Positions 1 to 42,640 of a DNA stretch of 42,640 nucleotides are shown here, in pieces; positions within the stretch are counted from its first letter, which is position 1; the number at the start of each line of letters is the position of its first letter. The notes beneath the pieces are model-generated. The model worked only from the letters and a program-made list of their open reading frames with translations. It was not told the origin of the DNA and ran no database searches. This stretch comes from an uncultured Thermus sp. (GTDB lineage: Bacteria > Deinococcota > Deinococci > Deinococcales > Thermaceae). Location of the stretch: NCBI GenBank assembly GCA_947085095.1, contig CAMTVD010000024.1:1-42640 (forward strand), in the 5' to 3' direction. Position numbers and translations under genes: made by a program.

Positions 1-142
1 ATGGAGGGTGTGTGGCGGCGGGTGAAGGGGTTTTTGATGCCTCGGCGGCACTACGGGGGGGTTGAGGAGCTTAGGGAGGCGGTGGTTCAGGCCCTCAAGG
101 CCCTGGGGGGTGTGGAGTTGAAAATCTTGGGGGAGGGTACTA
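1..142 (+). mobile_element. Right end of an IS630-family insertion sequence, followed by a probable TA target dinucleotide (141-142)
   Basis: Frame 1 reads MEGVWRRVKGFLMPRRHYGGVEELREAV, the (NP)xExxWxxxK tail of IS630/Tc1 DDE transposases. Composition changes after ...[15 protein letters not shown]630 elements target TA. The exact end is inferred. Confidence 0.7.
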
Positions 143-159
143 CGCAACCTCCTCAGTGA
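1..159 (+). CDS. IS630-family transposase, C-terminal fragment (5' part outside the window)
   Basis: Open frame 1..159 ending in TGA at 157-159; ExVWxxxK motif carrying the last DDE glutamate. Confidence 0.7.
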   Translation: MEGVWRRVKGFLMPRRHYGGVEELREAVVQALKALGGVELKILGEGTTQPPQ

Positions 160-530
160 ACCTGGCAGGCCTCGAGGAGATTGCCGTCCAGGTCTTTGAA
201 CGTGAAGTACGTAACGCCTCCGCTATTGATCACCTGCCCGACATCAACACCACGCTCTCGCAGCAGGGTCCATGTCTCGCGCGCATCCGCGACGGAGAAG
301 ATGGGAAAGGTCCTCGCGTGGTCAGAGCACAGCGTCTCGCCTGGCTTCAGTTCCCACAGAGTCAGGCTTGTAGTCCCACCGAGGTGGAAGACGCAAAGTC
401 GTTCCGCCGGATCAAAGTATGCCTCGGCCAATCCGAGCTTCTCCAGATACCAGCGCTTCGCCAGTTCAATGTTCCGAACGCGCACGAGCACTGTGTCAAG
501 CCCTCGAAACACACCTGCACCTTTCGCCAT
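153..530 (-). CDS. VOC (glyoxalase/bleomycin-resistance-like) family protein
   Basis: LDTVLVRVRNIELAKRWYLEKLGL ... FTFKDLDGNLLE VOC signature; GAGGAG SD upstream; less GC-biased codons than the core genes. Confidence 0.85.
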   Translation of the reverse strand: MAKGAGVFRGLDTVLVRVRNIELAKRWYLEKLGLAEAYFDPAERLCVFHLGGTTSLTLWELKPGETLCSDHARTFPIFSVADARETWTLLRERGVDVGQVINSGGVTYFTFKDLDGNLLEACQVH

Positions 531-716
531 CGGTTCTCCTCTGTGTTGCGTATTGTAGCTGCCCTCCCATCACTTGTCCGCCGAATCCACATTTAGACCG
601 ACCAGTCTAACACCCCGCCTGCTTCAGCCTAAGACGCCAGCGGGCCGCCCGACGCTCTCTCGCAGCGATCCGACCCGACGGAGTCTCAGCTACCCTGTCC
701 GCCTCCTTGTCGAAAT

Positions 717-746
717 AAGATACCACACCACTTGTGGTCATGTCAG
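717..746 (-). promoter_or_regulatory. Leftward sigmaA-type promoter CTGACA-18-TATCTT with extended TG and an internal palindrome
   Basis: Minus strand CTGACA tgaccacaagtggtgtgg TATCTT; palindrome ACCAC-TT-GTGGT at 727-738 in the spacer. Confidence 0.5.
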
Positions 747-831
747 GGGGATCTCCTTTCTAGGGTCGGTCCCCCTTTTATGCCCTTCAGCGTCTCACGT
801 GTGTCTCTCTGGATTCAGTAAGCTGAAAACG

Positions 832-3300
832 GTGCGGGTGGTGGTGGCCCACGAGAACCTGGACTTTGATGCCCTGGGGTCTATGGTCCTTGCGGGGAAG
901 CTCTTTCCGGGGAGCGCGCTGGCCTTGGTGGGGGGCCTCGAGGGCCCCCTAAAGGAGATCGCTCCCCTTTTGGAAGACCGCCTGGACCTGGTGCCCGCTT
1001 CGGAGGTCCCCTTGGGGCGGGTTTCCGAGGTGGTCTTGGTGGACAACGCCCGCCCCGAGCGCATCGGTCCTTTCAAAGCTTTGGTGGGCCGGGTGCCCTT
1101 CTTGGTCTACGACCACCATCCGCCCGCCCCGGGGGATGTGCCCGCTGTGGGGGGGCGGGTTCAGGAGGTGGGGGCCACGGTGAGCCTCCTGGTGCCCCTC
1201 CTAAGGGAGCGGAGCCTCTCCCTCACCCCTTTGGAGGCCACCCTGGCCTACGCGGGGATCTGGGAGGACACCGGGGGGTTTAGCTTCCCCTCCACCACGC
1301 CCCAGGACCTCGAGGCCGCCCACTTCCTCGCTCTGCAAGGGGCGGAGATCCCGAGGGTGCGGGAATGGGTCCGGCCCCACCTGGGGGCGGAGGCCAGGGC
1401 CATCCTCCAGGCTCTCCTCAAGACCGCCAGGTGGGTGGAGGTGGAAGGGTTCCGCCTGCTCCTTGCCCGGGCGAGGGAGGAGGGGTACGTTCCCGCCCTG
1501 GCCCCCCTGGCCCACACCCTCCTGGACCTGCACCAGGCGGACGGGGTGCTTTTGGTCCTGCGCCTGGGCAAGGAGGTGCTCCTCATCGCCCGGAGCAAGG
1601 ACCGCTTGGACGTGGCCCGCTGGATGGCCCAGGTGGGGGGTGGGGGGCATCCCCGGGCGGCCTTCGCCCGGGTGAGGGGGGAGCGGGGCGCGGTCAAGAA
1701 GCTTCTGCAGAGTCTTTCTCGTTATCTGGCCCCCGAGCCGACCCTGAGAGAGATGATGACCTCCCCGGTGGAGGTCCTGCCCCCCACCACGGCGCGGGAG
1801 GCCCTTAGGGTCCTGGAGGAGCGAGGGTATGGGGCCATGCCGGTGGTGGTCCCCCTCGAGGAGGGTGGGGTGCGGGTTTTGGGCCTGGCCCGCAGGCGGG
1901 ACCTGAGGAAGGCGGAGCGCCTGGGCCTGGCCGATCATCCCGTGGAGGGCTTTCTGGCCCGGGCGGTGATCCTGCCCCCGGAAACCCCCCTCTCCCAGGC
2001 GGAGGCCCGGCTCAAGGACGGTGGGGGGAGGGTGCTGGTGGGGGAGGGGTCCAGGCTTCTCGGCATCTTCACCCGCACCGACCTCTACCGAAAGCGGCCC
2101 GTCCAGGAAACCCCCTTGGGGGAGCGGATCCTCACGGCCCTCCCCGAGGGGGCGCGGCAGGTGCTCCTGGCCCTCAAGGAGGCTTTTCCCCAGGGGGTTT
2201 ACCTGGTGGGGGGCGCGGTGCGGGACGCCCTCCTCCTGCGCTCTGGGCCGGACATAGACCTGGTGCTGGAGCCCGGGGTGCGGGTGGGGGAGGTGGCCCG
2301 CTTTCTGGTGGCGCGTTTCGGGGGGAGCTACGCCCTGCACTACGCCTTCGGCACGGGAAGGGTGCGCCTGCCCTTTGGCCTTTCCGTGGACCTGGCGGAA
2401 AGCCGGGAGGAGGTCTACCCCTACCCCGGGGCCCTGCCCCAGGTGCGGCCCGCTCCCATCGCCAAGGACCTGGAAAGGCGGGATTACACGGTGAACGCCA
2501 TGGCCCTTGCCTTGGCCACCTGGGAGCTTTTGGACCCCTACGGCGGACTCAGGGACCTGGAGGCCCGGGTCCTCCGTCCCCTCCACCCCCTCTCCTTCGT
2601 GGAGGACCCTAGCCGCATCGTGCGGGGGGCGCGCCTCGCCGCCAGGCTCTCTTTCCACTTCGCCGAGGAGGCCCTGAAGGCCCTGCCGCCAGCCCTCCTC
2701 CCCGAGGTCCTGGCCACCGCCAGCAAAAGCCGCCTCCGGGACGAGCTTTTCCTCACCCTCGAGGAGGACACCTGCCTCGAGGCCCTGGCCCTCCTGGAGG
2801 AGCTTTCCGCCCTTTACCCCCTCTACCGTCTCCGTTTGCCCCCGAAGGAGCCCTTTGCCCGCCTCCTCCGCCACCCCCCCCTGGAGGGCCCGCCCAAGGC
2901 CATGATGGAGGCCCGGCTTCTCCTTCTCCTCTACTTCCAGGAGGCCCCCCTGGAAAGGGCCCAGGGCCTGGCCGTGCCCAGGCGCTTGCAGGAGGGCCTG
3001 AGCCTCCTTTTGCGGCTGGGGAAGGGAGAGGAGGTGGAGGGGGAGGCCCTGAAGAAGGAGCCCCTGAGGAGCGCCTTCCTCGCCCTCTTTCCCGAGAAAG
3101 AGGGGTTGCTTTGGCAAAAGCGCAGGGTCCTCATGGGGAGGGACCTCCTGGAGATGGGGCTCAAGCCCGGGCCCAGGGTGGGGGAGGTCCTCAAGGAGGT
3201 GGCCGAGGCCCGGGCCAGGGGCGAGGTCAGGACCTTTGAGGAGGAACTGGCTCTAGCCCGTAGACTGGTGGGCGATGGGACTCTTTCCTCTCCTCAATGA
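832..3300 (+). CDS. DHH/DHHA1-CBS-tRNA nucleotidyltransferase (CCA class, probably the A-adding enzyme)
   Basis: HENLDFDA, DHH and GGGGH (DHH/DHHA1); CBS pair; GGAVRD, DID, RRDYTVNAMA and EDPSR motifs. Start moved to GTG 832 (TAAGCT -10 at 819-824); the track's 574 extension is probably non-coding. Confidence 0.88.
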   Translation: MRVVVAHENLDFDALGSMVLAGKLFPGSALALVGGLEGPLKEIAPLLEDRLDLVPASEVPLGRVSEVVLVDNARPERIGPFKALVGRVPFLVYDHHPPAPGDVPAVGGRVQEVGATVSLLVPLLRERSLSLTPLEATLAYAGIWEDTGGFSFPSTTPQDLEAAHFLALQGAEIPRVREWVRPHLGAEARAILQALLKTARWVEVEGFRLLLARAREEGYVPALAPLAHTLLDLHQADGVLLVLRLGKEVLLIARSKDRLDVARWMAQVGGGGHPRAAFARVRGERGAVKKLLQSLSRYLAPEPTLREMMTSPVEVLPPTTAREALRVLEERGYGAMPVVVPLEEGGVRVLGLARRRDLRKAERLGLADHPVEGFLARAVILPPETPLSQAEARLKDGGGRVLVGEGSRLLGIFTRTDLYRKRPVQETPLGERILTALPEGARQVLLALKEAFPQGVYLVGGAVRDALLLRSGPDIDLVLEPGVRVGEVARFLVARFGGSYALHYAFGTGRVRLPFGLSVDLAESREEVYPYPGALPQVRPAPIAKDLERRDYTVNAMALALATWELLDPYGGLRDLEARVLRPLHPLSFVEDPSRIVRGARLAARLSFHFAEEALKALPPALLPEVLATASKSRLRDELFLTLEEDTCLEALALLEELSALYPLYRLRLPPKEPFARLLRHPPLEGPPKAMMEARLLLLLYFQEAPLERAQGLAVPRRLQEGLSLLLRLGKGEEVEGEALKKEPLRSAFLALFPEKEGLLWQKRRVLMGRDLLEMGLKPGPRVGEVLKEVAEARARGEVRTFEEELALARRLVGDGTLSSPQ

Positions 3301-3880
3301 TCCCCCGGTCTTCCTGGTGGCCTTCACCTTCGCCGCCCTGGGGCTTATCCTCCACAACCTCGCTCAGGCCTACCTGGCAGACCGCTATGGGGAAACGGCT
3401 CCCCGGCGCTACGGCTTCCTCTCCCTGGACCTCAGGGTCCACCTGGAGCCTTTGGGCCTGGTCCTCCTTCTCCTTCTGGGCTTCGGCTGGCCCCGCTTTG
3501 TGCCCACCCATCTGCCGGGGCGCAAGGGGGCTTTGGTGGCCCTCATGGGGCCCTTGGGCTTCTTCCTCGCCGCCTTCCTCTTTGGCCTTTTGGCCCGCTT
3601 TCTGCCCTATCCCTTTGGGGAGGGTCTCCTGGTGGCCCACCGCCTCATGCTTCTCCACGCCGCCATCTACCTCTTTCCCATTCCCCCCTTGGACGGGGCT
3701 AAGGCCCTCTATGCGGTGGGGGGCCTCGAGGCCCGGCGCTTTCTGGACCAGCTCTCCAGCCTGGGCCCCGTGGGCTTCATCCTTATCTTCCTGGTCCTCT
3801 CCTTTACCGGGGTTACCGCCTCCGTGGTCCAGGGGCTTTCCGGCCTGCTCACTTCCCTTTACCGGATGCTGGGCCTATGA
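3275..3880 (+). CDS. Site-2 protease (M50)-like membrane protein lacking HExxH
   Basis: Paralogous to the next gene (GFGW, PIPPLDG) but has HNLAQ in place of HExxH. Confidence 0.8.
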   Translation: MGLFPLLNDPPVFLVAFTFAALGLILHNLAQAYLADRYGETAPRRYGFLSLDLRVHLEPLGLVLLLLLGFGWPRFVPTHLPGRKGALVALMGPLGFFLAAFLFGLLARFLPYPFGEGLLVAHRLMLLHAAIYLFPIPPLDGAKALYAVGGLEARRFLDQLSSLGPVGFILIFLVLSFTGVTASVVQGLSGLLTSLYRMLGL

Positions 3881-4536
3881 TCGCCCTCCTGCAGCAAGAC
3901 CCCCTGGCCTTCGCCCTGGCCCTTCTGGCCCTCCTCCTTAGCCTCGCCCTCCACGAGTGGGGCCACGCCTACGCCGCCTACCGCTTCGGGGACGAGACCG
4001 CAAAGCGCCTGGGCCGCCTCACCCTGAACCCCCTGAAGCACCTGGACCCTTTAGGCACGGTCCTGCTCCTCCTGGTGGGCTTCGGCTGGGCCAAGCCGGT
4101 GCCCGTCAACCCCCTGGCCTTCCGGGGCTACCGCCTGGGCCTCTTCGTGGTCTCCATCGCCGGCATCGTCATCAACCTGGCCTTGGCGGTCTTGTTTGCC
4201 CTCCTGGTGAGAGGGCTCTTTGCCCTGGACCCCTTGGGCGTGGCCCTCACCTTCCGGGGGGAGGGGCAGACGCTCCTGGGGGTTTTGGCCTTGGCCTTTT
4301 TCTTCGCCAGCAGCATCAACCTGGTCCTGGCCGTCTTCAACCTCCTGCCCATCCCCCCCTTGGACGGCTCCAAGATCCTGCAAAGCCTCCTCCCCCTCTC
4401 CTGGCAACCCCTCCTCTGGCGGTTGGAGCAGTACGCCTGGCTCTCCTTCCTCCTCATCTTCTTCGTGCTCCGGGGGCCCATCCAGGAGGTGCTCCGCTTC
4501 GCCCGCAGGGTGTTCTTTGGCTTTTTCTTTGGCTAG
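3877..4536 (+). CDS. Site-2 protease, peptidase M50 family
   Basis: HEWGH zinc motif, [26 protein letters not shown] overlap with the upstream gene. Confidence 0.92.
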
Positions 4537-4545
4537 ACTGGGGGC

Positions 4546-4764
4546 ATGCGCGGCCTTAGCCTGGCGGTCTCGGTGGCGGCCCTTCTCCTCCTTTTTCCCG
4601 CCCTCTTGCCCCTCTTGGGCTGGCTCAACTGGATCGTCCTGCCCCTGGCCCTTTTGGGGGCGGGGCTCGGGGTGGTCTTCGGGGAGGACCGGGCCTTTAG
4701 GCTGGGGCTTCTCGTTCTGGTGGTCTCCGCCCTACGGCTTATCCTGGGGGGCGGCCTCCTCTAG
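4546..4764 (+). CDS. Small hydrophobic membrane protein
   Basis: 72 aa with about 3 hydrophobic segments; TAGACT -10 box 6 nt upstream of the ATG. Confidence 0.7.
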   Translation: MRGLSLAVSVAALLLLFPALLPLLGWLNWIVLPLALLGAGLGVVFGEDRAFRLGLLVLVVSALRLILGGGLL

Positions 4765-5562
4765 CCACTCCCGGAGGATCCTCAGGTTCCAGGCGTCCTC
4801 CTCGGGGCTTCTGGGGGTTTCCAGGATGAAGACCCGGCCCCTTAGCCTGGGGTCCAGGAGGACCCCCTTCAAGCCCTCGCCGATCTGGCCCTTCAGAAGG
4901 TGGGCGTGGTGGTCTATCCGGCTCCCGAACTCCCCCACGGAGTCGTTGAGGTGGACCACGGGGACCCGGTCCAGGCCCACGGCCCGGTCCAGCTCCCCCA
5001 AGACCCCTTGGGGGTCCCCCTTGACCTCGTAGCCCGCGGCATAGGCGTGGCAGGTGTCCAAACAGACCCCCATGGGGGTGCCCTCCACCAGCCAGGCCAG
5101 CTCCTCAAAGCGGCTTCCCACCTTCTCCCCGCCCCCGGCGGTGTTCTCCAGGAGGAGGGTGGGCCTCTCCCTGATCCCGGCGAGGCGCAAGGCCCTTAGG
5201 GCCCCTTCCTTCACCCGCTTGGGGTCGCCGGAGCCGGGGTGGACCACCACGTACTCTATGCCCAGGATGGCGGCCTTTTCCAGGTCGTCCGCCAGGCTCA
5301 TGACGCTCTTTTCCCAAAGCTCCCCTTCCGCCCCCAGGTTCACCAGGTAGGAGGCGTGGATCACCACGGGAAGCCCTCCCGCCATTTCCTTGAGGGCGCG
5401 GAAGGCCTCCACCTCGCCTGGGGCGAGGGCGCGGGTCCGCCAGCTCCTGGGGCTTTTGGCGAAGATCTGGAAGGCGGTGAGGCCCAGGGCCATGGCCTCC
5501 TCGAGGGCCCCGGCCACCCCCTTCTTCCCGGCGATGGAGAGGTGAAAACCGTAGCGGACCAT
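4732..5562 (-). CDS. nfo: Endonuclease IV (AP endonuclease)
   Basis: GFHLS, QIF, HASYLVNL, HPG, ENTAG, DTCH, HLNDS and ETP motifs. Confidence 0.95.
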   Translation of the reverse strand: MVRYGFHLSIAGKKGVAGALEEAMALGLTAFQIFAKSPRSWRTRALAPGEVEAFRALKEMAGGLPVVIHASYLVNLGAEGELWEKSVMSLADDLEKAAILGIEYVVVHPGSGDPKRVKEGALRALRLAGIRERPTLLLENTAGGGEKVGSRFEELAWLVEGTPMGVCLDTCHAYAAGYEVKGDPQGVLGELDRAVGLDRVPVVHLNDSVGEFGSRIDHHAHLLKGQIGEGLKGVLLDPRLRGRVFILETPRSPEEDAWNLRILREWLEEAAPQDKP

Positions 5563-6059
5563 TACTCCGCCACCTCGAGGCGCACAGGGGTGGCGGAGAG
5601 GGCCCCGATGGCCTTGGCGGCGGCGTAGGAGAGGTCAATGATGAACCGCCCGCCGAAGGGCCCCCGGTCGTTGATGCGCACCACCACGCTCTTGCCGTTT
5701 CTCAGATTGGTGACCCGCACCCGGGTGCCGAAGGGGAGGCTGGGGTGGGCGGCGGTGAGGGCGTGCATGTCGTAAACCTCCCCGCTGGCCGTCCTTCTGC
5801 CGTGGAAGCCGGGGCCGTACCAGACGGCGAGCCCCTCCTGGAAGAAGCGGCCTGGCCTGGAGGCGGCTTCCCTGGGGCTCACCTTGAGCTTTTGGCCGGG
5901 GAAGATGCGCTCCGAGGTGAGGCCGTTTAGCCGCATGAGCTCCGCCACGCTGAGGCCGTGGGCCCGGGCGATGCGGTAGAGGGTGTCCCCCTTCTGCACC
6001 GTGTAGGTCTGGGCTAGGGCCAGGGTCAGGAGGAAGGGGAGAAGGAAAAAGGGCCGCAC
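5562..6059 (-). CDS. rlpA: LysM + RlpA-like (DPBB) lytic transglycosylase
   Basis: Signal peptide, LysM (YTVQKGDTLYRIA), AxWYG, TAAH, VRINDRGP, IIDLS. Confidence 0.9.
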   Translation of the reverse strand: MRPFFLLPFLLTLALAQTYTVQKGDTLYRIARAHGLSVAELMRLNGLTSERIFPGQKLKVSPREAASRPGRFFQEGLAVWYGPGFHGRRTASGEVYDMHALTAAHPSLPFGTRVRVTNLRNGKSVVVRINDRGPFGGRFIIDLSYAAAKAIGALSATPVRLEVAE

Positions 6060-6060
6060 C

Positions 6061-7098
6061 CTATACCTCCAGGTAGCCCCGGGGGAAGCGGGAGAGGAGC
6101 TCTATCCCCTCCTCGGTGAGGAGGACCAGCTCCTCTATCCTTACCCCGCCCACCCCGGGCAGGTAGACCCCGGGCTCCACGGTGACCACCATGCCGGGCT
6201 CCAGGACCTCCTCCGTGTAGGGGGAGAGGCTTGGCCCCTCGTGCACCGCCAGGCCCACCCCGTGGCCCAGGGAGTGGACGAAGTGGCGGTCCAGGCCGTG
6301 GCGCTTGAGCTCCTCCCGGGCCAGGGCGTCCACCTCCTTGCCCGTCCTTCCTGGCTTCAGGTTTTCTAGGGCCGCCTCCAGGGCGGCGAGGACCGCCTGG
6401 TAAACCCGGCGCATCTCGGGAGAGGGCTTTCCTAGGGCGAAGGTGCGGGTCATGTCCGAGTGGTACCCCGCCACCTTGGCCCCCAGGTCCAGGGTGATGA
6501 GCTCCCCCGCCGTAAGCCTCTTCTCCGAGGCCCCGGCGTGGGGCAAGGCCCCCCGCGCCCCCGAGGCCACGATGGGGGGGAAGGCCACGCCCTCAGCCCC
6601 CCGCCGGCGCAGGAAGAACTCTATCTCCAAGGCCACTTCCCGCTCCTCCACCCCCGGCCTGAGGAGGGTGAGGGCGTGGGCCAGGGCCTCCTCCGCCAGG
6701 GCCTGGGCCTTTCGGATCCTCTGCACCTCCTCCGGGGTCTTCTTCAGGCGGAGGCGTTCAATAACCCCCTTGGTGGGCACCCACTCCGCCGGAGAGAGCT
6801 CGCGGAGGCGCTCCAAAGCGGCGTAGGGGAGGTGCTCCGCCTCAAAACCCACCCGGCCCTTCAGCTCCTTGAAGAGAGCCTCCTTCTCCTCCCGCTTTAG
6901 GACCTTTACGGGGATCTTGCTTTCCCGCTCCGCCTCGGGGTAGCGGGGATCGGTGAGGAGAAAGGCCCCTTCCAGGCTGAGGAGAACCTGGGCGTCCTCC
7001 GGGTGGGGGAAGCCCGAGAGGTAGCGCACGTTCTCCGGGCGGGTGACGTAGAGGGCTTCCAACTCCAGGGGTTCTAGGAGGGTCTTGGCTTCCAGCAC
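6061..7098 (-). CDS. Xaa-Pro aminopeptidase/prolidase, M24B
   Basis: DLGA, SDMTRT, HSLGHGVGL, HE, TVEPG, GVRIE; TATAGT -10 box 6 nt upstream. Confidence 0.92.
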   Translation of the reverse strand: MLEAKTLLEPLELEALYVTRPENVRYLSGFPHPEDAQVLLSLEGAFLLTDPRYPEAERESKIPVKVLKREEKEALFKELKGRVGFEAEHLPYAALERLRELSPAEWVPTKGVIERLRLKKTPEEVQRIRKAQALAEEALAHALTLLRPGVEEREVALEIEFFLRRRGAEGVAFPPIVASGARGALPHAGASEKRLTAGELITLDLGAKVAGYHSDMTRTFALGKPSPEMRRVYQAVLAALEAALENLKPGRTGKEVDALAREELKRHGLDRHFVHSLGHGVGLAVHEGPSLSPYTEEVLEPGMVVTVEPGVYLPGVGGVRIEELVLLTEEGIELLSRFPRGYLEV

Positions 7099-7260
7099 GG
7101 GGGCACTATACCCTCAGGCCCGCCCCCTGGTAAAGCGTCCGGGACTGGCCGGTGGTATGGCCTTGTGACCCGTTCGGGAGCGGCTTGGCTCTGCCTCAGA
7201 GAAGGGCGTGAGGCGGGCGCTTGGCCACGGCTTCCCCGCTCTGGGGTTCAGAATAGGGGC

Positions 7261-7794
7261 ATGGGCTACGTCCTGTTGGCTTACCTCTTAGGCTCCTTGG
7301 TGGGGGGGCTTCTCTTCTTTCCCGAGGTGCAGAAGCGGGACCTTCCTGGGGGTTCGGGGGTGTTCCGGCAGAGGGGCCCCCTGGCTGCCCTTCTGGTGGC
7401 CTCTTGGGACTTGGGCAAGGGGGTTCTGGCGGCCTTCTTGACCCCTGCCGAGTGGCGTGCCTTAGCCGCGGGGGCGGTGGTGGTCGGGCACAACTGGCCC
7501 CTTTTCTTTCGCTTCCGGGGCGGGGGTGGGATCGCTCCCTCCTTGGGCTTCTTCCTGTTCTGGTTTCCCAGGGAAGCCCTCATGGCCACCGGCCTCGGCC
7601 TCCTGGTGGCGGGGATCTACCACCTCCTCTACTGGCGGCGCAGGCGGACAGGGATTTACCCCATCCCCTTTGGGGCCATGTGGGGCTACGTGGTCCTCTT
7701 CTTCCTGGTGCCTCCCGCGGGCAAGCTGGGGGTGTTCCTTGCGGCGGTGGCGGTGGCCCTGAGGGGCCTGCAAATCCTCCGGGGGAGATGGTAG
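7261..7794 (+). CDS. plsY: Glycerol-3-phosphate acyltransferase PlsY-like
   Basis: [28 protein letters not shown]; start ATG 7261. Confidence 0.75.
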
Positions 7795-8594
7795 CTTTAG
7801 GGCATGACCTGCGCTTCGGTAACGGAAGGTGGGGGATTTTGGAGGGGGAGCTGGTCCTGGAGACGGATGGTCCCGGGGGCAACCCCACGGGGAGGCGGTA
7901 CGACCTGGCCTCGGTGCGCCTTTTGGTGCCCGCCACTCCCAGCAAGATCGTCTGCGTGGGGCGGAACTACAAGGAGCACATCAGGGAGATGGGGCACGAT
8001 TTCGGGGAGGATCTCCCCAAGGAGCCCGGCCTCTTCCTCAAGGCCCCCAACACCCTGGCCCATCCGGCCAACCCCCGGGACCCCGCCCACACCGGGGACG
8101 CGGTGCCTTACCCCTTCTTCACCCAGGAGCTCCATTACGAGGGGGAGCTGGCCGTGGTGGTGATGGACCGGATGCGGAACGTCCCTCCGGAGAGGGCCCT
8201 GGACCACGTCCTGGGCTACACCATCGCCGTGGACATCACCGCCCGGGATGCCCAGAAAAAGGACCTGCAGTGGGTCCGGGCCAAGAGCGCCGACAAGTTC
8301 CTGCCCTTGGGGCCTTGGATTGAGACCGATCTGGACCCCATGAACACCTGGGTGCGCACCTACGTGAACGAGGAGCTCCGCCAGGAGGGGCACACCTCGC
8401 AGATGATCTTCAGCGTGGCGGAGATTCTGGCCTATATCTCCAGCTTCATGACCCTCGAGCCCCTGGACGTGGTCCTCACCGGCACCCCCTCCGGGGTGGG
8501 GGCCCTGAGCCCGGGGGACCGCCTCGAGGTGGCGGTGGAGGGCATCGGCACCCTGCACACCCGCGTCGGCCCCAAGGAGGAAAGGCCGTGGTGA
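7788..8594 (+). CDS. Fumarylacetoacetate hydrolase family protein; start uncertain (possible frameshift at the native start)
   Basis: [29 protein letters not shown]. The in-frame ATG is at 7788; the promoter-proximal ATG at 7804 is out of frame. Confidence 0.85.
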
Positions 8595-9487
8595 AGGTTC
8601 TGGACCTCCAGTTCCAAGGGGCAAAGCGGGTCATCGCCAGCTTTCTCCTGGAGTCCAAGGAGGGGCCCATCCTCATAGAAACCGGTCCGGAGAGCGCCTA
8701 TCCCCGCCTGGTGGCGGCCCTGGAGGCGGAGGGCTTAACCCCAAAGGAGGTGGGCCACGTCTTCGTGACCCACATCCACCTGGACCACGCCGGGGCCGCC
8801 TGGCGCCTGGCGGAGCTCGGGGCCAGGGTCTATGTGCATCCCAAGGGAGCCCCCCACCTGGTGGACCCCTCCCGGCTTCTCGCCTCGGCGGAGCGCATCT
8901 ACGGGGAGATGCTTAGACCCCTCTGGGGGGAGCTAAAGGGGATTTCCCAGGAGAGGATCCGGGTCCTTGCGGACGGGGAGGTGGTGGAGGTGGGCGGGGT
9001 GAAGGTGCAGGCCCTGGAGACCCCGGGCCACGCGGGCCACCACCACGCCTACCTGGTGGAGGGGGTGGTCTTCGCCGGGGACATCGCCGGGGTGCGCATC
9101 GCCCCGGGACCCGTCCTGCCCCCCACCCCGCCCCCCGACATCCACCTGGAGAGCTGGTACGCCTCCTTGGACCGCCTCCTCGCCCTGCGCCCCGAGGCCC
9201 TCTACCTCACCCACTTCGGGGCCTATGGGGACGTGGAGGCCCACCTCCTGGCCCTCCGGGAGACCCTCGAGGCCTGGGCGGGGTTCGTCCTCGCCCGGAT
9301 GCGGGAGGGCCTTTCCCAAGAGGAGATGACCCGGCGCTTTGAGGCCTACTGGCGGGAGGGCCTGGCCAAGGCGGGGGTGGACGAGGCGGGGATGCGCCTT
9401 TACGAGCTCGCCGACCCCCCCTACATGAACCTCCAGGGCCTGGTGCGCTACTGGCAGAAGCACCACCCGGAGGTCTTGGAGGGCTAG
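8588..9487 (+). CDS. Metallo-beta-lactamase-fold hydrolase
   Basis: [20 protein letters not shown]. Confidence 0.9.
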
Positions 9488-9488
9488 G

Positions 9489-10376
9489 GTGACGCCCTTC
9501 CCCCTGGGCCGCCCGGCCCGCCTGGCGGTCATGGCCTCGGGGCGGGGGACGAACCTCGAGGCCCTCCTCAAGGCCTTCCCCCCGGGGAACCCCCTGGGGG
9601 AGGTGGTCCTGGTCCTCTCCGACAACCCCGAGGCCTACGCCCTGGAACGGGCCAGGAGGTGGGGTGTGGAGGCCGTGGCCCTCCCCTGGGCGGGGCGGCG
9701 GGCCTTTGAGGAAAGGGCCCTGGCCCTCCTTGGGGAAAGGGGGGTGGATGCGGTCCTCCTGGCGGGGTTCATGCGCCTCCTTTCCCCCCGTTTTGTGGTC
9801 CCCTGGTACGGCCGCCTCCTCAACATCCACCCCTCCCTGCTTCCCGACTACCCGGGGCTTCGCGTGCACCAGCGGGTCCTGGAGGCGGGGGAAAAGGAGA
9901 CGGGCTCCACGGTGCACTTCGTGGACCAGGGTATGGACACCGGCCCCATCCTCCTCCAGGGGCGGGTCCCCGTCCTCCCCGGGGATACGCCGGAGGTCCT
10001 GGAGGCCCGCCTCCTCCACCTGGAGCACCGCCTCTACCCCAAGGCGGTCCGCCTTCTCCTTCTGGGCCTCGCCTTTCCCCCGCCCCAGGGCCTGGAGGAG
10101 TTCCTGGGGGAGGAGGCCGCCCGCCATTTCCAGGGCCTTTCCCCTCGGGAAAAGCCCCTCTACCTCCGCGTCTGGGCTCTTCTCCGGGCCTGGGGAAGAG
10201 AGGACCTGGTGGGCTCCGCCTTCCTGGGCCAGGCGGGGGAGTGGGGAAGGGGAGCGTTTCTCACCGCCCACCTCCTGGCCCAGGATCACCCCGCCCTGAG
10301 GGCCGAGCTCTCCGGTCTTTCCCCGGAGGTGCGCCAAAGGGCCGAGGAGGTCTTGGCGGGGGCCGTGTCCGGGTGA
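9489..10376 (+). CDS. purN: Phosphoribosylglycinamide formyltransferase with C-terminal extension
   Basis: SGRGTNL, LAGFM, NIHPSLLP, HFVD..DTG. Confidence 0.93.
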   Translation: MTPFPLGRPARLAVMASGRGTNLEALLKAFPPGNPLGEVVLVLSDNPEAYALERARRWGVEAVALPWAGRRAFEERALALLGERGVDAVLLAGFMRLLSPRFVVPWYGRLLNIHPSLLPDYPGLRVHQRVLEAGEKETGSTVHFVDQGMDTGPILLQGRVPVLPGDTPEVLEARLLHLEHRLYPKAVRLLLLGLAFPPPQGLEEFLGEEAARHFQGLSPREKPLYLRVWALLRAWGREDLVGSAFLGQAGEWGRGAFLTAHLLAQDHPALRAELSGLSPEVRQRAEEVLAGAVSG

Positions 10377-10446
10377 GCTAAGGGGAGGCTTTGCCCTCAC
10401 CCTTTCCCAGGGACGCCCTGGAGGGTCTCCTGATAGAATCCCCTTG

Positions 10447-11733
10447 ATGAAGGTCCTGGTGGTGGGGAGCGGGGGGCGGGAGCACGCCCTCCTTTGGAAG
10501 GCGGCCGAGAGCCCCCTCGTGGAAAAGCTGTACGCCGCCCCCGGCAACGCGGGCATGGCGGCCCTGGCCGAGCTGGTTCCTTGGAGTGGGGACGTGGAGG
10601 TCCTGGCGGACTGGGCCCTGGAGGCGGGGATAGACCTCACCCTGGTGGGCCCGGAGGCTCCCTTGGTGGAGGGCATCGCCGACGCCTTTCTGGAACGGGG
10701 CCTGAGGGTCTTTGGCCCCACCCAGAAGGCGGCCATGATCGAGGGCTCCAAGGCCTTCGCCAAGGGCCTCATGGAGCGTTACGGCATCCCCACGGCCCGG
10801 CACCGCACCTTCCAGGACCCCCTCCTGGCCCTGGAGTACCTGGAGGAGGTGGGGGTGCCCATCGTGGTCAAGGACTCGGGCCTGGCCGCGGGCAAGGGGG
10901 TTACCGTGGCCTTTGACCTCCACACCGCCAAGCAGGCGGTGGTCAACATTCTGAACCGGGCCGAAGGGGGGGAGGTGGTCATTGAGGAGTACCTGGAGGG
11001 GGAGGAGGTCACGGTCCTGGCCCTCACCGACGGGGAGGAGGTCCTTCCCCTCCTCCCCTCCCAGGACCACAAGCGCCTTTTGGACGGGGACCAGGGTCCC
11101 ATGACCGGGGGGATGGGGGCGGTGGCCCCCTACCCCATGGACCCCGAGACCCTAGGGCGGGTGGAGGAGGAGATCCTCTGGCCCCTCATCCGTGGCCTTA
11201 AGGCCGAGGGGGTGGTCTACCGGGGGGTGGTCTACGCGGGCCTGATGCTGACCCAGGAAGGCCCCAAGGTCCTGGAGTTCAACGCCCGCTTTGGCGACCC
11301 CGAGGCCCAGGCGATCCTGCCCCTTTTGCAAAGCGACCTGGTGGACCTGGCCCTGAAGGTGGCCGAGGGCAGGCTTAAGGGCACCCGGCTTGCCTGGAAG
11401 GCGGGGGCTTCCGCCTGCGTGGTCCTGGCCGCCCCCGGCTACCCGGAAAGCCCCAGGAAGGGGATTCCCCTTTACGTGCCCGAGCCCCCGGAGGGGGTCT
11501 TGGTCTTCCACGCGGGCACCCGGAGGGAGGGAGGGCATCTCGTGAGCGCCGGGGGGCGGGTCCTCAACGTGGTGGGCCTGGGGAAAGACCTGGGGGATGC
11601 CCTGGAGCGGGCCTACGCCTTCCTTCCCCAAATCGCTTTCCCCGGGGCGGTGTACCGCAAGGACATCGGCCGGAAGGCCCTGGCCCACCTCAGTACTGGA
11701 GCCGGGCCAGGGGAAGCCTCTCGCAGGCCCTGA
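10447..11733 (+). CDS. purD: Phosphoribosylamine--glycine ligase
   Basis: GSGGREHA, EGSKAFAK, GLAAGKG, QDHKR, EFNARFGDPE; TAGAAT -10 at 10434-10439. Confidence 0.96.
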   Translation: MKVLVVGSGGREHALLWKAAESPLVEKLYAAPGNAGMAALAELVPWSGDVEVLADWALEAGIDLTLVGPEAPLVEGIADAFLERGLRVFGPTQKAAMIEGSKAFAKGLMERYGIPTARHRTFQDPLLALEYLEEVGVPIVVKDSGLAAGKGVTVAFDLHTAKQAVVNILNRAEGGEVVIEEYLEGEEVTVLALTDGEEVLPLLPSQDHKRLLDGDQGPMTGGMGAVAPYPMDPETLGRVEEEILWPLIRGLKAEGVVYRGVVYAGLMLTQEGPKVLEFNARFGDPEAQAILPLLQSDLVDLALKVAEGRLKGTRLAWKAGASACVVLAAPGYPESPRKGIPLYVPEPPEGVLVFHAGTRREGGHLVSAGGRVLNVVGLGKDLGDALERAYAFLPQIAFPGAVYRKDIGRKALAHLSTGAGPGEASRRP

Positions 11734-13579
11734 GCACCTCCCCCAGGGTGCGGAACCCCCGGCCCTTGAGCAGGGGGATCATGCGGGCATAGACCTCGGC
11801 GGTCATGAGGGCGTCCCCCAAGGCGGTGTGCCGCCCCAGGACCGGGACCCCGAAGCGCTCCGCCAGGCGTTCCAGGGCGTGGTCCTTCAGGTCGGGGAAA
11901 AGGAGGTGGGCGAGGAGGAGGGTGTCCACCAGGGGGGGCTGGTGGATTCCCGCCCTTTTCAAAAAGGCCATGTCAAAGGCCCCGTCGTGGGCCAGGAGCA
12001 CCGTGTCCTGTAAAAAGGCCCGAAAAGAGGGGAGGACCTCCTCCAGGCGGGGCTTTCCCTTGAGCATCTCCCAGGTGAGGCCGTGGACCTCGGTGGAGGC
12101 CTTGGGGATGGGGCGGCCCGGGTCCACCAGGGCCTCGTAGACCTCTTGCCGGAGGACCTGGCTTCCCAGGAGGTGCACCCCCCCCAGGGCGATGATGGCA
12201 TCCTTTTCCGGGTCCAGCCCGGTGGTCTCCAGGTCAAAGGCGGTGTAGAGGAGGCCGTCTATGGGAGCCTCTTCCAGCTCCTCGGGGACCTGGAGCAGGG
12301 AGAGGTCAAAGACCTCGGCCCGGGGCGGGGGGCCTGAGGGGGCGGGAATCCTGGGGGCCTCCTGGGCGGGGAGGAGGAGGTGGAGGCGGCTCTCCTCCCG
12401 CCAGAGGCCTCCCCCGGCCCTTTCCACCGCCTCCAGGAGGCTGGGGTGGGCCTCGGGGGCGGGGTGGGGGAAGAGGAGGCTTAAGCGGAGGAGGCGGTCT
12501 TGGGCCTCCGCCTGGAGGAGGACTTCCTCGGCATCCTGAAGGGTGGCGGCGAGGCCCTGGCTTAGGGCGTAGGTGTCCGCCCGCACCAAAAGCCCCCGGG
12601 CCGTCTCGCCCAGGGTGAAGCCAGGGTGGACCCCCAGCTCCCGCTCCAGGGCCTCCGCCAGGAGGGGCAGGAGGTCTTCCGCCAGGACCTCGGCGGCCCT
12701 AGGGGGAGCCTCCAGGGCCCTGACCAGCTTTGCCAGGTCCTCCGCGGCCTCCTTGGCCGCCCGGGCCAGGGGCAGGGCCTCCTTGGGGGCCTCCTTTTCC
12801 CAAAGCTCCACCAGGGCCTTGAGGCCAGAGAGCTTGTCCTTGAGGCGGTGGAGGGTGGCCTCGTCCACCCCCTTTTCCTCCCGGGCGGCCTCGAGGATGA
12901 GGAGAAGGCCCCCTTCCCCCTTCAGGGGCACCGCCTGCAGGGAAAGGAGCTCCCCTCTTCCCTGGGTCAGGAAGCGCTCCGAGGGCAGCCTCAGGGCGTG
13001 GGCCAGAAGCCCCCGGTCCAGGAGGCCGAAGAGGCTCTTGCCCGCCCCCAGGCCTTCCCCCAGGAGGCGCCGGGCCGGGGGGTTGTAGAGGACCACCTGG
13101 CCCTTGGGGTTGGCCAGGACCACCCCCTGGGGCAGGTGGGCGATGAGGGCGGAGAGCACCCCCCTTTCTCGCTCCAGGAGGGCCTTGGCCTCCTCCACCT
13201 TGGCCTCCACCTCCTTCTCCAGGGCCGCCTTCTCCTCGGCCAGGCGCTGGACCAGGCGGCCTAGGGCCTGGAGCTCCAGGGGCCCTCTAAGGGGCAGGCG
13301 GTGGCCCGGGTTGGCCAGGAGGACCTCCGCCTCCTGGCCCAGGGCCCGGGTGGCCGCCAGGTAGCCCAGAAAGAGAGGGTGGAGCAGGGCCCCCAGCACC
13401 AGGACAAAGAGGAAGCCCACGAAGAGGAGAAGACCGGACTTCTCCCGGGCCACCCGGAAGAACTCCTGGGCCAGGGCCGCCTCCCCTTGCAGGAGGAGGA
13501 AGAGGGCGAACCCCACCACTCCCCCCACCAGGAGGAGGCCCAGGAGAAGGGCCCCCAGGAAGCGCAAGACCTCCCTCAT
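11690..13579 (-). CDS. Membrane-anchored PAS-domain DEDDh 3'-5' exonuclease (DnaQ-like)
   Basis: Two N-terminal TM helices, HAMP-like linker, PAS (GVVLANPKGQVVLYN), C-terminal FDLETTG, AHDGAFD and HTALGDA. Confidence 0.88.
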   Translation of the reverse strand: MREVLRFLGALLLGLLLVGGVVGFALFLLLQGEAALAQEFFRVAREKSGLLLFVGFLFVLVLGALLHPLFLGYLAATRALGQEAEVLLANPGHRLPLRGPLELQALGRLVQRLAEEKAALEKEVEAKVEEAKALLERERGVLSALIAHLPQGVVLANPKGQVVLYNPPARRLLGEGLGAGKSLFGLLDRGLLAHALRLPSERFLTQGRGELLSLQAVPLKGEGGLLLILEAAREEKGVDEATLHRLKDKLSGLKALVELWEKEAPKEALPLARAAKEAAEDLAKLVRALEAPPRAAEVLAEDLLPLLAEALERELGVHPGFTLGETARGLLVRADTYALSQGLAATLQDAEEVLLQAEAQDRLLRLSLLFPHPAPEAHPSLLEAVERAGGGLWREESRLHLLLPAQEAPRIPAPSGPPPRAEVFDLSLLQVPEELEEAPIDGLLYTAFDLETTGLDPEKDAIIALGGVHLLGSQVLRQEVYEALVDPGRPIPKASTEVHGLTWEMLKGKPRLEEVLPSFRAFLQDTVLLAHDGAFDMAFLKRAGIHQPPLVDTLLLAHLLFPDLKDHALERLAERFGVPVLGRHTALGDALMTAEVYARMIPLLKGRGFRTLGEVLRACERLPLARLQY

Positions 13580-13935
13580 TTCCCCTCCAGCAGCCTTTCC
13601 ACCTGGGCCAAGAGGTCCCCTATGCCAAAGGGCTTGGCCATGAAGGCCGCCGCTCCCAGAGCCAGGGCCTTGGCCTGGTCCGCCTCCCGGCCTCGGGCGG
13701 TGAGGACCAGGACCTTGGGCTTGGTGGGCCCTGGGGGGAGGCGCTCTAGGACCGCGAAGCCGTCCATTCCCGGGAGCATCAGGTCCAGGACCACCAGGTC
13801 AAAGGGGCTCTGGGCCAGGAAGCCTAGGGCTTCCTCGCCCGTCTTGGCCAGGGCCACCTCGTGCCCCGCCTTCCTGAGCAGGAACTCCAGGGGCACCAGG
13901 ATGCTTTCCTCGTCATCCACCACCAGGATCCGCAC
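13576..13935 (-). CDS. Single-domain response regulator (receiver only)
   Basis: ILVVDDE, LDLMLPGMDG, LTA, KPF; GTG start at 13935 with GGAGG SD; 119 aa with no output domain. Confidence 0.9.
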   Translation of the reverse strand: MRILVVDDEESILVPLEFLLRKAGHEVALAKTGEEALGFLAQSPFDLVVLDLMLPGMDGFAVLERLPPGPTKPKVLVLTARGREADQAKALALGAAAFMAKPFGIGDLLAQVERLLEGK

Positions 13936-16399
13936 GGTCCACCTCCAGGGGTAGGGTAAAGGCGAAGCTGGCTCCCTCGCCCGCTTCCAAAAAGATCCGT
14001 CCTCCCAGGCTCTCCACCAGCCTACGGGCCAGGTACAGGCCCAGGCCCGTGCCCCCGGCAAAGCTCTGGAAGGGTTCAAAGACCAAGGGCCTCAGGGCCT
14101 CGGGCACCCCGGGGCCATCGTCCTGGACCCGGAAGAGGGCCTCCTTCCCCTCGCGCCTAAGCTCCAGGTAGACCCGGCTTTGGGCGTGACGCAGGGCGTT
14201 GTGCAGGAGGTTGAGGAGGACTTGGAGCACCCGGTCCCGGTCGGTGAGGGTTTGGACCTCCTCCAGGTGGACTTCCATTCTAACCCCTTTTTCCAAGGCC
14301 AGGGGCTTGGCCAGGGCCAGGGCCTCCTCGGCCAAGGTCTTTAGGCTTGTGGGTTCCAGGCGCAGGGGGAGGTCTGCCTGCAGACGGGCGTAGGCCAGGA
14401 CCTCCTCCACCAAGCGGGAAAGCCTGGCGGCCTCCTTGGCCAATAGGCCGGTGAAGCGCCGCCTTTCCTCCTCGGGGAGGTCGGGGTGGGCCTCGAGGAT
14501 CTCCGCCAGGGCCCGCACCGAGGTGAGGGGGGTCTTGAGCTCGTGGGAGACCGCGGCCAGAAGCTCGTCCTTGGCCTGGTCCTGGGCCTTTAGGCGCTCG
14601 TAGGCCTCGGCGAGCTCCCGCCTCGCCTCCTCCAGGGCCCTGGCGTAGGCCCTGACCTCCCTGGACTCCCGGGCCGCCTCCTCCACAAGGGCCTCCGAGG
14701 GGGCCCTCTCCGTGACGGAGAGGAGGAGGAGCCTAGCGGTGGCGGGGCCCACGGAACCCGCCAAAAGGGCCTCGGCCCGGGCGGCCGCCTGGGGGCCGGG
14801 AAGGCCTTGGGCCTCCCTGTGGAAGCCCTCCTCCGCTTCCGGCCCCAGGACCCTTCCGATGAGGGCGGAGAGCGCCGCCACCTCCCCCGTGCGCCCCTCT
14901 TTGGGGGCTTCCCTCCGCGTGTAGAGGGAGACGCCCAGGGTGAGGGCCAGGTTGACGAAGAGGCTTGCCAGGAAGCCGTGGGTGACCGGGTCCAGGCCCT
15001 CTAGCCCGAGAAGGCCCTCTGGGCGGAGCCAGGGGTGGGGACCCTCGAGGAAGACCCCGGGAAGCCAGCCCGAGCGGGCCAGGGCGGGGAGGAAGAGGGT
15101 GTAGGCCCAAAGGAGCATCCCCCCCAGAAGCCCCGCCAGGGCCCCTTGCCAGGTCGCCCCCTTCCAGTAAAGCCCCAGAAGGGCGGCCGGGGCCAGCTGG
15201 GCCACGGCCACGAAGGAGATGAGCCCCATCCCCACCAGGGCGTAGGCCTCCCCGGCCAGGCGGAAGTAGAGGTAGGCGAGGAGCATCACCAGGAGGATGG
15301 AAAGCCTCCGCCAGAGGAGGAGGCTCCCCAGGGCCTTGGCCCTGAGGAGGAGGGGGGAAAGGAGGTGGTTGGAGACCAGGATGGAGAGGGCCAGGCTCTC
15401 CACGATCACCATGGCCGTGGCGGCAGAGACCCCGCCCAGAAAGGCCAGGAGGGCCAGGCCGGGGCCCGCCTCTTGGGCGAGGGCCAGGACGTAGAGGTCG
15501 GGGTTTTCTTGGGGGAAGTGGAGGCGGCCCAGGAGGGCCAGGGGAACCACGGGCAGGTTGATGAGGAGGAGGTAGAGGGGAAAGGCCCAGGCGGCCAGGG
15601 CCAGGTGCCTGGGGTTCACGTTCTCCACCACGCTCACGTGGAACTGCCGGGGCAGGAAGAGAAAGGCCAGGCCCGACAGCACCGTGAGGCTCACCCAGGC
15701 CAGGTAGCCGGAAGCCCCTTCCGGGGGCAGGAGGAGGGGCAGGAACTCGGGCCTCTCCATGGCCTTGGGGAAGGGGTTGCCCAGGGCCAGGAGGGCCGCC
15801 CCGCCCACCAGGAGGAGGGCGAGGAGCTTGACCACAGACTCAAAGGCCACCGCCAAGACCAGGCCCTCGTGCCTTTCCGAGGGGTCCAGGCGGCGGGTGC
15901 CGAAGAGGATGGCGAAAAGGGCGAGGAGGAGGGTGGTGGGCAGGGCCACGTCCGCTAAAGGGGCCTCTTCCCCGCTCAAGAAGAGGAAGGCCTGGGCGAT
16001 GGCCTTGAGCTGCAGGGCCAGGTAGGGGAGGAGGCCCACCACCAGGAAGAGGGCGGTGAGGAAGCCCAAGGGGGCGTGGCCGTAGCGCAGAAACAGGTAG
16101 TCCGCCCAGGAGGTGAGGCGGTGGACCCGGGCCAGCTCCAAGAGCTTCCCATGGAGGAAGGGCCAGAGGAGGAGGACCAGGGTGGGCCCCAGGTAGACGG
16201 GAAGGAAGGTGGCCCCCTGGGTGGCCGCCCGGCCCACGCTGCCAAAGAAGGTCCAGGCGGTGGCGTAGACCGCCAGGGAGAGGGCGTAGACCCAGGGGCT
16301 TTGCGCCCAGGCCCGCCCCCGCCCCTCCCCGAAGAGGGCCACCAGGAAGAGGAGGCCCAGGTAGAGGAAGAGGCCGAGGAGAAGGAAGAGGGGGCTCAT
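13913..16399 (-). CDS. Sodium:solute symporter (SLC5)-STAC-histidine kinase fusion, CrbS/CbrA-like
   Basis: Multi-TM SSS domain (YALSLAVYATAWTFFGSVG, FESVVKL, PRQFHV), STAC-like helices, SHELKTPL, N box, DDGPG, GTGLGL. Confidence 0.9.
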   Translation of the reverse strand: MSPLFLLLGLFLYLGLLFLVALFGEGRGRAWAQSPWVYALSLAVYATAWTFFGSVGRAATQGATFLPVYLGPTLVLLLWPFLHGKLLELARVHRLTSWADYLFLRYGHAPLGFLTALFLVVGLLPYLALQLKAIAQAFLFLSGEEAPLADVALPTTLLLALFAILFGTRRLDPSERHEGLVLAVAFESVVKLLALLLVGGAALLALGNPFPKAMERPEFLPLLLPPEGASGYLAWVSLTVLSGLAFLFLPRQFHVSVVENVNPRHLALAAWAFPLYLLLINLPVVPLALLGRLHFPQENPDLYVLALAQEAGPGLALLAFLGGVSAATAMVIVESLALSILVSNHLLSPLLLRAKALGSLLLWRRLSILLVMLLAYLYFRLAGEAYALVGMGLISFVAVAQLAPAALLGLYWKGATWQGALAGLLGGMLLWAYTLFLPALARSGWLPGVFLEGPHPWLRPEGLLGLEGLDPVTHGFLASLFVNLALTLGVSLYTRREAPKEGRTGEVAALSALIGRVLGPEAEEGFHREAQGLPGPQAAARAEALLAGSVGPATARLLLLSVTERAPSEALVEEAARESREVRAYARALEEARRELAEAYERLKAQDQAKDELLAAVSHELKTPLTSVRALAEILEAHPDLPEEERRRFTGLLAKEAARLSRLVEEVLAYARLQADLPLRLEPTSLKTLAEEALALAKPLALEKGVRMEVHLEEVQTLTDRDRVLQVLLNLLHNALRHAQSRVYLELRREGKEALFRVQDDGPGVPEALRPLVFEPFQSFAGGTGLGLYLARRLVESLGGRIFLEAGEGASFAFTLPLEVDRADPGGG

Positions 16400-16572
16400 G
16401 GCTTGCGGAAGAGGAGGTAGGCCAAAAGGAGCACCAGGCCCCAGGCCCCGAAGAGGTAGAGGTAGACCGGGGGAAGCCCCAAGGGCCCCAAGGGGGAGAG
16501 GGGGAAGAGGGCCAGGGGCAGAAAAAAGAGGAAAAGGGCCAGGAGGAAGAGGGCGAAGGCTTTTTCCTTCAT
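16396..16572 (-). CDS. 58-aa two-helix membrane peptide coupled to the SLC5 kinase (not in the ORF track)
   Basis: MKEKAFALFLLALFLFFLPLALFPLSPLGPLGLPPVYLYLFGAWGLVLLLAYLLFRKP; ATGA overlaps at both ends. Confidence 0.8.
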   Translation of the reverse strand: MKEKAFALFLLALFLFFLPLALFPLSPLGPLGLPPVYLYLFGAWGLVLLLAYLLFRKP

Positions 16573-18317
16573 CGGAGTTGGAAGCGGGCTGCGGTGCTCT
16601 CCTGGATCTCCAGGATGGCCCGGAACCCCTCGAGGGCCAGCTGTCTTTCCCGGGGGGACAAGGCGCTCCAGAGAACCCTGTTGCCGATCTCCTTTCCCTG
16701 GCGGAAGGCGGCGAGCTGGTGGCCTAGGCGCAGGTGGAAGAAGAAGCGGTAGGCCTCGGCCAGGCGCTCCGCCCCTTCCTGGCTCAGGGTGCCCCCGGCT
16801 AGGGCGGCCATAAGGCGCTCCACCGTTCCCTTGGCCAGACTGCCCGCCATGAGGGCGTAAAGCCGGGCCAGGGCCACGATGGGAGCCAGGGCGGCCCGCT
16901 TCAGGTCCACGAACCCCTCCTCCGTGCGCACCCGGCCAAAAAGGCCCAAGGGGGGGCGGAAGGCCAGGGCGCTTTGCGCCAGGTGGTAGAGGAAGACCCC
17001 CTTGCGGCTCCTTTCCAGGATGGCCTCCTCCAAGGGCTTCAGGGAAAGCGTCCCGGCCACCCCCCGGAAGTCAAAGAAGATCTGGGTGTCCAGGAGGGCC
17101 TGGGGCTCGGGGGCGTCCATCCACTTCCTGAAGGTGGCCACCCAGTCCCTTAGGGGCATGCGCCAGCGAGTGGCCATATACCCCCCTTTGCACTCGGGGA
17201 TGCCCGCCCGGATCAGCCCCTGGACCACCCTTTCCCCCAGGGCCTGGAAATACTCCTCGTGCCCCCCTTCCGCCAGGACCAGGGCGTTGTCCTGGTCGGT
17301 GAGCAGGGCCTGCTCCCGCCGCCCCTCCGAGCCAAAGACCAGAAGGCTGTAGGGCACGGGAGGGTTTCCCAAGGCCGCCTCGGCCTCCCTCACCAGGCGG
17401 CGGAGGAGGGCGTCGTTCAGGGAGGCCACCACCCGCCCGATCTCCAGCCCCCCCAGGCCCCGGGCGAAGAGGGCCTCCACCAGGTGGGCCACCTCGAGGC
17501 CGTACCGCTCCAGCTCCAGCCGCTCTATCCGCCTTAGGAGGAGGAGGGGGCTTTGCGCCTGGTGCAGGACCAGATCCGTGTGGGTCACCACCCCCAGGAC
17601 CTTTTCCCCCTGGGTGAGGGGCAGGTGGTGGATGCCCCGCTCCACCATGGCCGCCACCGCCTCATAGATGGGGGTCTCCGCGGGGAGGGCGAAGAGGGGG
17701 GTGCTCATGACCCGGGCCACGGGGGTGGCGGGGGAAAGCCCCTCCGCCAGGACCCGGTTCCTCAGGTCCCGGTCGGTGAGGATGCCCAGGGGCTCCCCTT
17801 CCACCAGGAGGCTGGAGATCCCCTCCTCCCGCATCCTCCGGGCGGCCTCCTCCACCGTAGCCGTGGGAGGGATGAAGGCCGGGGGGCGCCTTATGAGCCT
17901 CCCCACCGGGGCGAAAAGGGAGAGGTCCGGGGCTTCCCTTAGCCGCACCCGGCTTGCCAGGCCTTGCCCAAAAAAGCGGGCGGCCTCGGGAAAGGCCAGG
18001 AGCTTCTGGAAACCTTCTTTAGGAAAGACCAGGATACGGACCGGGGTCCTGGCCACCACGGAGAAAGCAGGGGGCTCTCCGGAAAGAAGGGAGGGAAAGC
18101 CAAAAAACTCCCCGGGTCCCAGGCTCCCCACCTCCTCCTCCCCGTCCCGTAGGGCCACCTCCCCCTCCAGCACCAGGTAGAGGCTTTCCGCCGGCTCCCC
18201 CCCTTGCTCCAGGATATGGGCCCCTTGGGGATGGGCCTCCTCCTGGGCCTGACGGAGGAGGGCTTCCCGCTCCGCTTCAGGAAGGGCGTTCAGGGGCGGA
18301 ATGATTCTGGGGTCCAT
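16569..18317 (-). CDS. cNMP-binding + CBS pair + DUF294 nucleotidyltransferase
   Basis: cNMP (LGPGEFFG), CBS (GILTDRDLR, IHHLP), Pol-beta-like FGSEGRREQALLTDQDN, IFFDFR, DLKR. Confidence 0.9.
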   Translation of the reverse strand: MDPRIIPPLNALPEAEREALLRQAQEEAHPQGAHILEQGGEPAESLYLVLEGEVALRDGEEEVGSLGPGEFFGFPSLLSGEPPAFSVVARTPVRILVFPKEGFQKLLAFPEAARFFGQGLASRVRLREAPDLSLFAPVGRLIRRPPAFIPPTATVEEAARRMREEGISSLLVEGEPLGILTDRDLRNRVLAEGLSPATPVARVMSTPLFALPAETPIYEAVAAMVERGIHHLPLTQGEKVLGVVTHTDLVLHQAQSPLLLLRRIERLELERYGLEVAHLVEALFARGLGGLEIGRVVASLNDALLRRLVREAEAALGNPPVPYSLLVFGSEGRREQALLTDQDNALVLAEGGHEEYFQALGERVVQGLIRAGIPECKGGYMATRWRMPLRDWVATFRKWMDAPEPQALLDTQIFFDFRGVAGTLSLKPLEEAILERSRKGVFLYHLAQSALAFRPPLGLFGRVRTEEGFVDLKRAALAPIVALARLYALMAGSLAKGTVERLMAALAGGTLSQEGAERLAEAYRFFFHLRLGHQLAAFRQGKEIGNRVLWSALSPRERQLALEGFRAILEIQESTAARFQLR

Positions 18318-18636
18318 GGCTGGGGGTAAGCCAGGCGATCAGGGGGACGATGTAGTGCAGGGCCACCTGGGCCTGAAACAGGACCACGAGGCCCACCCCC
18401 AAGACGAAGGCCGGGGGCAGGAGCACAAAGAGCCGCACCACGCGCCCCCATCCAGGTGGGGGTAAGGGCCAGATGCGGTGGTAGAGGAGGCCAAGCCAAA
18501 GGCCCAGGGCCGCTCCCAAGGCGATCTGGAAGAGAATCCCGGGGGTGGGGAAGGGGAAGCCCAGGAGGTAGTGGCCCAGGAGGTAAAAGGCGAAGAGGGC
18601 GCTAAGGCTTCCCAGGTAAAACCGCAAAAGCTTCAT
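18277..18636 (-). CDS. Hypothetical membrane protein
   Basis: 119 aa, 3-4 hydrophobic segments, GGAGG SD, overlaps the downstream gene. Confidence 0.75.
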   Translation of the reverse strand: MKLLRFYLGSLSALFAFYLLGHYLLGFPFPTPGILFQIALGAALGLWLGLLYHRIWPLPPPGWGRVVRLFVLLPPAFVLGVGLVVLFQAQVALHYIVPLIAWLTPSHGPQNHSAPERPS

Positions 18637-18658
18637 GTCGCCTCCAGCTTGAGTATAG

Positions 18659-18686
18659 GCCCCCTGGGCCCCTGGGCCCAGGGGGC
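18659..18686. terminator. GC-rich hairpin downstream of actP
   Basis: GCCCCCTGGGCC-CCTG-GGCCCAGGGGGC 12-bp stem; no U tract. Confidence 0.5.
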
Positions 18687-18698
18687 AGGCGGAATGAC

Positions 18699-20369
18699 CT
18701 AGTGCTCGCTTGCGGCTCCGCTTCCCTTGGGCACGCGGATCTCGTCCACCAGCTTCTGGATTTCCGGGGGCGGGGGCGGGGTGGCCCGGGAGACCAGGTA
18801 GGCCACGATGACGTTGAGGAGCATGCCGATGGTGCCGATCCCCTCCGCCGTGATGCCAAAGACGAAGTTGGGCCAGCCCAGGTACTTGGTGCCCACGATG
18901 TAGCTGGCGGTGAAGACCAGGCCCACGATCATTCCCGCCACCGCTCCCTGCATGTTCATCCTCCGGTCAAAGATGCCCAGGAGGATGGCGGGGAAGAAGG
19001 TGCTGGCGGCAAGCCCGAAGGCGAAGGCCACCAGCTGGGCGATGAAGGCCGGGGGGTTGATGCCGAAGGGGGCGGCCAGGATCACCACCAGGGCGATGAT
19101 CACCCGGGCGATGGTGAGCTTGGTGGCCTCCGAGGCTCTGGGATTGATCATCCGGGTATAGAGGTCGTGGGAGATGGCGCTGGCCATCACGATGAGGAGG
19201 CCCGCGGCCGTGGAGAGGGCGGCGGCCAGACCTCCTGCCGCCACCAGGCCCACGATGAAGGGGGCCAGTTTGGCCACCTCGGGGGTGGAGAGGACGATGA
19301 TGTCCCGGTCAATGGTGACCTCGTTGACCTCCTTCTTGCCGCTCATCTGCAGGATGCCGTCCCCGTTCTTGTCGTCAAACTTGAGGAGGCCCGTCTTCTC
19401 CCACTTGGCCACCCAGTCGATCTGGCGCACCTCCTCCAGGGGCTTGTTGGCCAGGGTGTTGAGGAGGTTGTACTTGGAGAAGACGGCCACGGCGGGGGCG
19501 GTGGTGTAGAGAAGGCCGATGAAGAGGAGGGCCCAGCCGGCGCTCCAGCGGGCGTCCGAGGCCCTGGGCACGGTGTAGAAGCGGATGATCACGTGGGGCA
19601 GGCCGGCGGTGCCCACCATGAGGGTGAGGGTGATGAGGAAGACGTTGAGGGCGGAGAGGTTCTGGAAGGGGGCCACGTATTCCGTGAAGCCCAGCTCCAC
19701 CTGAAGCTGGCTCAGGCGCACGGCGAAGTCGCTGAAGGTGAAGGAAAGGGGCGGAAGAGGGTTGCCCGTGAGGAGGTTGGAGAGGGCGATGCCCATGATC
19801 AGGTAGGCGGAGATGAGCACGGTGTACTGGGCCACCTGGGTCCAGGTGATCCCCTTCATGCCGCCGATCACCGCGATGAAGGCGGTGACCAAGACGGCCG
19901 CCCAGACCCCCGTGGCCACGTCCACCCCCAGGTAGCGGGAGAGGACGATGCCCACGCCCCTGAGCTGGGGAACCATGTAGACGAAGGAGACGAAAAGGGC
20001 GCTGATAATGGCCACCACCCGGGCGATGTTGGAGTAGTAGCGGTCCCCCACGAACTCGGGCACCGTGTACTTGCCGTACTTGCGCAGGTAGGGGGCGAGG
20101 AGGAGGGCTAAAAGGACGTACCCGCCGGTCCAGCCCATGAGGTAGACGGCCCCATCGTAGCCCAGGAAGGAGATGAGGCCCGCCATGGAGATGAAGCTGG
20201 CCCCCGACATCCAGTCGGCGGCGGTGGCGGCCCCGTTGGCCACTGGGGGCACGCCCCGGCCCGCCACGTAGAAGCCCGCCGTCTCCCGCACCCGGGCCCA
20301 GTAGCCGATGCCCAAGTAAAGGGCGAAGCTAAGAATCACAATGGTCCAAGTCCAGGCTTCAACGCTCAC
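18699..20369 (-). CDS. actP: Cation/acetate (monocarboxylate) symporter, SSS family
   Basis: FYVAGR, AADWMSGASF, GGMKGITWTQ, GTAGLPHV, AAALSTAAGL; acs neighbourhood. Confidence 0.88.
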   Translation of the reverse strand: MSVEAWTWTIVILSFALYLGIGYWARVRETAGFYVAGRGVPPVANGAATAADWMSGASFISMAGLISFLGYDGAVYLMGWTGGYVLLALLLAPYLRKYGKYTVPEFVGDRYYSNIARVVAIISALFVSFVYMVPQLRGVGIVLSRYLGVDVATGVWAAVLVTAFIAVIGGMKGITWTQVAQYTVLISAYLIMGIALSNLLTGNPLPPLSFTFSDFAVRLSQLQVELGFTEYVAPFQNLSALNVFLITLTLMVGTAGLPHVIIRFYTVPRASDARWSAGWALLFIGLLYTTAPAVAVFSKYNLLNTLANKPLEEVRQIDWVAKWEKTGLLKFDDKNGDGILQMSGKKEVNEVTIDRDIIVLSTPEVAKLAPFIVGLVAAGGLAAALSTAAGLLIVMASAISHDLYTRMINPRASEATKLTIARVIIALVVILAAPFGINPPAFIAQLVAFAFGLAASTFFPAILLGIFDRRMNMQGAVAGMIVGLVFTASYIVGTKYLGWPNFVFGITAEGIGTIGMLLNVIVAYLVSRATPPPPPEIQKLVDEIRVPKGSGAASEH

Positions 20370-20380
20370 GGTCTACCCCC

Positions 20381-20638
20381 TTAGTCCTCAAACCCGTAGG
20401 CCCGGTCCAAGGCTTGCATCTTGGCAGCGTAGACGAAGATCAGGATGATGAAGACCCAGATGGCCCCCTGTTGGGCGATCCAGAAGCCCAAAGGCGGCCC
20501 GCCGAAAATCCGGATGCTGTTGAGGGCTGGGGCCAGCAGGATGCCGAGCCCGTAGGCCACCACCGCCCAGACCACGAGCAGGTTCCGGATCAGGGCCAGG
20601 TTCTTCTGCCAGTACTCCGCCAGCTTTGCTCCGTCCAT
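20381..20638 (-). CDS. Small symporter-associated membrane subunit (DUF4212-like)
   Basis: YWQKNLALI...GPPLGFWIAQQG; ATG 20638 with GGAGGGAG SD. Confidence 0.85.
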   Translation of the reverse strand: MDGAKLAEYWQKNLALIRNLLVVWAVVAYGLGILLAPALNSIRIFGGPPLGFWIAQQGAIWVFIILIFVYAAKMQALDRAYGFED

Positions 20639-20714
20639 AAGCTCCCTCCCTCGCCAAACCGGAAAGGCCGTTAGGATGCGTGGGTTTGGCCTTGCTCCCG
20701 GTTTGGTGGCGGTC

Positions 20715-20743
20715 ATCTTAGAGGTCCGTGAGGAGGGTGTCAA
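20715..20743 (-). promoter_or_regulatory. sigmaA promoter of the actP operon
   Basis: TTGACA-17 nt-TAAGAT on the minus strand. Confidence 0.85.
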
Positions 20744-20829
20744 GAAACGGGGGTTTTTTCGCTATGCGCTAAAGGGGCGGTTTCCCTTAGGAGAAGCAGG
20801 ACCCCATCGGGGCTTCCCGGCGGAGTGGG

Positions 20830-22710
20830 CTACTCCTCGAGGGTGGACAGGTCCCCCGGGTCCTTCCCCAGCTCCTGGGCCTTGAGGAGCCGCCTCAAGA
20901 TTTTGCCGGAGCGGGTCTTGGGGAGTTTGTCCAGGAAGACCACTTCCCCCGGGGTGGCGATGGCCCCAAGCTCCCGGCGCACGTGCTGGACGATGCTTTC
21001 CTTGAGTTCCTCGGAAGGAGTGTGGCCCAGGCGCAGGACCACGAAGGCCTTGATGGCCTCCCCCTTGACGGGGTCGGGCACCCCGATCACCGCCGCCTCG
21101 GCCACCGCGGGATGGGAGACCAGGGCGCTTTCCACGTCGGCGGTGCCGATGCGGTGCCCGGCCACGTTTAAGACGTCATCCGCCCGCCCCAGGACGCTGA
21201 AGTACCCCTCCTCGTCCTGGCTGGCCACGTCCCCGGCCACGTAGACCCCAGGGACCTCCCGCCAGTACTGGAGGTAGCGGTCGTGGTTCCCCCAGACGGT
21301 GCGCATCATGTGGGGGAAGGGGCGCTTGAGGACGAGGAGCCCCCCCTGCCCTGGGGGCACGGGCCTCCCCCCCTCGTCCACCACCCCCGCCTCCACCCCG
21401 GGGAGGGGTACCCCCGTATACCCGGGCTTGGCGGGGAGGGTGAGGGGGGTGCCTAGGGTGGGGCCTCCCAGCTCCGTCTGCCACCAGTTGTCGGCCACGA
21501 AGCCCCGCCTGCCCCCCTCCGCCAGGTGCTCGTAGGCCCAGCGCAGGGCCTCGGGGTTCAGGGGCTCCCCGGCCACGGCGATGAGGCGCAAGGAGGAGAG
21601 GTCGTGCTTCTTGGGCCACTCGGGGCCGAACTTCATGAACATGCGCACCGCCGTGGGGGCGGTGAACATCACGTCCACCCGGTAGCGCTCCACCACCTGC
21701 CAGAAGGCCCCGGGGTCGGGGTGGTCGGGGGCCCCTTCCCGGAGGAGGCTGGTGATCCCTTCCAGGAGGGGGGCGTAGACCATGTAGGAATGCCCCACGA
21801 TCCAGCCGATGTCGCTGGTGGCGAAGAAGAGGTCGTCGTCCTTCACGTCAAAAAAGGTGCGCAGGTGGTAGGTGGTGCCCACCATGTACCCCCCGTGCAC
21901 GTGGACCACCCCCTTGGGCTTGCCGGTGGAGCCCAAGGTGTAGAGGATGAAGAGGGGGTGCTCCGCCTCCACCATCTCCGCCCGGGCCTCGGGGGGGTGG
22001 CTAAAGAGGAGCTCTTCAAAATCGTGGTGCCCCGGGGGAAGCTCCGCCTTGCCCAGGCGCTGGAACCAGACCACCTTGAGGGGGAGGTCCCGGATGGCCT
22101 CCTCGGCGATGGAGCGGAGGTCCACCACCCTGCCCCGCCTAAAGCCCACGTCCCCGGCGATGAGGAGTTTGGCCCCGGCGTCCAGGATGCGCTCCCTTAA
22201 GGCTCCCACCCCGAGGCCCGCGTAGACCACGCTGTGGATGGCTCCCAGGTAGGCGGTGGCCAGCATGGCCAGGATGCCCTCGAGGGTGAGGGGCATGTAG
22301 ATGACCACCCGGTCGCCCTTGCCCACCCCCAGGGCCCTAAGCCCCGTGGCCAGGCGGCGCACCCGGTCCAGGAGTTCCCCGTAGGTGAGCTTGGCCTCCT
22401 TCCCCTCCTCGGATAAGTAGAGGAGGGCCACCTTGTTCCTCAGGCCCCGCTCCACGTTCCGCTCCAGGGCGTTGTAGACGGCGTTGGTGGTGCCCCCAAG
22501 GAACCACCGGTGCTCGGGGAGGTCCCACTCCAGGACCTTTTCAAAGGGCTTCTCCCAGTGGAAGCGCTTGGCCCACGCTCCCCAGAAGCCCTCGGGGTCT
22601 TTGAGGCTCCTCTCGTACTCTGCCTGGAAATCCTGCAGGTTGGCCTGCTTCCTAAGGGGTTCCGGTGCCCAGAGCTTTTCCTCAACCTTGAGAATCTTTT
22701 CCACCGCCAT
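20830..22710 (-). CDS. acs: Acetyl/propionyl-CoA synthetase paralogue
   Basis: YT(L)[27 protein letters not shown]. Confidence 0.9.
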   Translation of the reverse strand: MAVEKILKVEEKLWAPEPLRKQANLQDFQAEYERSLKDPEGFWGAWAKRFHWEKPFEKVLEWDLPEHRWFLGGTTNAVYNALERNVERGLRNKVALLYLSEEGKEAKLTYGELLDRVRRLATGLRALGVGKGDRVVIYMPLTLEGILAMLATAYLGAIHSVVYAGLGVGALRERILDAGAKLLIAGDVGFRRGRVVDLRSIAEEAIRDLPLKVVWFQRLGKAELPPGHHDFEELLFSHPPEARAEMVEAEHPLFILYTLGSTGKPKGVVHVHGGYMVGTTYHLRTFFDVKDDDLFFATSDIGWIVGHSYMVYAPLLEGITSLLREGAPDHPDPGAFWQVVERYRVDVMFTAPTAVRMFMKFGPEWPKKHDLSSLRLIAVAGEPLNPEALRWAYEHLAEGGRRGFVADNWWQTELGGPTLGTPLTLPAKPGYTGVPLPGVEAGVVDEGGRPVPPGQGGLLVLKRPFPHMMRTVWGNHDRYLQYWREVPGVYVAGDVASQDEEGYFSVLGRADDVLNVAGHRIGTADVESALVSHPAVAEAAVIGVPDPVKGEAIKAFVVLRLGHTPSEELKESIVQHVRRELGAIATPGEVVFLDKLPKTRSGKILRRLLKAQELGKDPGDLSTLEE

Positions 22711-25219
22711 ACTCTTCCTCCAGTCCCGAGGTGTCTCCCGGGTCCATGCCCAACAGCTCCGCCTTGAGAAGCCGCCTCAGGATTTTGCCGCTCCGGGTAC
22801 GGGGAAGGCTTTCCGCGAAGAAGACCTGCACGGGTCCCAATGGCCCCAGGTGGCGAAGGAGGTGGGCCTTGAGCTTCTCCGCCAGGAGGGGCTTGAGCTC
22901 CTCGGGGAGGTCCTTGTTCCGGGGCACCACGAAAAGGGCGAGGATCTCCTCCTCCCCCGGTACCCCAATGGCGGCGGCCTCGGCCACCTGGGGGTGGGTG
23001 AGGAGGGCCGCCTCCACCTCGGCGGTGCCCAGCCTGGCCTCACCCAGCTTGATGATCTCCTCGGAGCGGCCCAGGATGCGGAAGTAGCCCTCCTCGTCCA
23101 TGGTGGCCAGGTCTCCCGTCCAGTAGAGCCCGCTCTGCCAGGGGTTTTCCCCGCCCAGGAGACCCACCATATGGGCGGGGCCAGCCTTGAGAAGGACCAG
23201 ATGGCCCTTCTCCCCGGGGGGGAGGACCCGGCCCCCCCCGTCCACCACCCGGGCCTCCACCCCGGGGAGGGGCACCCCCACGAAGCCCGGCTTGGCGGGG
23301 AGGGGGAGGGGGGTGGCCAGGGCCGGGGCGCCCAGCTCCGTCTGCCACCAGTTGTCCAGGGGCCAGGCCAGGTTCTCCTTGGTCCAGCGCCAGACCTCGG
23401 GGGCCAGGGCCTCGCCTACGCTCCCCACCAGCCTGAGCCCCGTGGGCCTTGCCTCCCCGTGGCGGCGGAGGGTCCTCAGGATCGTGGGGGAGGTGAGGAG
23501 AACCCCCACCCCCAGGCGGTTCAGCCGCTCGTAGAAGGCGCTGGGGCTTGGGTGGTCGGGCCGGTCCTCCATAAGGAGGCTCGTCCCCCCCAGGAGGAGG
23601 GGGGCGTAGAGGCCAAAGGAGTGGCCCACCACCCAGTAAAGGTCGGCGGTGGTGTGGAAGACCTCCCCCGGTTTGAGGTCAAAAAGGTAGCGCAGGGCCC
23701 AGGCCACCCCCACCATGTACCCCCCGTGGCCGTGGACCACTCCCTTGGGGGTTCCCGTGGAGCCCGAGGTGTAGAGGACGAAGAGGGGGTGGTCCGAGGG
23801 CAGGGGAAGGGCCTCGGCGGGCCTGCTCTCCGTGGCCTTTTCCAGAAACTCCGTGCCCCCTCGAGGGTGCCAGAGGACGGGGAGGTCCAGGCCCGAGAGG
23901 GCGGCCTCCACCGTGGCCCTGGTGGGCACGAACCGCCCCCTTCGGTAGTACCCGTCGGCGGCGATGAGGAGCCTGGCCTTGCTCTGCAAAAGGCGCTGGC
24001 GCAGGGCCTCGGGGCCTAGGCCCATGGGCAGGGCCACGTGCACCGCCCCAATGCGGGCCGAGGCCAGGAGGCTTATGGCCGCCTCCACTCCCGTGGGCAG
24101 GTAGAGGGCCACCCGGTCCCCAGGCCCCACCCCCAGGCCCCGCAAAAGCCCCGCCAGCCGGGAGGAGAGGTCCCAAAGCTCCCGGTAGGTCCACTTCTCC
24201 AGGTTCCCCTCCCCATCCAGGGTGAGGAGGGCCACCTGCTGGGCCCTTTCCGGGAGGTGGCGTTCCAGGGCGTTCAGGGCGGCGTTGGTGAGGCCTCCCT
24301 GGAACCAGGCCCGCCTTTCCGGATCGTAGACCCTCTCCCAGGGCTTGGCCCAGAGGAGCTCTCGGGCGAAGTCTCCCCAGAACCCTTCCGGGTCCTCGAG
24401 GCTCTGCCGGTAGAGGGCAGGAAAGTCCTGGAGGTGGGCCTTTTCCAAGAGGGCTCTAGGGGGCTCCACCACCTCCACCTGGAGCCCCACCTCGGGGGGA
24501 GGGGAGAGGGGAGGGGGCTCGGATGGGGGTAGGTGGGCGGAGACCCGGGCCACCTCGGAAAGGGAGCGGGCCAGGCGGCTGAAGGCGAAGGGGAAGCGCC
24601 GGGCGGGGACCACCACCCCCAGGGCCCCCAGGACCTCCCCCTGGGGGCCAAAGAGGGGTGCGGCCAAGGCGGAAAGCCCCAGGGCGTACTCCTCCATCTC
24701 CACCGCCAGACCCGAGGCCCTGACCCGGGAAAGCTCCGCCTCGAGGGCCAGGGGATCGGTGAGGGTGTAGGGGGTTTTGGGGGAGAGGGGAGGAAGGGCC
24801 AGGACCCCGTGGGCCAGGAGGACCTTGCCCAGGGCCAGGGCGTGGGCCTCGGGGGGCAGGGTCTCCCCCAAAGGGTTAGGCTGGCCCTGCCGGCCCCGGG
24901 TCTTGAGCCTCACCCCCTCCGGGGTGAGGAGGGCCAGGTAGCACCGCTCCCGGGTGCGCAGGTAAAGCTCCTCCAGGGCCTCCTCCAGGAAGCCCTGGGC
25001 CTGAGGGACGGGCTTGGTGCGGGCCAGGGTGTACCTGCCCTCCCCTTTGACGGCGAACCCCTCCTCCACCAGGCTATTGAGGAGGGCATAGGCGGTGGAG
25101 AGGCTCTTGCCCAGAATCTGGGCCACCTCCTTCACCTCCACCCCCTCGGGGTGCTCCGCCAGGTAGGCCAGGATGCGCAAAGCCGCCTGGACTGTGGAAA
25201 GGCCCCTTCGCCTTGGCAT
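22682..25219 (-). CDS. IclR-family HTH/effector domain fused to an acyl-CoA-synthetase-like domain
   Basis: N-term STVQAALRIL...KSLSTAYALLNSL (IclR HTH), HALALGKVLLA, TPYTLTD, AAPLF; C-term YTSGSTGTPKG, WWQTE, PRTRSGK, all in one frame. Confidence 0.88.
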   Translation of the reverse strand: MPRRRGLSTVQAALRILAYLAEHPEGVEVKEVAQILGKSLSTAYALLNSLVEEGFAVKGEGRYTLARTKPVPQAQGFLEEALEELYLRTRERCYLALLTPEGVRLKTRGRQGQPNPLGETLPPEAHALALGKVLLAHGVLALPPLSPKTPYTLTDPLALEAELSRVRASGLAVEMEEYALGLSALAAPLFGPQGEVLGALGVVVPARRFPFAFSRLARSLSEVARVSAHLPPSEPPPLSPPPEVGLQVEVVEPPRALLEKAHLQDFPALYRQSLEDPEGFWGDFARELLWAKPWERVYDPERRAWFQGGLTNAALNALERHLPERAQQVALLTLDGEGNLEKWTYRELWDLSSRLAGLLRGLGVGPGDRVALYLPTGVEAAISLLASARIGAVHVALPMGLGPEALRQRLLQSKARLLIAADGYYRRGRFVPTRATVEAALSGLDLPVLWHPRGGTEFLEKATESRPAEALPLPSDHPLFVLYTSGSTGTPKGVVHGHGGYMVGVAWALRYLFDLKPGEVFHTTADLYWVVGHSFGLYAPLLLGGTSLLMEDRPDHPSPSAFYERLNRLGVGVLLTSPTILRTLRRHGEARPTGLRLVGSVGEALAPEVWRWTKENLAWPLDNWWQTELGAPALATPLPLPAKPGFVGVPLPGVEARVVDGGGRVLPPGEKGHLVLLKAGPAHMVGLLGGENPWQSGLYWTGDLATMDEEGYFRILGRSEEIIKLGEARLGTAEVEAALLTHPQVAEAAAIGVPGEEEILALFVVPRNKDLPEELKPLLAEKLKAHLLRHLGPLGPVQVFFAESLPRTRSGKILRRLLKAELLGMDPGDTSGLEEEYGGGKDSQG

Positions 25220-25227
25220 CTGGTCTC

Positions 25228-25257
25228 ATCTTCCCCAGGGGCTTTTCTCCCTGTCAA
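25228..25257 (-). promoter_or_regulatory. Putative promoter of iclR-acs (near-leaderless)
   Basis: TTGACA-18-GAAGAT, with the ATG 8 nt downstream; weak -10. Confidence 0.45.
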
Positions 25258-25298
25258 GAAAGGAGGGGTTTGCGAAATGGCGAAAAAGCCCTCTTTTC

Positions 25299-25327
25299 TT
25301 GACCCGGGCCCATCCCCCTCCTATCCT
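25299..25327 (+). promoter_or_regulatory. sigmaA promoter of acs
   Basis: TTGACC-17-TATCCT, then GGAGG SD and ATG 25348. Confidence 0.8.
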
Positions 25328-25347
25328 CAAAAGGCGAAGGAGGGAAC

Positions 25348-27294
25348 ATGGACCGGATTGAGGGCGTTCTCAAGGAGGAACGGGTCTTCTACCCCAGCGA
25401 GGCCTTCCGCAAGCAGGCCCACATCGGGAGCGAGGAGGAGTACCAGAGGCTTTACGAGGAAAGCCTGAAGGACCCCGAGGGCTTCTGGGGAAGGGTGGCC
25501 TCGGAGCTCCACTGGTTTACCCCCTGGCAGAAGGTCCTGGAGGGGGACCTGCCCCACCCCAAGTGGTTCGTGGGGGGCAGGACCAACCTCTCCTATAACG
25601 CCCTGGACCGCCACGTGGGCACCTGGCGCAGGAACAAGGCGGCCATCGTCTGGGAAGGGGAGCCGGGGGAGGAGAGGGTCCTCACCTACCATGACCTGTG
25701 GCGGGAGGTGCAGAAGTTCGCCAACGTCCTCAAGCGCCTGGGGGTGAAGAAGGGGGACAGGGTGACCATCTACCTCCCCATGATCCCCGAGGCGGCCATC
25801 GCCATGCTGGCCTGCACCCGCATCGGGGCCGTCCACTCCGTGGTCTTTGGGGGGTTTTCCGCAAGCGCCCTGGCGGACCGCATCAAGGACGCCGAGGCCA
25901 AGGTCCTCATCACCGCCGACGGGGGTTACCGCCGGGGGGGGATCGTCCCCCTCAAGCAGAACGCTGACGAGGCCCTGAGGGAGGCCCCAAGCGTGGAGCA
26001 CGTGGTGGTGGTGCGCCGCACCGGGGAGGAGGTGCCCATGACCCCGGGCCGCGACCACTGGTGGCACGAGCTCATGGAGGTGGTTTCCGACCGGGCGGAC
26101 CCGGAGCCCATGGAGGCGGAAGAGCCCCTCTTCATCCTCTACACCTCGGGCTCCACCGGCAAGCCCAAGGGCGTCCTCCACACCACGGGCGGCTACATGA
26201 CCTACGTCTACCTCACCACCAAGCTGGTCTTTGACCTCAAGGACGAGGACGTCTACTGGTGCACCGCCGACGTGGGCTGGATCACCGGCCACTCCTACGT
26301 GGTCTACGGCCCCCTCCTCAACGGGGCCACCACGGTGATGTACGAGGGGGCCCCCAACTGGCCCGATCCCGACCGCCTCTGGCAGATGGTGGACAAGTAC
26401 GGGGTGACCATCTTCTACACCGCCCCCACCGCCATCCGCTCCTTCATGAAGTGGGGGGAGAACTGGCCCTTAAAGCACCGCCTGGACACCCTCCGCCTCC
26501 TCGGTACCGTGGGGGAGCCCATCAACCCCGAGGCCTGGCTCTGGTACTACCAGGTGATCGGCAAGGGCCGGTGCCCCATCGTGGACACCTGGTGGCAGAC
26601 GGAGACCGGGGGCATCATGATCACCACCCTTCCCGGGGCCCATCCCATGAAGCCCGGGCATGCGGGCAAGCCCTTCTTCGGGGTGAAGCCGGAGATCCTG
26701 GACTCCGAGCACCGCCCCGTGGAGAGCCCCGACGAGGGCGGCCACCTCTGCATCACCCGTCCCTGGCCCAGCATGCTCCGCACCGTCTGGGGGGACCCCG
26801 AGCGCTTCCTCCAGCAGTACTTCAGCCAGCACCCGGGGGTCTACTTCACCGGGGACGGGGCCAGGCGGGACCAGGACGGCTACTACCTGATCCTGGGCCG
26901 GGTGGACAATGTCTTAAACGTGGCCGGGCACCGGCTGGGCACCATGGAGATTGAGTCCGCCCTGGTCTCCCACCCCGCGGTGGCGGAGGCGGCTGTGGTG
27001 GGGCGGCCCGACCCCATCAAGGGGGAGGCCATCGTGGCCTTCGTGACCCTGAAGGAGGGGAACCCTCCCTCGGAGGCCCTGAGGGACGAGCTCAAGGCCC
27101 ACGTGGCCAAGGTCATCGGCCCCATCGCCCGGCCGGACGAGGTGCGCTTCACCGAGGCCCTGCCCAAGACCCGCTCGGGGAAGATCATGCGCCGCCTCCT
27201 CCGGCAGATCGCCGCCGGGGAGCAGGAGATCAAGGGGGACACCTCCACCCTCGAGGACCGCTCCGTGGTGGAGCGGCTGAAGCAGGGCTCCTAA
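25348..27294 (+). CDS. acs: Acetyl-CoA synthetase (AMP-forming)
   Basis: [46 protein letters not shown]. Confidence 0.95.
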
Positions 27295-27313
27295 GCCTCA
27301 GACGTACCGGGGC

Positions 27314-27341
27314 CCCCATCCTGGCTCGGGCCAGGATGGGG
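27314..27341. terminator. Hairpin between convergent genes, likely a bidirectional terminator
   Basis: CCCCATCCTGGC-TCGG-GCCAGGATGGGG perfect 12-bp stem. Confidence 0.7.
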
Positions 27342-27346
27342 TGGTT

Positions 27347-27738
27347 CTACTGGGCCGGGCTCTTGTGGACGTGGACCACCTTCCACCCCTCGGGAAAGCG
27401 CACGGCCACCCGGCTCTCGTTCACCGCGGTGTGCCTCAGGCCCCCCTCCTCCTCCACGGTGAGGAGGAGGGTGTAGCTGAAGATGGCCGCATCCCCGTAG
27501 CGCTGCAGGCGCTTCTCCAGGAGGTCTATGCGGTAGGGACGGCCCTGGGTGGCCCATTGCCTTTCCGTCATGAAGAGATGGAAGGGGAGGCCGTCCAGGC
27601 GGTGGGGGGTCACGAACCACTCGTAGAGGGAAAGCTCCTCGTGGGTGGTGGCCCTATAGCCCTCCGGGTCCCCCTCGTAGATGCTCCTCAGGTGTTTTTC
27701 CAGAAAGGCCCAAAGCTCCGCTTCTACCTCTTCCACGC

Positions 27739-27742
<4 letters not shown>
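27347..27742 (-). CDS. NTF2/SnoaL-like fold protein
   Basis: [20 protein letters not shown] pattern; GTGA overlap with the mutase stop. Confidence 0.75.
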
Positions 27743-29283
<1,541 letters not shown>

Positions 29284-29292
29284 GCTTTAGTT

Positions 29293-29427
29293 TTACAGGA
29301 AAAAGCGCAGGAGGAGGAGGAAGGCGAAGAGCACGCCGAAGAGGAGGAGGAGAGGCGGCAAGAGGAGGCTGTACATGGCCAGCACCAGGGCCAAAAAATC
29401 CTTCCAGTCGGGCTTGGCTTCCTTCAC
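29293..29427 (-). CDS. 44-aa membrane peptide (not in the ORF track)
   Basis: MKEAKPDWKDFLALVLAMYSLLLPPLLLLFGVLFAFLLLLRFFL; TATACT -10 at 29434-29439, 6 nt before the GTG. Confidence 0.7.
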   Translation of the reverse strand: MKEAKPDWKDFLALVLAMYSLLLPPLLLLFGVLFAFLLLLRFFL

Positions 29428-29493
29428 GTCCCCAGTATAGCCCACATCGCTTTACCTCTTTCTAGCTGCATCCCCCTTTGATAGCATTAGGCC

Positions 29494-29802
29494 ATGGCCC
29501 TCTCCAAGAACGCCCGCAAGGTGCTGAAGGTTCTGGCCCGTCGCGGGGCTCCGGAGGTGCTCTTCGCCTTAGGCCGGGGGCCTTCGCGCTTTTCTGACCT
29601 CCAGGCCTATCTGCTTCTTTCACCCCGCACCCTTGCGGAGCGGCTTCGGGAGTTGCACCTCCTGGGCTTCGTGGAGCGGCAGGCGTACTCCGAGGTGCCA
29701 CCGCGGGTAGAATACACCCTGACCCTGCGGGGTAAGCGGGTCTTAGAGTTTTTGTGGGAATTGGAGAACGTATTGGAAACTTCTCAGGAGGTAAAGCGGT
29801 GA
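29494..29802 (+). CDS. HxlR-family winged-helix regulator
   Basis: RFSDL, SPRTLAERLREL, PPRVEYTLT.RG. Confidence 0.88.
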   Translation: MALSKNARKVLKVLARRGAPEVLFALGRGPSRFSDLQAYLLLSPRTLAERLRELHLLGFVERQAYSEVPPRVEYTLTLRGKRVLEFLWELENVLETSQEVKR

Positions 29803-30602
29803 AAGCCAGGGCCATCGTGGTGACATCGGGCAAGGGCGGGGTGGGGAAGACCACCACTACCGCAAACCTGGGGGCGGGCTTGGCCAAGCTCGGGGAGAAG
29901 GTGGCGGTCATTGACGTGGACGTGGGCCTCAGGAACCTGGACGTGGTCATGGGCCTCGAGGGCCGGGTGGTCTTTGACCTCATTGACGTCCTGGAGGGCC
30001 GGGCCAAGCCCAGGCAGGCCCTCATCCGCGACAAGCGGGTGGAGAACCTCTACCTCCTCCCCGCCTCCCAGACCAGGGACAAGGAGGCCCTGGACCCGGC
30101 CCGTTTCCAGGAGCTGGTGCGCCACCTTCTTCTGGAGGAGGGGTTTGACCGGGTCCTCATAGACTCCCCCGCCGGGATAGAGAAGGGCTTCCAGACGGCG
30201 GCGGCACCCGCAGAGGGGGCCTTGGTGGTGGTGAACCCCGAGGTTTCTAGCGTTCGGGATGCCGACCGCATCATTGGCCTCCTCGAGGCCCGGGAGATCC
30301 GGGAGAACCTCCTCATCATCAACCGCCTGCGGCCCAGGATGGTCTCCCGAGGGGACATGCTCTCCGTGGAGGACGTGGTGGAGATCCTGGGCCTGAGGCC
30401 CATCGGCATCATCCCCGAGGACGAGCAGGTCCTCGTCGCCACCAACCAGGGGGAGGTCCTGGTCCTCAAGGGGGGTAGCCCCGCCGCCTTGGCCTACATG
30501 GACACCGCCCGCCGCCTGCGGGGGGAGGAGGTGCCCTTCAGGAACCTGGAAGAGGCCCCAGGCCTTCTGGGGGCGTTGCGCAAGCTCTTTGGGGGGCGCT
30601 GA
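29799..30602 (+). CDS. minD: Septum site-determining ATPase MinD
   Basis: SGKGGVGKTT, GLRNLD, DSPAGIE, C-terminal amphipathic helix; GTG start overlapping the hxlR stop. Confidence 0.95.
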   Translation: MKARAIVVTSGKGGVGKTTTTANLGAGLAKLGEKVAVIDVDVGLRNLDVVMGLEGRVVFDLIDVLEGRAKPRQALIRDKRVENLYLLPASQTRDKEALDPARFQELVRHLLLEEGFDRVLIDSPAGIEKGFQTAAAPAEGALVVVNPEVSSVRDADRIIGLLEAREIRENLLIINRLRPRMVSRGDMLSVEDVVEILGLRPIGIIPEDEQVLVATNQGEVLVLKGGSPAALAYMDTARRLRGEEVPFRNLEEAPGLLGALRKLFGGR

Positions 30603-30823
30603 TGTGGTGGCGTAGAAGGAGCAAGGAGAAGGCGAAGGAGCGCCTGAAGCTGGTCCTGGCCTACGACCGGGCTAGGCTTTCCCCCGGGCTGGTGGAGAAC
30701 CTGAAGCGGGACCTCCTCGAGGTCCTCCGCCGCTACTTCCCCGCTCAGGAGGAAGGCCTCTCCGTGGCCTTGGAGGAGCGGGGGGAGAAGATGGTCCTCA
30801 TCGCCGACATCCCCCTGAGGTAG
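30602..30823 (+). CDS. minE: Cell division topological specificity factor MinE
   Basis: AKERLKLVLAYDR, LLEVLRRY. Confidence 0.93.
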   Translation: MWWRRRSKEKAKERLKLVLAYDRARLSPGLVENLKRDLLEVLRRYFPAQEEGLSVALEERGEKMVLIADIPLR

Positions 30824-30826
30824 GCC

Positions 30827-31906
30827 TTGTTCCTGAGGCGGCCCAACCTCCTGGCCTACGACTGGGGCCTCGTTGCCCTCACCCTGGCCATCCTGGTCCT
30901 GGGGCTTTTCAACCTAAAAAGCGCCGCCCCGGAGCCCGGTCTCCTTCCAAGGCAGGTTCTGGCCCTGGTCCTGGGCTTGGGCCTGGCCGTGGGTGTCCAG
31001 TTCTTTTCCCGCCGCACGGTCCTGGCCCTGGTCTACCCCCTGTATGCCTTCTCCCTCCTGCTTCTGGTGGCGGTCCTCCTCTTCGGGCGGGAGATCAATG
31101 GGGCCAAGGCCTGGTTCGTCCTGGGCCCTTTGCAGTTCCAGCCTTTGGAGTTGGCCAAGCTGGGCCTGGTCCTGGCCTTGGCCCGCCTTCTGGAAAACCG
31201 CTCCATCCGGTGGGTGGGGGATTACCTCCTTCCCGGTCTCCTCATCCTGCCCGTGCTGGCCCTCCTCCTCCTCCAGCCCGATCTGGGGGGTACCCTGGTG
31301 GTCCTCTTCGGGGCCTTCACCGTCCTGTTCATCAGGGGGCTTCCTTGGAGGCACCTCCTCTTTGGAGCCCTGGTCCTGGCCCTCCTGGTTCCCACCGTGG
31401 TCTGGCCCAACCTCAAGCCCTACCAGCGGGAAAGGGTCCTCATCGTCCTGGACCCTTACCGCGACCCCTTGGGCCAGGGCTTCCAGGTGATCCAGTCCAC
31501 CATCGCCATCGGCTCGGGGGGGCTTTTGGGCAAGGGGTATGGCCAGGGCACCCAGACCCAGCTGGGCTTCGTCCCCTTCCGCCACACGGACTTTGTCTTC
31601 GCCGTCTGGGCGGAGGAGTGGGGGTTTGTGGGGGTGGTGGCCCTTCTCGGCCTTTACAGCCTCTTCCTCATCCGCCTCTTCTCCTTGGCCCTGGAGTGTC
31701 CCAGGCTTTCCGACCGCCTCTTCCTTGCCGGGGTGGGGGGGATGCTGGGCTTCCAGGTCCTGGTGAACCTGGGCGTGGCCCTGGGGGTGATGCCCGTTAC
31801 CGGCCTCACCCTGCCCCTCTTTTCCTACGGCGGCTCCAGCCTCATGGCCACCCTCCTCTCCTTGGGGCTCGTTCTCCTGGTTCATCGGGACCGGGCCGAG
31901 CCCTAG
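30827..31906 (+). CDS. rodA: SEDS peptidoglycan polymerase RodA/FtsW
   Basis: [31 protein letters not shown]. Confidence 0.88.
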
Positions 31907-31946
31907 GGGATTTGCCGGGAGGGGCGGGGTTGCTAAACTGGGCCCC

Positions 31947-33014
31947 GTGGCCGGGGATATACTGGTGCGCCTTCAGGGGGTGCGCAAGCGGTACGGTGGG
32001 GTGGAGGCCTTGGGCGGGGTGGACCTGGAAATCCGAAGGGGGGAGTTCTTCAGCCTCCTGGGGCCCTCGGGGTGCGGGAAGACCACCCTCCTCCGGCTCC
32101 TGGCTGGCTTTGAGACCCCGGATGCGGGGCATATCCAGATCGGGGGAAAGGACATGTCCGGGGTCCCCCCCTATGAGCGCCCCGTGAACACGGTCTTTCA
32201 GAACTACGCCCTTTTTCCCCACATGACCGTGGCGGGGAACATCGGCTTTGGCCTGCGGATGAAGGGGCTTCCCCGGGAGGAGATCCGCAAGAGGGTGGCC
32301 TGGGCTTTGGAGCTGGTGGACCTGGTGGGCCTCGAGGACCGCTACCCCCGGGAGCTTTCCGGGGGGCAGAAGCAGCGGGTGGCCCTGGCCCGGGCCCTGG
32401 TCCTGGAGCCCGAGGTCCTTCTCCTGGACGAGCCCCTTTCCGCTTTGGACCTGAAGCTCCGCCAGGAGCTCAGGGTGGAGCTCATGCAGCTCCAGAGGCG
32501 GCTCGGCACCACCTTTATCTTCGTCACCCACGACCAGGAGGAGGCCTTGGTCATGTCGGACCGCATCGCGGTGATGCGCGCAGGGCGCATTGAGCAGGTG
32601 GGCCTTCCCGACGAGGTCTACGAGAGGCCCAGAAACCGCTTCGTGGCCGACTTCCTGGGCCGCTCCAACTTCCTCCCCGCCAGGCCCCACCCCCTGGGGG
32701 CGGAAACCCCCTTGGGCCCTTTGCGCCTCAGGGCTCCCCTGGAGCGGGAGGGGCTTTTGGTCATCCGCCCGGAGAAGATCCGCCTCTACCCGGCAAGCGG
32801 GGCCTTGGGCCGGGAGAACCTGGTGCGGGCCCGGGTGGAGGAGATCGTCTACACGGGAGCGGAGAACCAGTACTACCTGCGGGCCGGGGAGGTGCGCCTT
32901 CTGGCCTACACCCTGAACCAGGACCTGCAGGAGCCCGGTTCCGAGGAGTTTGCGTACGGGGAGGAGGTTCTCTGCTACCTGCCCCCGGAAAACCTGGTGG
33001 TGCTCCATGAATGA
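31947..33014 (+). CDS. potA: Polyamine ABC transporter ATPase
   Basis: [23 protein letters not shown] tail. Confidence 0.9.
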
Positions 33015-33867
33015 GGCGGCTACCCCTTTCCAGCGCTTTTTCCGCGTCCTGGTGACGGTGGGACCGGGGGGGCTTTGGCTTTTCCTCTTCGTCCTCCTCC
33101 CCAGCCTGCTCGTCCTCCTGGCCTCCTTCATGACCCGGGGGCCCTATGGGGAGCTCACGGGGCCCTTGGGCCTCCACAACTACCTGAGGCTCCTGGAGTC
33201 CCCCTACCTCCAGGCCTTCGCCCAGAGCCTCTGGGTGGGCGTGTGGGCCACCCTGATCTCCGTCCTGCTGGGCTACCCCCTGGCCTTTTACATCGCCCGC
33301 CACCCCAGGCGGGACCTTCTGCTTCTTCTGCTCCTCATCCCCTTCTTCACCAACTTCCTCATCCGCATCTACGCCTGGCTGGTGCTCTTGCAGAAGGAGG
33401 GGGTGGTGAACGCCTTTCTGCAAGCCTTTGGCCTGGGCCCCTTTGCCCTTTACCCCTCCTTCGCCGCCGTGCTCCTGGCCACGGTCTACACCTTTCTCCC
33501 CTTCTTCGTCCTTCCCGTCTACGCCAGCGTGGAGCGCACGGACTGGCAGCTCCTCGAGGCCGCTTACGACCTGGGGGCGAGGCCCTTCAAGGCCTTTTTC
33601 CACGCCATCCTTCCCCAGACCTACCCCGGCCTCTTCGCCGGGAGCGCCCTGGTCTTCATTCCCGCCATGGGCACCTTCGTGGTGGCGGACCTCCTGGGGG
33701 CGGGGAGGGTGGTCCTGATCGGAAACCTGATCCAGCAGCAGTTCGGGATTTCCCGGGACTGGGCCTTTGGAGGAGCCCTGAGCATCTTCCTCATGGGCTT
33801 CGTCCTCCTGGCCCTTTACCTCTACGCCCGGGCTCAGGGGGAAAGGGGGTTCAGGGAACTGGTATGA
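33007..33867 (+). CDS. potB: Polyamine ABC transporter permease
   Basis: [13 protein letters not shown] loop; ATG 33007. Confidence 0.88.
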
Positions 33868-34643
33868 AAAGGCTTCTCTCCCTCCACGCCCTCCTCGTCT
33901 ACCTGTTCCTCTACCTCCCCATCCTGGTCATCGTGGCCCTCTCCTTCAACGAGGGCCGCCGGGGAGTGCGCTTCACCGGCTTCACCCTGGACTGGTACCG
34001 CTCCCTCTTCCAGGACCCCAGGGTCCTGGAGTACTTCCTCAACACCCTGATTGTGGCCTTCACCTCCACCCTGGTGGCCACCGTCTTGGGCACGCTCCTC
34101 GCTCTAGGCCTGGTGCGCTACCGCTTTCCCGGCAAAGGGTTTCTGCGCTACCTCCTCTACATCCCGGTGGTGGTCCCCGACGTGGTCCTGGGGGTCTCCC
34201 TTCTCCTCCTCTTCGCCTTCGCCCGGGAGCTTCTGGGCTTCCCCCGGCTCTCCCTCCTCACGGTGATCCTGGGGCACATCACCTTCCAGGTGGCCTTCGT
34301 GACCCTGGTGGTGCGCTCCCGGCTCCTCCTCCTGGACCCTGGCCTCGAGGAGGCCGCCCGGGACCTGGGGGCCAGGGGCCTGCAGACCTTCCTCCACGTG
34401 ACCCTGCCCCTGGCCTGGCCAGGGGTGGCCGCCGGCGCCCTCCTCGCCCTCACCCTCTCCCTGGACGACTTCGTGGTCACCTTCTTCACCGCCGGCCCCG
34501 GGGCCACCACCCTGCCCCTTTACATCTACTCCAGCGTGAAGCTGGGCATAAGCCCCAAGGTCCACGCCCTCTCCACCCTGATCGTGGGCCTCTCCGCCTT
34601 CTTTTTGGCCCTGGGGTATGCTCTTAGCCGGAGGCGCATATGA
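33864..34643 (+). CDS. potC: Polyamine ABC transporter permease
   Basis: FLYLPI, LEEAARDLGA, SLDDF; ATG 33864. Confidence 0.88.
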   Translation: MKRLLSLHALLVYLFLYLPILVIVALSFNEGRRGVRFTGFTLDWYRSLFQDPRVLEYFLNTLIVAFTSTLVATVLGTLLALGLVRYRFPGKGFLRYLLYIPVVVPDVVLGVSLLLLFAFARELLGFPRLSLLTVILGHITFQVAFVTLVVRSRLLLLDPGLEEAARDLGARGLQTFLHVTLPLAWPGVAAGALLALTLSLDDFVVTFFTAGPGATTLPLYIYSSVKLGISPKVHALSTLIVGLSAFFLALGYALSRRRI

Positions 34644-35677
34644 TCTCAAGGTTTTCCCTTCTCCTTTTGGCCCTCCTCCTCACCGCCTGCCCCAAGCGGG
34701 CGGAGGTAGAGACCCTCTACTTCCTCAACTGGGCCGACTACATCCCCGAGGAGCTGGTCAGGAAGTTTGAGCGGGAGACCGGGGCCAAGGTGGTCCTGGA
34801 TACCTTTGAGTCCCCCGAGGCCATGCTGGCCAAGCTCAAGGCGGGGGCGGACCGGGAGTTCTCCCTGGTGGTGGCCCCCGACTACTACGTTCTGCAGATG
34901 GCCCGGGAAGGCCTGGTCGCCCCCCTGGACAAAGGCAGGCTGGCGGGCTTGGCCAACCTGGACCCCTTCTTCCAGGACCCCCCCTACGACCCCGGCCTCC
35001 AGTACTCCGTGCCCTACCTCTGGGGCACCACCGGCCTGGCCTACCGGGAGGACTTGGTGAAGGGCCCGGTGGACTCCTATGGGGTCTTCTTTGATCCTGC
35101 ACGCCAGGTGGGGCCCTTCCTCCTCCTGGACGAGATGCGGGAGACCATCGGGGCCGCCCTCAGGTACCTGGGCTACTCGGTGAACACCACCGACCCAGAG
35201 GCCCTGGAGAAGGCCAAGGAGCTCCTCATCGCCGCCAAGGCCCGCTCCGTGGGCTTCGCCGGGGGGGTGGAGGCCTTGAACCGCATCCTGGGTGGGGACG
35301 CCGCGGTCTCCCTGGCCTACTCCGGGGACGTCCTCCAGGCCCAGCAGGAGGACGAGCGCCTGCGCTACGCCCTCCCCAAGGAGGGCAGCACCCTCTGGAC
35401 GGACGCCATGGTGGTCTTGAAGCGGGGCCCCGCCCAGGACCTGGCCTACCGCTTCATGGACTTCCTCCTGAGGCCGGAGAACGCCGCGGAGCTCGCCGCC
35501 TACACCCGCTACGCCACCCCCGTGGCCCAGGCCGTCCCTCTCCTTCCCCAGGAGATGCGCCAGGACCCCACCGTCTTCCCCCCGGAGGAGGTGCGGGCCA
35601 AGCTGGAGTACCTAAAGGACCTGGGGCCGGACATCGCCCTCTACGACCGGGTCTGGACCGAGGTCAAGGCCCGCTAA
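34640..35677 (+). CDS. potD: Polyamine ABC transporter substrate-binding lipoprotein
   Basis: Lipobox LTAC, NWADYI, PYLWGTTG, PKEG. Confidence 0.88.
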   Translation: MISRFSLLLLALLLTACPKRAEVETLYFLNWADYIPEELVRKFERETGAKVVLDTFESPEAMLAKLKAGADREFSLVVAPDYYVLQMAREGLVAPLDKGRLAGLANLDPFFQDPPYDPGLQYSVPYLWGTTGLAYREDLVKGPVDSYGVFFDPARQVGPFLLLDEMRETIGAALRYLGYSVNTTDPEALEKAKELLIAAKARSVGFAGGVEALNRILGGDAAVSLAYSGDVLQAQQEDERLRYALPKEGSTLWTDAMVVLKRGPAQDLAYRFMDFLLRPENAAELAAYTRYATPVAQAVPLLPQEMRQDPTVFPPEEVRAKLEYLKDLGPDIALYDRVWTEVKAR

Positions 35678-35712
35678 AGGTAAGGCGGGGGGCTTAGGCC
35701 TATACTGGTCCC

Positions 35713-36093
35713 GTGAAGCGCCTCCTCCCCTTCCTCCTCCTCCTAGGGTTTCCCGCCTTGGCCCAAGGGGCGGAGGGGCTGTGGGCCAGGTATTGCGCCC
35801 AGTGCCACGGGGAGAAGGCCCAAGGGGTGCGGCCCTACCCGGGCCTTTCCGGGGTGGCCCCCCTCTTCGCCAGCCCGGAGGGACGAAGGTACCTGGTCCT
35901 GGTGGTCCTTTACGGCAAAAAGGGGGAGGTGGGCCTCATGCCCGGCTTCGCCCAGCTCAAGGACGAGGAGCTCGCCCTGCTCCTGAACCACCTGCTGGCC
36001 CTGCTGAAGGCCAAGGGGGAGCCCTTCAGACCCGAGGAGATCAAGAAAGAGCGGGGCCAGAACCTGGCCCCGGACCGGATCAAAAGGCCCTAG
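35713..36093 (+). CDS. Periplasmic class I cytochrome c
   Basis: Signal peptide, CAQCH, MPGF axial Met; TATACT -10 box 6 nt upstream. Confidence 0.9.
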
Positions 36094-37757
36094 GCCGGGT
36101 CGGCCAGCGCCGCCCCCTCGTCCGCTTGCCCCACCAGGGCGGTGTAGCGGGCGAAGAGGCCCTTGGCGAAGGCGGGGGGCTTGGGCTTCCAGGTGGCCTG
36201 GCGCCGCTTTAGCTCCTCCTCGGGCAAAAGCACCTCCAGGAGGCGGTTTTCCACGTCAATGCGCACCCGGTCCCCCTCCTTTAAGAGGGCGATGGGCCCG
36301 CCCACATAGGCCTCGGGGGCGATGTGGCCCACCATGAGGCCCCTTGTGCCCCCGGAGAAGCGTCCGTCGGTGAGGAGGGCCACCTCGGGGCCCAGGCCCT
36401 CGCCCACGAGGGCGCTGGTCACGGAGAGCATCTCCGGCATGCCGGGAGCCCCCTTGGGACCCACGTAGCGGATGACCACCACGTCCCCGGGGCGGATCTC
36501 CTTGGCCAGCACCCTGGCCATGGCCTCCTCTTCCGTGTCAAAGACCCGGGCCGGGCCTTCAAAATAGGTGCGTTCCGTCCCCGCCAGCTTCAGGACCGCC
36601 CCCCTCGGGGCCAGGTTGCCCCAAAGGACCACGATCCCTCCCTGGGGCTTCAGGGCCCGTTCCACGGGGAAGACGACCTCCTGCCCTTCGGCCTCCCTGA
36701 AGGCCCTTTCCACCTCCTCCGCCAGGGTGCGCCCGGTAAGGGTCTTTTCCTCGCCATAGAGGAGGCCCGCCTCCAGAAGCCTCTTGTAGACCAAAGCCGT
36801 TCCCCCCGCCTCGTAGAGCTCCCAGGCGGTGTAGGTGCCCCAGGGCCTGAGGTCGGCGATGACCGGGGTCTTGCGGGAGACCTGGTCAAAGTCGTCTAGG
36901 CTCAGCTCCACCCCCGCCTCCTTGGCCATGGCCAGGAGGTGGAGGACGGCGTTGGTGCTCCCCCCGGTGGCGGTCAAGGCGGCGATGGCGTTTAAGAAGC
37001 TCCTGCGGGTGAGGAAGTCCTGGGGCTTCCAGCCGTGCTCTATGGCCCAGGCCAGGATCCGGCCCGCCTCCCGGGTGGCCTTGGGCTTTTCGGGGTGGAC
37101 GGCGGGGATGGCGTTGTAGCCCATGGGGGAGAGGCCCAGGACCTCGAGGACCATGGCCATGGTGTTGGCCGTGTACTGCCCCCCGCAGGCCCCGGGGCCG
37201 GGGATGGCCCGCCTCTCAATCTCCAAAAGCTCCTCCTCGCTGATCTTCCCCGCCGCCCGCTGGCCCACCGCCTCAAAGACCTCCACGATGGTGAGCTTAC
37301 GGTTGCCGTAGATCCCAGGGGCGATGGTGCCCCCGTAGAGGACCATGCCCGGGACCCCGCTCCGGATGACCCCCATGGCCCCCCCGGGGATGGTCTTGTC
37401 GCAGGCGGAGAGGACCGCCATCCCGTCGTAGAGGTAGCCCTGGGCGATGAGCTCAATGCTATCGGCGATGACCTCGCGGCTTACGAGGCTCGCCCGCATC
37501 CCCGGGGTGCCCATGCTGATGCCGTCGGAGATGGCGGGGGCCCCGAACTCAAAGGGGAAGACCCCGGCCTCCCTGAGCCCCGCCTTCAGGTCCAGGGCCA
37601 GCTCCCTCAGGTGGTAGTTGCAGGGCATCCCGTCGGTGAAGGTGTTCACCACCCCCACGAAGGGCCTAGCGAAGTCCTCGTCCCCCACGCCCACCGCCCG
37701 GAGCATGGCCCGGGCCGGGGCCTGCTGCAAACCCTTCTTGATGCGATCTGACCTCAT
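36090..37757 (-). CDS. ilvD: Dihydroxy-acid dehydratase
   Basis: [33 protein letters not shown]. Confidence 0.96.
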
Positions 37758-38488
37758 GCGTCCCTCCAGTGAGCGATTTTGCCGTGAAAGGCCCTGGCCC
37801 GGGGGAGAAGCCGGACCAGGGCCCTGGCGGCCTCCTCTGGGGTGAGGAGGCGGCCTTCTTCCCGGTATCCCCGGAAGACCCGGTGGAGGACGGGGGCCCC
37901 GCCCCCTTGGGCCTCCCGGGCCGCCCTTTGCATCTCCGTCTCCACCACCCCGGGGCGGAAGACGAAGCAGATGACCTCCGGGGCCTCGGCGGCGAGCTGC
38001 TTCGCCAGGTGCTCCTCCGCCGCCTTGGCCACGGCGTAGGCCCCGATGCCGGGGAGGTTGCTCTCCGCCGCCCCCGAGCCCAGGTATACGGCCAGCCCGC
38101 CGCCCTGGCGGAGGAGGTGGGGGTAGGCGAAGCGGGCCAGCTGGTAGCCAGCGATCAGGTTGGCCTCGAGGACCTCCATAAATAGGCTCTCCGCCAGCTC
38201 AAAGAGGAGGGGCCCGGGGTGGAGGACCCCGGCGTTGTGGATGAAACCATGGAAGTTGCCCAAGGCCAGGGCCTTCTCCACCAGGGCCTCGGCCACCTCA
38301 GCCTTCCCGGCGCTCCCCAGGACCATCTCCGCCCTGGCCCCCAGGGAGCGCACCTCCTCCAGCGCCGCCAGGAGGGGGGCTTCCTTTCTGGCGTTCAGCA
38401 CTAGGTCATATCCTGCCCTGGCCAGCTCCAGGGCCAGGGCCTTCCCGATGCCCCGGCTCGCTCCCGTGAGGATCAGGGTTTTTCTCAT
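37754..38488 (-). CDS. Short-chain dehydrogenase/reductase
   Basis: [17 protein letters not shown]. Confidence 0.9.
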
Positions 38489-39021
38489 AGAAGGACCTCC
38501 ACCGGCACCTCCACCCCCATGAACTCCAGGACCTCCCCCGGGCCCAGGGTCCGGACCTCCCCGTAGCCCTCCCCCTGGGGTTTGCGGTGGACCAGAACCC
38601 GCCCGCCCGGGAGGTCCACCACCCAGACCTGGGGCACGCCCGCCTGGGCGTAGAGGGGGAGCTTGGTGCCCAGGTCGTAGGGGAGGGTGGTGTCGGCCAC
38701 CTCCACCACCAAAAGGGCATCTGAGGCCTCGGGTAGCCGCTCCTCGTAGAAGTCGGGGCGGGGCTTCAAGAGGGCCAGATCGGGGTAGAGCTCGGATTCG
38801 CCCACCACCAGGGGGTTCTGGGGCGAGATAAGGGCTTTTCCGGACTGGAGCAAAGGCAGGAGGAGGGCTAGGAGCCGGTTGACCTTGGCCGCGTGCCGCT
38901 TCCCTATGGGGCTCATCTCTACCAGATCTCCTTCCACCAGCTCCAGCCTTAGGTCCTCGGGGAAGACCCCCGCCTCCACCATGCGGTGGAACTCCTCCAG
39001 GGAGATCTTGTGGCGGGTCAC
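38485..39021 (-). CDS. Uma2 (DUF820) PD-(D/E)xK family endonuclease
   Basis: ELVEG..MSP, PDLALL, LVVEVAD, KLPLYA..GVP.VWVVD. Confidence 0.9.
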   Translation of the reverse strand: MTRHKISLEEFHRMVEAGVFPEDLRLELVEGDLVEMSPIGKRHAAKVNRLLALLLPLLQSGKALISPQNPLVVGESELYPDLALLKPRPDFYEERLPEASDALLVVEVADTTLPYDLGTKLPLYAQAGVPQVWVVDLPGGRVLVHRKPQGEGYGEVRTLGPGEVLEFMGVEVPVEVLL

Positions 39022-39086
39022 GGCAGGACCTCCTTCACCGAAACCTTCAGGCCCAGGACCTCCACGCTAAAGCGGTGCCGGATCAT
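39018..39086 (-). pseudogene. Internally deleted Uma2 paralogue (22-aa in-frame remnant)
   Basis: MIRHRFSVE|VLGLKVSVKEVLP: a Uma2-like N-terminus joined to a Uma2-like C-terminus; TAAGAT -10 box 6 nt upstream; GTGA overlap with Uma2. Confidence 0.7.
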
Positions 39087-39095
39087 ACCCCCATC

Positions 39096-40735
<1,640 letters not shown>

Positions 40736-40738
40736 GGC

Positions 40739-42151
40739 TTACCTCCCGATGCCAAACACTTCCCGGGCGTCGGCGATCTCCCCGGCGATGGCGGCGGCGG
40801 CCACCATGAGGGGGCTCATGAGGACGGTGCGGCCCCTGGGGCTACCCATCCTGCCCTTGTAGTTGCGGTTGGAGCTACTGGCGGCGAGCTCGTCCCCCTC
40901 GAGGCGGTCCGGGTTCATGGCCAGGCACATGGAGCACCCCGGCATCCGCCACGCAAACCCCGCCTCCCGGAAGACCTCGGCGATGCCCTCCTCCTCCGCC
41001 TTTTTGGCCACCCACTCCGAGCCCGGCACCACCAGGGCCCGCACCCCTTTCTTCACCTTATGCCCCTTGAGGTGGCGGGCCACCTCCCGGAGGTCGGAGA
41101 GCCTGGCGTTGGTGCAGCTCCCGATGAAGGCCACCTGGACGGGCACCCCCTTGATGGGCTGGCCGGGCCTAAGGCCCATGTAGGCCAAGGCCTCCTCGGC
41201 CACGGCCCGCTCCTCCTCGGGAAGCTCCTCCAAAAGGGGAATCCTCCCATCTATGGGGATGGCCTGGCCGGGGGTGATGCCCCAGGTGACCGTGGGGGGA
41301 ATCTCCTCCGCCCGGAAGGTGACCACGTCGTCATAGTGGGCGTCGGGATCGGAGGCGAAGCTTTTCCAGCGCCGTTTGGCCTCCTCCCACTCCGCTCCCT
41401 TGGGGCTGTAGGGGCGGCCCTCGAGGTAGGCGAAGGTGGTCTCGTCGGGGTTCACGTAGCCGATGCGGGCCCCGCCTTCAATGGACATGTTGCAAAGGGT
41501 CATGCGGCTTTCCATGTCCATGGCCTCCACGGTGCTTCCCCCGTACTCGTAGGCGTAGCCCAACCCTCCCTTCACCCCCAGGTGGCGGATGATGTGGAGG
41601 ATCACGTCCTTGGCGTAGACTCCGGGGGAGAGCTTCCCTTCGATGTTGATGCGCCGCACCTTCAGCTTCTGGGCCGCCAGGGTCTGGGTGGCGAGGACGT
41701 CCCGCACCTGACTGGTGCCGATGCCAAAGGCCACGGCCCCGAAGGCCCCGTGGGTGGAGGTGTGGGAATCCCCGCAGGCGATGGTCATGCCGGGCTGGGT
41801 CAGGCCCAGCTGGGGGCCGATCACGTGCACGATGCCCTGGTTCCCGCTTCCCAGGTCGAAGAAGGTGATGCCGTGCTCCCGGGTGTTCTGCCGGAGGGCC
41901 TCCAGCATGCTTTGGGCCAAAGGATCCTGGAAGGGCTCGGTGCGGTCGTGGGTGGGGACGATGTGGTCCACGGTGGCGAAGGTGCGGTGGGGGTAGCGTA
42001 CCTTGAGGCCGAGGTCCCTCAGCATCCCGAAGGCCTGAGGGCTGGTGACCTCGTGCAGGAGGTGCAGGTCGATGAAAAGCTGGCTTTGCCCGCTTCGGAG
42101 CTTCCTGACCTCATGCGCCTCCCAGACTTTCTCGTAAAGCGTCTTTCCCAT
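40739..42151 (-). CDS. leuC: 3-isopropylmalate dehydratase large subunit
   Basis: [24 protein letters not shown]; start ATG 42151 with GGAGGG SD. Confidence 0.97.
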
Positions 42152-42166
42152 GCTCCCTCCCCTTGC

Positions 42167-42196
42167 AAAAATCCCCCGGGTTTTGGGCCCGGGGGA
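42167..42196 (-). terminator. Intrinsic terminator of the leu attenuator
   Basis: Minus strand TCCCCCGGG-cccaaaa-CCCGGGGGA-TTTTT between the leader peptide and leuC. Confidence 0.85.
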
Positions 42197-42212
42197 AGGC
42201 AACAGGGCTTCC

Positions 42213-42260
42213 CTAAGCCGGGCCCGCCCGGCCTAGGTCTAGCAGGAAGCCCCGCCGCAT
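42213..42260 (-). CDS. leu operon leader peptide [15 protein letters not shown]
   Basis: Three Leu codons (CTG CTA GAC CTA), two of them rare CTA, between the promoter and the terminator. Confidence 0.75.
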
Positions 42261-42268
42261 TGTCCTAT

Positions 42269-42297
42269 AGCCTACGCTTCCTTTGCCTTAGGGTCAA
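42269..42297 (-). promoter_or_regulatory. leuCDB promoter
   Basis: TTGACC-17-TAGGCT, 8 nt before the leader ATG. Confidence 0.75.
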
Positions 42298-42320
42298 GGG
42301 CTATGCTAGCCTGAAGGCAG

Positions 42321-42640
42321 ATGACCACCGAGGAGCGGCTTTACAAGCTGGAGGGGATCGTGGAAGGGGTGATGGCCACCCTTCCGGAGCGGATCACTTC
42401 CCTGGAAAACCGCATGGACCTGCTGCGCCAGGAGCTGAAGGGCGACCTGGCGGCTCTCCGCCAGGAGCTCAAGGTCGACGTGACCTCTCTGGAGCGCAAG
42501 TTGCAGGAAGGGATGGCCTCTTTGCGCCAGGAGTTTAAGGCGGACATCGCCTCCCTGGAGAGCAGGTTGCAGGAGCAAGTGGCCTCCCTGCGTCAGGAGT
42601 TTAAGGCCGACTCGGCCTCTTTGCGTCAGGAGCTTAAGGC
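42321..42640 (+). CDS. Coiled-coil repeat protein (DUF1640/CCDC90-like), truncated by the window end
   Basis: MTTEERLYKLEGIVEGVMATLPERITSLENRMDL followed by LRQE[LF]K repeats; the frame is open to the edge. Confidence 0.75.
   Translation, partial: MTTEERLYKLEGIVEGVMATLPERITSLENRMDLLRQELKGDLAALRQELKVDVTSLERKLQEGMASLRQEFKADIASLESRLQEQVASLRQEFKADSASLRQELK
42423..42640 (+). repeat. Degenerate 33-bp (11-aa) tandem repeats
   Basis: LRQELKGDLAA/LRQELKVDVTS/LERKLQEGMAS/LRQEFKADIAS/LESRLQEQVAS/LRQEFKADSAS/LRQELK. Confidence 0.85.

What the first reader, a model, noticed from the sequence alone, without database searches (positions are those of the whole stretch)
11690..20743. Candidate nucleotidylation 'writer/eraser' signalling circuit coupled to an acetate transporter
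Seen: one co-oriented run of DUF4212-like subunit, actP, a membrane protein, a cNMP-CBS-DUF294 nucleotidyltransferase (intact GS..DxD motif), a 58-aa peptide, an SLC5-STAC histidine kinase, a lone receiver and a membrane-bound DEDDh nuclease. Every junction from 18636 downstream overlaps (ATGA at 16569-72, 16396-99 and 13576-79). Known: DUF294 belongs to the Pol-beta/GlnD-GlnE-like nucleotidyltransferases, CBS pairs bind adenylates, and CrbS-type kinases regulate acetate use. Inference: the transferase adds NMP to a target (ActP, its small subunit or Acs) or makes a nucleotide signal according to energy charge. The DEDDh enzyme, controlled by the kinase-receiver pair, would remove it. That would be post-translational control of carboxylate uptake rather than DNA repair. 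I know of no demonstrated mechanism.
Basis: partly seen in the sequence, partly recalled or inferred. Interest (0 to 1): 0.8.

Follow-up and report, generated by a model that had tools for sequence, protein, structure and literature searches.

The report
Carboxylate-uptake operon with nucleotidyltransferase-exonuclease switch
A Thermus operon joins a two-part organic-acid importer to a sensor enzyme shaped like protein-AMP-adding enzymes and to a proofreading-type nuclease fused to a dead sensor kinase; the enzyme pair is widespread and known from Pseudomonas, but its chemistry is still unsolved.

Summary
One minus-strand operon (promoter-like site 20743-20715) encodes a DUF4212 small subunit, a VC_2705-family Na+/solute symporter (not ActP proper), a 4-TM protein, a cNMP-like/CBS/DUF294 nucleotidyltransferase, a 58-aa 2-TM protein, an SLC5-type histidine kinase, a lone receiver and a membrane DEDDh exonuclease, with overlapping junctions. 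New here: the exonuclease carries a HAMP-PAS-pseudo-histidine-kinase module. The NTase core model matches, at E<=0.001, only DrrA and GlnE, which are protein AMPylases. A DEDDh gene accompanies DUF294 in 37 of 40 full-context loci from many phyla. The long pseudo-kinase form comes with the SLC5 kinase and lone receiver in 16 of 17 loci. The pair is already known as PP_0354/PP_0353, a MxtR/ErdR target in Pseudomonas, and protein nucleotidylation has been speculated in print. This scan has reported the module nine times on other DNA. The writer/eraser reading is plausible and fits part of the published genetics, but nothing demonstrates it (about 0.35). The Thermus/Chloroflexi layout is a new variant of a known, biochemically unsolved cassette.

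The parts
20715..20743 (-). Promoter-like site TTGACA-17 nt-TAAGAT ahead of the operon
   Evidence: 10 of 12 matches; 2 sites found in 11000-21200 against a mean of 0.4 in shuffles. Sequence read. A consensus match only.
20381..20638 (-). DUF4212 / TIGR03647 small subunit of the symporter (85 aa from ATG 20638; the longest ORF reaches 20743)
   Evidence: 110.8 and 108.5 bits. RBS GGGAGGGAG read. N-terminal Y9 in 40 of 41, W10 in 41 of 41 and N13 in 40 of 41 homologues.
18699..20369 (-). Na+/solute symporter large subunit, VC_2705 family (556 aa)
   Evidence: TIGR03648, 783.6 bits (cut-off 320.75); ActP models far below their cut-offs. SSF.
18277..18636 (-). 119-aa membrane protein of no known family (likely 4 TM segments, my reading of the sequence)
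   Evidence: No Pfam or NCBIfam hit. Found between symporter and DUF294 in 13 of 79 loci, Thermaceae and some Chloroflexota. The Atlas gives only Deinococcota hypothetical clusters. RBS GGAGG.
16569..18317 (-). Sensor nucleotidyltransferase: cNMP-binding-like, CBS pair, DUF294 NTase, DUF294_C (582 aa)
   Evidence: GS...DxD and D416 invariant. Core model pLDDT 94.9. Foldseek hits at E<=0.001: DrrA and GlnE only.
16396..16572 (-). 58-aa two-TM protein just upstream of the SLC5-type kinase
   Evidence: ATGA overlaps on both sides. Homologues in Thermus loci (57-76 bits). A positionally conserved 63-95-aa 2-TM ORF with the shared P..LY.Y.F..W motif in 14 of 15 Chloroflexota loci. No Pfam family.
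13913..16399 (-). SLC5-type sensor histidine kinase (828 aa), with no PAS hit and no receiver domain
   Evidence: SSF, HisKA, HATPase_c; 38% identity over residues 1-583 to a CrbS-like hybrid kinase (E 1e-101). H-box, N and G boxes read in the translation.
13576..13935 (-). Receiver-only response regulator (119 aa, GTG start)
   Evidence: Response_reg, 90.6 bits, no output domain. Start and RBS. The acidic pocket, D49, T77 and K99 were read in the sequence.
11690..13579 (-). Membrane-anchored TM-TM-HAMP-like, PAS, DHp-like, CA-like pseudo-kinase fused to a PolC/DnaQ-type DEDDh exonuclease (629 aa)
   Evidence: profile positions 48-468 match VicK-like kinase 4i5s (E 5.9e-22), ThkA 3a0r and DivL 4q20; the exo part matches PolC exo 2p1j (3.9e-56). 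Model. Foldseek: WalK, VicK, PolC exo (rmsd 1.7-1.8 A), epsilon.
20830..22710 (-). Acetyl-CoA synthetase (context, directly upstream)
   Evidence: PRK00174 acetate--CoA ligase, 735 bits (cut-off 657)..
22682..25219 (-). IclR-type regulator fused to an Acs-like enzyme (context)
   Evidence: HTH_IclR, IclR_C, ACAS_N, AMP-binding and AMP-binding_C in one 845-aa ORF. Similar long ORFs in L003, L005, L018 and L065.

Best explanation
This is the Thermus form of a widespread regulatory cassette for Na+-coupled monocarboxylate uptake.

Shown:
- One operon encodes a two-subunit symporter, a GlnE/DrrA-like sensor nucleotidyltransferase (DUF294) and a catalytically intact PolC/DnaQ-type DEDDh phosphodiesterase.
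- In Thermus and Chloroflexota the phosphodiesterase is fused to a membrane HAMP-PAS-pseudo-kinase. It travels with an SLC5-type kinase, that kinase's own mini membrane subunit, and a receiver that has no output domain.

Inferred mechanism:
- The transferase, gated by ligands of its CBS pair and its atypical cNMP-like domain, adds an NMP to a hydroxyl of a protein of the uptake/activation system. The symporter complex is the most likely target, an Acs paralogue the alternative. The mark mostly inhibits.
- The DEDDh domain hydrolyses that phosphodiester and releases 5'-NMP. This would parallel the HD domain of GlnD.
- The SLC5 kinase senses substrate and phosphorylates the lone receiver. The receiver docks on the dead DHp module, as DivK does on DivL, and switches the hydrolase.
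- The two-component system would therefore end on an enzyme, not on DNA.
For: NTase:
- Of the Foldseek matches of the NTase core model, only 4 reach E<=0.001: DrrA 6yx5_B (TMq 0.73), GlnE adenylylation domain 3k7d_A and 3k7d_B (0.66, 0.63) and GlnE N-terminal domain 1v4a (0.50). Aminoglycoside NTases follow at TM about 0.3.
- Catalytic GS/DxD residues are invariant.

Partner hydrolase:
- DEDDh residues are kept in 58-59 of 59 partner domains.
- A DEDDh gene is present in 37 of 40 loci that have at least 7 kb on both sides, and in 62 of 79 loci overall.
- The hydrolase fold can be exchanged. One natural protein joins PHP, sCache, PAS, CBS and DUF294 (P0242). An Exo_endo_phos gene lies next to DUF294 in L037 and L064, which lack DEDDh.

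Link to the symporter:
- An SSS symporter lies within 10 kb in 32 of 40 full-context loci.
- Among 61 Deinococcota genomes, 21 have both DUF294_C and DUF4212, 6 and 4 have one only, and 30 have neither. In 20 of the 21 the two lie within about 4 kb.

Control module:
- The long form co-occurs with the SLC5 kinase plus lone receiver in 16 of 17 loci.
- A stand-alone 229-aa pseudo-kinase sits between receiver and DUF294 in L058 (hhalign probability 98%, E 2.3e-13).
- The N-terminal part is kinase-like, and DivL is among the hits.

Literature:
- In P. putida the exonuclease mutant is impaired on pyruvate as the actP-I mutant is (PMC9927547 section 8). The 2026 preprint reports the same for the yjcH mutant. 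The NTase mutant is not impaired (both sources).
- In Price et al. a neighbour called 'RNAse T domain protein' is cofit with DUF4212 (10.1101/072470, passage).
Against: - No target protein is identified.
- No DEDDh enzyme is known as a de-nucleotidylylase (recall).
- The exo domain is 31-39% identical to PolC proofreading domains, which act on DNA.
- On propionate both P. putida mutants grow worse, while transporter mutants do not (2026 preprint, section 3.5 passage). That does not fit one inhibitory mark on the transporter.
- Three full-context loci lack any nearby DEDDh gene (L026, L041, L066).
- Deinococcus genomes carry DUF4212 without DUF294 (3 genomes) and DUF294_C without DUF4212 (3 genomes).
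- The H-box position holds His in this protein but F/R/E in relatives, so phosphotransfer instead of docking is not excluded.
- The canonical cNMP phosphate-binding Arg is missing in 13 of 15 homologues, so the sensed ligand is unknown (the motif itself is recalled).
Confidence: 0.35

Rival explanations
1. Post-transcriptional control. The transferase adds nucleotides to the 3' end of an RNA (the symporter or acs mRNA, a small RNA or a tRNA). The DEDDh exonuclease trims that 3' end. Together they set transporter expression.
For: - The DEDDh domain is closest to nucleic-acid 3'-5' exonucleases: PolC exo, epsilon, RNase T, TREX.
- Henriquez et al. speculate on mRNA degradation (PMC9927547, section 8).
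- A PHP domain, a fold used for polymerase proofreading (recall), replaces DEDDh in P0242.
Against: - The NTase model does not match CCA-adding enzymes, poly(A) polymerases or TUTases at a significant level; TUTase appears at E 0.3, TM 0.2.
- GlnE-type cores with a KNTase_C-like helical domain are protein modifiers wherever they have been characterised (PMC3710099 Table 1 passage, and recall).
- A membrane-anchored nuclease is odd for RNA processing.
Confidence: 0.2
2. Second-messenger pair. The transferase makes a linear or cyclic (oligo)nucleotide signal in response to energy state. The exonuclease, or PHP/EEP in other lineages, degrades it. An unknown receptor tunes uptake.
For: - Synthase/phosphodiesterase pairs are the usual logic of nucleotide signalling (recall).
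- The partner hydrolase fold is interchangeable.
- DEDDh enzymes of the Orn type degrade short oligonucleotides (recall).
- The oligodeoxyadenylate synthase HalB appears among weak fold hits (E 0.08).
Against: - HalB and NF90-type hits are not significant (TM 0.2-0.3), and no cGAS/CD-NTase hit was listed.
- No candidate receptor gene is conserved in the cassette.
- DUF294_C corresponds to the substrate-binding helical domain of the GlnE/GlnD class (PMC3710099, passage).
Confidence: 0.15
3. The nuclease is the target or effector rather than the eraser. The transferase nucleotidylylates and thereby regulates the exonuclease, which has its own job, for example DNA/RNA turnover or repair under carbon shift. 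Alternatively the two are merely co-regulated.
For: The DUF294-DEDDh link is tighter than the link of either gene to the symporter: 37 of 40 against 32 of 40 full-context loci. It persists where no symporter is nearby (8 of 40).
Against: - Replacement of DEDDh by unrelated hydrolase folds is hard to explain if one specific nuclease is the regulated effector.
- In 5 of 5 genomes whose pair lies away from a symporter, a DUF4212 or DUF485 small-subunit gene exists elsewhere.
- P. putida tests found no role of the nuclease in using DNA (PMC9927547, section 7).
Confidence: 0.1

Closest known systems
PP_0354 / PP_0353 of Pseudomonas putida KT2440 (Pflu5625 in P. fluorescens; the PAO1 homologues lie next to actP-yjcH)
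   Same: - Same cNMP-CBS-CBS-DUF294 protein with an RNase_T-type exonuclease in one operon.
- Same tie to the acs/actP carboxylate regulon controlled by an SLC5-type kinase.
- Biochemistry unknown; protein nucleotidylation speculated (PMC9927547 sections 7-8; PMC5715377 passage; 10.64898/2026.09.07.749794 passages).
   Different: - Here the nuclease is 629 aa with a membrane anchor, HAMP-PAS and a dead kinase module, and is separated from the transferase by three genes.
- The kinase lacks PAS and receiver domains.
- The adjacent regulator is receiver-only, with no DNA-binding CrbR/ErdR-type domain.
- The symporter is the DUF4212/VC_2705 type, not YjcH/ActP.
GlnD (uridylyltransferase/UMP-removing enzyme), GlnE (adenylyltransferase) and DrrA/SidM
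   Same: - Pol-beta NTase core plus helical substrate-binding domain; the only significant fold matches.
- Sensor domains gate the enzyme.
- GlnD pairs its NTase with a metal-dependent phosphohydrolase (HD) that removes the mark (recall).
   Different: - No sequence-level match to any solved NTase.
- The hydrolase is a separate DEDDh protein, not an HD domain or a second NT domain.
- Target unknown, and no PII or glutamine synthetase context.
CrbS/CrbR (MxtR/ErdR) and CbrA/CbrB SLC5/STAC two-component systems
   Same: SLC5-like sensor kinase, 38% identical over 583 residues to a CrbS-like protein, placed with acs and carboxylate symporter genes.
   Different: - No PAS, no C-terminal receiver, no DNA-binding partner.
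- The output appears to be a lone receiver plus a pseudo-kinase-nuclease.
DivK-DivL, and the Spo0F-Spo0B / ChpT phosphorelay modules
   Same: - Kinase, then single-domain receiver, then a DHp+CA-like protein without kinase activity.
- DivL is among the sequence hits of the module (E 7e-11). The biology of these systems is recalled.
   Different: The module is fused to an exonuclease and a membrane sensor. The acceptor His is not conserved in the family. No cell-cycle context.

Membership tests
COG2905-type DUF294 NTase + RNase_T exonuclease cassette (PP_0354/PP_0353 type) | cNMP_binding + CBS pair + DUF294 + DUF294_C architecture | tested here: met
   all four Pfam families above their cut-offs.
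COG2905-type DUF294 NTase + RNase_T exonuclease cassette (PP_0354/PP_0353 type) | DEDDh exonuclease gene in the same operon | tested here: met
   same strand, overlapping junctions, but three genes apart. The same order is seen in 16 other loci.
COG2905-type DUF294 NTase + RNase_T exonuclease cassette (PP_0354/PP_0353 type) | Linkage to an SSS carboxylate symporter with a small subunit, and to acs | tested here: met
   for the window. 32 of 40 (any SSS) and 23 of 40 (ACS) full-context loci.
GlnE/GlnD/DrrA-type protein nucleotidylyltransferases | Pol-beta motif G[SG]...DxD plus a third acidic residue | tested here: met
   G329, S330, D341, D343 and D416 are invariant in A2 and A3.
GlnE/GlnD/DrrA-type protein nucleotidylyltransferases | Fold of NTase core plus helical domain like GlnE/DrrA | tested here: met
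   DrrA TMq 0.73, GlnE 0.66, E 1e-7 to 1e-5. No sequence-level hit.
GlnE/GlnD/DrrA-type protein nucleotidylyltransferases | Transfer of NMP to a protein hydroxyl | not testable with these tools
   Needs biochemistry.
DEDDh (DnaQ/PolC-exo/RNase T) exonucleases | Exo I, II and III motifs with His | tested here: met
DEDDh (DnaQ/PolC-exo/RNase T) exonucleases | Fold | tested here: met
   PolC exo rmsd 1.7-1.8 A over 186 columns; epsilon TMt 0.82.
DEDDh (DnaQ/PolC-exo/RNase T) exonucleases | 3'-5' exonuclease activity on nucleic acid | not testable with these tools
   Needs an assay.
Sensor histidine kinases (N-terminal 430 residues of the nuclease) | HAMP/PAS/DHp/CA domain order and fold | tested here: met
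   (4i5s, E 5.9e-22 over positions 48-468).
Sensor histidine kinases (N-terminal 430 residues of the nuclease) | Conserved phospho-acceptor His and ATP-binding N/G boxes | tested here: not met
   - No HisKA or HATPase_c Pfam hit.
- The H-box column holds H, F, R or E among homologues.
- I saw no N or G box on reading the alignment.
- Hence a pseudo-kinase.
SLC5/STAC histidine kinases (CrbS, CbrA) | N-terminal SLC5 transporter-like domain | tested here: met
   SSF 26.9 bits; 38% identity over 1-583 to a CrbS-like kinase.
SLC5/STAC histidine kinases (CrbS, CbrA) | STAC domain between SLC5 and the kinase core | tested here: inconclusive
   No STAC model hit in the Pfam scans of either kinase. The alignment to the CrbS-like protein runs through the linker, including LLAG..G...ARL.
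SLC5/STAC histidine kinases (CrbS, CbrA) | PAS domain, a hybrid receiver (CrbS), and a DNA-binding partner regulator | tested here: not met
   no PAS and no Response_reg in the kinase; the adjacent regulator is receiver-only.
ActP cation/acetate symporter | Score above the ActP equivalog cut-off | tested here: not met
   TIGR02711 at 156 bits against 1099. Instead TIGR03648 (VC_2705 family) at 783.6 against 320.75.

The most novel reading that the evidence does not exclude
A proofreading-type DEDDh exonuclease fold has been recruited as a protein de-nucleotidylylase. Together with a GlnE/DrrA-like sensor transferase it would run a reversible NMP mark on a Na+/carboxylate symporter or its activating enzyme. 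In Thermus and Chloroflexota this eraser would be switched directly by a two-component system, through a phospho-receiver docking on a dead kinase module. That would be a signalling pathway ending on an enzyme instead of a promoter.
Probability: 0.25. Interest if true: 0.85.

Novelty: new variant of a known kind. Interest (0 to 1): 0.5.

Why it matters
- The DUF294 transferase family is large: 6565 cluster representatives at E<=0.001. It sits in the acetate/pyruvate/propionate regulon of well-studied bacteria, yet it has no known activity.
- If the writer/eraser reading holds, it would add a new reversible protein modification to the control of nutrient uptake. It would give DEDDh nucleases a non-nucleic-acid role. 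It would also show a two-component system with an enzymatic output.
- The Thermus proteins should be thermostable and suited to biochemistry and structure work.
- A single double-mutant experiment in P. putida KT2440 would already discriminate between the models.

Tried and rejected
- Complex prediction of the full transferase (A2) with the exonuclease domain (A1 residues 425-629): score 0.00, no verdict. It counts neither for nor against binding.
- Sequence search of the NTase core against solved structures: no meaningful hit. The full-length profile found only cNMP and CBS domains.
- Pfam on the 58-aa protein and six Chloroflexota counterparts at E<=1: nothing credible.
- Atlas search of the 119-aa protein: only Deinococcota hypothetical clusters.
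- Search for longer fused forms: 2 proteins. One (P0241, Epimerase + DUF294) may be a gene-call fusion and was not used.
- Looked for a metallophosphoesterase partner, a lead from earlier scan notes, in the 8 loci that lack DEDDh. None was found; Exo_endo_phos was found in 2 of them.
- Rejected: generic DNA repair. The own genome has a separate RNase_T-family gene on another contig (not examined further), and the operon context is conserved.
- Rejected: canonical cAMP sensing, because the phosphate-binding Arg is absent in 13 of 15 homologues (motif recalled).
- The identity of Sama_1525/Psest_0349 (transferase or nuclease) could not be settled; only the preprint text names them.
- Supplements of the papers were not opened.

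Full report
ORGANISM AND LAYOUT
The window is 65-70% G+C. Its proteins are 80-97% identical to Thermus proteins; the closest named relative is T. sediminis at 87%.

The whole run from 20743 down to 11690 lies on the minus strand. A promoter-like site, TTGACA-17-TAAGAT (20743-20715, 10 of 12 matches), stands between acs and the first gene. Only 2 such sites were found in 11000-21200, against a mean of 0.4 in shuffles.

Downstream junctions are tight:
- a 41-nt overlap at 18277-18317;
- ATGA at 16572-16569 and at 16399-16396;
- a 23-nt overlap between the kinase and a GTG-started receiver;
- ATGA at 13579-13576.

The 3' end of the last gene overlaps the convergent purD ORF (10444-11733) by 44 nt.

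Upstream lie acs (20830-22710), an IclR-regulator/Acs-like fusion ORF (22682-25219), a third divergent acs paralogue (25348-27294) and methylmalonyl-CoA mutase. This is a short-chain-acid locus.

THE GENES
Pfam and NCBIfam confirm each item of the observation, with two corrections.

First, the transporter belongs to the VC_2705 family (TIGR03648, 783.6 bits). It is not ActP, which scores 156 bits against a cut-off of 1099.

Second, the 629-aa 'membrane-bound DEDDh nuclease' is more than a nuclease.
- A profile of 37 full-length homologues (A1) matches the VicK-like kinase 4i5s over positions 48-468 (E 5.9e-22). It also matches ThkA 3a0r (5e-18) and the pseudo-kinase DivL 4q20 (7e-11).
- Its C-terminal part matches the PolC exonuclease domain 2p1j (3.9e-56) and epsilon.
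- The AlphaFold model (pLDDT 83.6, pTM 0.41) shows two long N-terminal helices, a PAS fold, a helical hairpin (240-288), an alpha/beta domain (296-407) and the exonuclease (444-628).
- Foldseek returns WalK, VicK and LOV-kinase chimeras for the front. For the back it returns PolC exo (rmsd 1.7-1.8 A, 31-32% identity) and epsilon (TMt 0.82).
- No HisKA or HATPase_c model hits it. The H-box column holds H here but F, R or E in relatives. I could read no N or G boxes in the alignment. It is therefore a dead kinase.
- The nuclease residues are intact: D449, E451 and D536 invariant, H584 and D589 at least 90% conserved.

The true kinase (828 aa) is 38% identical over residues 1-583 to a CrbS-like hybrid kinase of a Pseudomonadales genome (E 1e-101). 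It lacks that protein's PAS_7 and receiver domains. A STAC model was not available, so that label stays untested.

THE TRANSFERASE
In 15 homologues G329-S330, D341-x-D343 and D416 are invariant. The NTase part alone has no relative among solved structures by sequence.

I aligned 46 NTase-only segments (A3) and folded the window's segment (pLDDT 94.9, pTM 0.92). In Foldseek against the PDB only 4 matches reach E<=0.001:
- DrrA in complex with Rab8a (6yx5_B, E 1.4e-7, TMq 0.73);
- the GlnE adenylylation domain (3k7d_A and 3k7d_B, TMq 0.66 and 0.63);
- the GlnE N-terminal domain (1v4a, TMq 0.50).

Aminoglycoside nucleotidyltransferases follow at TM about 0.3. TUTase, HalB and NF90 are not significant. 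As far as fold can tell, the enzyme belongs with the protein-AMPylating/uridylylating class. This agrees with the published placement of DUF294_C beside the GlnD/GlnE helical domains (PMC3710099, passages).

The 'cNMP' domain lacks the canonical phosphate-binding Arg in 13 of 15 sequences (the motif is recalled). The sensed ligand is therefore open.

The family is large: 6565 representatives at E<=0.001 and 2499 at E<=1e-30. In the 150 best listed, the NTase lies at or near the C-terminus of proteins of about 600 or about 490 residues in most.

NEIGHBOURHOOD SURVEY
A scan of species-representative genomes with A2 found 587 relatives. The best 80 gave 79 loci from Deinococcota, Chloroflexota, Acidobacteriota, Myxococcota, Krumholzibacteriota, Gemmatimonadota, Eisenbacteria, Binatia and others. 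This sample is biased to the closest 41-80% identical relatives. I searched their ORFs with the window's proteins and with an exonuclease HMM.

DEDDh gene:
- Present in 62 of 79 loci.
- Among the 40 loci with at least 7 kb on both sides, 37 have one and 3 do not (L026; L066; and L041, where IS transposases follow DUF294).
- Of the 39 shorter loci, 25 have one. Of the 14 without, most end within about 2 kb of DUF294 on at least one side.

The partner comes in three forms:
- about 200 aa, directly downstream (22 of the 37);
- about 465-490 aa, with a PAS domain and divergently upstream (3 of the 37);
- the long pseudo-kinase form (12 of the 37).

Over all loci there are 17 long forms. This count includes L008, which is cut by its contig end and which my script mislabelled. 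Sixteen of them follow an SLC5-type kinase plus a lone receiver. One (L046) has the receiver but no kinase in the 1.2 kb available upstream.

Only two loci with a short nuclease have that kinase and receiver (L058, L067). In L058 a stand-alone 229-aa protein between receiver and DUF294 aligns to the DHp/CA-like columns of A1 (hhalign probability 98%, E 2.3e-13). L067 was not checked for it. The dead-kinase module thus travels with the kinase-receiver pair, whether or not it is fused to the nuclease.

DEDDh residues are kept in 58-59 of 59 partner domains.

Other linked genes:
- A DUF4212/VC_2705-type symporter lies within 10 kb in 28 of 40 full-context loci, any SSS in 32 of 40, and an Acs in 23 of 40.
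- In 5 genomes whose pair lies away from a symporter, DUF4212 occurs elsewhere in 4 and DUF485 (YjcH) in 3, at least one of them in all 5.
- In 61 Deinococcota genomes, DUF294_C and DUF4212 occur together in 21 (within about 4 kb in 20 of these). DUF294_C occurs alone in 6, DUF4212 alone in 4, and neither in 30. Kin are not independent, and the split largely follows Thermaceae against Deinococcus.
- The window's genome holds just 2 RNase_T-family matches and 1 DUF294 match.

SMALL PROTEINS
The 58-aa ORF is real. Thermus loci keep it (57-76 bits). A 63-95-aa two-TM ORF with a shared P..LY.Y.F..W motif sits directly upstream of the SLC5-type kinase in 14 of 15 Chloroflexota loci (none in L029). 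None passed my filter in L058 or L067. It has no Pfam family. By position it looks like a mini-subunit of the transporter-like sensor, as DUF4212 is for the symporter; this is inference.

The 119-aa protein occurs in 13 of 79 loci, always between symporter and DUF294. It has no known relatives outside such clusters.

OTHER HYDROLASES BESIDE DUF294
The search for longer forms found two proteins. One (P0242, 1235 aa) joins a PHP phosphoesterase domain, sCache, PAS, CBS, DUF294 and DUF294_C in one chain.

In L037 and L064, which lack DEDDh, an Exo_endo_phos gene lies next to DUF294, in convergent orientation.

Earlier notes of this scan report a metallophosphoesterase in that place. I did not see one in my loci.

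An exchangeable metal-dependent phosphoesterase beside a constant transferase fits a make/remove pair. It does not fit a transferase that regulates one particular nuclease.

LITERATURE
- In P. putida KT2440, PP_0354 (CBS/NTase) and PP_0353 (RNase_T) form an operon. ErdR binds its promoter directly. In P. aeruginosa PAO1 the homologues lie next to actP-yjcH (PMC9927547, sections 7 and 8 read).
- Neither deletion affects growth on 20 mM acetate.
- On pyruvate the nuclease mutant is impaired, as the actP-I mutant is (PMC9927547 section 8). The 2026 preprint reports the same for the yjcH mutant. The transferase mutant is not impaired (both sources).
- On propionate both mutants are impaired, while the transporter mutants are not (preprint 10.64898/2026.09.07.749794, passages of sections 3.5 and 4).
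- The preprint and PMC5715377 (passage) both speculate on control by protein nucleotidylation.
- Price et al. found DUF4212 genes cofit with a nearby 'COG2905 (RNAse T domain protein)' (10.1101/072470, passage). Which of the two genes is meant is unclear.

Searches made: 'DUF294' (22 papers), 'COG2905' (4), CrbS/CrbR/actP/exonuclease (13), a five-term search (1) and the locus tags (1). They turned up no measured activity for either enzyme and no description of the pseudo-kinase-nuclease fusion. The library holds open-access papers and bioRxiv only, and I opened no supplements.

This scan itself has reported the module nine times on other DNA, twice with the same pseudo-kinase and receiver arrangement.

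MECHANISM
Shown:
- the architecture;
- intact catalytic motifs;
- a GlnE/DrrA-like fold;
- conserved linkage of transferase, hydrolase and symporter;
- co-inheritance of kinase, receiver and dead-kinase module.

Inferred: the transferase marks a protein of the uptake/activation system with NMP. The DEDDh domain hydrolyses the protein-O-P bond to give 5'-NMP, the same leaving-group chemistry as removal of a 3'-terminal nucleotide, and functionally like GlnD's HD domain. The phosphorylated receiver docks on the dead DHp, as DivK does on DivL, to switch the hydrolase.

The pyruvate genetics fit an inhibitory writer and a relieving eraser. The propionate genetics do not fit a single target.

I give this reading 0.35. 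The rivals are RNA 3'-end tailing and trimming at 0.2, a nucleotide messenger pair at 0.15, and the nuclease as target or as an independent effector at 0.1. The rest is unassigned.

VERDICT
The thing is a new variant, found in Thermus and Chloroflexota and wired to a receiver and a dead kinase, of a known but biochemically unsolved cassette. Interest is moderate: the family-wide question is open and cheaply testable, but the pair is already in the literature and has been noted repeatedly in this scan.

Noticed in passing
window 22682-25219 (-): One 845-aa ORF fuses an IclR-type regulator (HTH_IclR, IclR_C) to an Acs-like enzyme (ACAS_N, AMP-binding, AMP-binding_C). Similar 844-887-aa ORFs stand at the same place in L003, L005, L018 and L065. 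This is a regulator-enzyme fusion conserved in Thermaceae.
   Followed up: partly
window 20830-22710 (-), 22682-25219 (-), 25348-27294 (+), 27739-29283 (-): Three acetyl-CoA-synthetase paralogues and a methylmalonyl-CoA mutase cluster upstream. The locus may therefore serve propionate as well as acetate.
   Followed up: no
L008-L017, L031, L032, L043, L072, L075 (coordinates): A 63-95-aa two-TM ORF with the motif P..LY.Y.F..W lies directly upstream of the SLC5-type kinase in 14 of 15 Chloroflexota loci. It is the counterpart of the window's 58-aa ORF and has no Pfam family.
   Followed up: partly
P0242 (1235 aa): A natural single-chain fusion of PHP phosphoesterase, sCache_2, PAS, CBS, DUF294 and DUF294_C.
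   Followed up: partly
L037:1763-2551 (-) and L064:1519-2421 (-): Exo_endo_phos family genes lie beside DUF294 genes that have no DEDDh neighbour. L037 also has an S1/P1 nuclease next door.
   Followed up: no
L058:9271-9960 (+): A stand-alone 229-aa pseudo-kinase (DHp/CA-like, no Pfam hit) sits between the lone receiver and DUF294 in an Acidobacteriota locus that has the short nuclease.
   Followed up: yes
L009:16855-18009, L012:17818-19005, L075:7940-9079: A receiver fused to a ParA/MinD-like ATPase follows the long nuclease gene in three Chloroflexota loci (L009 is labelled Caldilinea). A LuxR-type (CrbR-like) regulator lies upstream on the other strand in L009.
   Followed up: no
window 16569-18317 (-), residues about 69-88: The cNMP-binding-like domain reads FFG[FY]PSLLSG..P.F.V. 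In 13 of 15 homologues it lacks the Arg of the canonical phosphate-binding cassette, so it may bind something other than cAMP or cGMP.
   Followed up: partly
window 11690-11733: The nuclease gene and the convergent purD ORF overlap by 44 nt at their 3' ends. No terminator-like site was listed in that overlap.
   Followed up: no
G014, G019, G036, G038, G058: Five non-Thermus Thermaceae genomes (genera g2 and g4) carry two DUF294_C genes. Only one of each pair lies next to DUF4212.
   Followed up: no

Follow-up and report, generated by a model that had tools for sequence, protein, structure and literature searches.

A candidate one-component acetate regulator in Thermus: an IclR module fused to a remodelled acetyl-CoA synthetase copy

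The acs locus

The window considered here, a 42,640-nt stretch of DNA from an uncultured Thermus sp., carries a gene in which a regulator is joined to a remodelled acetate-activating enzyme. No description of an IclR–Acs fusion was found in the literature searched, and the design appears to be undescribed. The fusion gene and its neighbors are arranged as follows:

18699..20743, minus strand: VC_2705-family sodium/solute symporter, small subunit (DUF4212 / TIGR03647) and large subunit (P0004, TIGR03648), from profile matches
20830..22710, minus strand: acs2 (P0002, 626 aa), a canonical-looking Acs paralogue (735 bits, cut-off 657; synteny)
22682..25219, minus strand: fusion gene P0001 (845 aa), IclR module, linker and Acs-like body in one open reading frame
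25348..27294, plus strand: acs1 (P0003, 648 aa), a bona fide acetate--CoA ligase divergent from the fusion gene (NCBIfam 1077 bits; equivalog 1019 against 725)

The divergent partner is acs1 in 30/30 loci. On the other side, acs2 overlaps the end of the fusion gene by 29 nt and therefore probably belongs to the same operon; an adjacent acs2 is missing in Marinithermus, G002, and G007. The label 'actP' given to the transporter in a first-pass annotation of this DNA was loose: the large subunit scores 783.6 bits with TIGR03648 but 156 bits with the ActP models, whose cut-off is 1099, and so is not a strict ActP.

Architecture and reality of the fusion

The fusion gene can be divided into the following parts:

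25049..25186, minus strand: HTH_IclR winged helix-turn-helix, residues 12–57 (PF09339, 48.2 bits, cut-off 22)
24551..24976, minus strand: IclR_C effector-binding / oligomerisation domain, residues 82–223 (PF01614, 57.6 bits, cut-off 24)
24482..24541, minus strand: Pro-rich flexible linker, residues 227–246 (AF2 pLDDT, orthologue variation, dN/dS)
22784..24418, minus strand: Acs-like body, residues 268–812, with ACAS_N, AMP-binding N-domain and AMP-binding_C (Pfam, NCBIfam, Foldseek)
23024..23071, minus strand: altered A8 motif GRSEEIIKLGEARLGT, residues 717–732 (residue-by-residue alignment to 2P20)

The open reading frame and the Pfam matches bear out the earlier description of an 845-aa frame with an IclR HTH, an effector domain, a Pro-rich linker, and an Acs-like body. 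Residues 7–210 align to residues 4–225 of the solved IclR protein 1MKM, and many positions of the HTH and effector domain are invariant among the 48 fusions compared. The linker, which contains PPSEPPPLSPPPE (approximately residues 229–243), is disordered in the AF2 model (pLDDT <50) and differs between orthologues in both length and sequence. Within the Acs-like body, Pfam matches cover residues 268–317 (ACAS_N), 324–677 (AMP-binding, 249 bits), and 734–812 (AMP-binding_C), and Foldseek pairs the body with Acs 8RPL at an E value of 8e-58. Its scores of 480 and 476 bits lie under the two NCBIfam Acs cut-offs (657 and 725, respectively) and the A8 glycine is missing, so that the expression 'entire acyl-CoA synthetase' used in the first pass was overstated. 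Public annotations name the fusion 'AMP-binding protein' or 'acetate--CoA ligase'.

A full-length match in one uninterrupted frame was found in 51/68 Thermaceae genomes, and the fusion, earlier supposed to be common in Thermus, is near-universal in that genus and in the family. Partial matches occur in another 13 of the 68 genomes, where they are caused by contig ends, masked bases, frameshift-ridden assemblies, or recombination. In addition, contigs of the same study from two other samples (X3 record 22, 24090–25400; X4 record 26, 23801–25088) span the IclR/Acs junction without difference. Because of these uninterrupted matches and junction-spanning contigs, the fusion is a real gene, and neither an assembly artefact nor a sequencing accident. 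In a set of 1.84 billion proteins, the 150 closest IclR representatives, less four of 537–568 aa, include an Acs body only in the cluster that stands for these fusions.

Origin and selection

In a phylogenetic tree, the fusion bodies form a clade with 100/100 support beside Thermaceae acs2. Summed branch lengths, in changes per site, amount to ~1.5 for the Thermus fusion vs. ~0.2 for Thermus acs2, and in the tree the Acs body is a tandem paralogue of the downstream acs2, one that has evolved fast. In seven pairwise comparisons, dN/dS was 0.17–0.28 for the IclR part, 0.21–0.40 for the Acs N-domain, and 0.07–0.35 for the Acs C-domain, similar to acs2 (0.20–0.32), while the linker reached 0.29–0.96 as against 0.07–0.40 for the folded parts. 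Judged by these ratios, the Acs body of the fusion is under purifying selection.

The Acs-like body

Motifs were counted in 48 Thermaceae fusions and in 11 clusters of a second clade. All of the motifs quoted in the first-pass annotation, kept or diverged, are present in the sequence. The adenylation motifs are YTSGSTG (483–489), WWQTE (624–628), TGD (701–703), and SGK (810–812); WQTE, the GD of A7, and SGK are each invariant in 48/48 Thermaceae fusions, as are R718, R729, and the A10 lysine K812 in its PRTRSGKILRR context. In the A3 P-loop, T484, S485, G486, S487, G489, P491, and K492 are found in 48/48 and T488 and G493 in 47/48, with position 490 variable (K34 T8 R6). Such full conservation is equally expected of a working enzyme. 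Outside the adenylation motifs, the changes relative to the two neighboring Acs proteins (HSVV to HVAL, D(V/I)GW to DLYW, GR(A/V)D(D/N)V to GRSEEI, and GHR to EAR) are clade-wide and conserved.

The last of these changes falls in A8, a motif of the form RX(D/K)X6G whose glycine lines the 4'-phosphopantetheine tunnel (PMC11255334). Alignment to 2P20 equates Arg718, Glu727, and Arg729 of the fusion with Arg515, Gly524, and Arg526 of Salmonella enterica Acs. Position 727 is Glu in 41/48 and Asp in 7/48 Thermaceae fusions, and Gly in none; the residue before it, G726, is invariant (48/48) and might hold the pantetheine tunnel open, allowing thioester formation. In two natural recombinants (G001 and G005), the regulator bears an acs2-type C-terminal part with the canonical GHR in A8; the acidic residue is therefore not indispensable for retention of the gene.

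The second clade comprises 11 clusters from uncultured Deinococcales, with 71–90% identity to the query. The A8 glycine is replaced by Asp, the equivalent of Arg526 by Leu, and the A10 catalytic lysine is gone, each in 11/11 clusters; the P-loop is degenerate (GSGDK). Since catalytic lysine and P-loop are lost, the Acs domain of this clade is, by its sequence, a pseudoenzyme. Its frame is intact all the same, so enzyme turnover is dispensable for the role of those fusions. No acs or transporter genes were found within 6 kb of the second-clade fusions; the link with acetate is thus not universal.

These observations bear on the possibility of a bifunctional 'trigger enzyme' of the PutA type, in which the Acs body would be a fully active acetate- or short-acyl-CoA ligase whose flux or occupancy modulates a fused IclR repressor, the A8 change only retuning kinetics or substrate range. 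Invariant adenylation motifs, A10 lysine, Arg729, and adjacent G726 would all fit such an enzyme, as would a dN/dS similar to that of acs2 and the tolerance of an acs2-type C-domain in the recombinants; where an adjacent acs2 is missing, the fusion body might even supply the activity. However, the body fails both NCBIfam cut-offs, every Thermaceae fusion lacks the tunnel glycine, and the fusion branch exceeds the acs2 branch severalfold in length. Moreover, a bona fide acs1 always adjoins, making an extra enzyme unneeded, and the sister clade retains the fusion without catalytic lysine or P-loop. We consider this reading unlikely. The first-pass annotation had left the choice between enzyme and sensor open; the catalytically dead sister clade favors its sensor half, and its full-synthetase wording goes too far.

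A sensor that reads something other than acetate can also be envisaged, in which the body binds CoA or acetyl-CoA, or in which the acetylation or deacetylation state of K812 is relayed to the IclR module. Acetylation of the A10 lysine is the standard Acs switch (PMC11255334); K812 is conserved throughout the Thermaceae fusions, and a sirtuin-type deacetylase is encoded in the genome. Against this, no Pat-type acetyltransferase is evident in the genome, where the sole PF13549 match above cut-off lies in a 469-aa frame. The lysine is also wholly absent from the second clade, and normal CoA binding is made less likely by an acidic residue inside the pantetheine tunnel. Such feedback from the acetyl-CoA/CoA state seems quite improbable.

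Promoter cassette and candidate operator

The intergenic regions contain the following elements:

25253..25303, no strand: divergent-promoter cassette GTCAAGAAA-N33-TTTCTTGAC, between the fusion gene and acs1 (conserved in loci)
25268..25289, no strand: candidate operator GTTTGCGAAATGGCGAAAAAGC, midway between two -35 boxes (conserved block; genome-wide PWM)
25299..25327, plus strand: predicted acs1 promoter, TTGACC, 17 nt, TATCCT (both hexamers conserved in 30 loci)
25229..25257, minus strand: predicted fusion promoter, TTGACA (25257–25252) and a weak -10-like GAAGAT ~18 nt on
20753..20774, minus strand: second candidate operator copy CTTTAGCGCATAGCGAAAAAAC, upstream of the transporter operon (PWM rank 3)
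20715..20747, minus strand: predicted transporter promoter, TTTC-TTGACA, 17 nt, TAAGAT

The cassette, conserved at the promoters of acs1, the fusion gene itself, and the transporter, consists of two extended -35 boxes 41 nt apart that flank an imperfect palindrome. The candidate operator GTTTGCGAAATGGCGAAAAAGC lies ~55 nt upstream of either predicted start, and the second copy stands equally far upstream of the transporter promoter. The fusion ATG follows the predicted -10 by 8 nt, which would give an mRNA with little or no leader; the listed TTG start of the small subunit (20743) falls inside the transporter -35 box, and the true start must then lie further downstream. Intervals 25253–25303 and 20739–20775, singled out in the first pass, coincide with this repeated cassette; a regulator acting locally on acs1, on the transporter operon, and on its own operon would require just such a shared, phylogenetically conserved element.

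The 9-mer TTTCTTGAC occurs three times in the window, vs. 0.15 expected, and only six times in the 2.08-Mb genome, three of them at these promoters. The cassette is present in 30/30 Thermus-type loci, with 33–35 nt between the 9-mers. Of 12 further loci, from Marinithermus and four other genera, 10 share the 41-nt box spacing and two have 43 and 67 nt. With a PWM built from Thermus sites, GTTTGCGAAATGGCGAAAAAGC is the top genome-wide match but is part of the training set; CTTTAGCGCATAGCGAAAAAAC, outside that set, ranks third and is the only other match then followed by TTTCTTGAC. The same PWM exceeds the 95th percentile of background in 7/11 fusion-bearing loci of other genera and in 0/3 loci from fusion-less genomes; in the remaining 4/11, all of genus g5 (Meiothermus-type), it does no better than background. 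The 41-nt cassette was not found in the three fusion-less genomes, two of which are close kin.

The operator is assigned to the fusion protein by position and co-occurrence, and another factor could bind it. This indirect assignment, together with the public annotations as an enzyme, would suit a vestigial or merely structural IclR module (e.g., for oligomerisation) in what would be a third Acs isozyme, the cassette belonging to another regulator. Yet HTH and effector domain score above their Pfam cut-offs and align to the whole of a solved IclR, the module is under purifying selection (dN/dS as above) with its many invariant positions, and the cassette is missing where the fusion is missing. 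A vestigial module is highly improbable.

Proposed mode of action

With modest confidence, we favor a one-component transcription factor for acetate genes that arose by tandem duplication of acs2 and fusion, in which an IclR DNA-binding module is coupled to a neofunctionalised Acs copy that reads the signal. The remodelled copy would probably be a built-in sensor that switches the neighboring genes for acetate uptake and activation. As read from the DNA, the palindrome sits exactly midway between the putative -35 boxes of the divergent acs1 and fusion–acs2 promoters, and the transporter copy lies equally far upstream of its promoter. The fusion protein may bind these palindromes as a dimer or tetramer. 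Activation appears somewhat likelier than repression because the site, ~55 nt upstream of the predicted starts, leaves the core promoter uncovered; the conserved TTTC beside each -35 box could belong to the site, which would favor repression.

The Acs-like body has presumably kept the ability to bind ATP or AMP along with a small carboxylate, since Arg718, the pocket Trp, and motifs A3, A5, A7, and A10 do not vary. With Glu or Asp always in place of the A8 tunnel glycine, the thioester-forming half-reaction is predicted to be impaired or changed, which would make occupancy by acetate and ATP, held as acetyl-AMP or AMP, the likeliest signal. Occupancy might lock the C-terminal domain, which is mobile, in one position and alter how the IclR module oligomerises or binds DNA, as biotinyl-AMP does in BirA. 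If true, the net effect would be to tie acetate uptake and activation genes to the availability of acetate and adenylate.

Comparison with known systems

Residues 1–226 make up a complete member of the IclR family (Thermotoga maritima TM0065, 1MKM; Escherichia coli IclR and AllR, effector domains 2O99 and 1TF1), and the fusion is placed in acetate metabolism like E. coli IclR, but it bears 600 further residues. These share with Acs (S. enterica 1PG4 and 2P2F; Chloroflexota AcsA 8RPK and 8RPL) the three-domain layout and fold, 31–37% identity, motifs A3, A5, A7, and A10, and the acetate-pocket Trp. They differ by changes in A8 (Gly to Glu, His to Ala), HSVV to HVAL, and FGGFS to P-GLG, by scores below the family cut-offs, and by being joined to a regulator.

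PutA, NadR, and other 'trigger enzymes' similarly combine a DNA-binding domain and an enzyme of the controlled pathway in one polypeptide. They are catalytically competent, whereas the fusion is a dedicated diverged paralogue beside two ordinary Acs genes, with a catalytically dead sister clade. In MocR/GabR-type regulators, a GntR HTH is joined to an aminotransferase-fold domain; here too a whole metabolic-enzyme fold is recruited as a one-component sensor, with cofactor and substrate binding kept and chemistry partial. These regulators differ from the fusion in DNA-binding family, enzyme fold, and ligand, and are unrelated to it in sequence.

E. coli BirA, both biotin protein ligase and repressor of the bio operon, consists of an N-terminal winged HTH and an adenylate-forming module; the acyl-adenylate bound to the enzyme serves as co-effector and drives oligomerisation and operator binding. 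The fusion resembles it in joining a winged HTH to an adenylate-forming module, and the adenylate co-effector mechanism of BirA is the one proposed here for the fusion. However, BirA has a class II aaRS-like ligase of a fold and superfamily unrelated to the ANL/Acs body, it remains a full enzyme while the second half-reaction of the fusion looks altered, and the DNA-binding part of the fusion comprises a whole IclR module, effector domain included. By analogy, bound acetyl-AMP perhaps controls the Thermus regulator in the way that BirA is controlled by its own adenylate.

Architecture and Genomic Context of the Fusion

The fusion gene, on the minus strand, is a single open reading frame of 845 codons (25219 to 22682), in a window whose G+C content is 65-70%. 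Pfam resolves its product into two modules, the second of which has the domain layout of acetyl-CoA synthetases (Acs):

Residues 12-57: HTH_IclR (PF09339), winged helix-turn-helix (48.2 bits, above the cut-off of 22)
Residues 82-223: IclR_C (PF01614), effector-binding and tetramerisation domain, after the helix-turn-helix (57.6 bits, above the cut-off of 24)
Residues 268-317: ACAS_N
Residues 324-677: AMP-binding
Residues 734-812: AMP-binding_C

The first 226 residues match the solved Thermotoga IclR protein 1MKM (its residues 4-225 of 249; E 5.5e-16). The body has the Acs fold by Foldseek (8RPL, E 8e-58, TM (target) 0.72; 1PG4 and 2P2F also matched). In an AlphaFold2 model built from 48 orthologues (mean pLDDT 81.6), the IclR module and the Acs body are both predicted confidently, and the Pro-rich linker (residues 227-246) has a pLDDT below 50. 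When the IclR module (1-226) and the Acs body (247-845) were modeled as a complex, the scores (0.23, 0.35, and 0.26) fell on both sides of the 0.32 mark. The modeled C-terminal domain lies nearer to adenylation-state structures (8RWJ, 5K8F, and 5U29; rmsd 5.9-6.3 Å) than to thioester-state structures (9.3-10.2 Å), a pose to which we attach no weight because it is a property of the prediction.

The neighboring genes are the following:

25348-27294, divergent from the fusion gene and 128 nt away: acs1, a textbook Acs (1077 bits)
20830-22710, minus strand, after the fusion gene with a 29-nt overlap: acs2
18699-20743, minus strand: VC_2705-family sodium/solute symporter, small and large subunits
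16569-18317, minus strand, after the symporter: cNMP-binding/CBS/DUF294 nucleotidyltransferase

Every one of the 30 Thermus-type loci fetched has the order acs1, divergent fusion gene, acs2, as do the Meiothermus loci examined; in Marinithermus and in genomes G002 and G007, the transporter comes directly after the fusion. The nucleotidyltransferase, acs, and VC_2705-type symporter genes may constitute a wider acetate module.

Three details of this region concern its annotation. A 119-aa frame with no family match (18277-18636, minus strand) overlaps the start of the nucleotidyltransferase gene. For the DUF4212 small-subunit frame of the symporter, the listed TTG start (20743) belongs to a predicted -35 box, and the frame matches its family only from residue 43 on; the true start therefore lies downstream of about 20715. 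Finally, at residue ~259 of acs2, in the A3 P-loop, the window differs from the Thermus orthologues P0056 and P0059 at a normally invariant serine, which is either a consensus error of the metagenome-assembled genome (MAG) or a real variant.

Distribution of the Fusion

A single unbroken match, from residues 1-5 to residue 830 or beyond, is present in 51 of the 68 family genomes searched (Thermus, Meiothermus, and relatives). Thirteen others (G041, G061, G027, G001, G051, G032, G025, G033, G006, G057, G004, G055, and G067) have partial matches that reflect contig ends, masked bases, frameshift-laden assemblies, or recombinants, and G008, which is 69% complete, was counted neither as carrier nor as non-carrier. 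Among the 68, the fusion is absent from G011, G017, and G029 (99-100% complete). It is also carried by Marinithermus, of a neighboring family. Two more samples from the same study yielded contigs that span the IclR/Acs junction with zero differences; a contig from an RNA library (X20 record 11, 24206-24607) also spans it, with 40 differences and no gaps, which is not proof of transcription. The first-pass annotation had described one fused gene and named two separate genes as a finding that would overturn it. The orthologues, together with the junction-spanning contigs (from samples that, being of one study, are not fully independent), show one frame and rule out both two genes and an artefact. 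The fusion is real and old.

Two of the genomes without the fusion, the Meiothermus-type G017 (L038) and G029 (L039), have acs2 directly facing acs1. On another contig, G017 has an unfused IclR paralogue of 285 aa (L058, G017:C122:4402-5256), with 43% identity to the IclR part of the fusion, next to a distant AMP-binding gene (26% identity to acs2).

In the protein database, about 50 clusters have this architecture, under the names 'AMP-binding protein', 'acetate--CoA ligase', or 'transcriptional regulator, IclR family'. A word-based search with the IclR part only returned 51 long proteins, every one a member of the fusion family. In an exhaustive search of representatives (1.84 billion proteins) with the same query, the only fused cluster of Acs length among the best 150 is one of 883 aa, which has an Acs body and stands for the Thermaceae-type fusion proteins; four more of these 150, of 537-568 aa, contain two to three matched IclR stretches each. 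Thus, neither the word-search matches nor the Acs-length clusters in the best 150 IclR representatives include an independent IclR-Acs fusion. In the literature, we found no description of such a fusion and no locus tag for the Thermus thermophilus orthologue.

Origin and Active-Site Motifs of the Acs-Like Body

Maximum-likelihood analysis of 29 Acs bodies (24 of the 53 prepared sequences were left out by the anchor pattern) groups the fusion bodies into one clade with 100/100 support, next to Thermaceae acs2 and distant from acs1; their summed branch lengths are several-fold above those of acs2. The fusion body therefore arose as a tandem duplicate of acs2, and its evolution accelerated after the fusion. 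Seven pairwise comparisons within Thermus (Nei-Gojobori, rough at high GC) gave dN/dS values of 0.21-0.40 for the Acs N-domain, 0.07-0.35 for the C-domain, and 0.29-0.96 for the linker, and of 0.20-0.32 and 0.13-0.21 for the neighbors acs2 and acs1, respectively. By these rates, the Acs body is not decaying. For the IclR part the range was 0.17-0.28; that this part is vestigial is very improbable.

The body scores below the NCBIfam cut-offs for Acs (480 bits against 657; 475.9 against 724.95), with 735 bits for acs2 and 1077 for acs1. The motifs and substitutions listed in the first-pass annotation were all found in its sequence. The adenylation motifs A3 (S/T)SG(S/T)TGxPKG, A5 WWQTE, A7 (S/T)GD, and A10 SGK are all present in P0001, the fusion protein of the window. 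Across the 48 fusions of the Thermaceae set, exceptions are few (T488, G493, and W624, 47/48 each; T701, 46/48; x at position 490 is variable); the A10 lysine, K812, is conserved in all 48, and Arg718 is also kept.

Three changes are fixed throughout the clade: HSVV to HV(A/L)(L/V/I), FGGFS to P-GLG, and, in the A8 hairpin, GRxDDVLNV(A/S)GHR to GR(S/T)(D/E)(D/E)(V/I)IKxG(E/D)xR. PMC11255334 defines A8 as RX(D/K)X6G, and its glycine lines the 4'-phosphopantetheine tunnel in the thioester-forming conformation. This glycine, Gly524 in Salmonella enterica Acs, aligns with Glu727 of the fusion, and the alignment has no gap between the arginines on either side. Of the 48 fusions, 41 have Glu at position 727 and the other seven Asp; the glycine one residue before this position is invariant. 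Replacement of the A8 glycine of S. enterica Acs by leucine reportedly abolishes the second half-reaction and leaves adenylation intact. We consider it unlikely that the fusion is a fully active trigger enzyme.

Natural Recombinants

Two genomes encode fusions of altered composition. The 854-aa frame of G001 (L036, G001:C1) has 87-100% identity to the fusion of a congener in ten of its first eleven sixty-column alignment windows and 71% in the remaining one (columns 300-360); it then turns acs2-like (75-92%) and stops before A10. The 900-aa frame of G005 (L035, G005:C3) switches to the acs2 type after A4 and has canonical GHR and SGK. Both retain the IclR module and the first part of their own Acs body, followed by an acs2-type remainder with the canonical A8 GHR, and the stretches fetched from these genomes contain no separate acs2. 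The breakpoint lies before A4 in G001 but after it in G005, so the frames look like two unequal crossovers between tandem paralogues. Their existence argues against the acidic A8 residue being strictly required.

A Second Clade in Uncultured Deinococcales

A search of the phylum with the IclR part alone covered 301 genomes, 193 of which had some IclR match (the tally counts one unpublished genome, G258, on which no result rests). It revealed a fused frame in G302, an uncultured member of the Deinococcales; relatives of this frame make up 11 database clusters of 879-902 aa (71-90% identity to the query) from MAG contigs titled 'Deinococcales bacterium'. These proteins have the derived features of the Thermaceae fusions, which here read HVVIPAGLG, DLSW, and IKAGD. 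All 11 clusters have Asp at the Gly524 position, so the acidic A8 residue is older than the split of the two clades. WWQTE, SGD, and the equivalent of Arg515 are retained. The P-loop reads (S)GSGDK(S/P)(K/R)G, the Arg526 equivalent is Leu in 11 of 11, and the A10 lysine is missing from every cluster, GG being followed by T, S, V, or N (plus one unlisted residue). This pattern identifies the body as a conserved pseudoenzyme, which probably still binds an adenine nucleotide. Turnover is therefore dispensable for the function of the fusion in at least one clade.

In the loci inspected (L064, L065, and L068), holB, for the DNA polymerase III delta' subunit, lies upstream, and a convergent LuxR-type response regulator with a histidine kinase lies downstream. 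Neither acs nor transporter genes occur within 6 kb on these MAG contigs.

Promoter Cassette and Candidate Operator

The window contains three copies of the 9-mer TTTCTTGAC, against 0.15 expected; none of 100 shuffles reached three. The whole 2.08-Mb genome has six copies, three of which are the extended -35 boxes of the promoters predicted here:

acs1: TTGACC, 17 nt, TATCCT
Fusion gene: TTGACA, on the opposite strand to the acs1 box
Transporter operon: TTGACA, 17 nt, TAAGAT

The two divergent boxes flank a conserved block, GTTTGCGAAATGGCGAAAAAGC in the window and TTTGGCAAATGGTGAAAAAC in most Thermus; the clearest palindrome of this type, TTTTGCG-N5-CGCAAAA, is at the transporter promoter of the Meiothermus-type G015. 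All 30 Thermus-type loci have the cassette, with a gap between the 9-mers of 33 nt (26 loci), 34 nt (three), or 35 nt (one). In 12 further loci, the distance between boxes is 41 nt in ten, 43 in one, and 67 in one with two tandem elements. The element recurs at the transporter promoter, with the distance and orientation that it has at the acs1 promoter. A PWM built from the intergenic sites of Thermus places the transporter site third genome-wide, and this site is the only other match followed by the 9-mer.

The 41-nt cassette is missing from the three genomes without the fusion, where acs2 directly faces acs1 or acs1 stands alone; their PWM scores are -3.1 to 8.5, against a background 95th percentile of 9.3. 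Of 11 fusion-bearing loci in other genera, 7 exceed this percentile. As a test of operator co-occurrence, the Thermus-trained PWM is only partly useful: four of the five loci of the Meiothermus-type genus g5 score 0.4-9.3, within the background. The conserved imperfect palindrome at the three promoters is a candidate operator for the IclR-type fusion. The center of the element lies roughly 55 nt upstream from the predicted start in each case, clear of the core promoters, which would favor activation; an invariant TTTC at each -35 box, possibly part of a larger tetramer site, would allow repression.

Two loci depart from this layout. Two tandem operator-like elements occupy the fusion-acs1 intergenic region of G007 (L033), where the -35 boxes are 67 nt apart and not 41. 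In the close relative G039 (L002; 89% protein identity), the central operator block, comparable with 25268-25289 of the window, is reversed between the same inverted 9-mers, as if the segment had flipped between inverted repeats. A CRP/SdrP-type site was also considered and rejected: by eye, the operator contains one GGTGA half-site only, with no partner at the right spacing.

A Possible Sensing Mechanism and Comparison with Known Systems

Acetate sensing and the control of Acs are, to our knowledge, poorly known outside proteobacteria and firmicutes. Uncontrolled Acs drains ATP, hence the lysine-acetylation switch of other bacteria. Throughout the family of Thermus, Meiothermus, and their relatives, the solution to this problem appears to be a duplicated Acs that serves as the ligand-reading domain of an IclR regulator. 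The best-supported reading, toward which we lean slightly, is a one-component regulator that acts locally and uses an Acs paralogue as its input domain, with presumed adenylate-type sensing. A more specific and tentative proposal is that it senses acetate by chemistry and not by simple binding: it would perform only the first half-reaction, and acetyl-AMP would be trapped by a carboxylate-plugged CoA tunnel. The trapped adenylate could lock the mobile C-terminal domain and thereby switch the IclR tetramer at the divergent promoters; alternatively, it could acetylate a lysine of the regulator itself, as E. coli Acs does with CheY. In the Deinococcales clade, this sensor would then have reached a later stage, that of a pseudoenzyme that only binds its ligand. 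It is quite improbable that the fusion instead senses CoA, acetyl-CoA, or lysine acetylation; for acetylation, the genome encodes a sirtuin but no clear Pat was found in it.

If this regulator is real, it would be the first case of an ANL-superfamily domain as the input module of a transcription factor. Confirmation would add the ANL (adenylate-forming) fold to the short list of enzyme folds used as one-component sensors, and the two clades would offer a natural series from an active-looking to a dead sensor domain, plus two domain-swap recombinants. Some sixty database clusters named 'acetate--CoA ligase' or 'AMP-binding protein' would then need renaming. Thermus thermophilus is genetically tractable and harmless, and a confirmed sensor would give both Thermus genetics and biosensing an acetate-responsive switch that is thermostable.

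Enzyme-derived sensor domains are a known kind of input in regulators, as in BirA, PutA, NadR, and MocR/GabR; what would be new here is an ANL-fold sensor on an IclR regulator. Like the BirA-type adenylate-dependent repressors, the fusion joins a DNA-binding domain covalently to an adenylate-forming module. This likeness is one of architecture: the fusion has no homology to BirA, and its fold is ANL by Foldseek. By analogy with BirA, bound acetyl-AMP may be the effector, and the acyl-adenylate would then act as a co-effector in operator binding.
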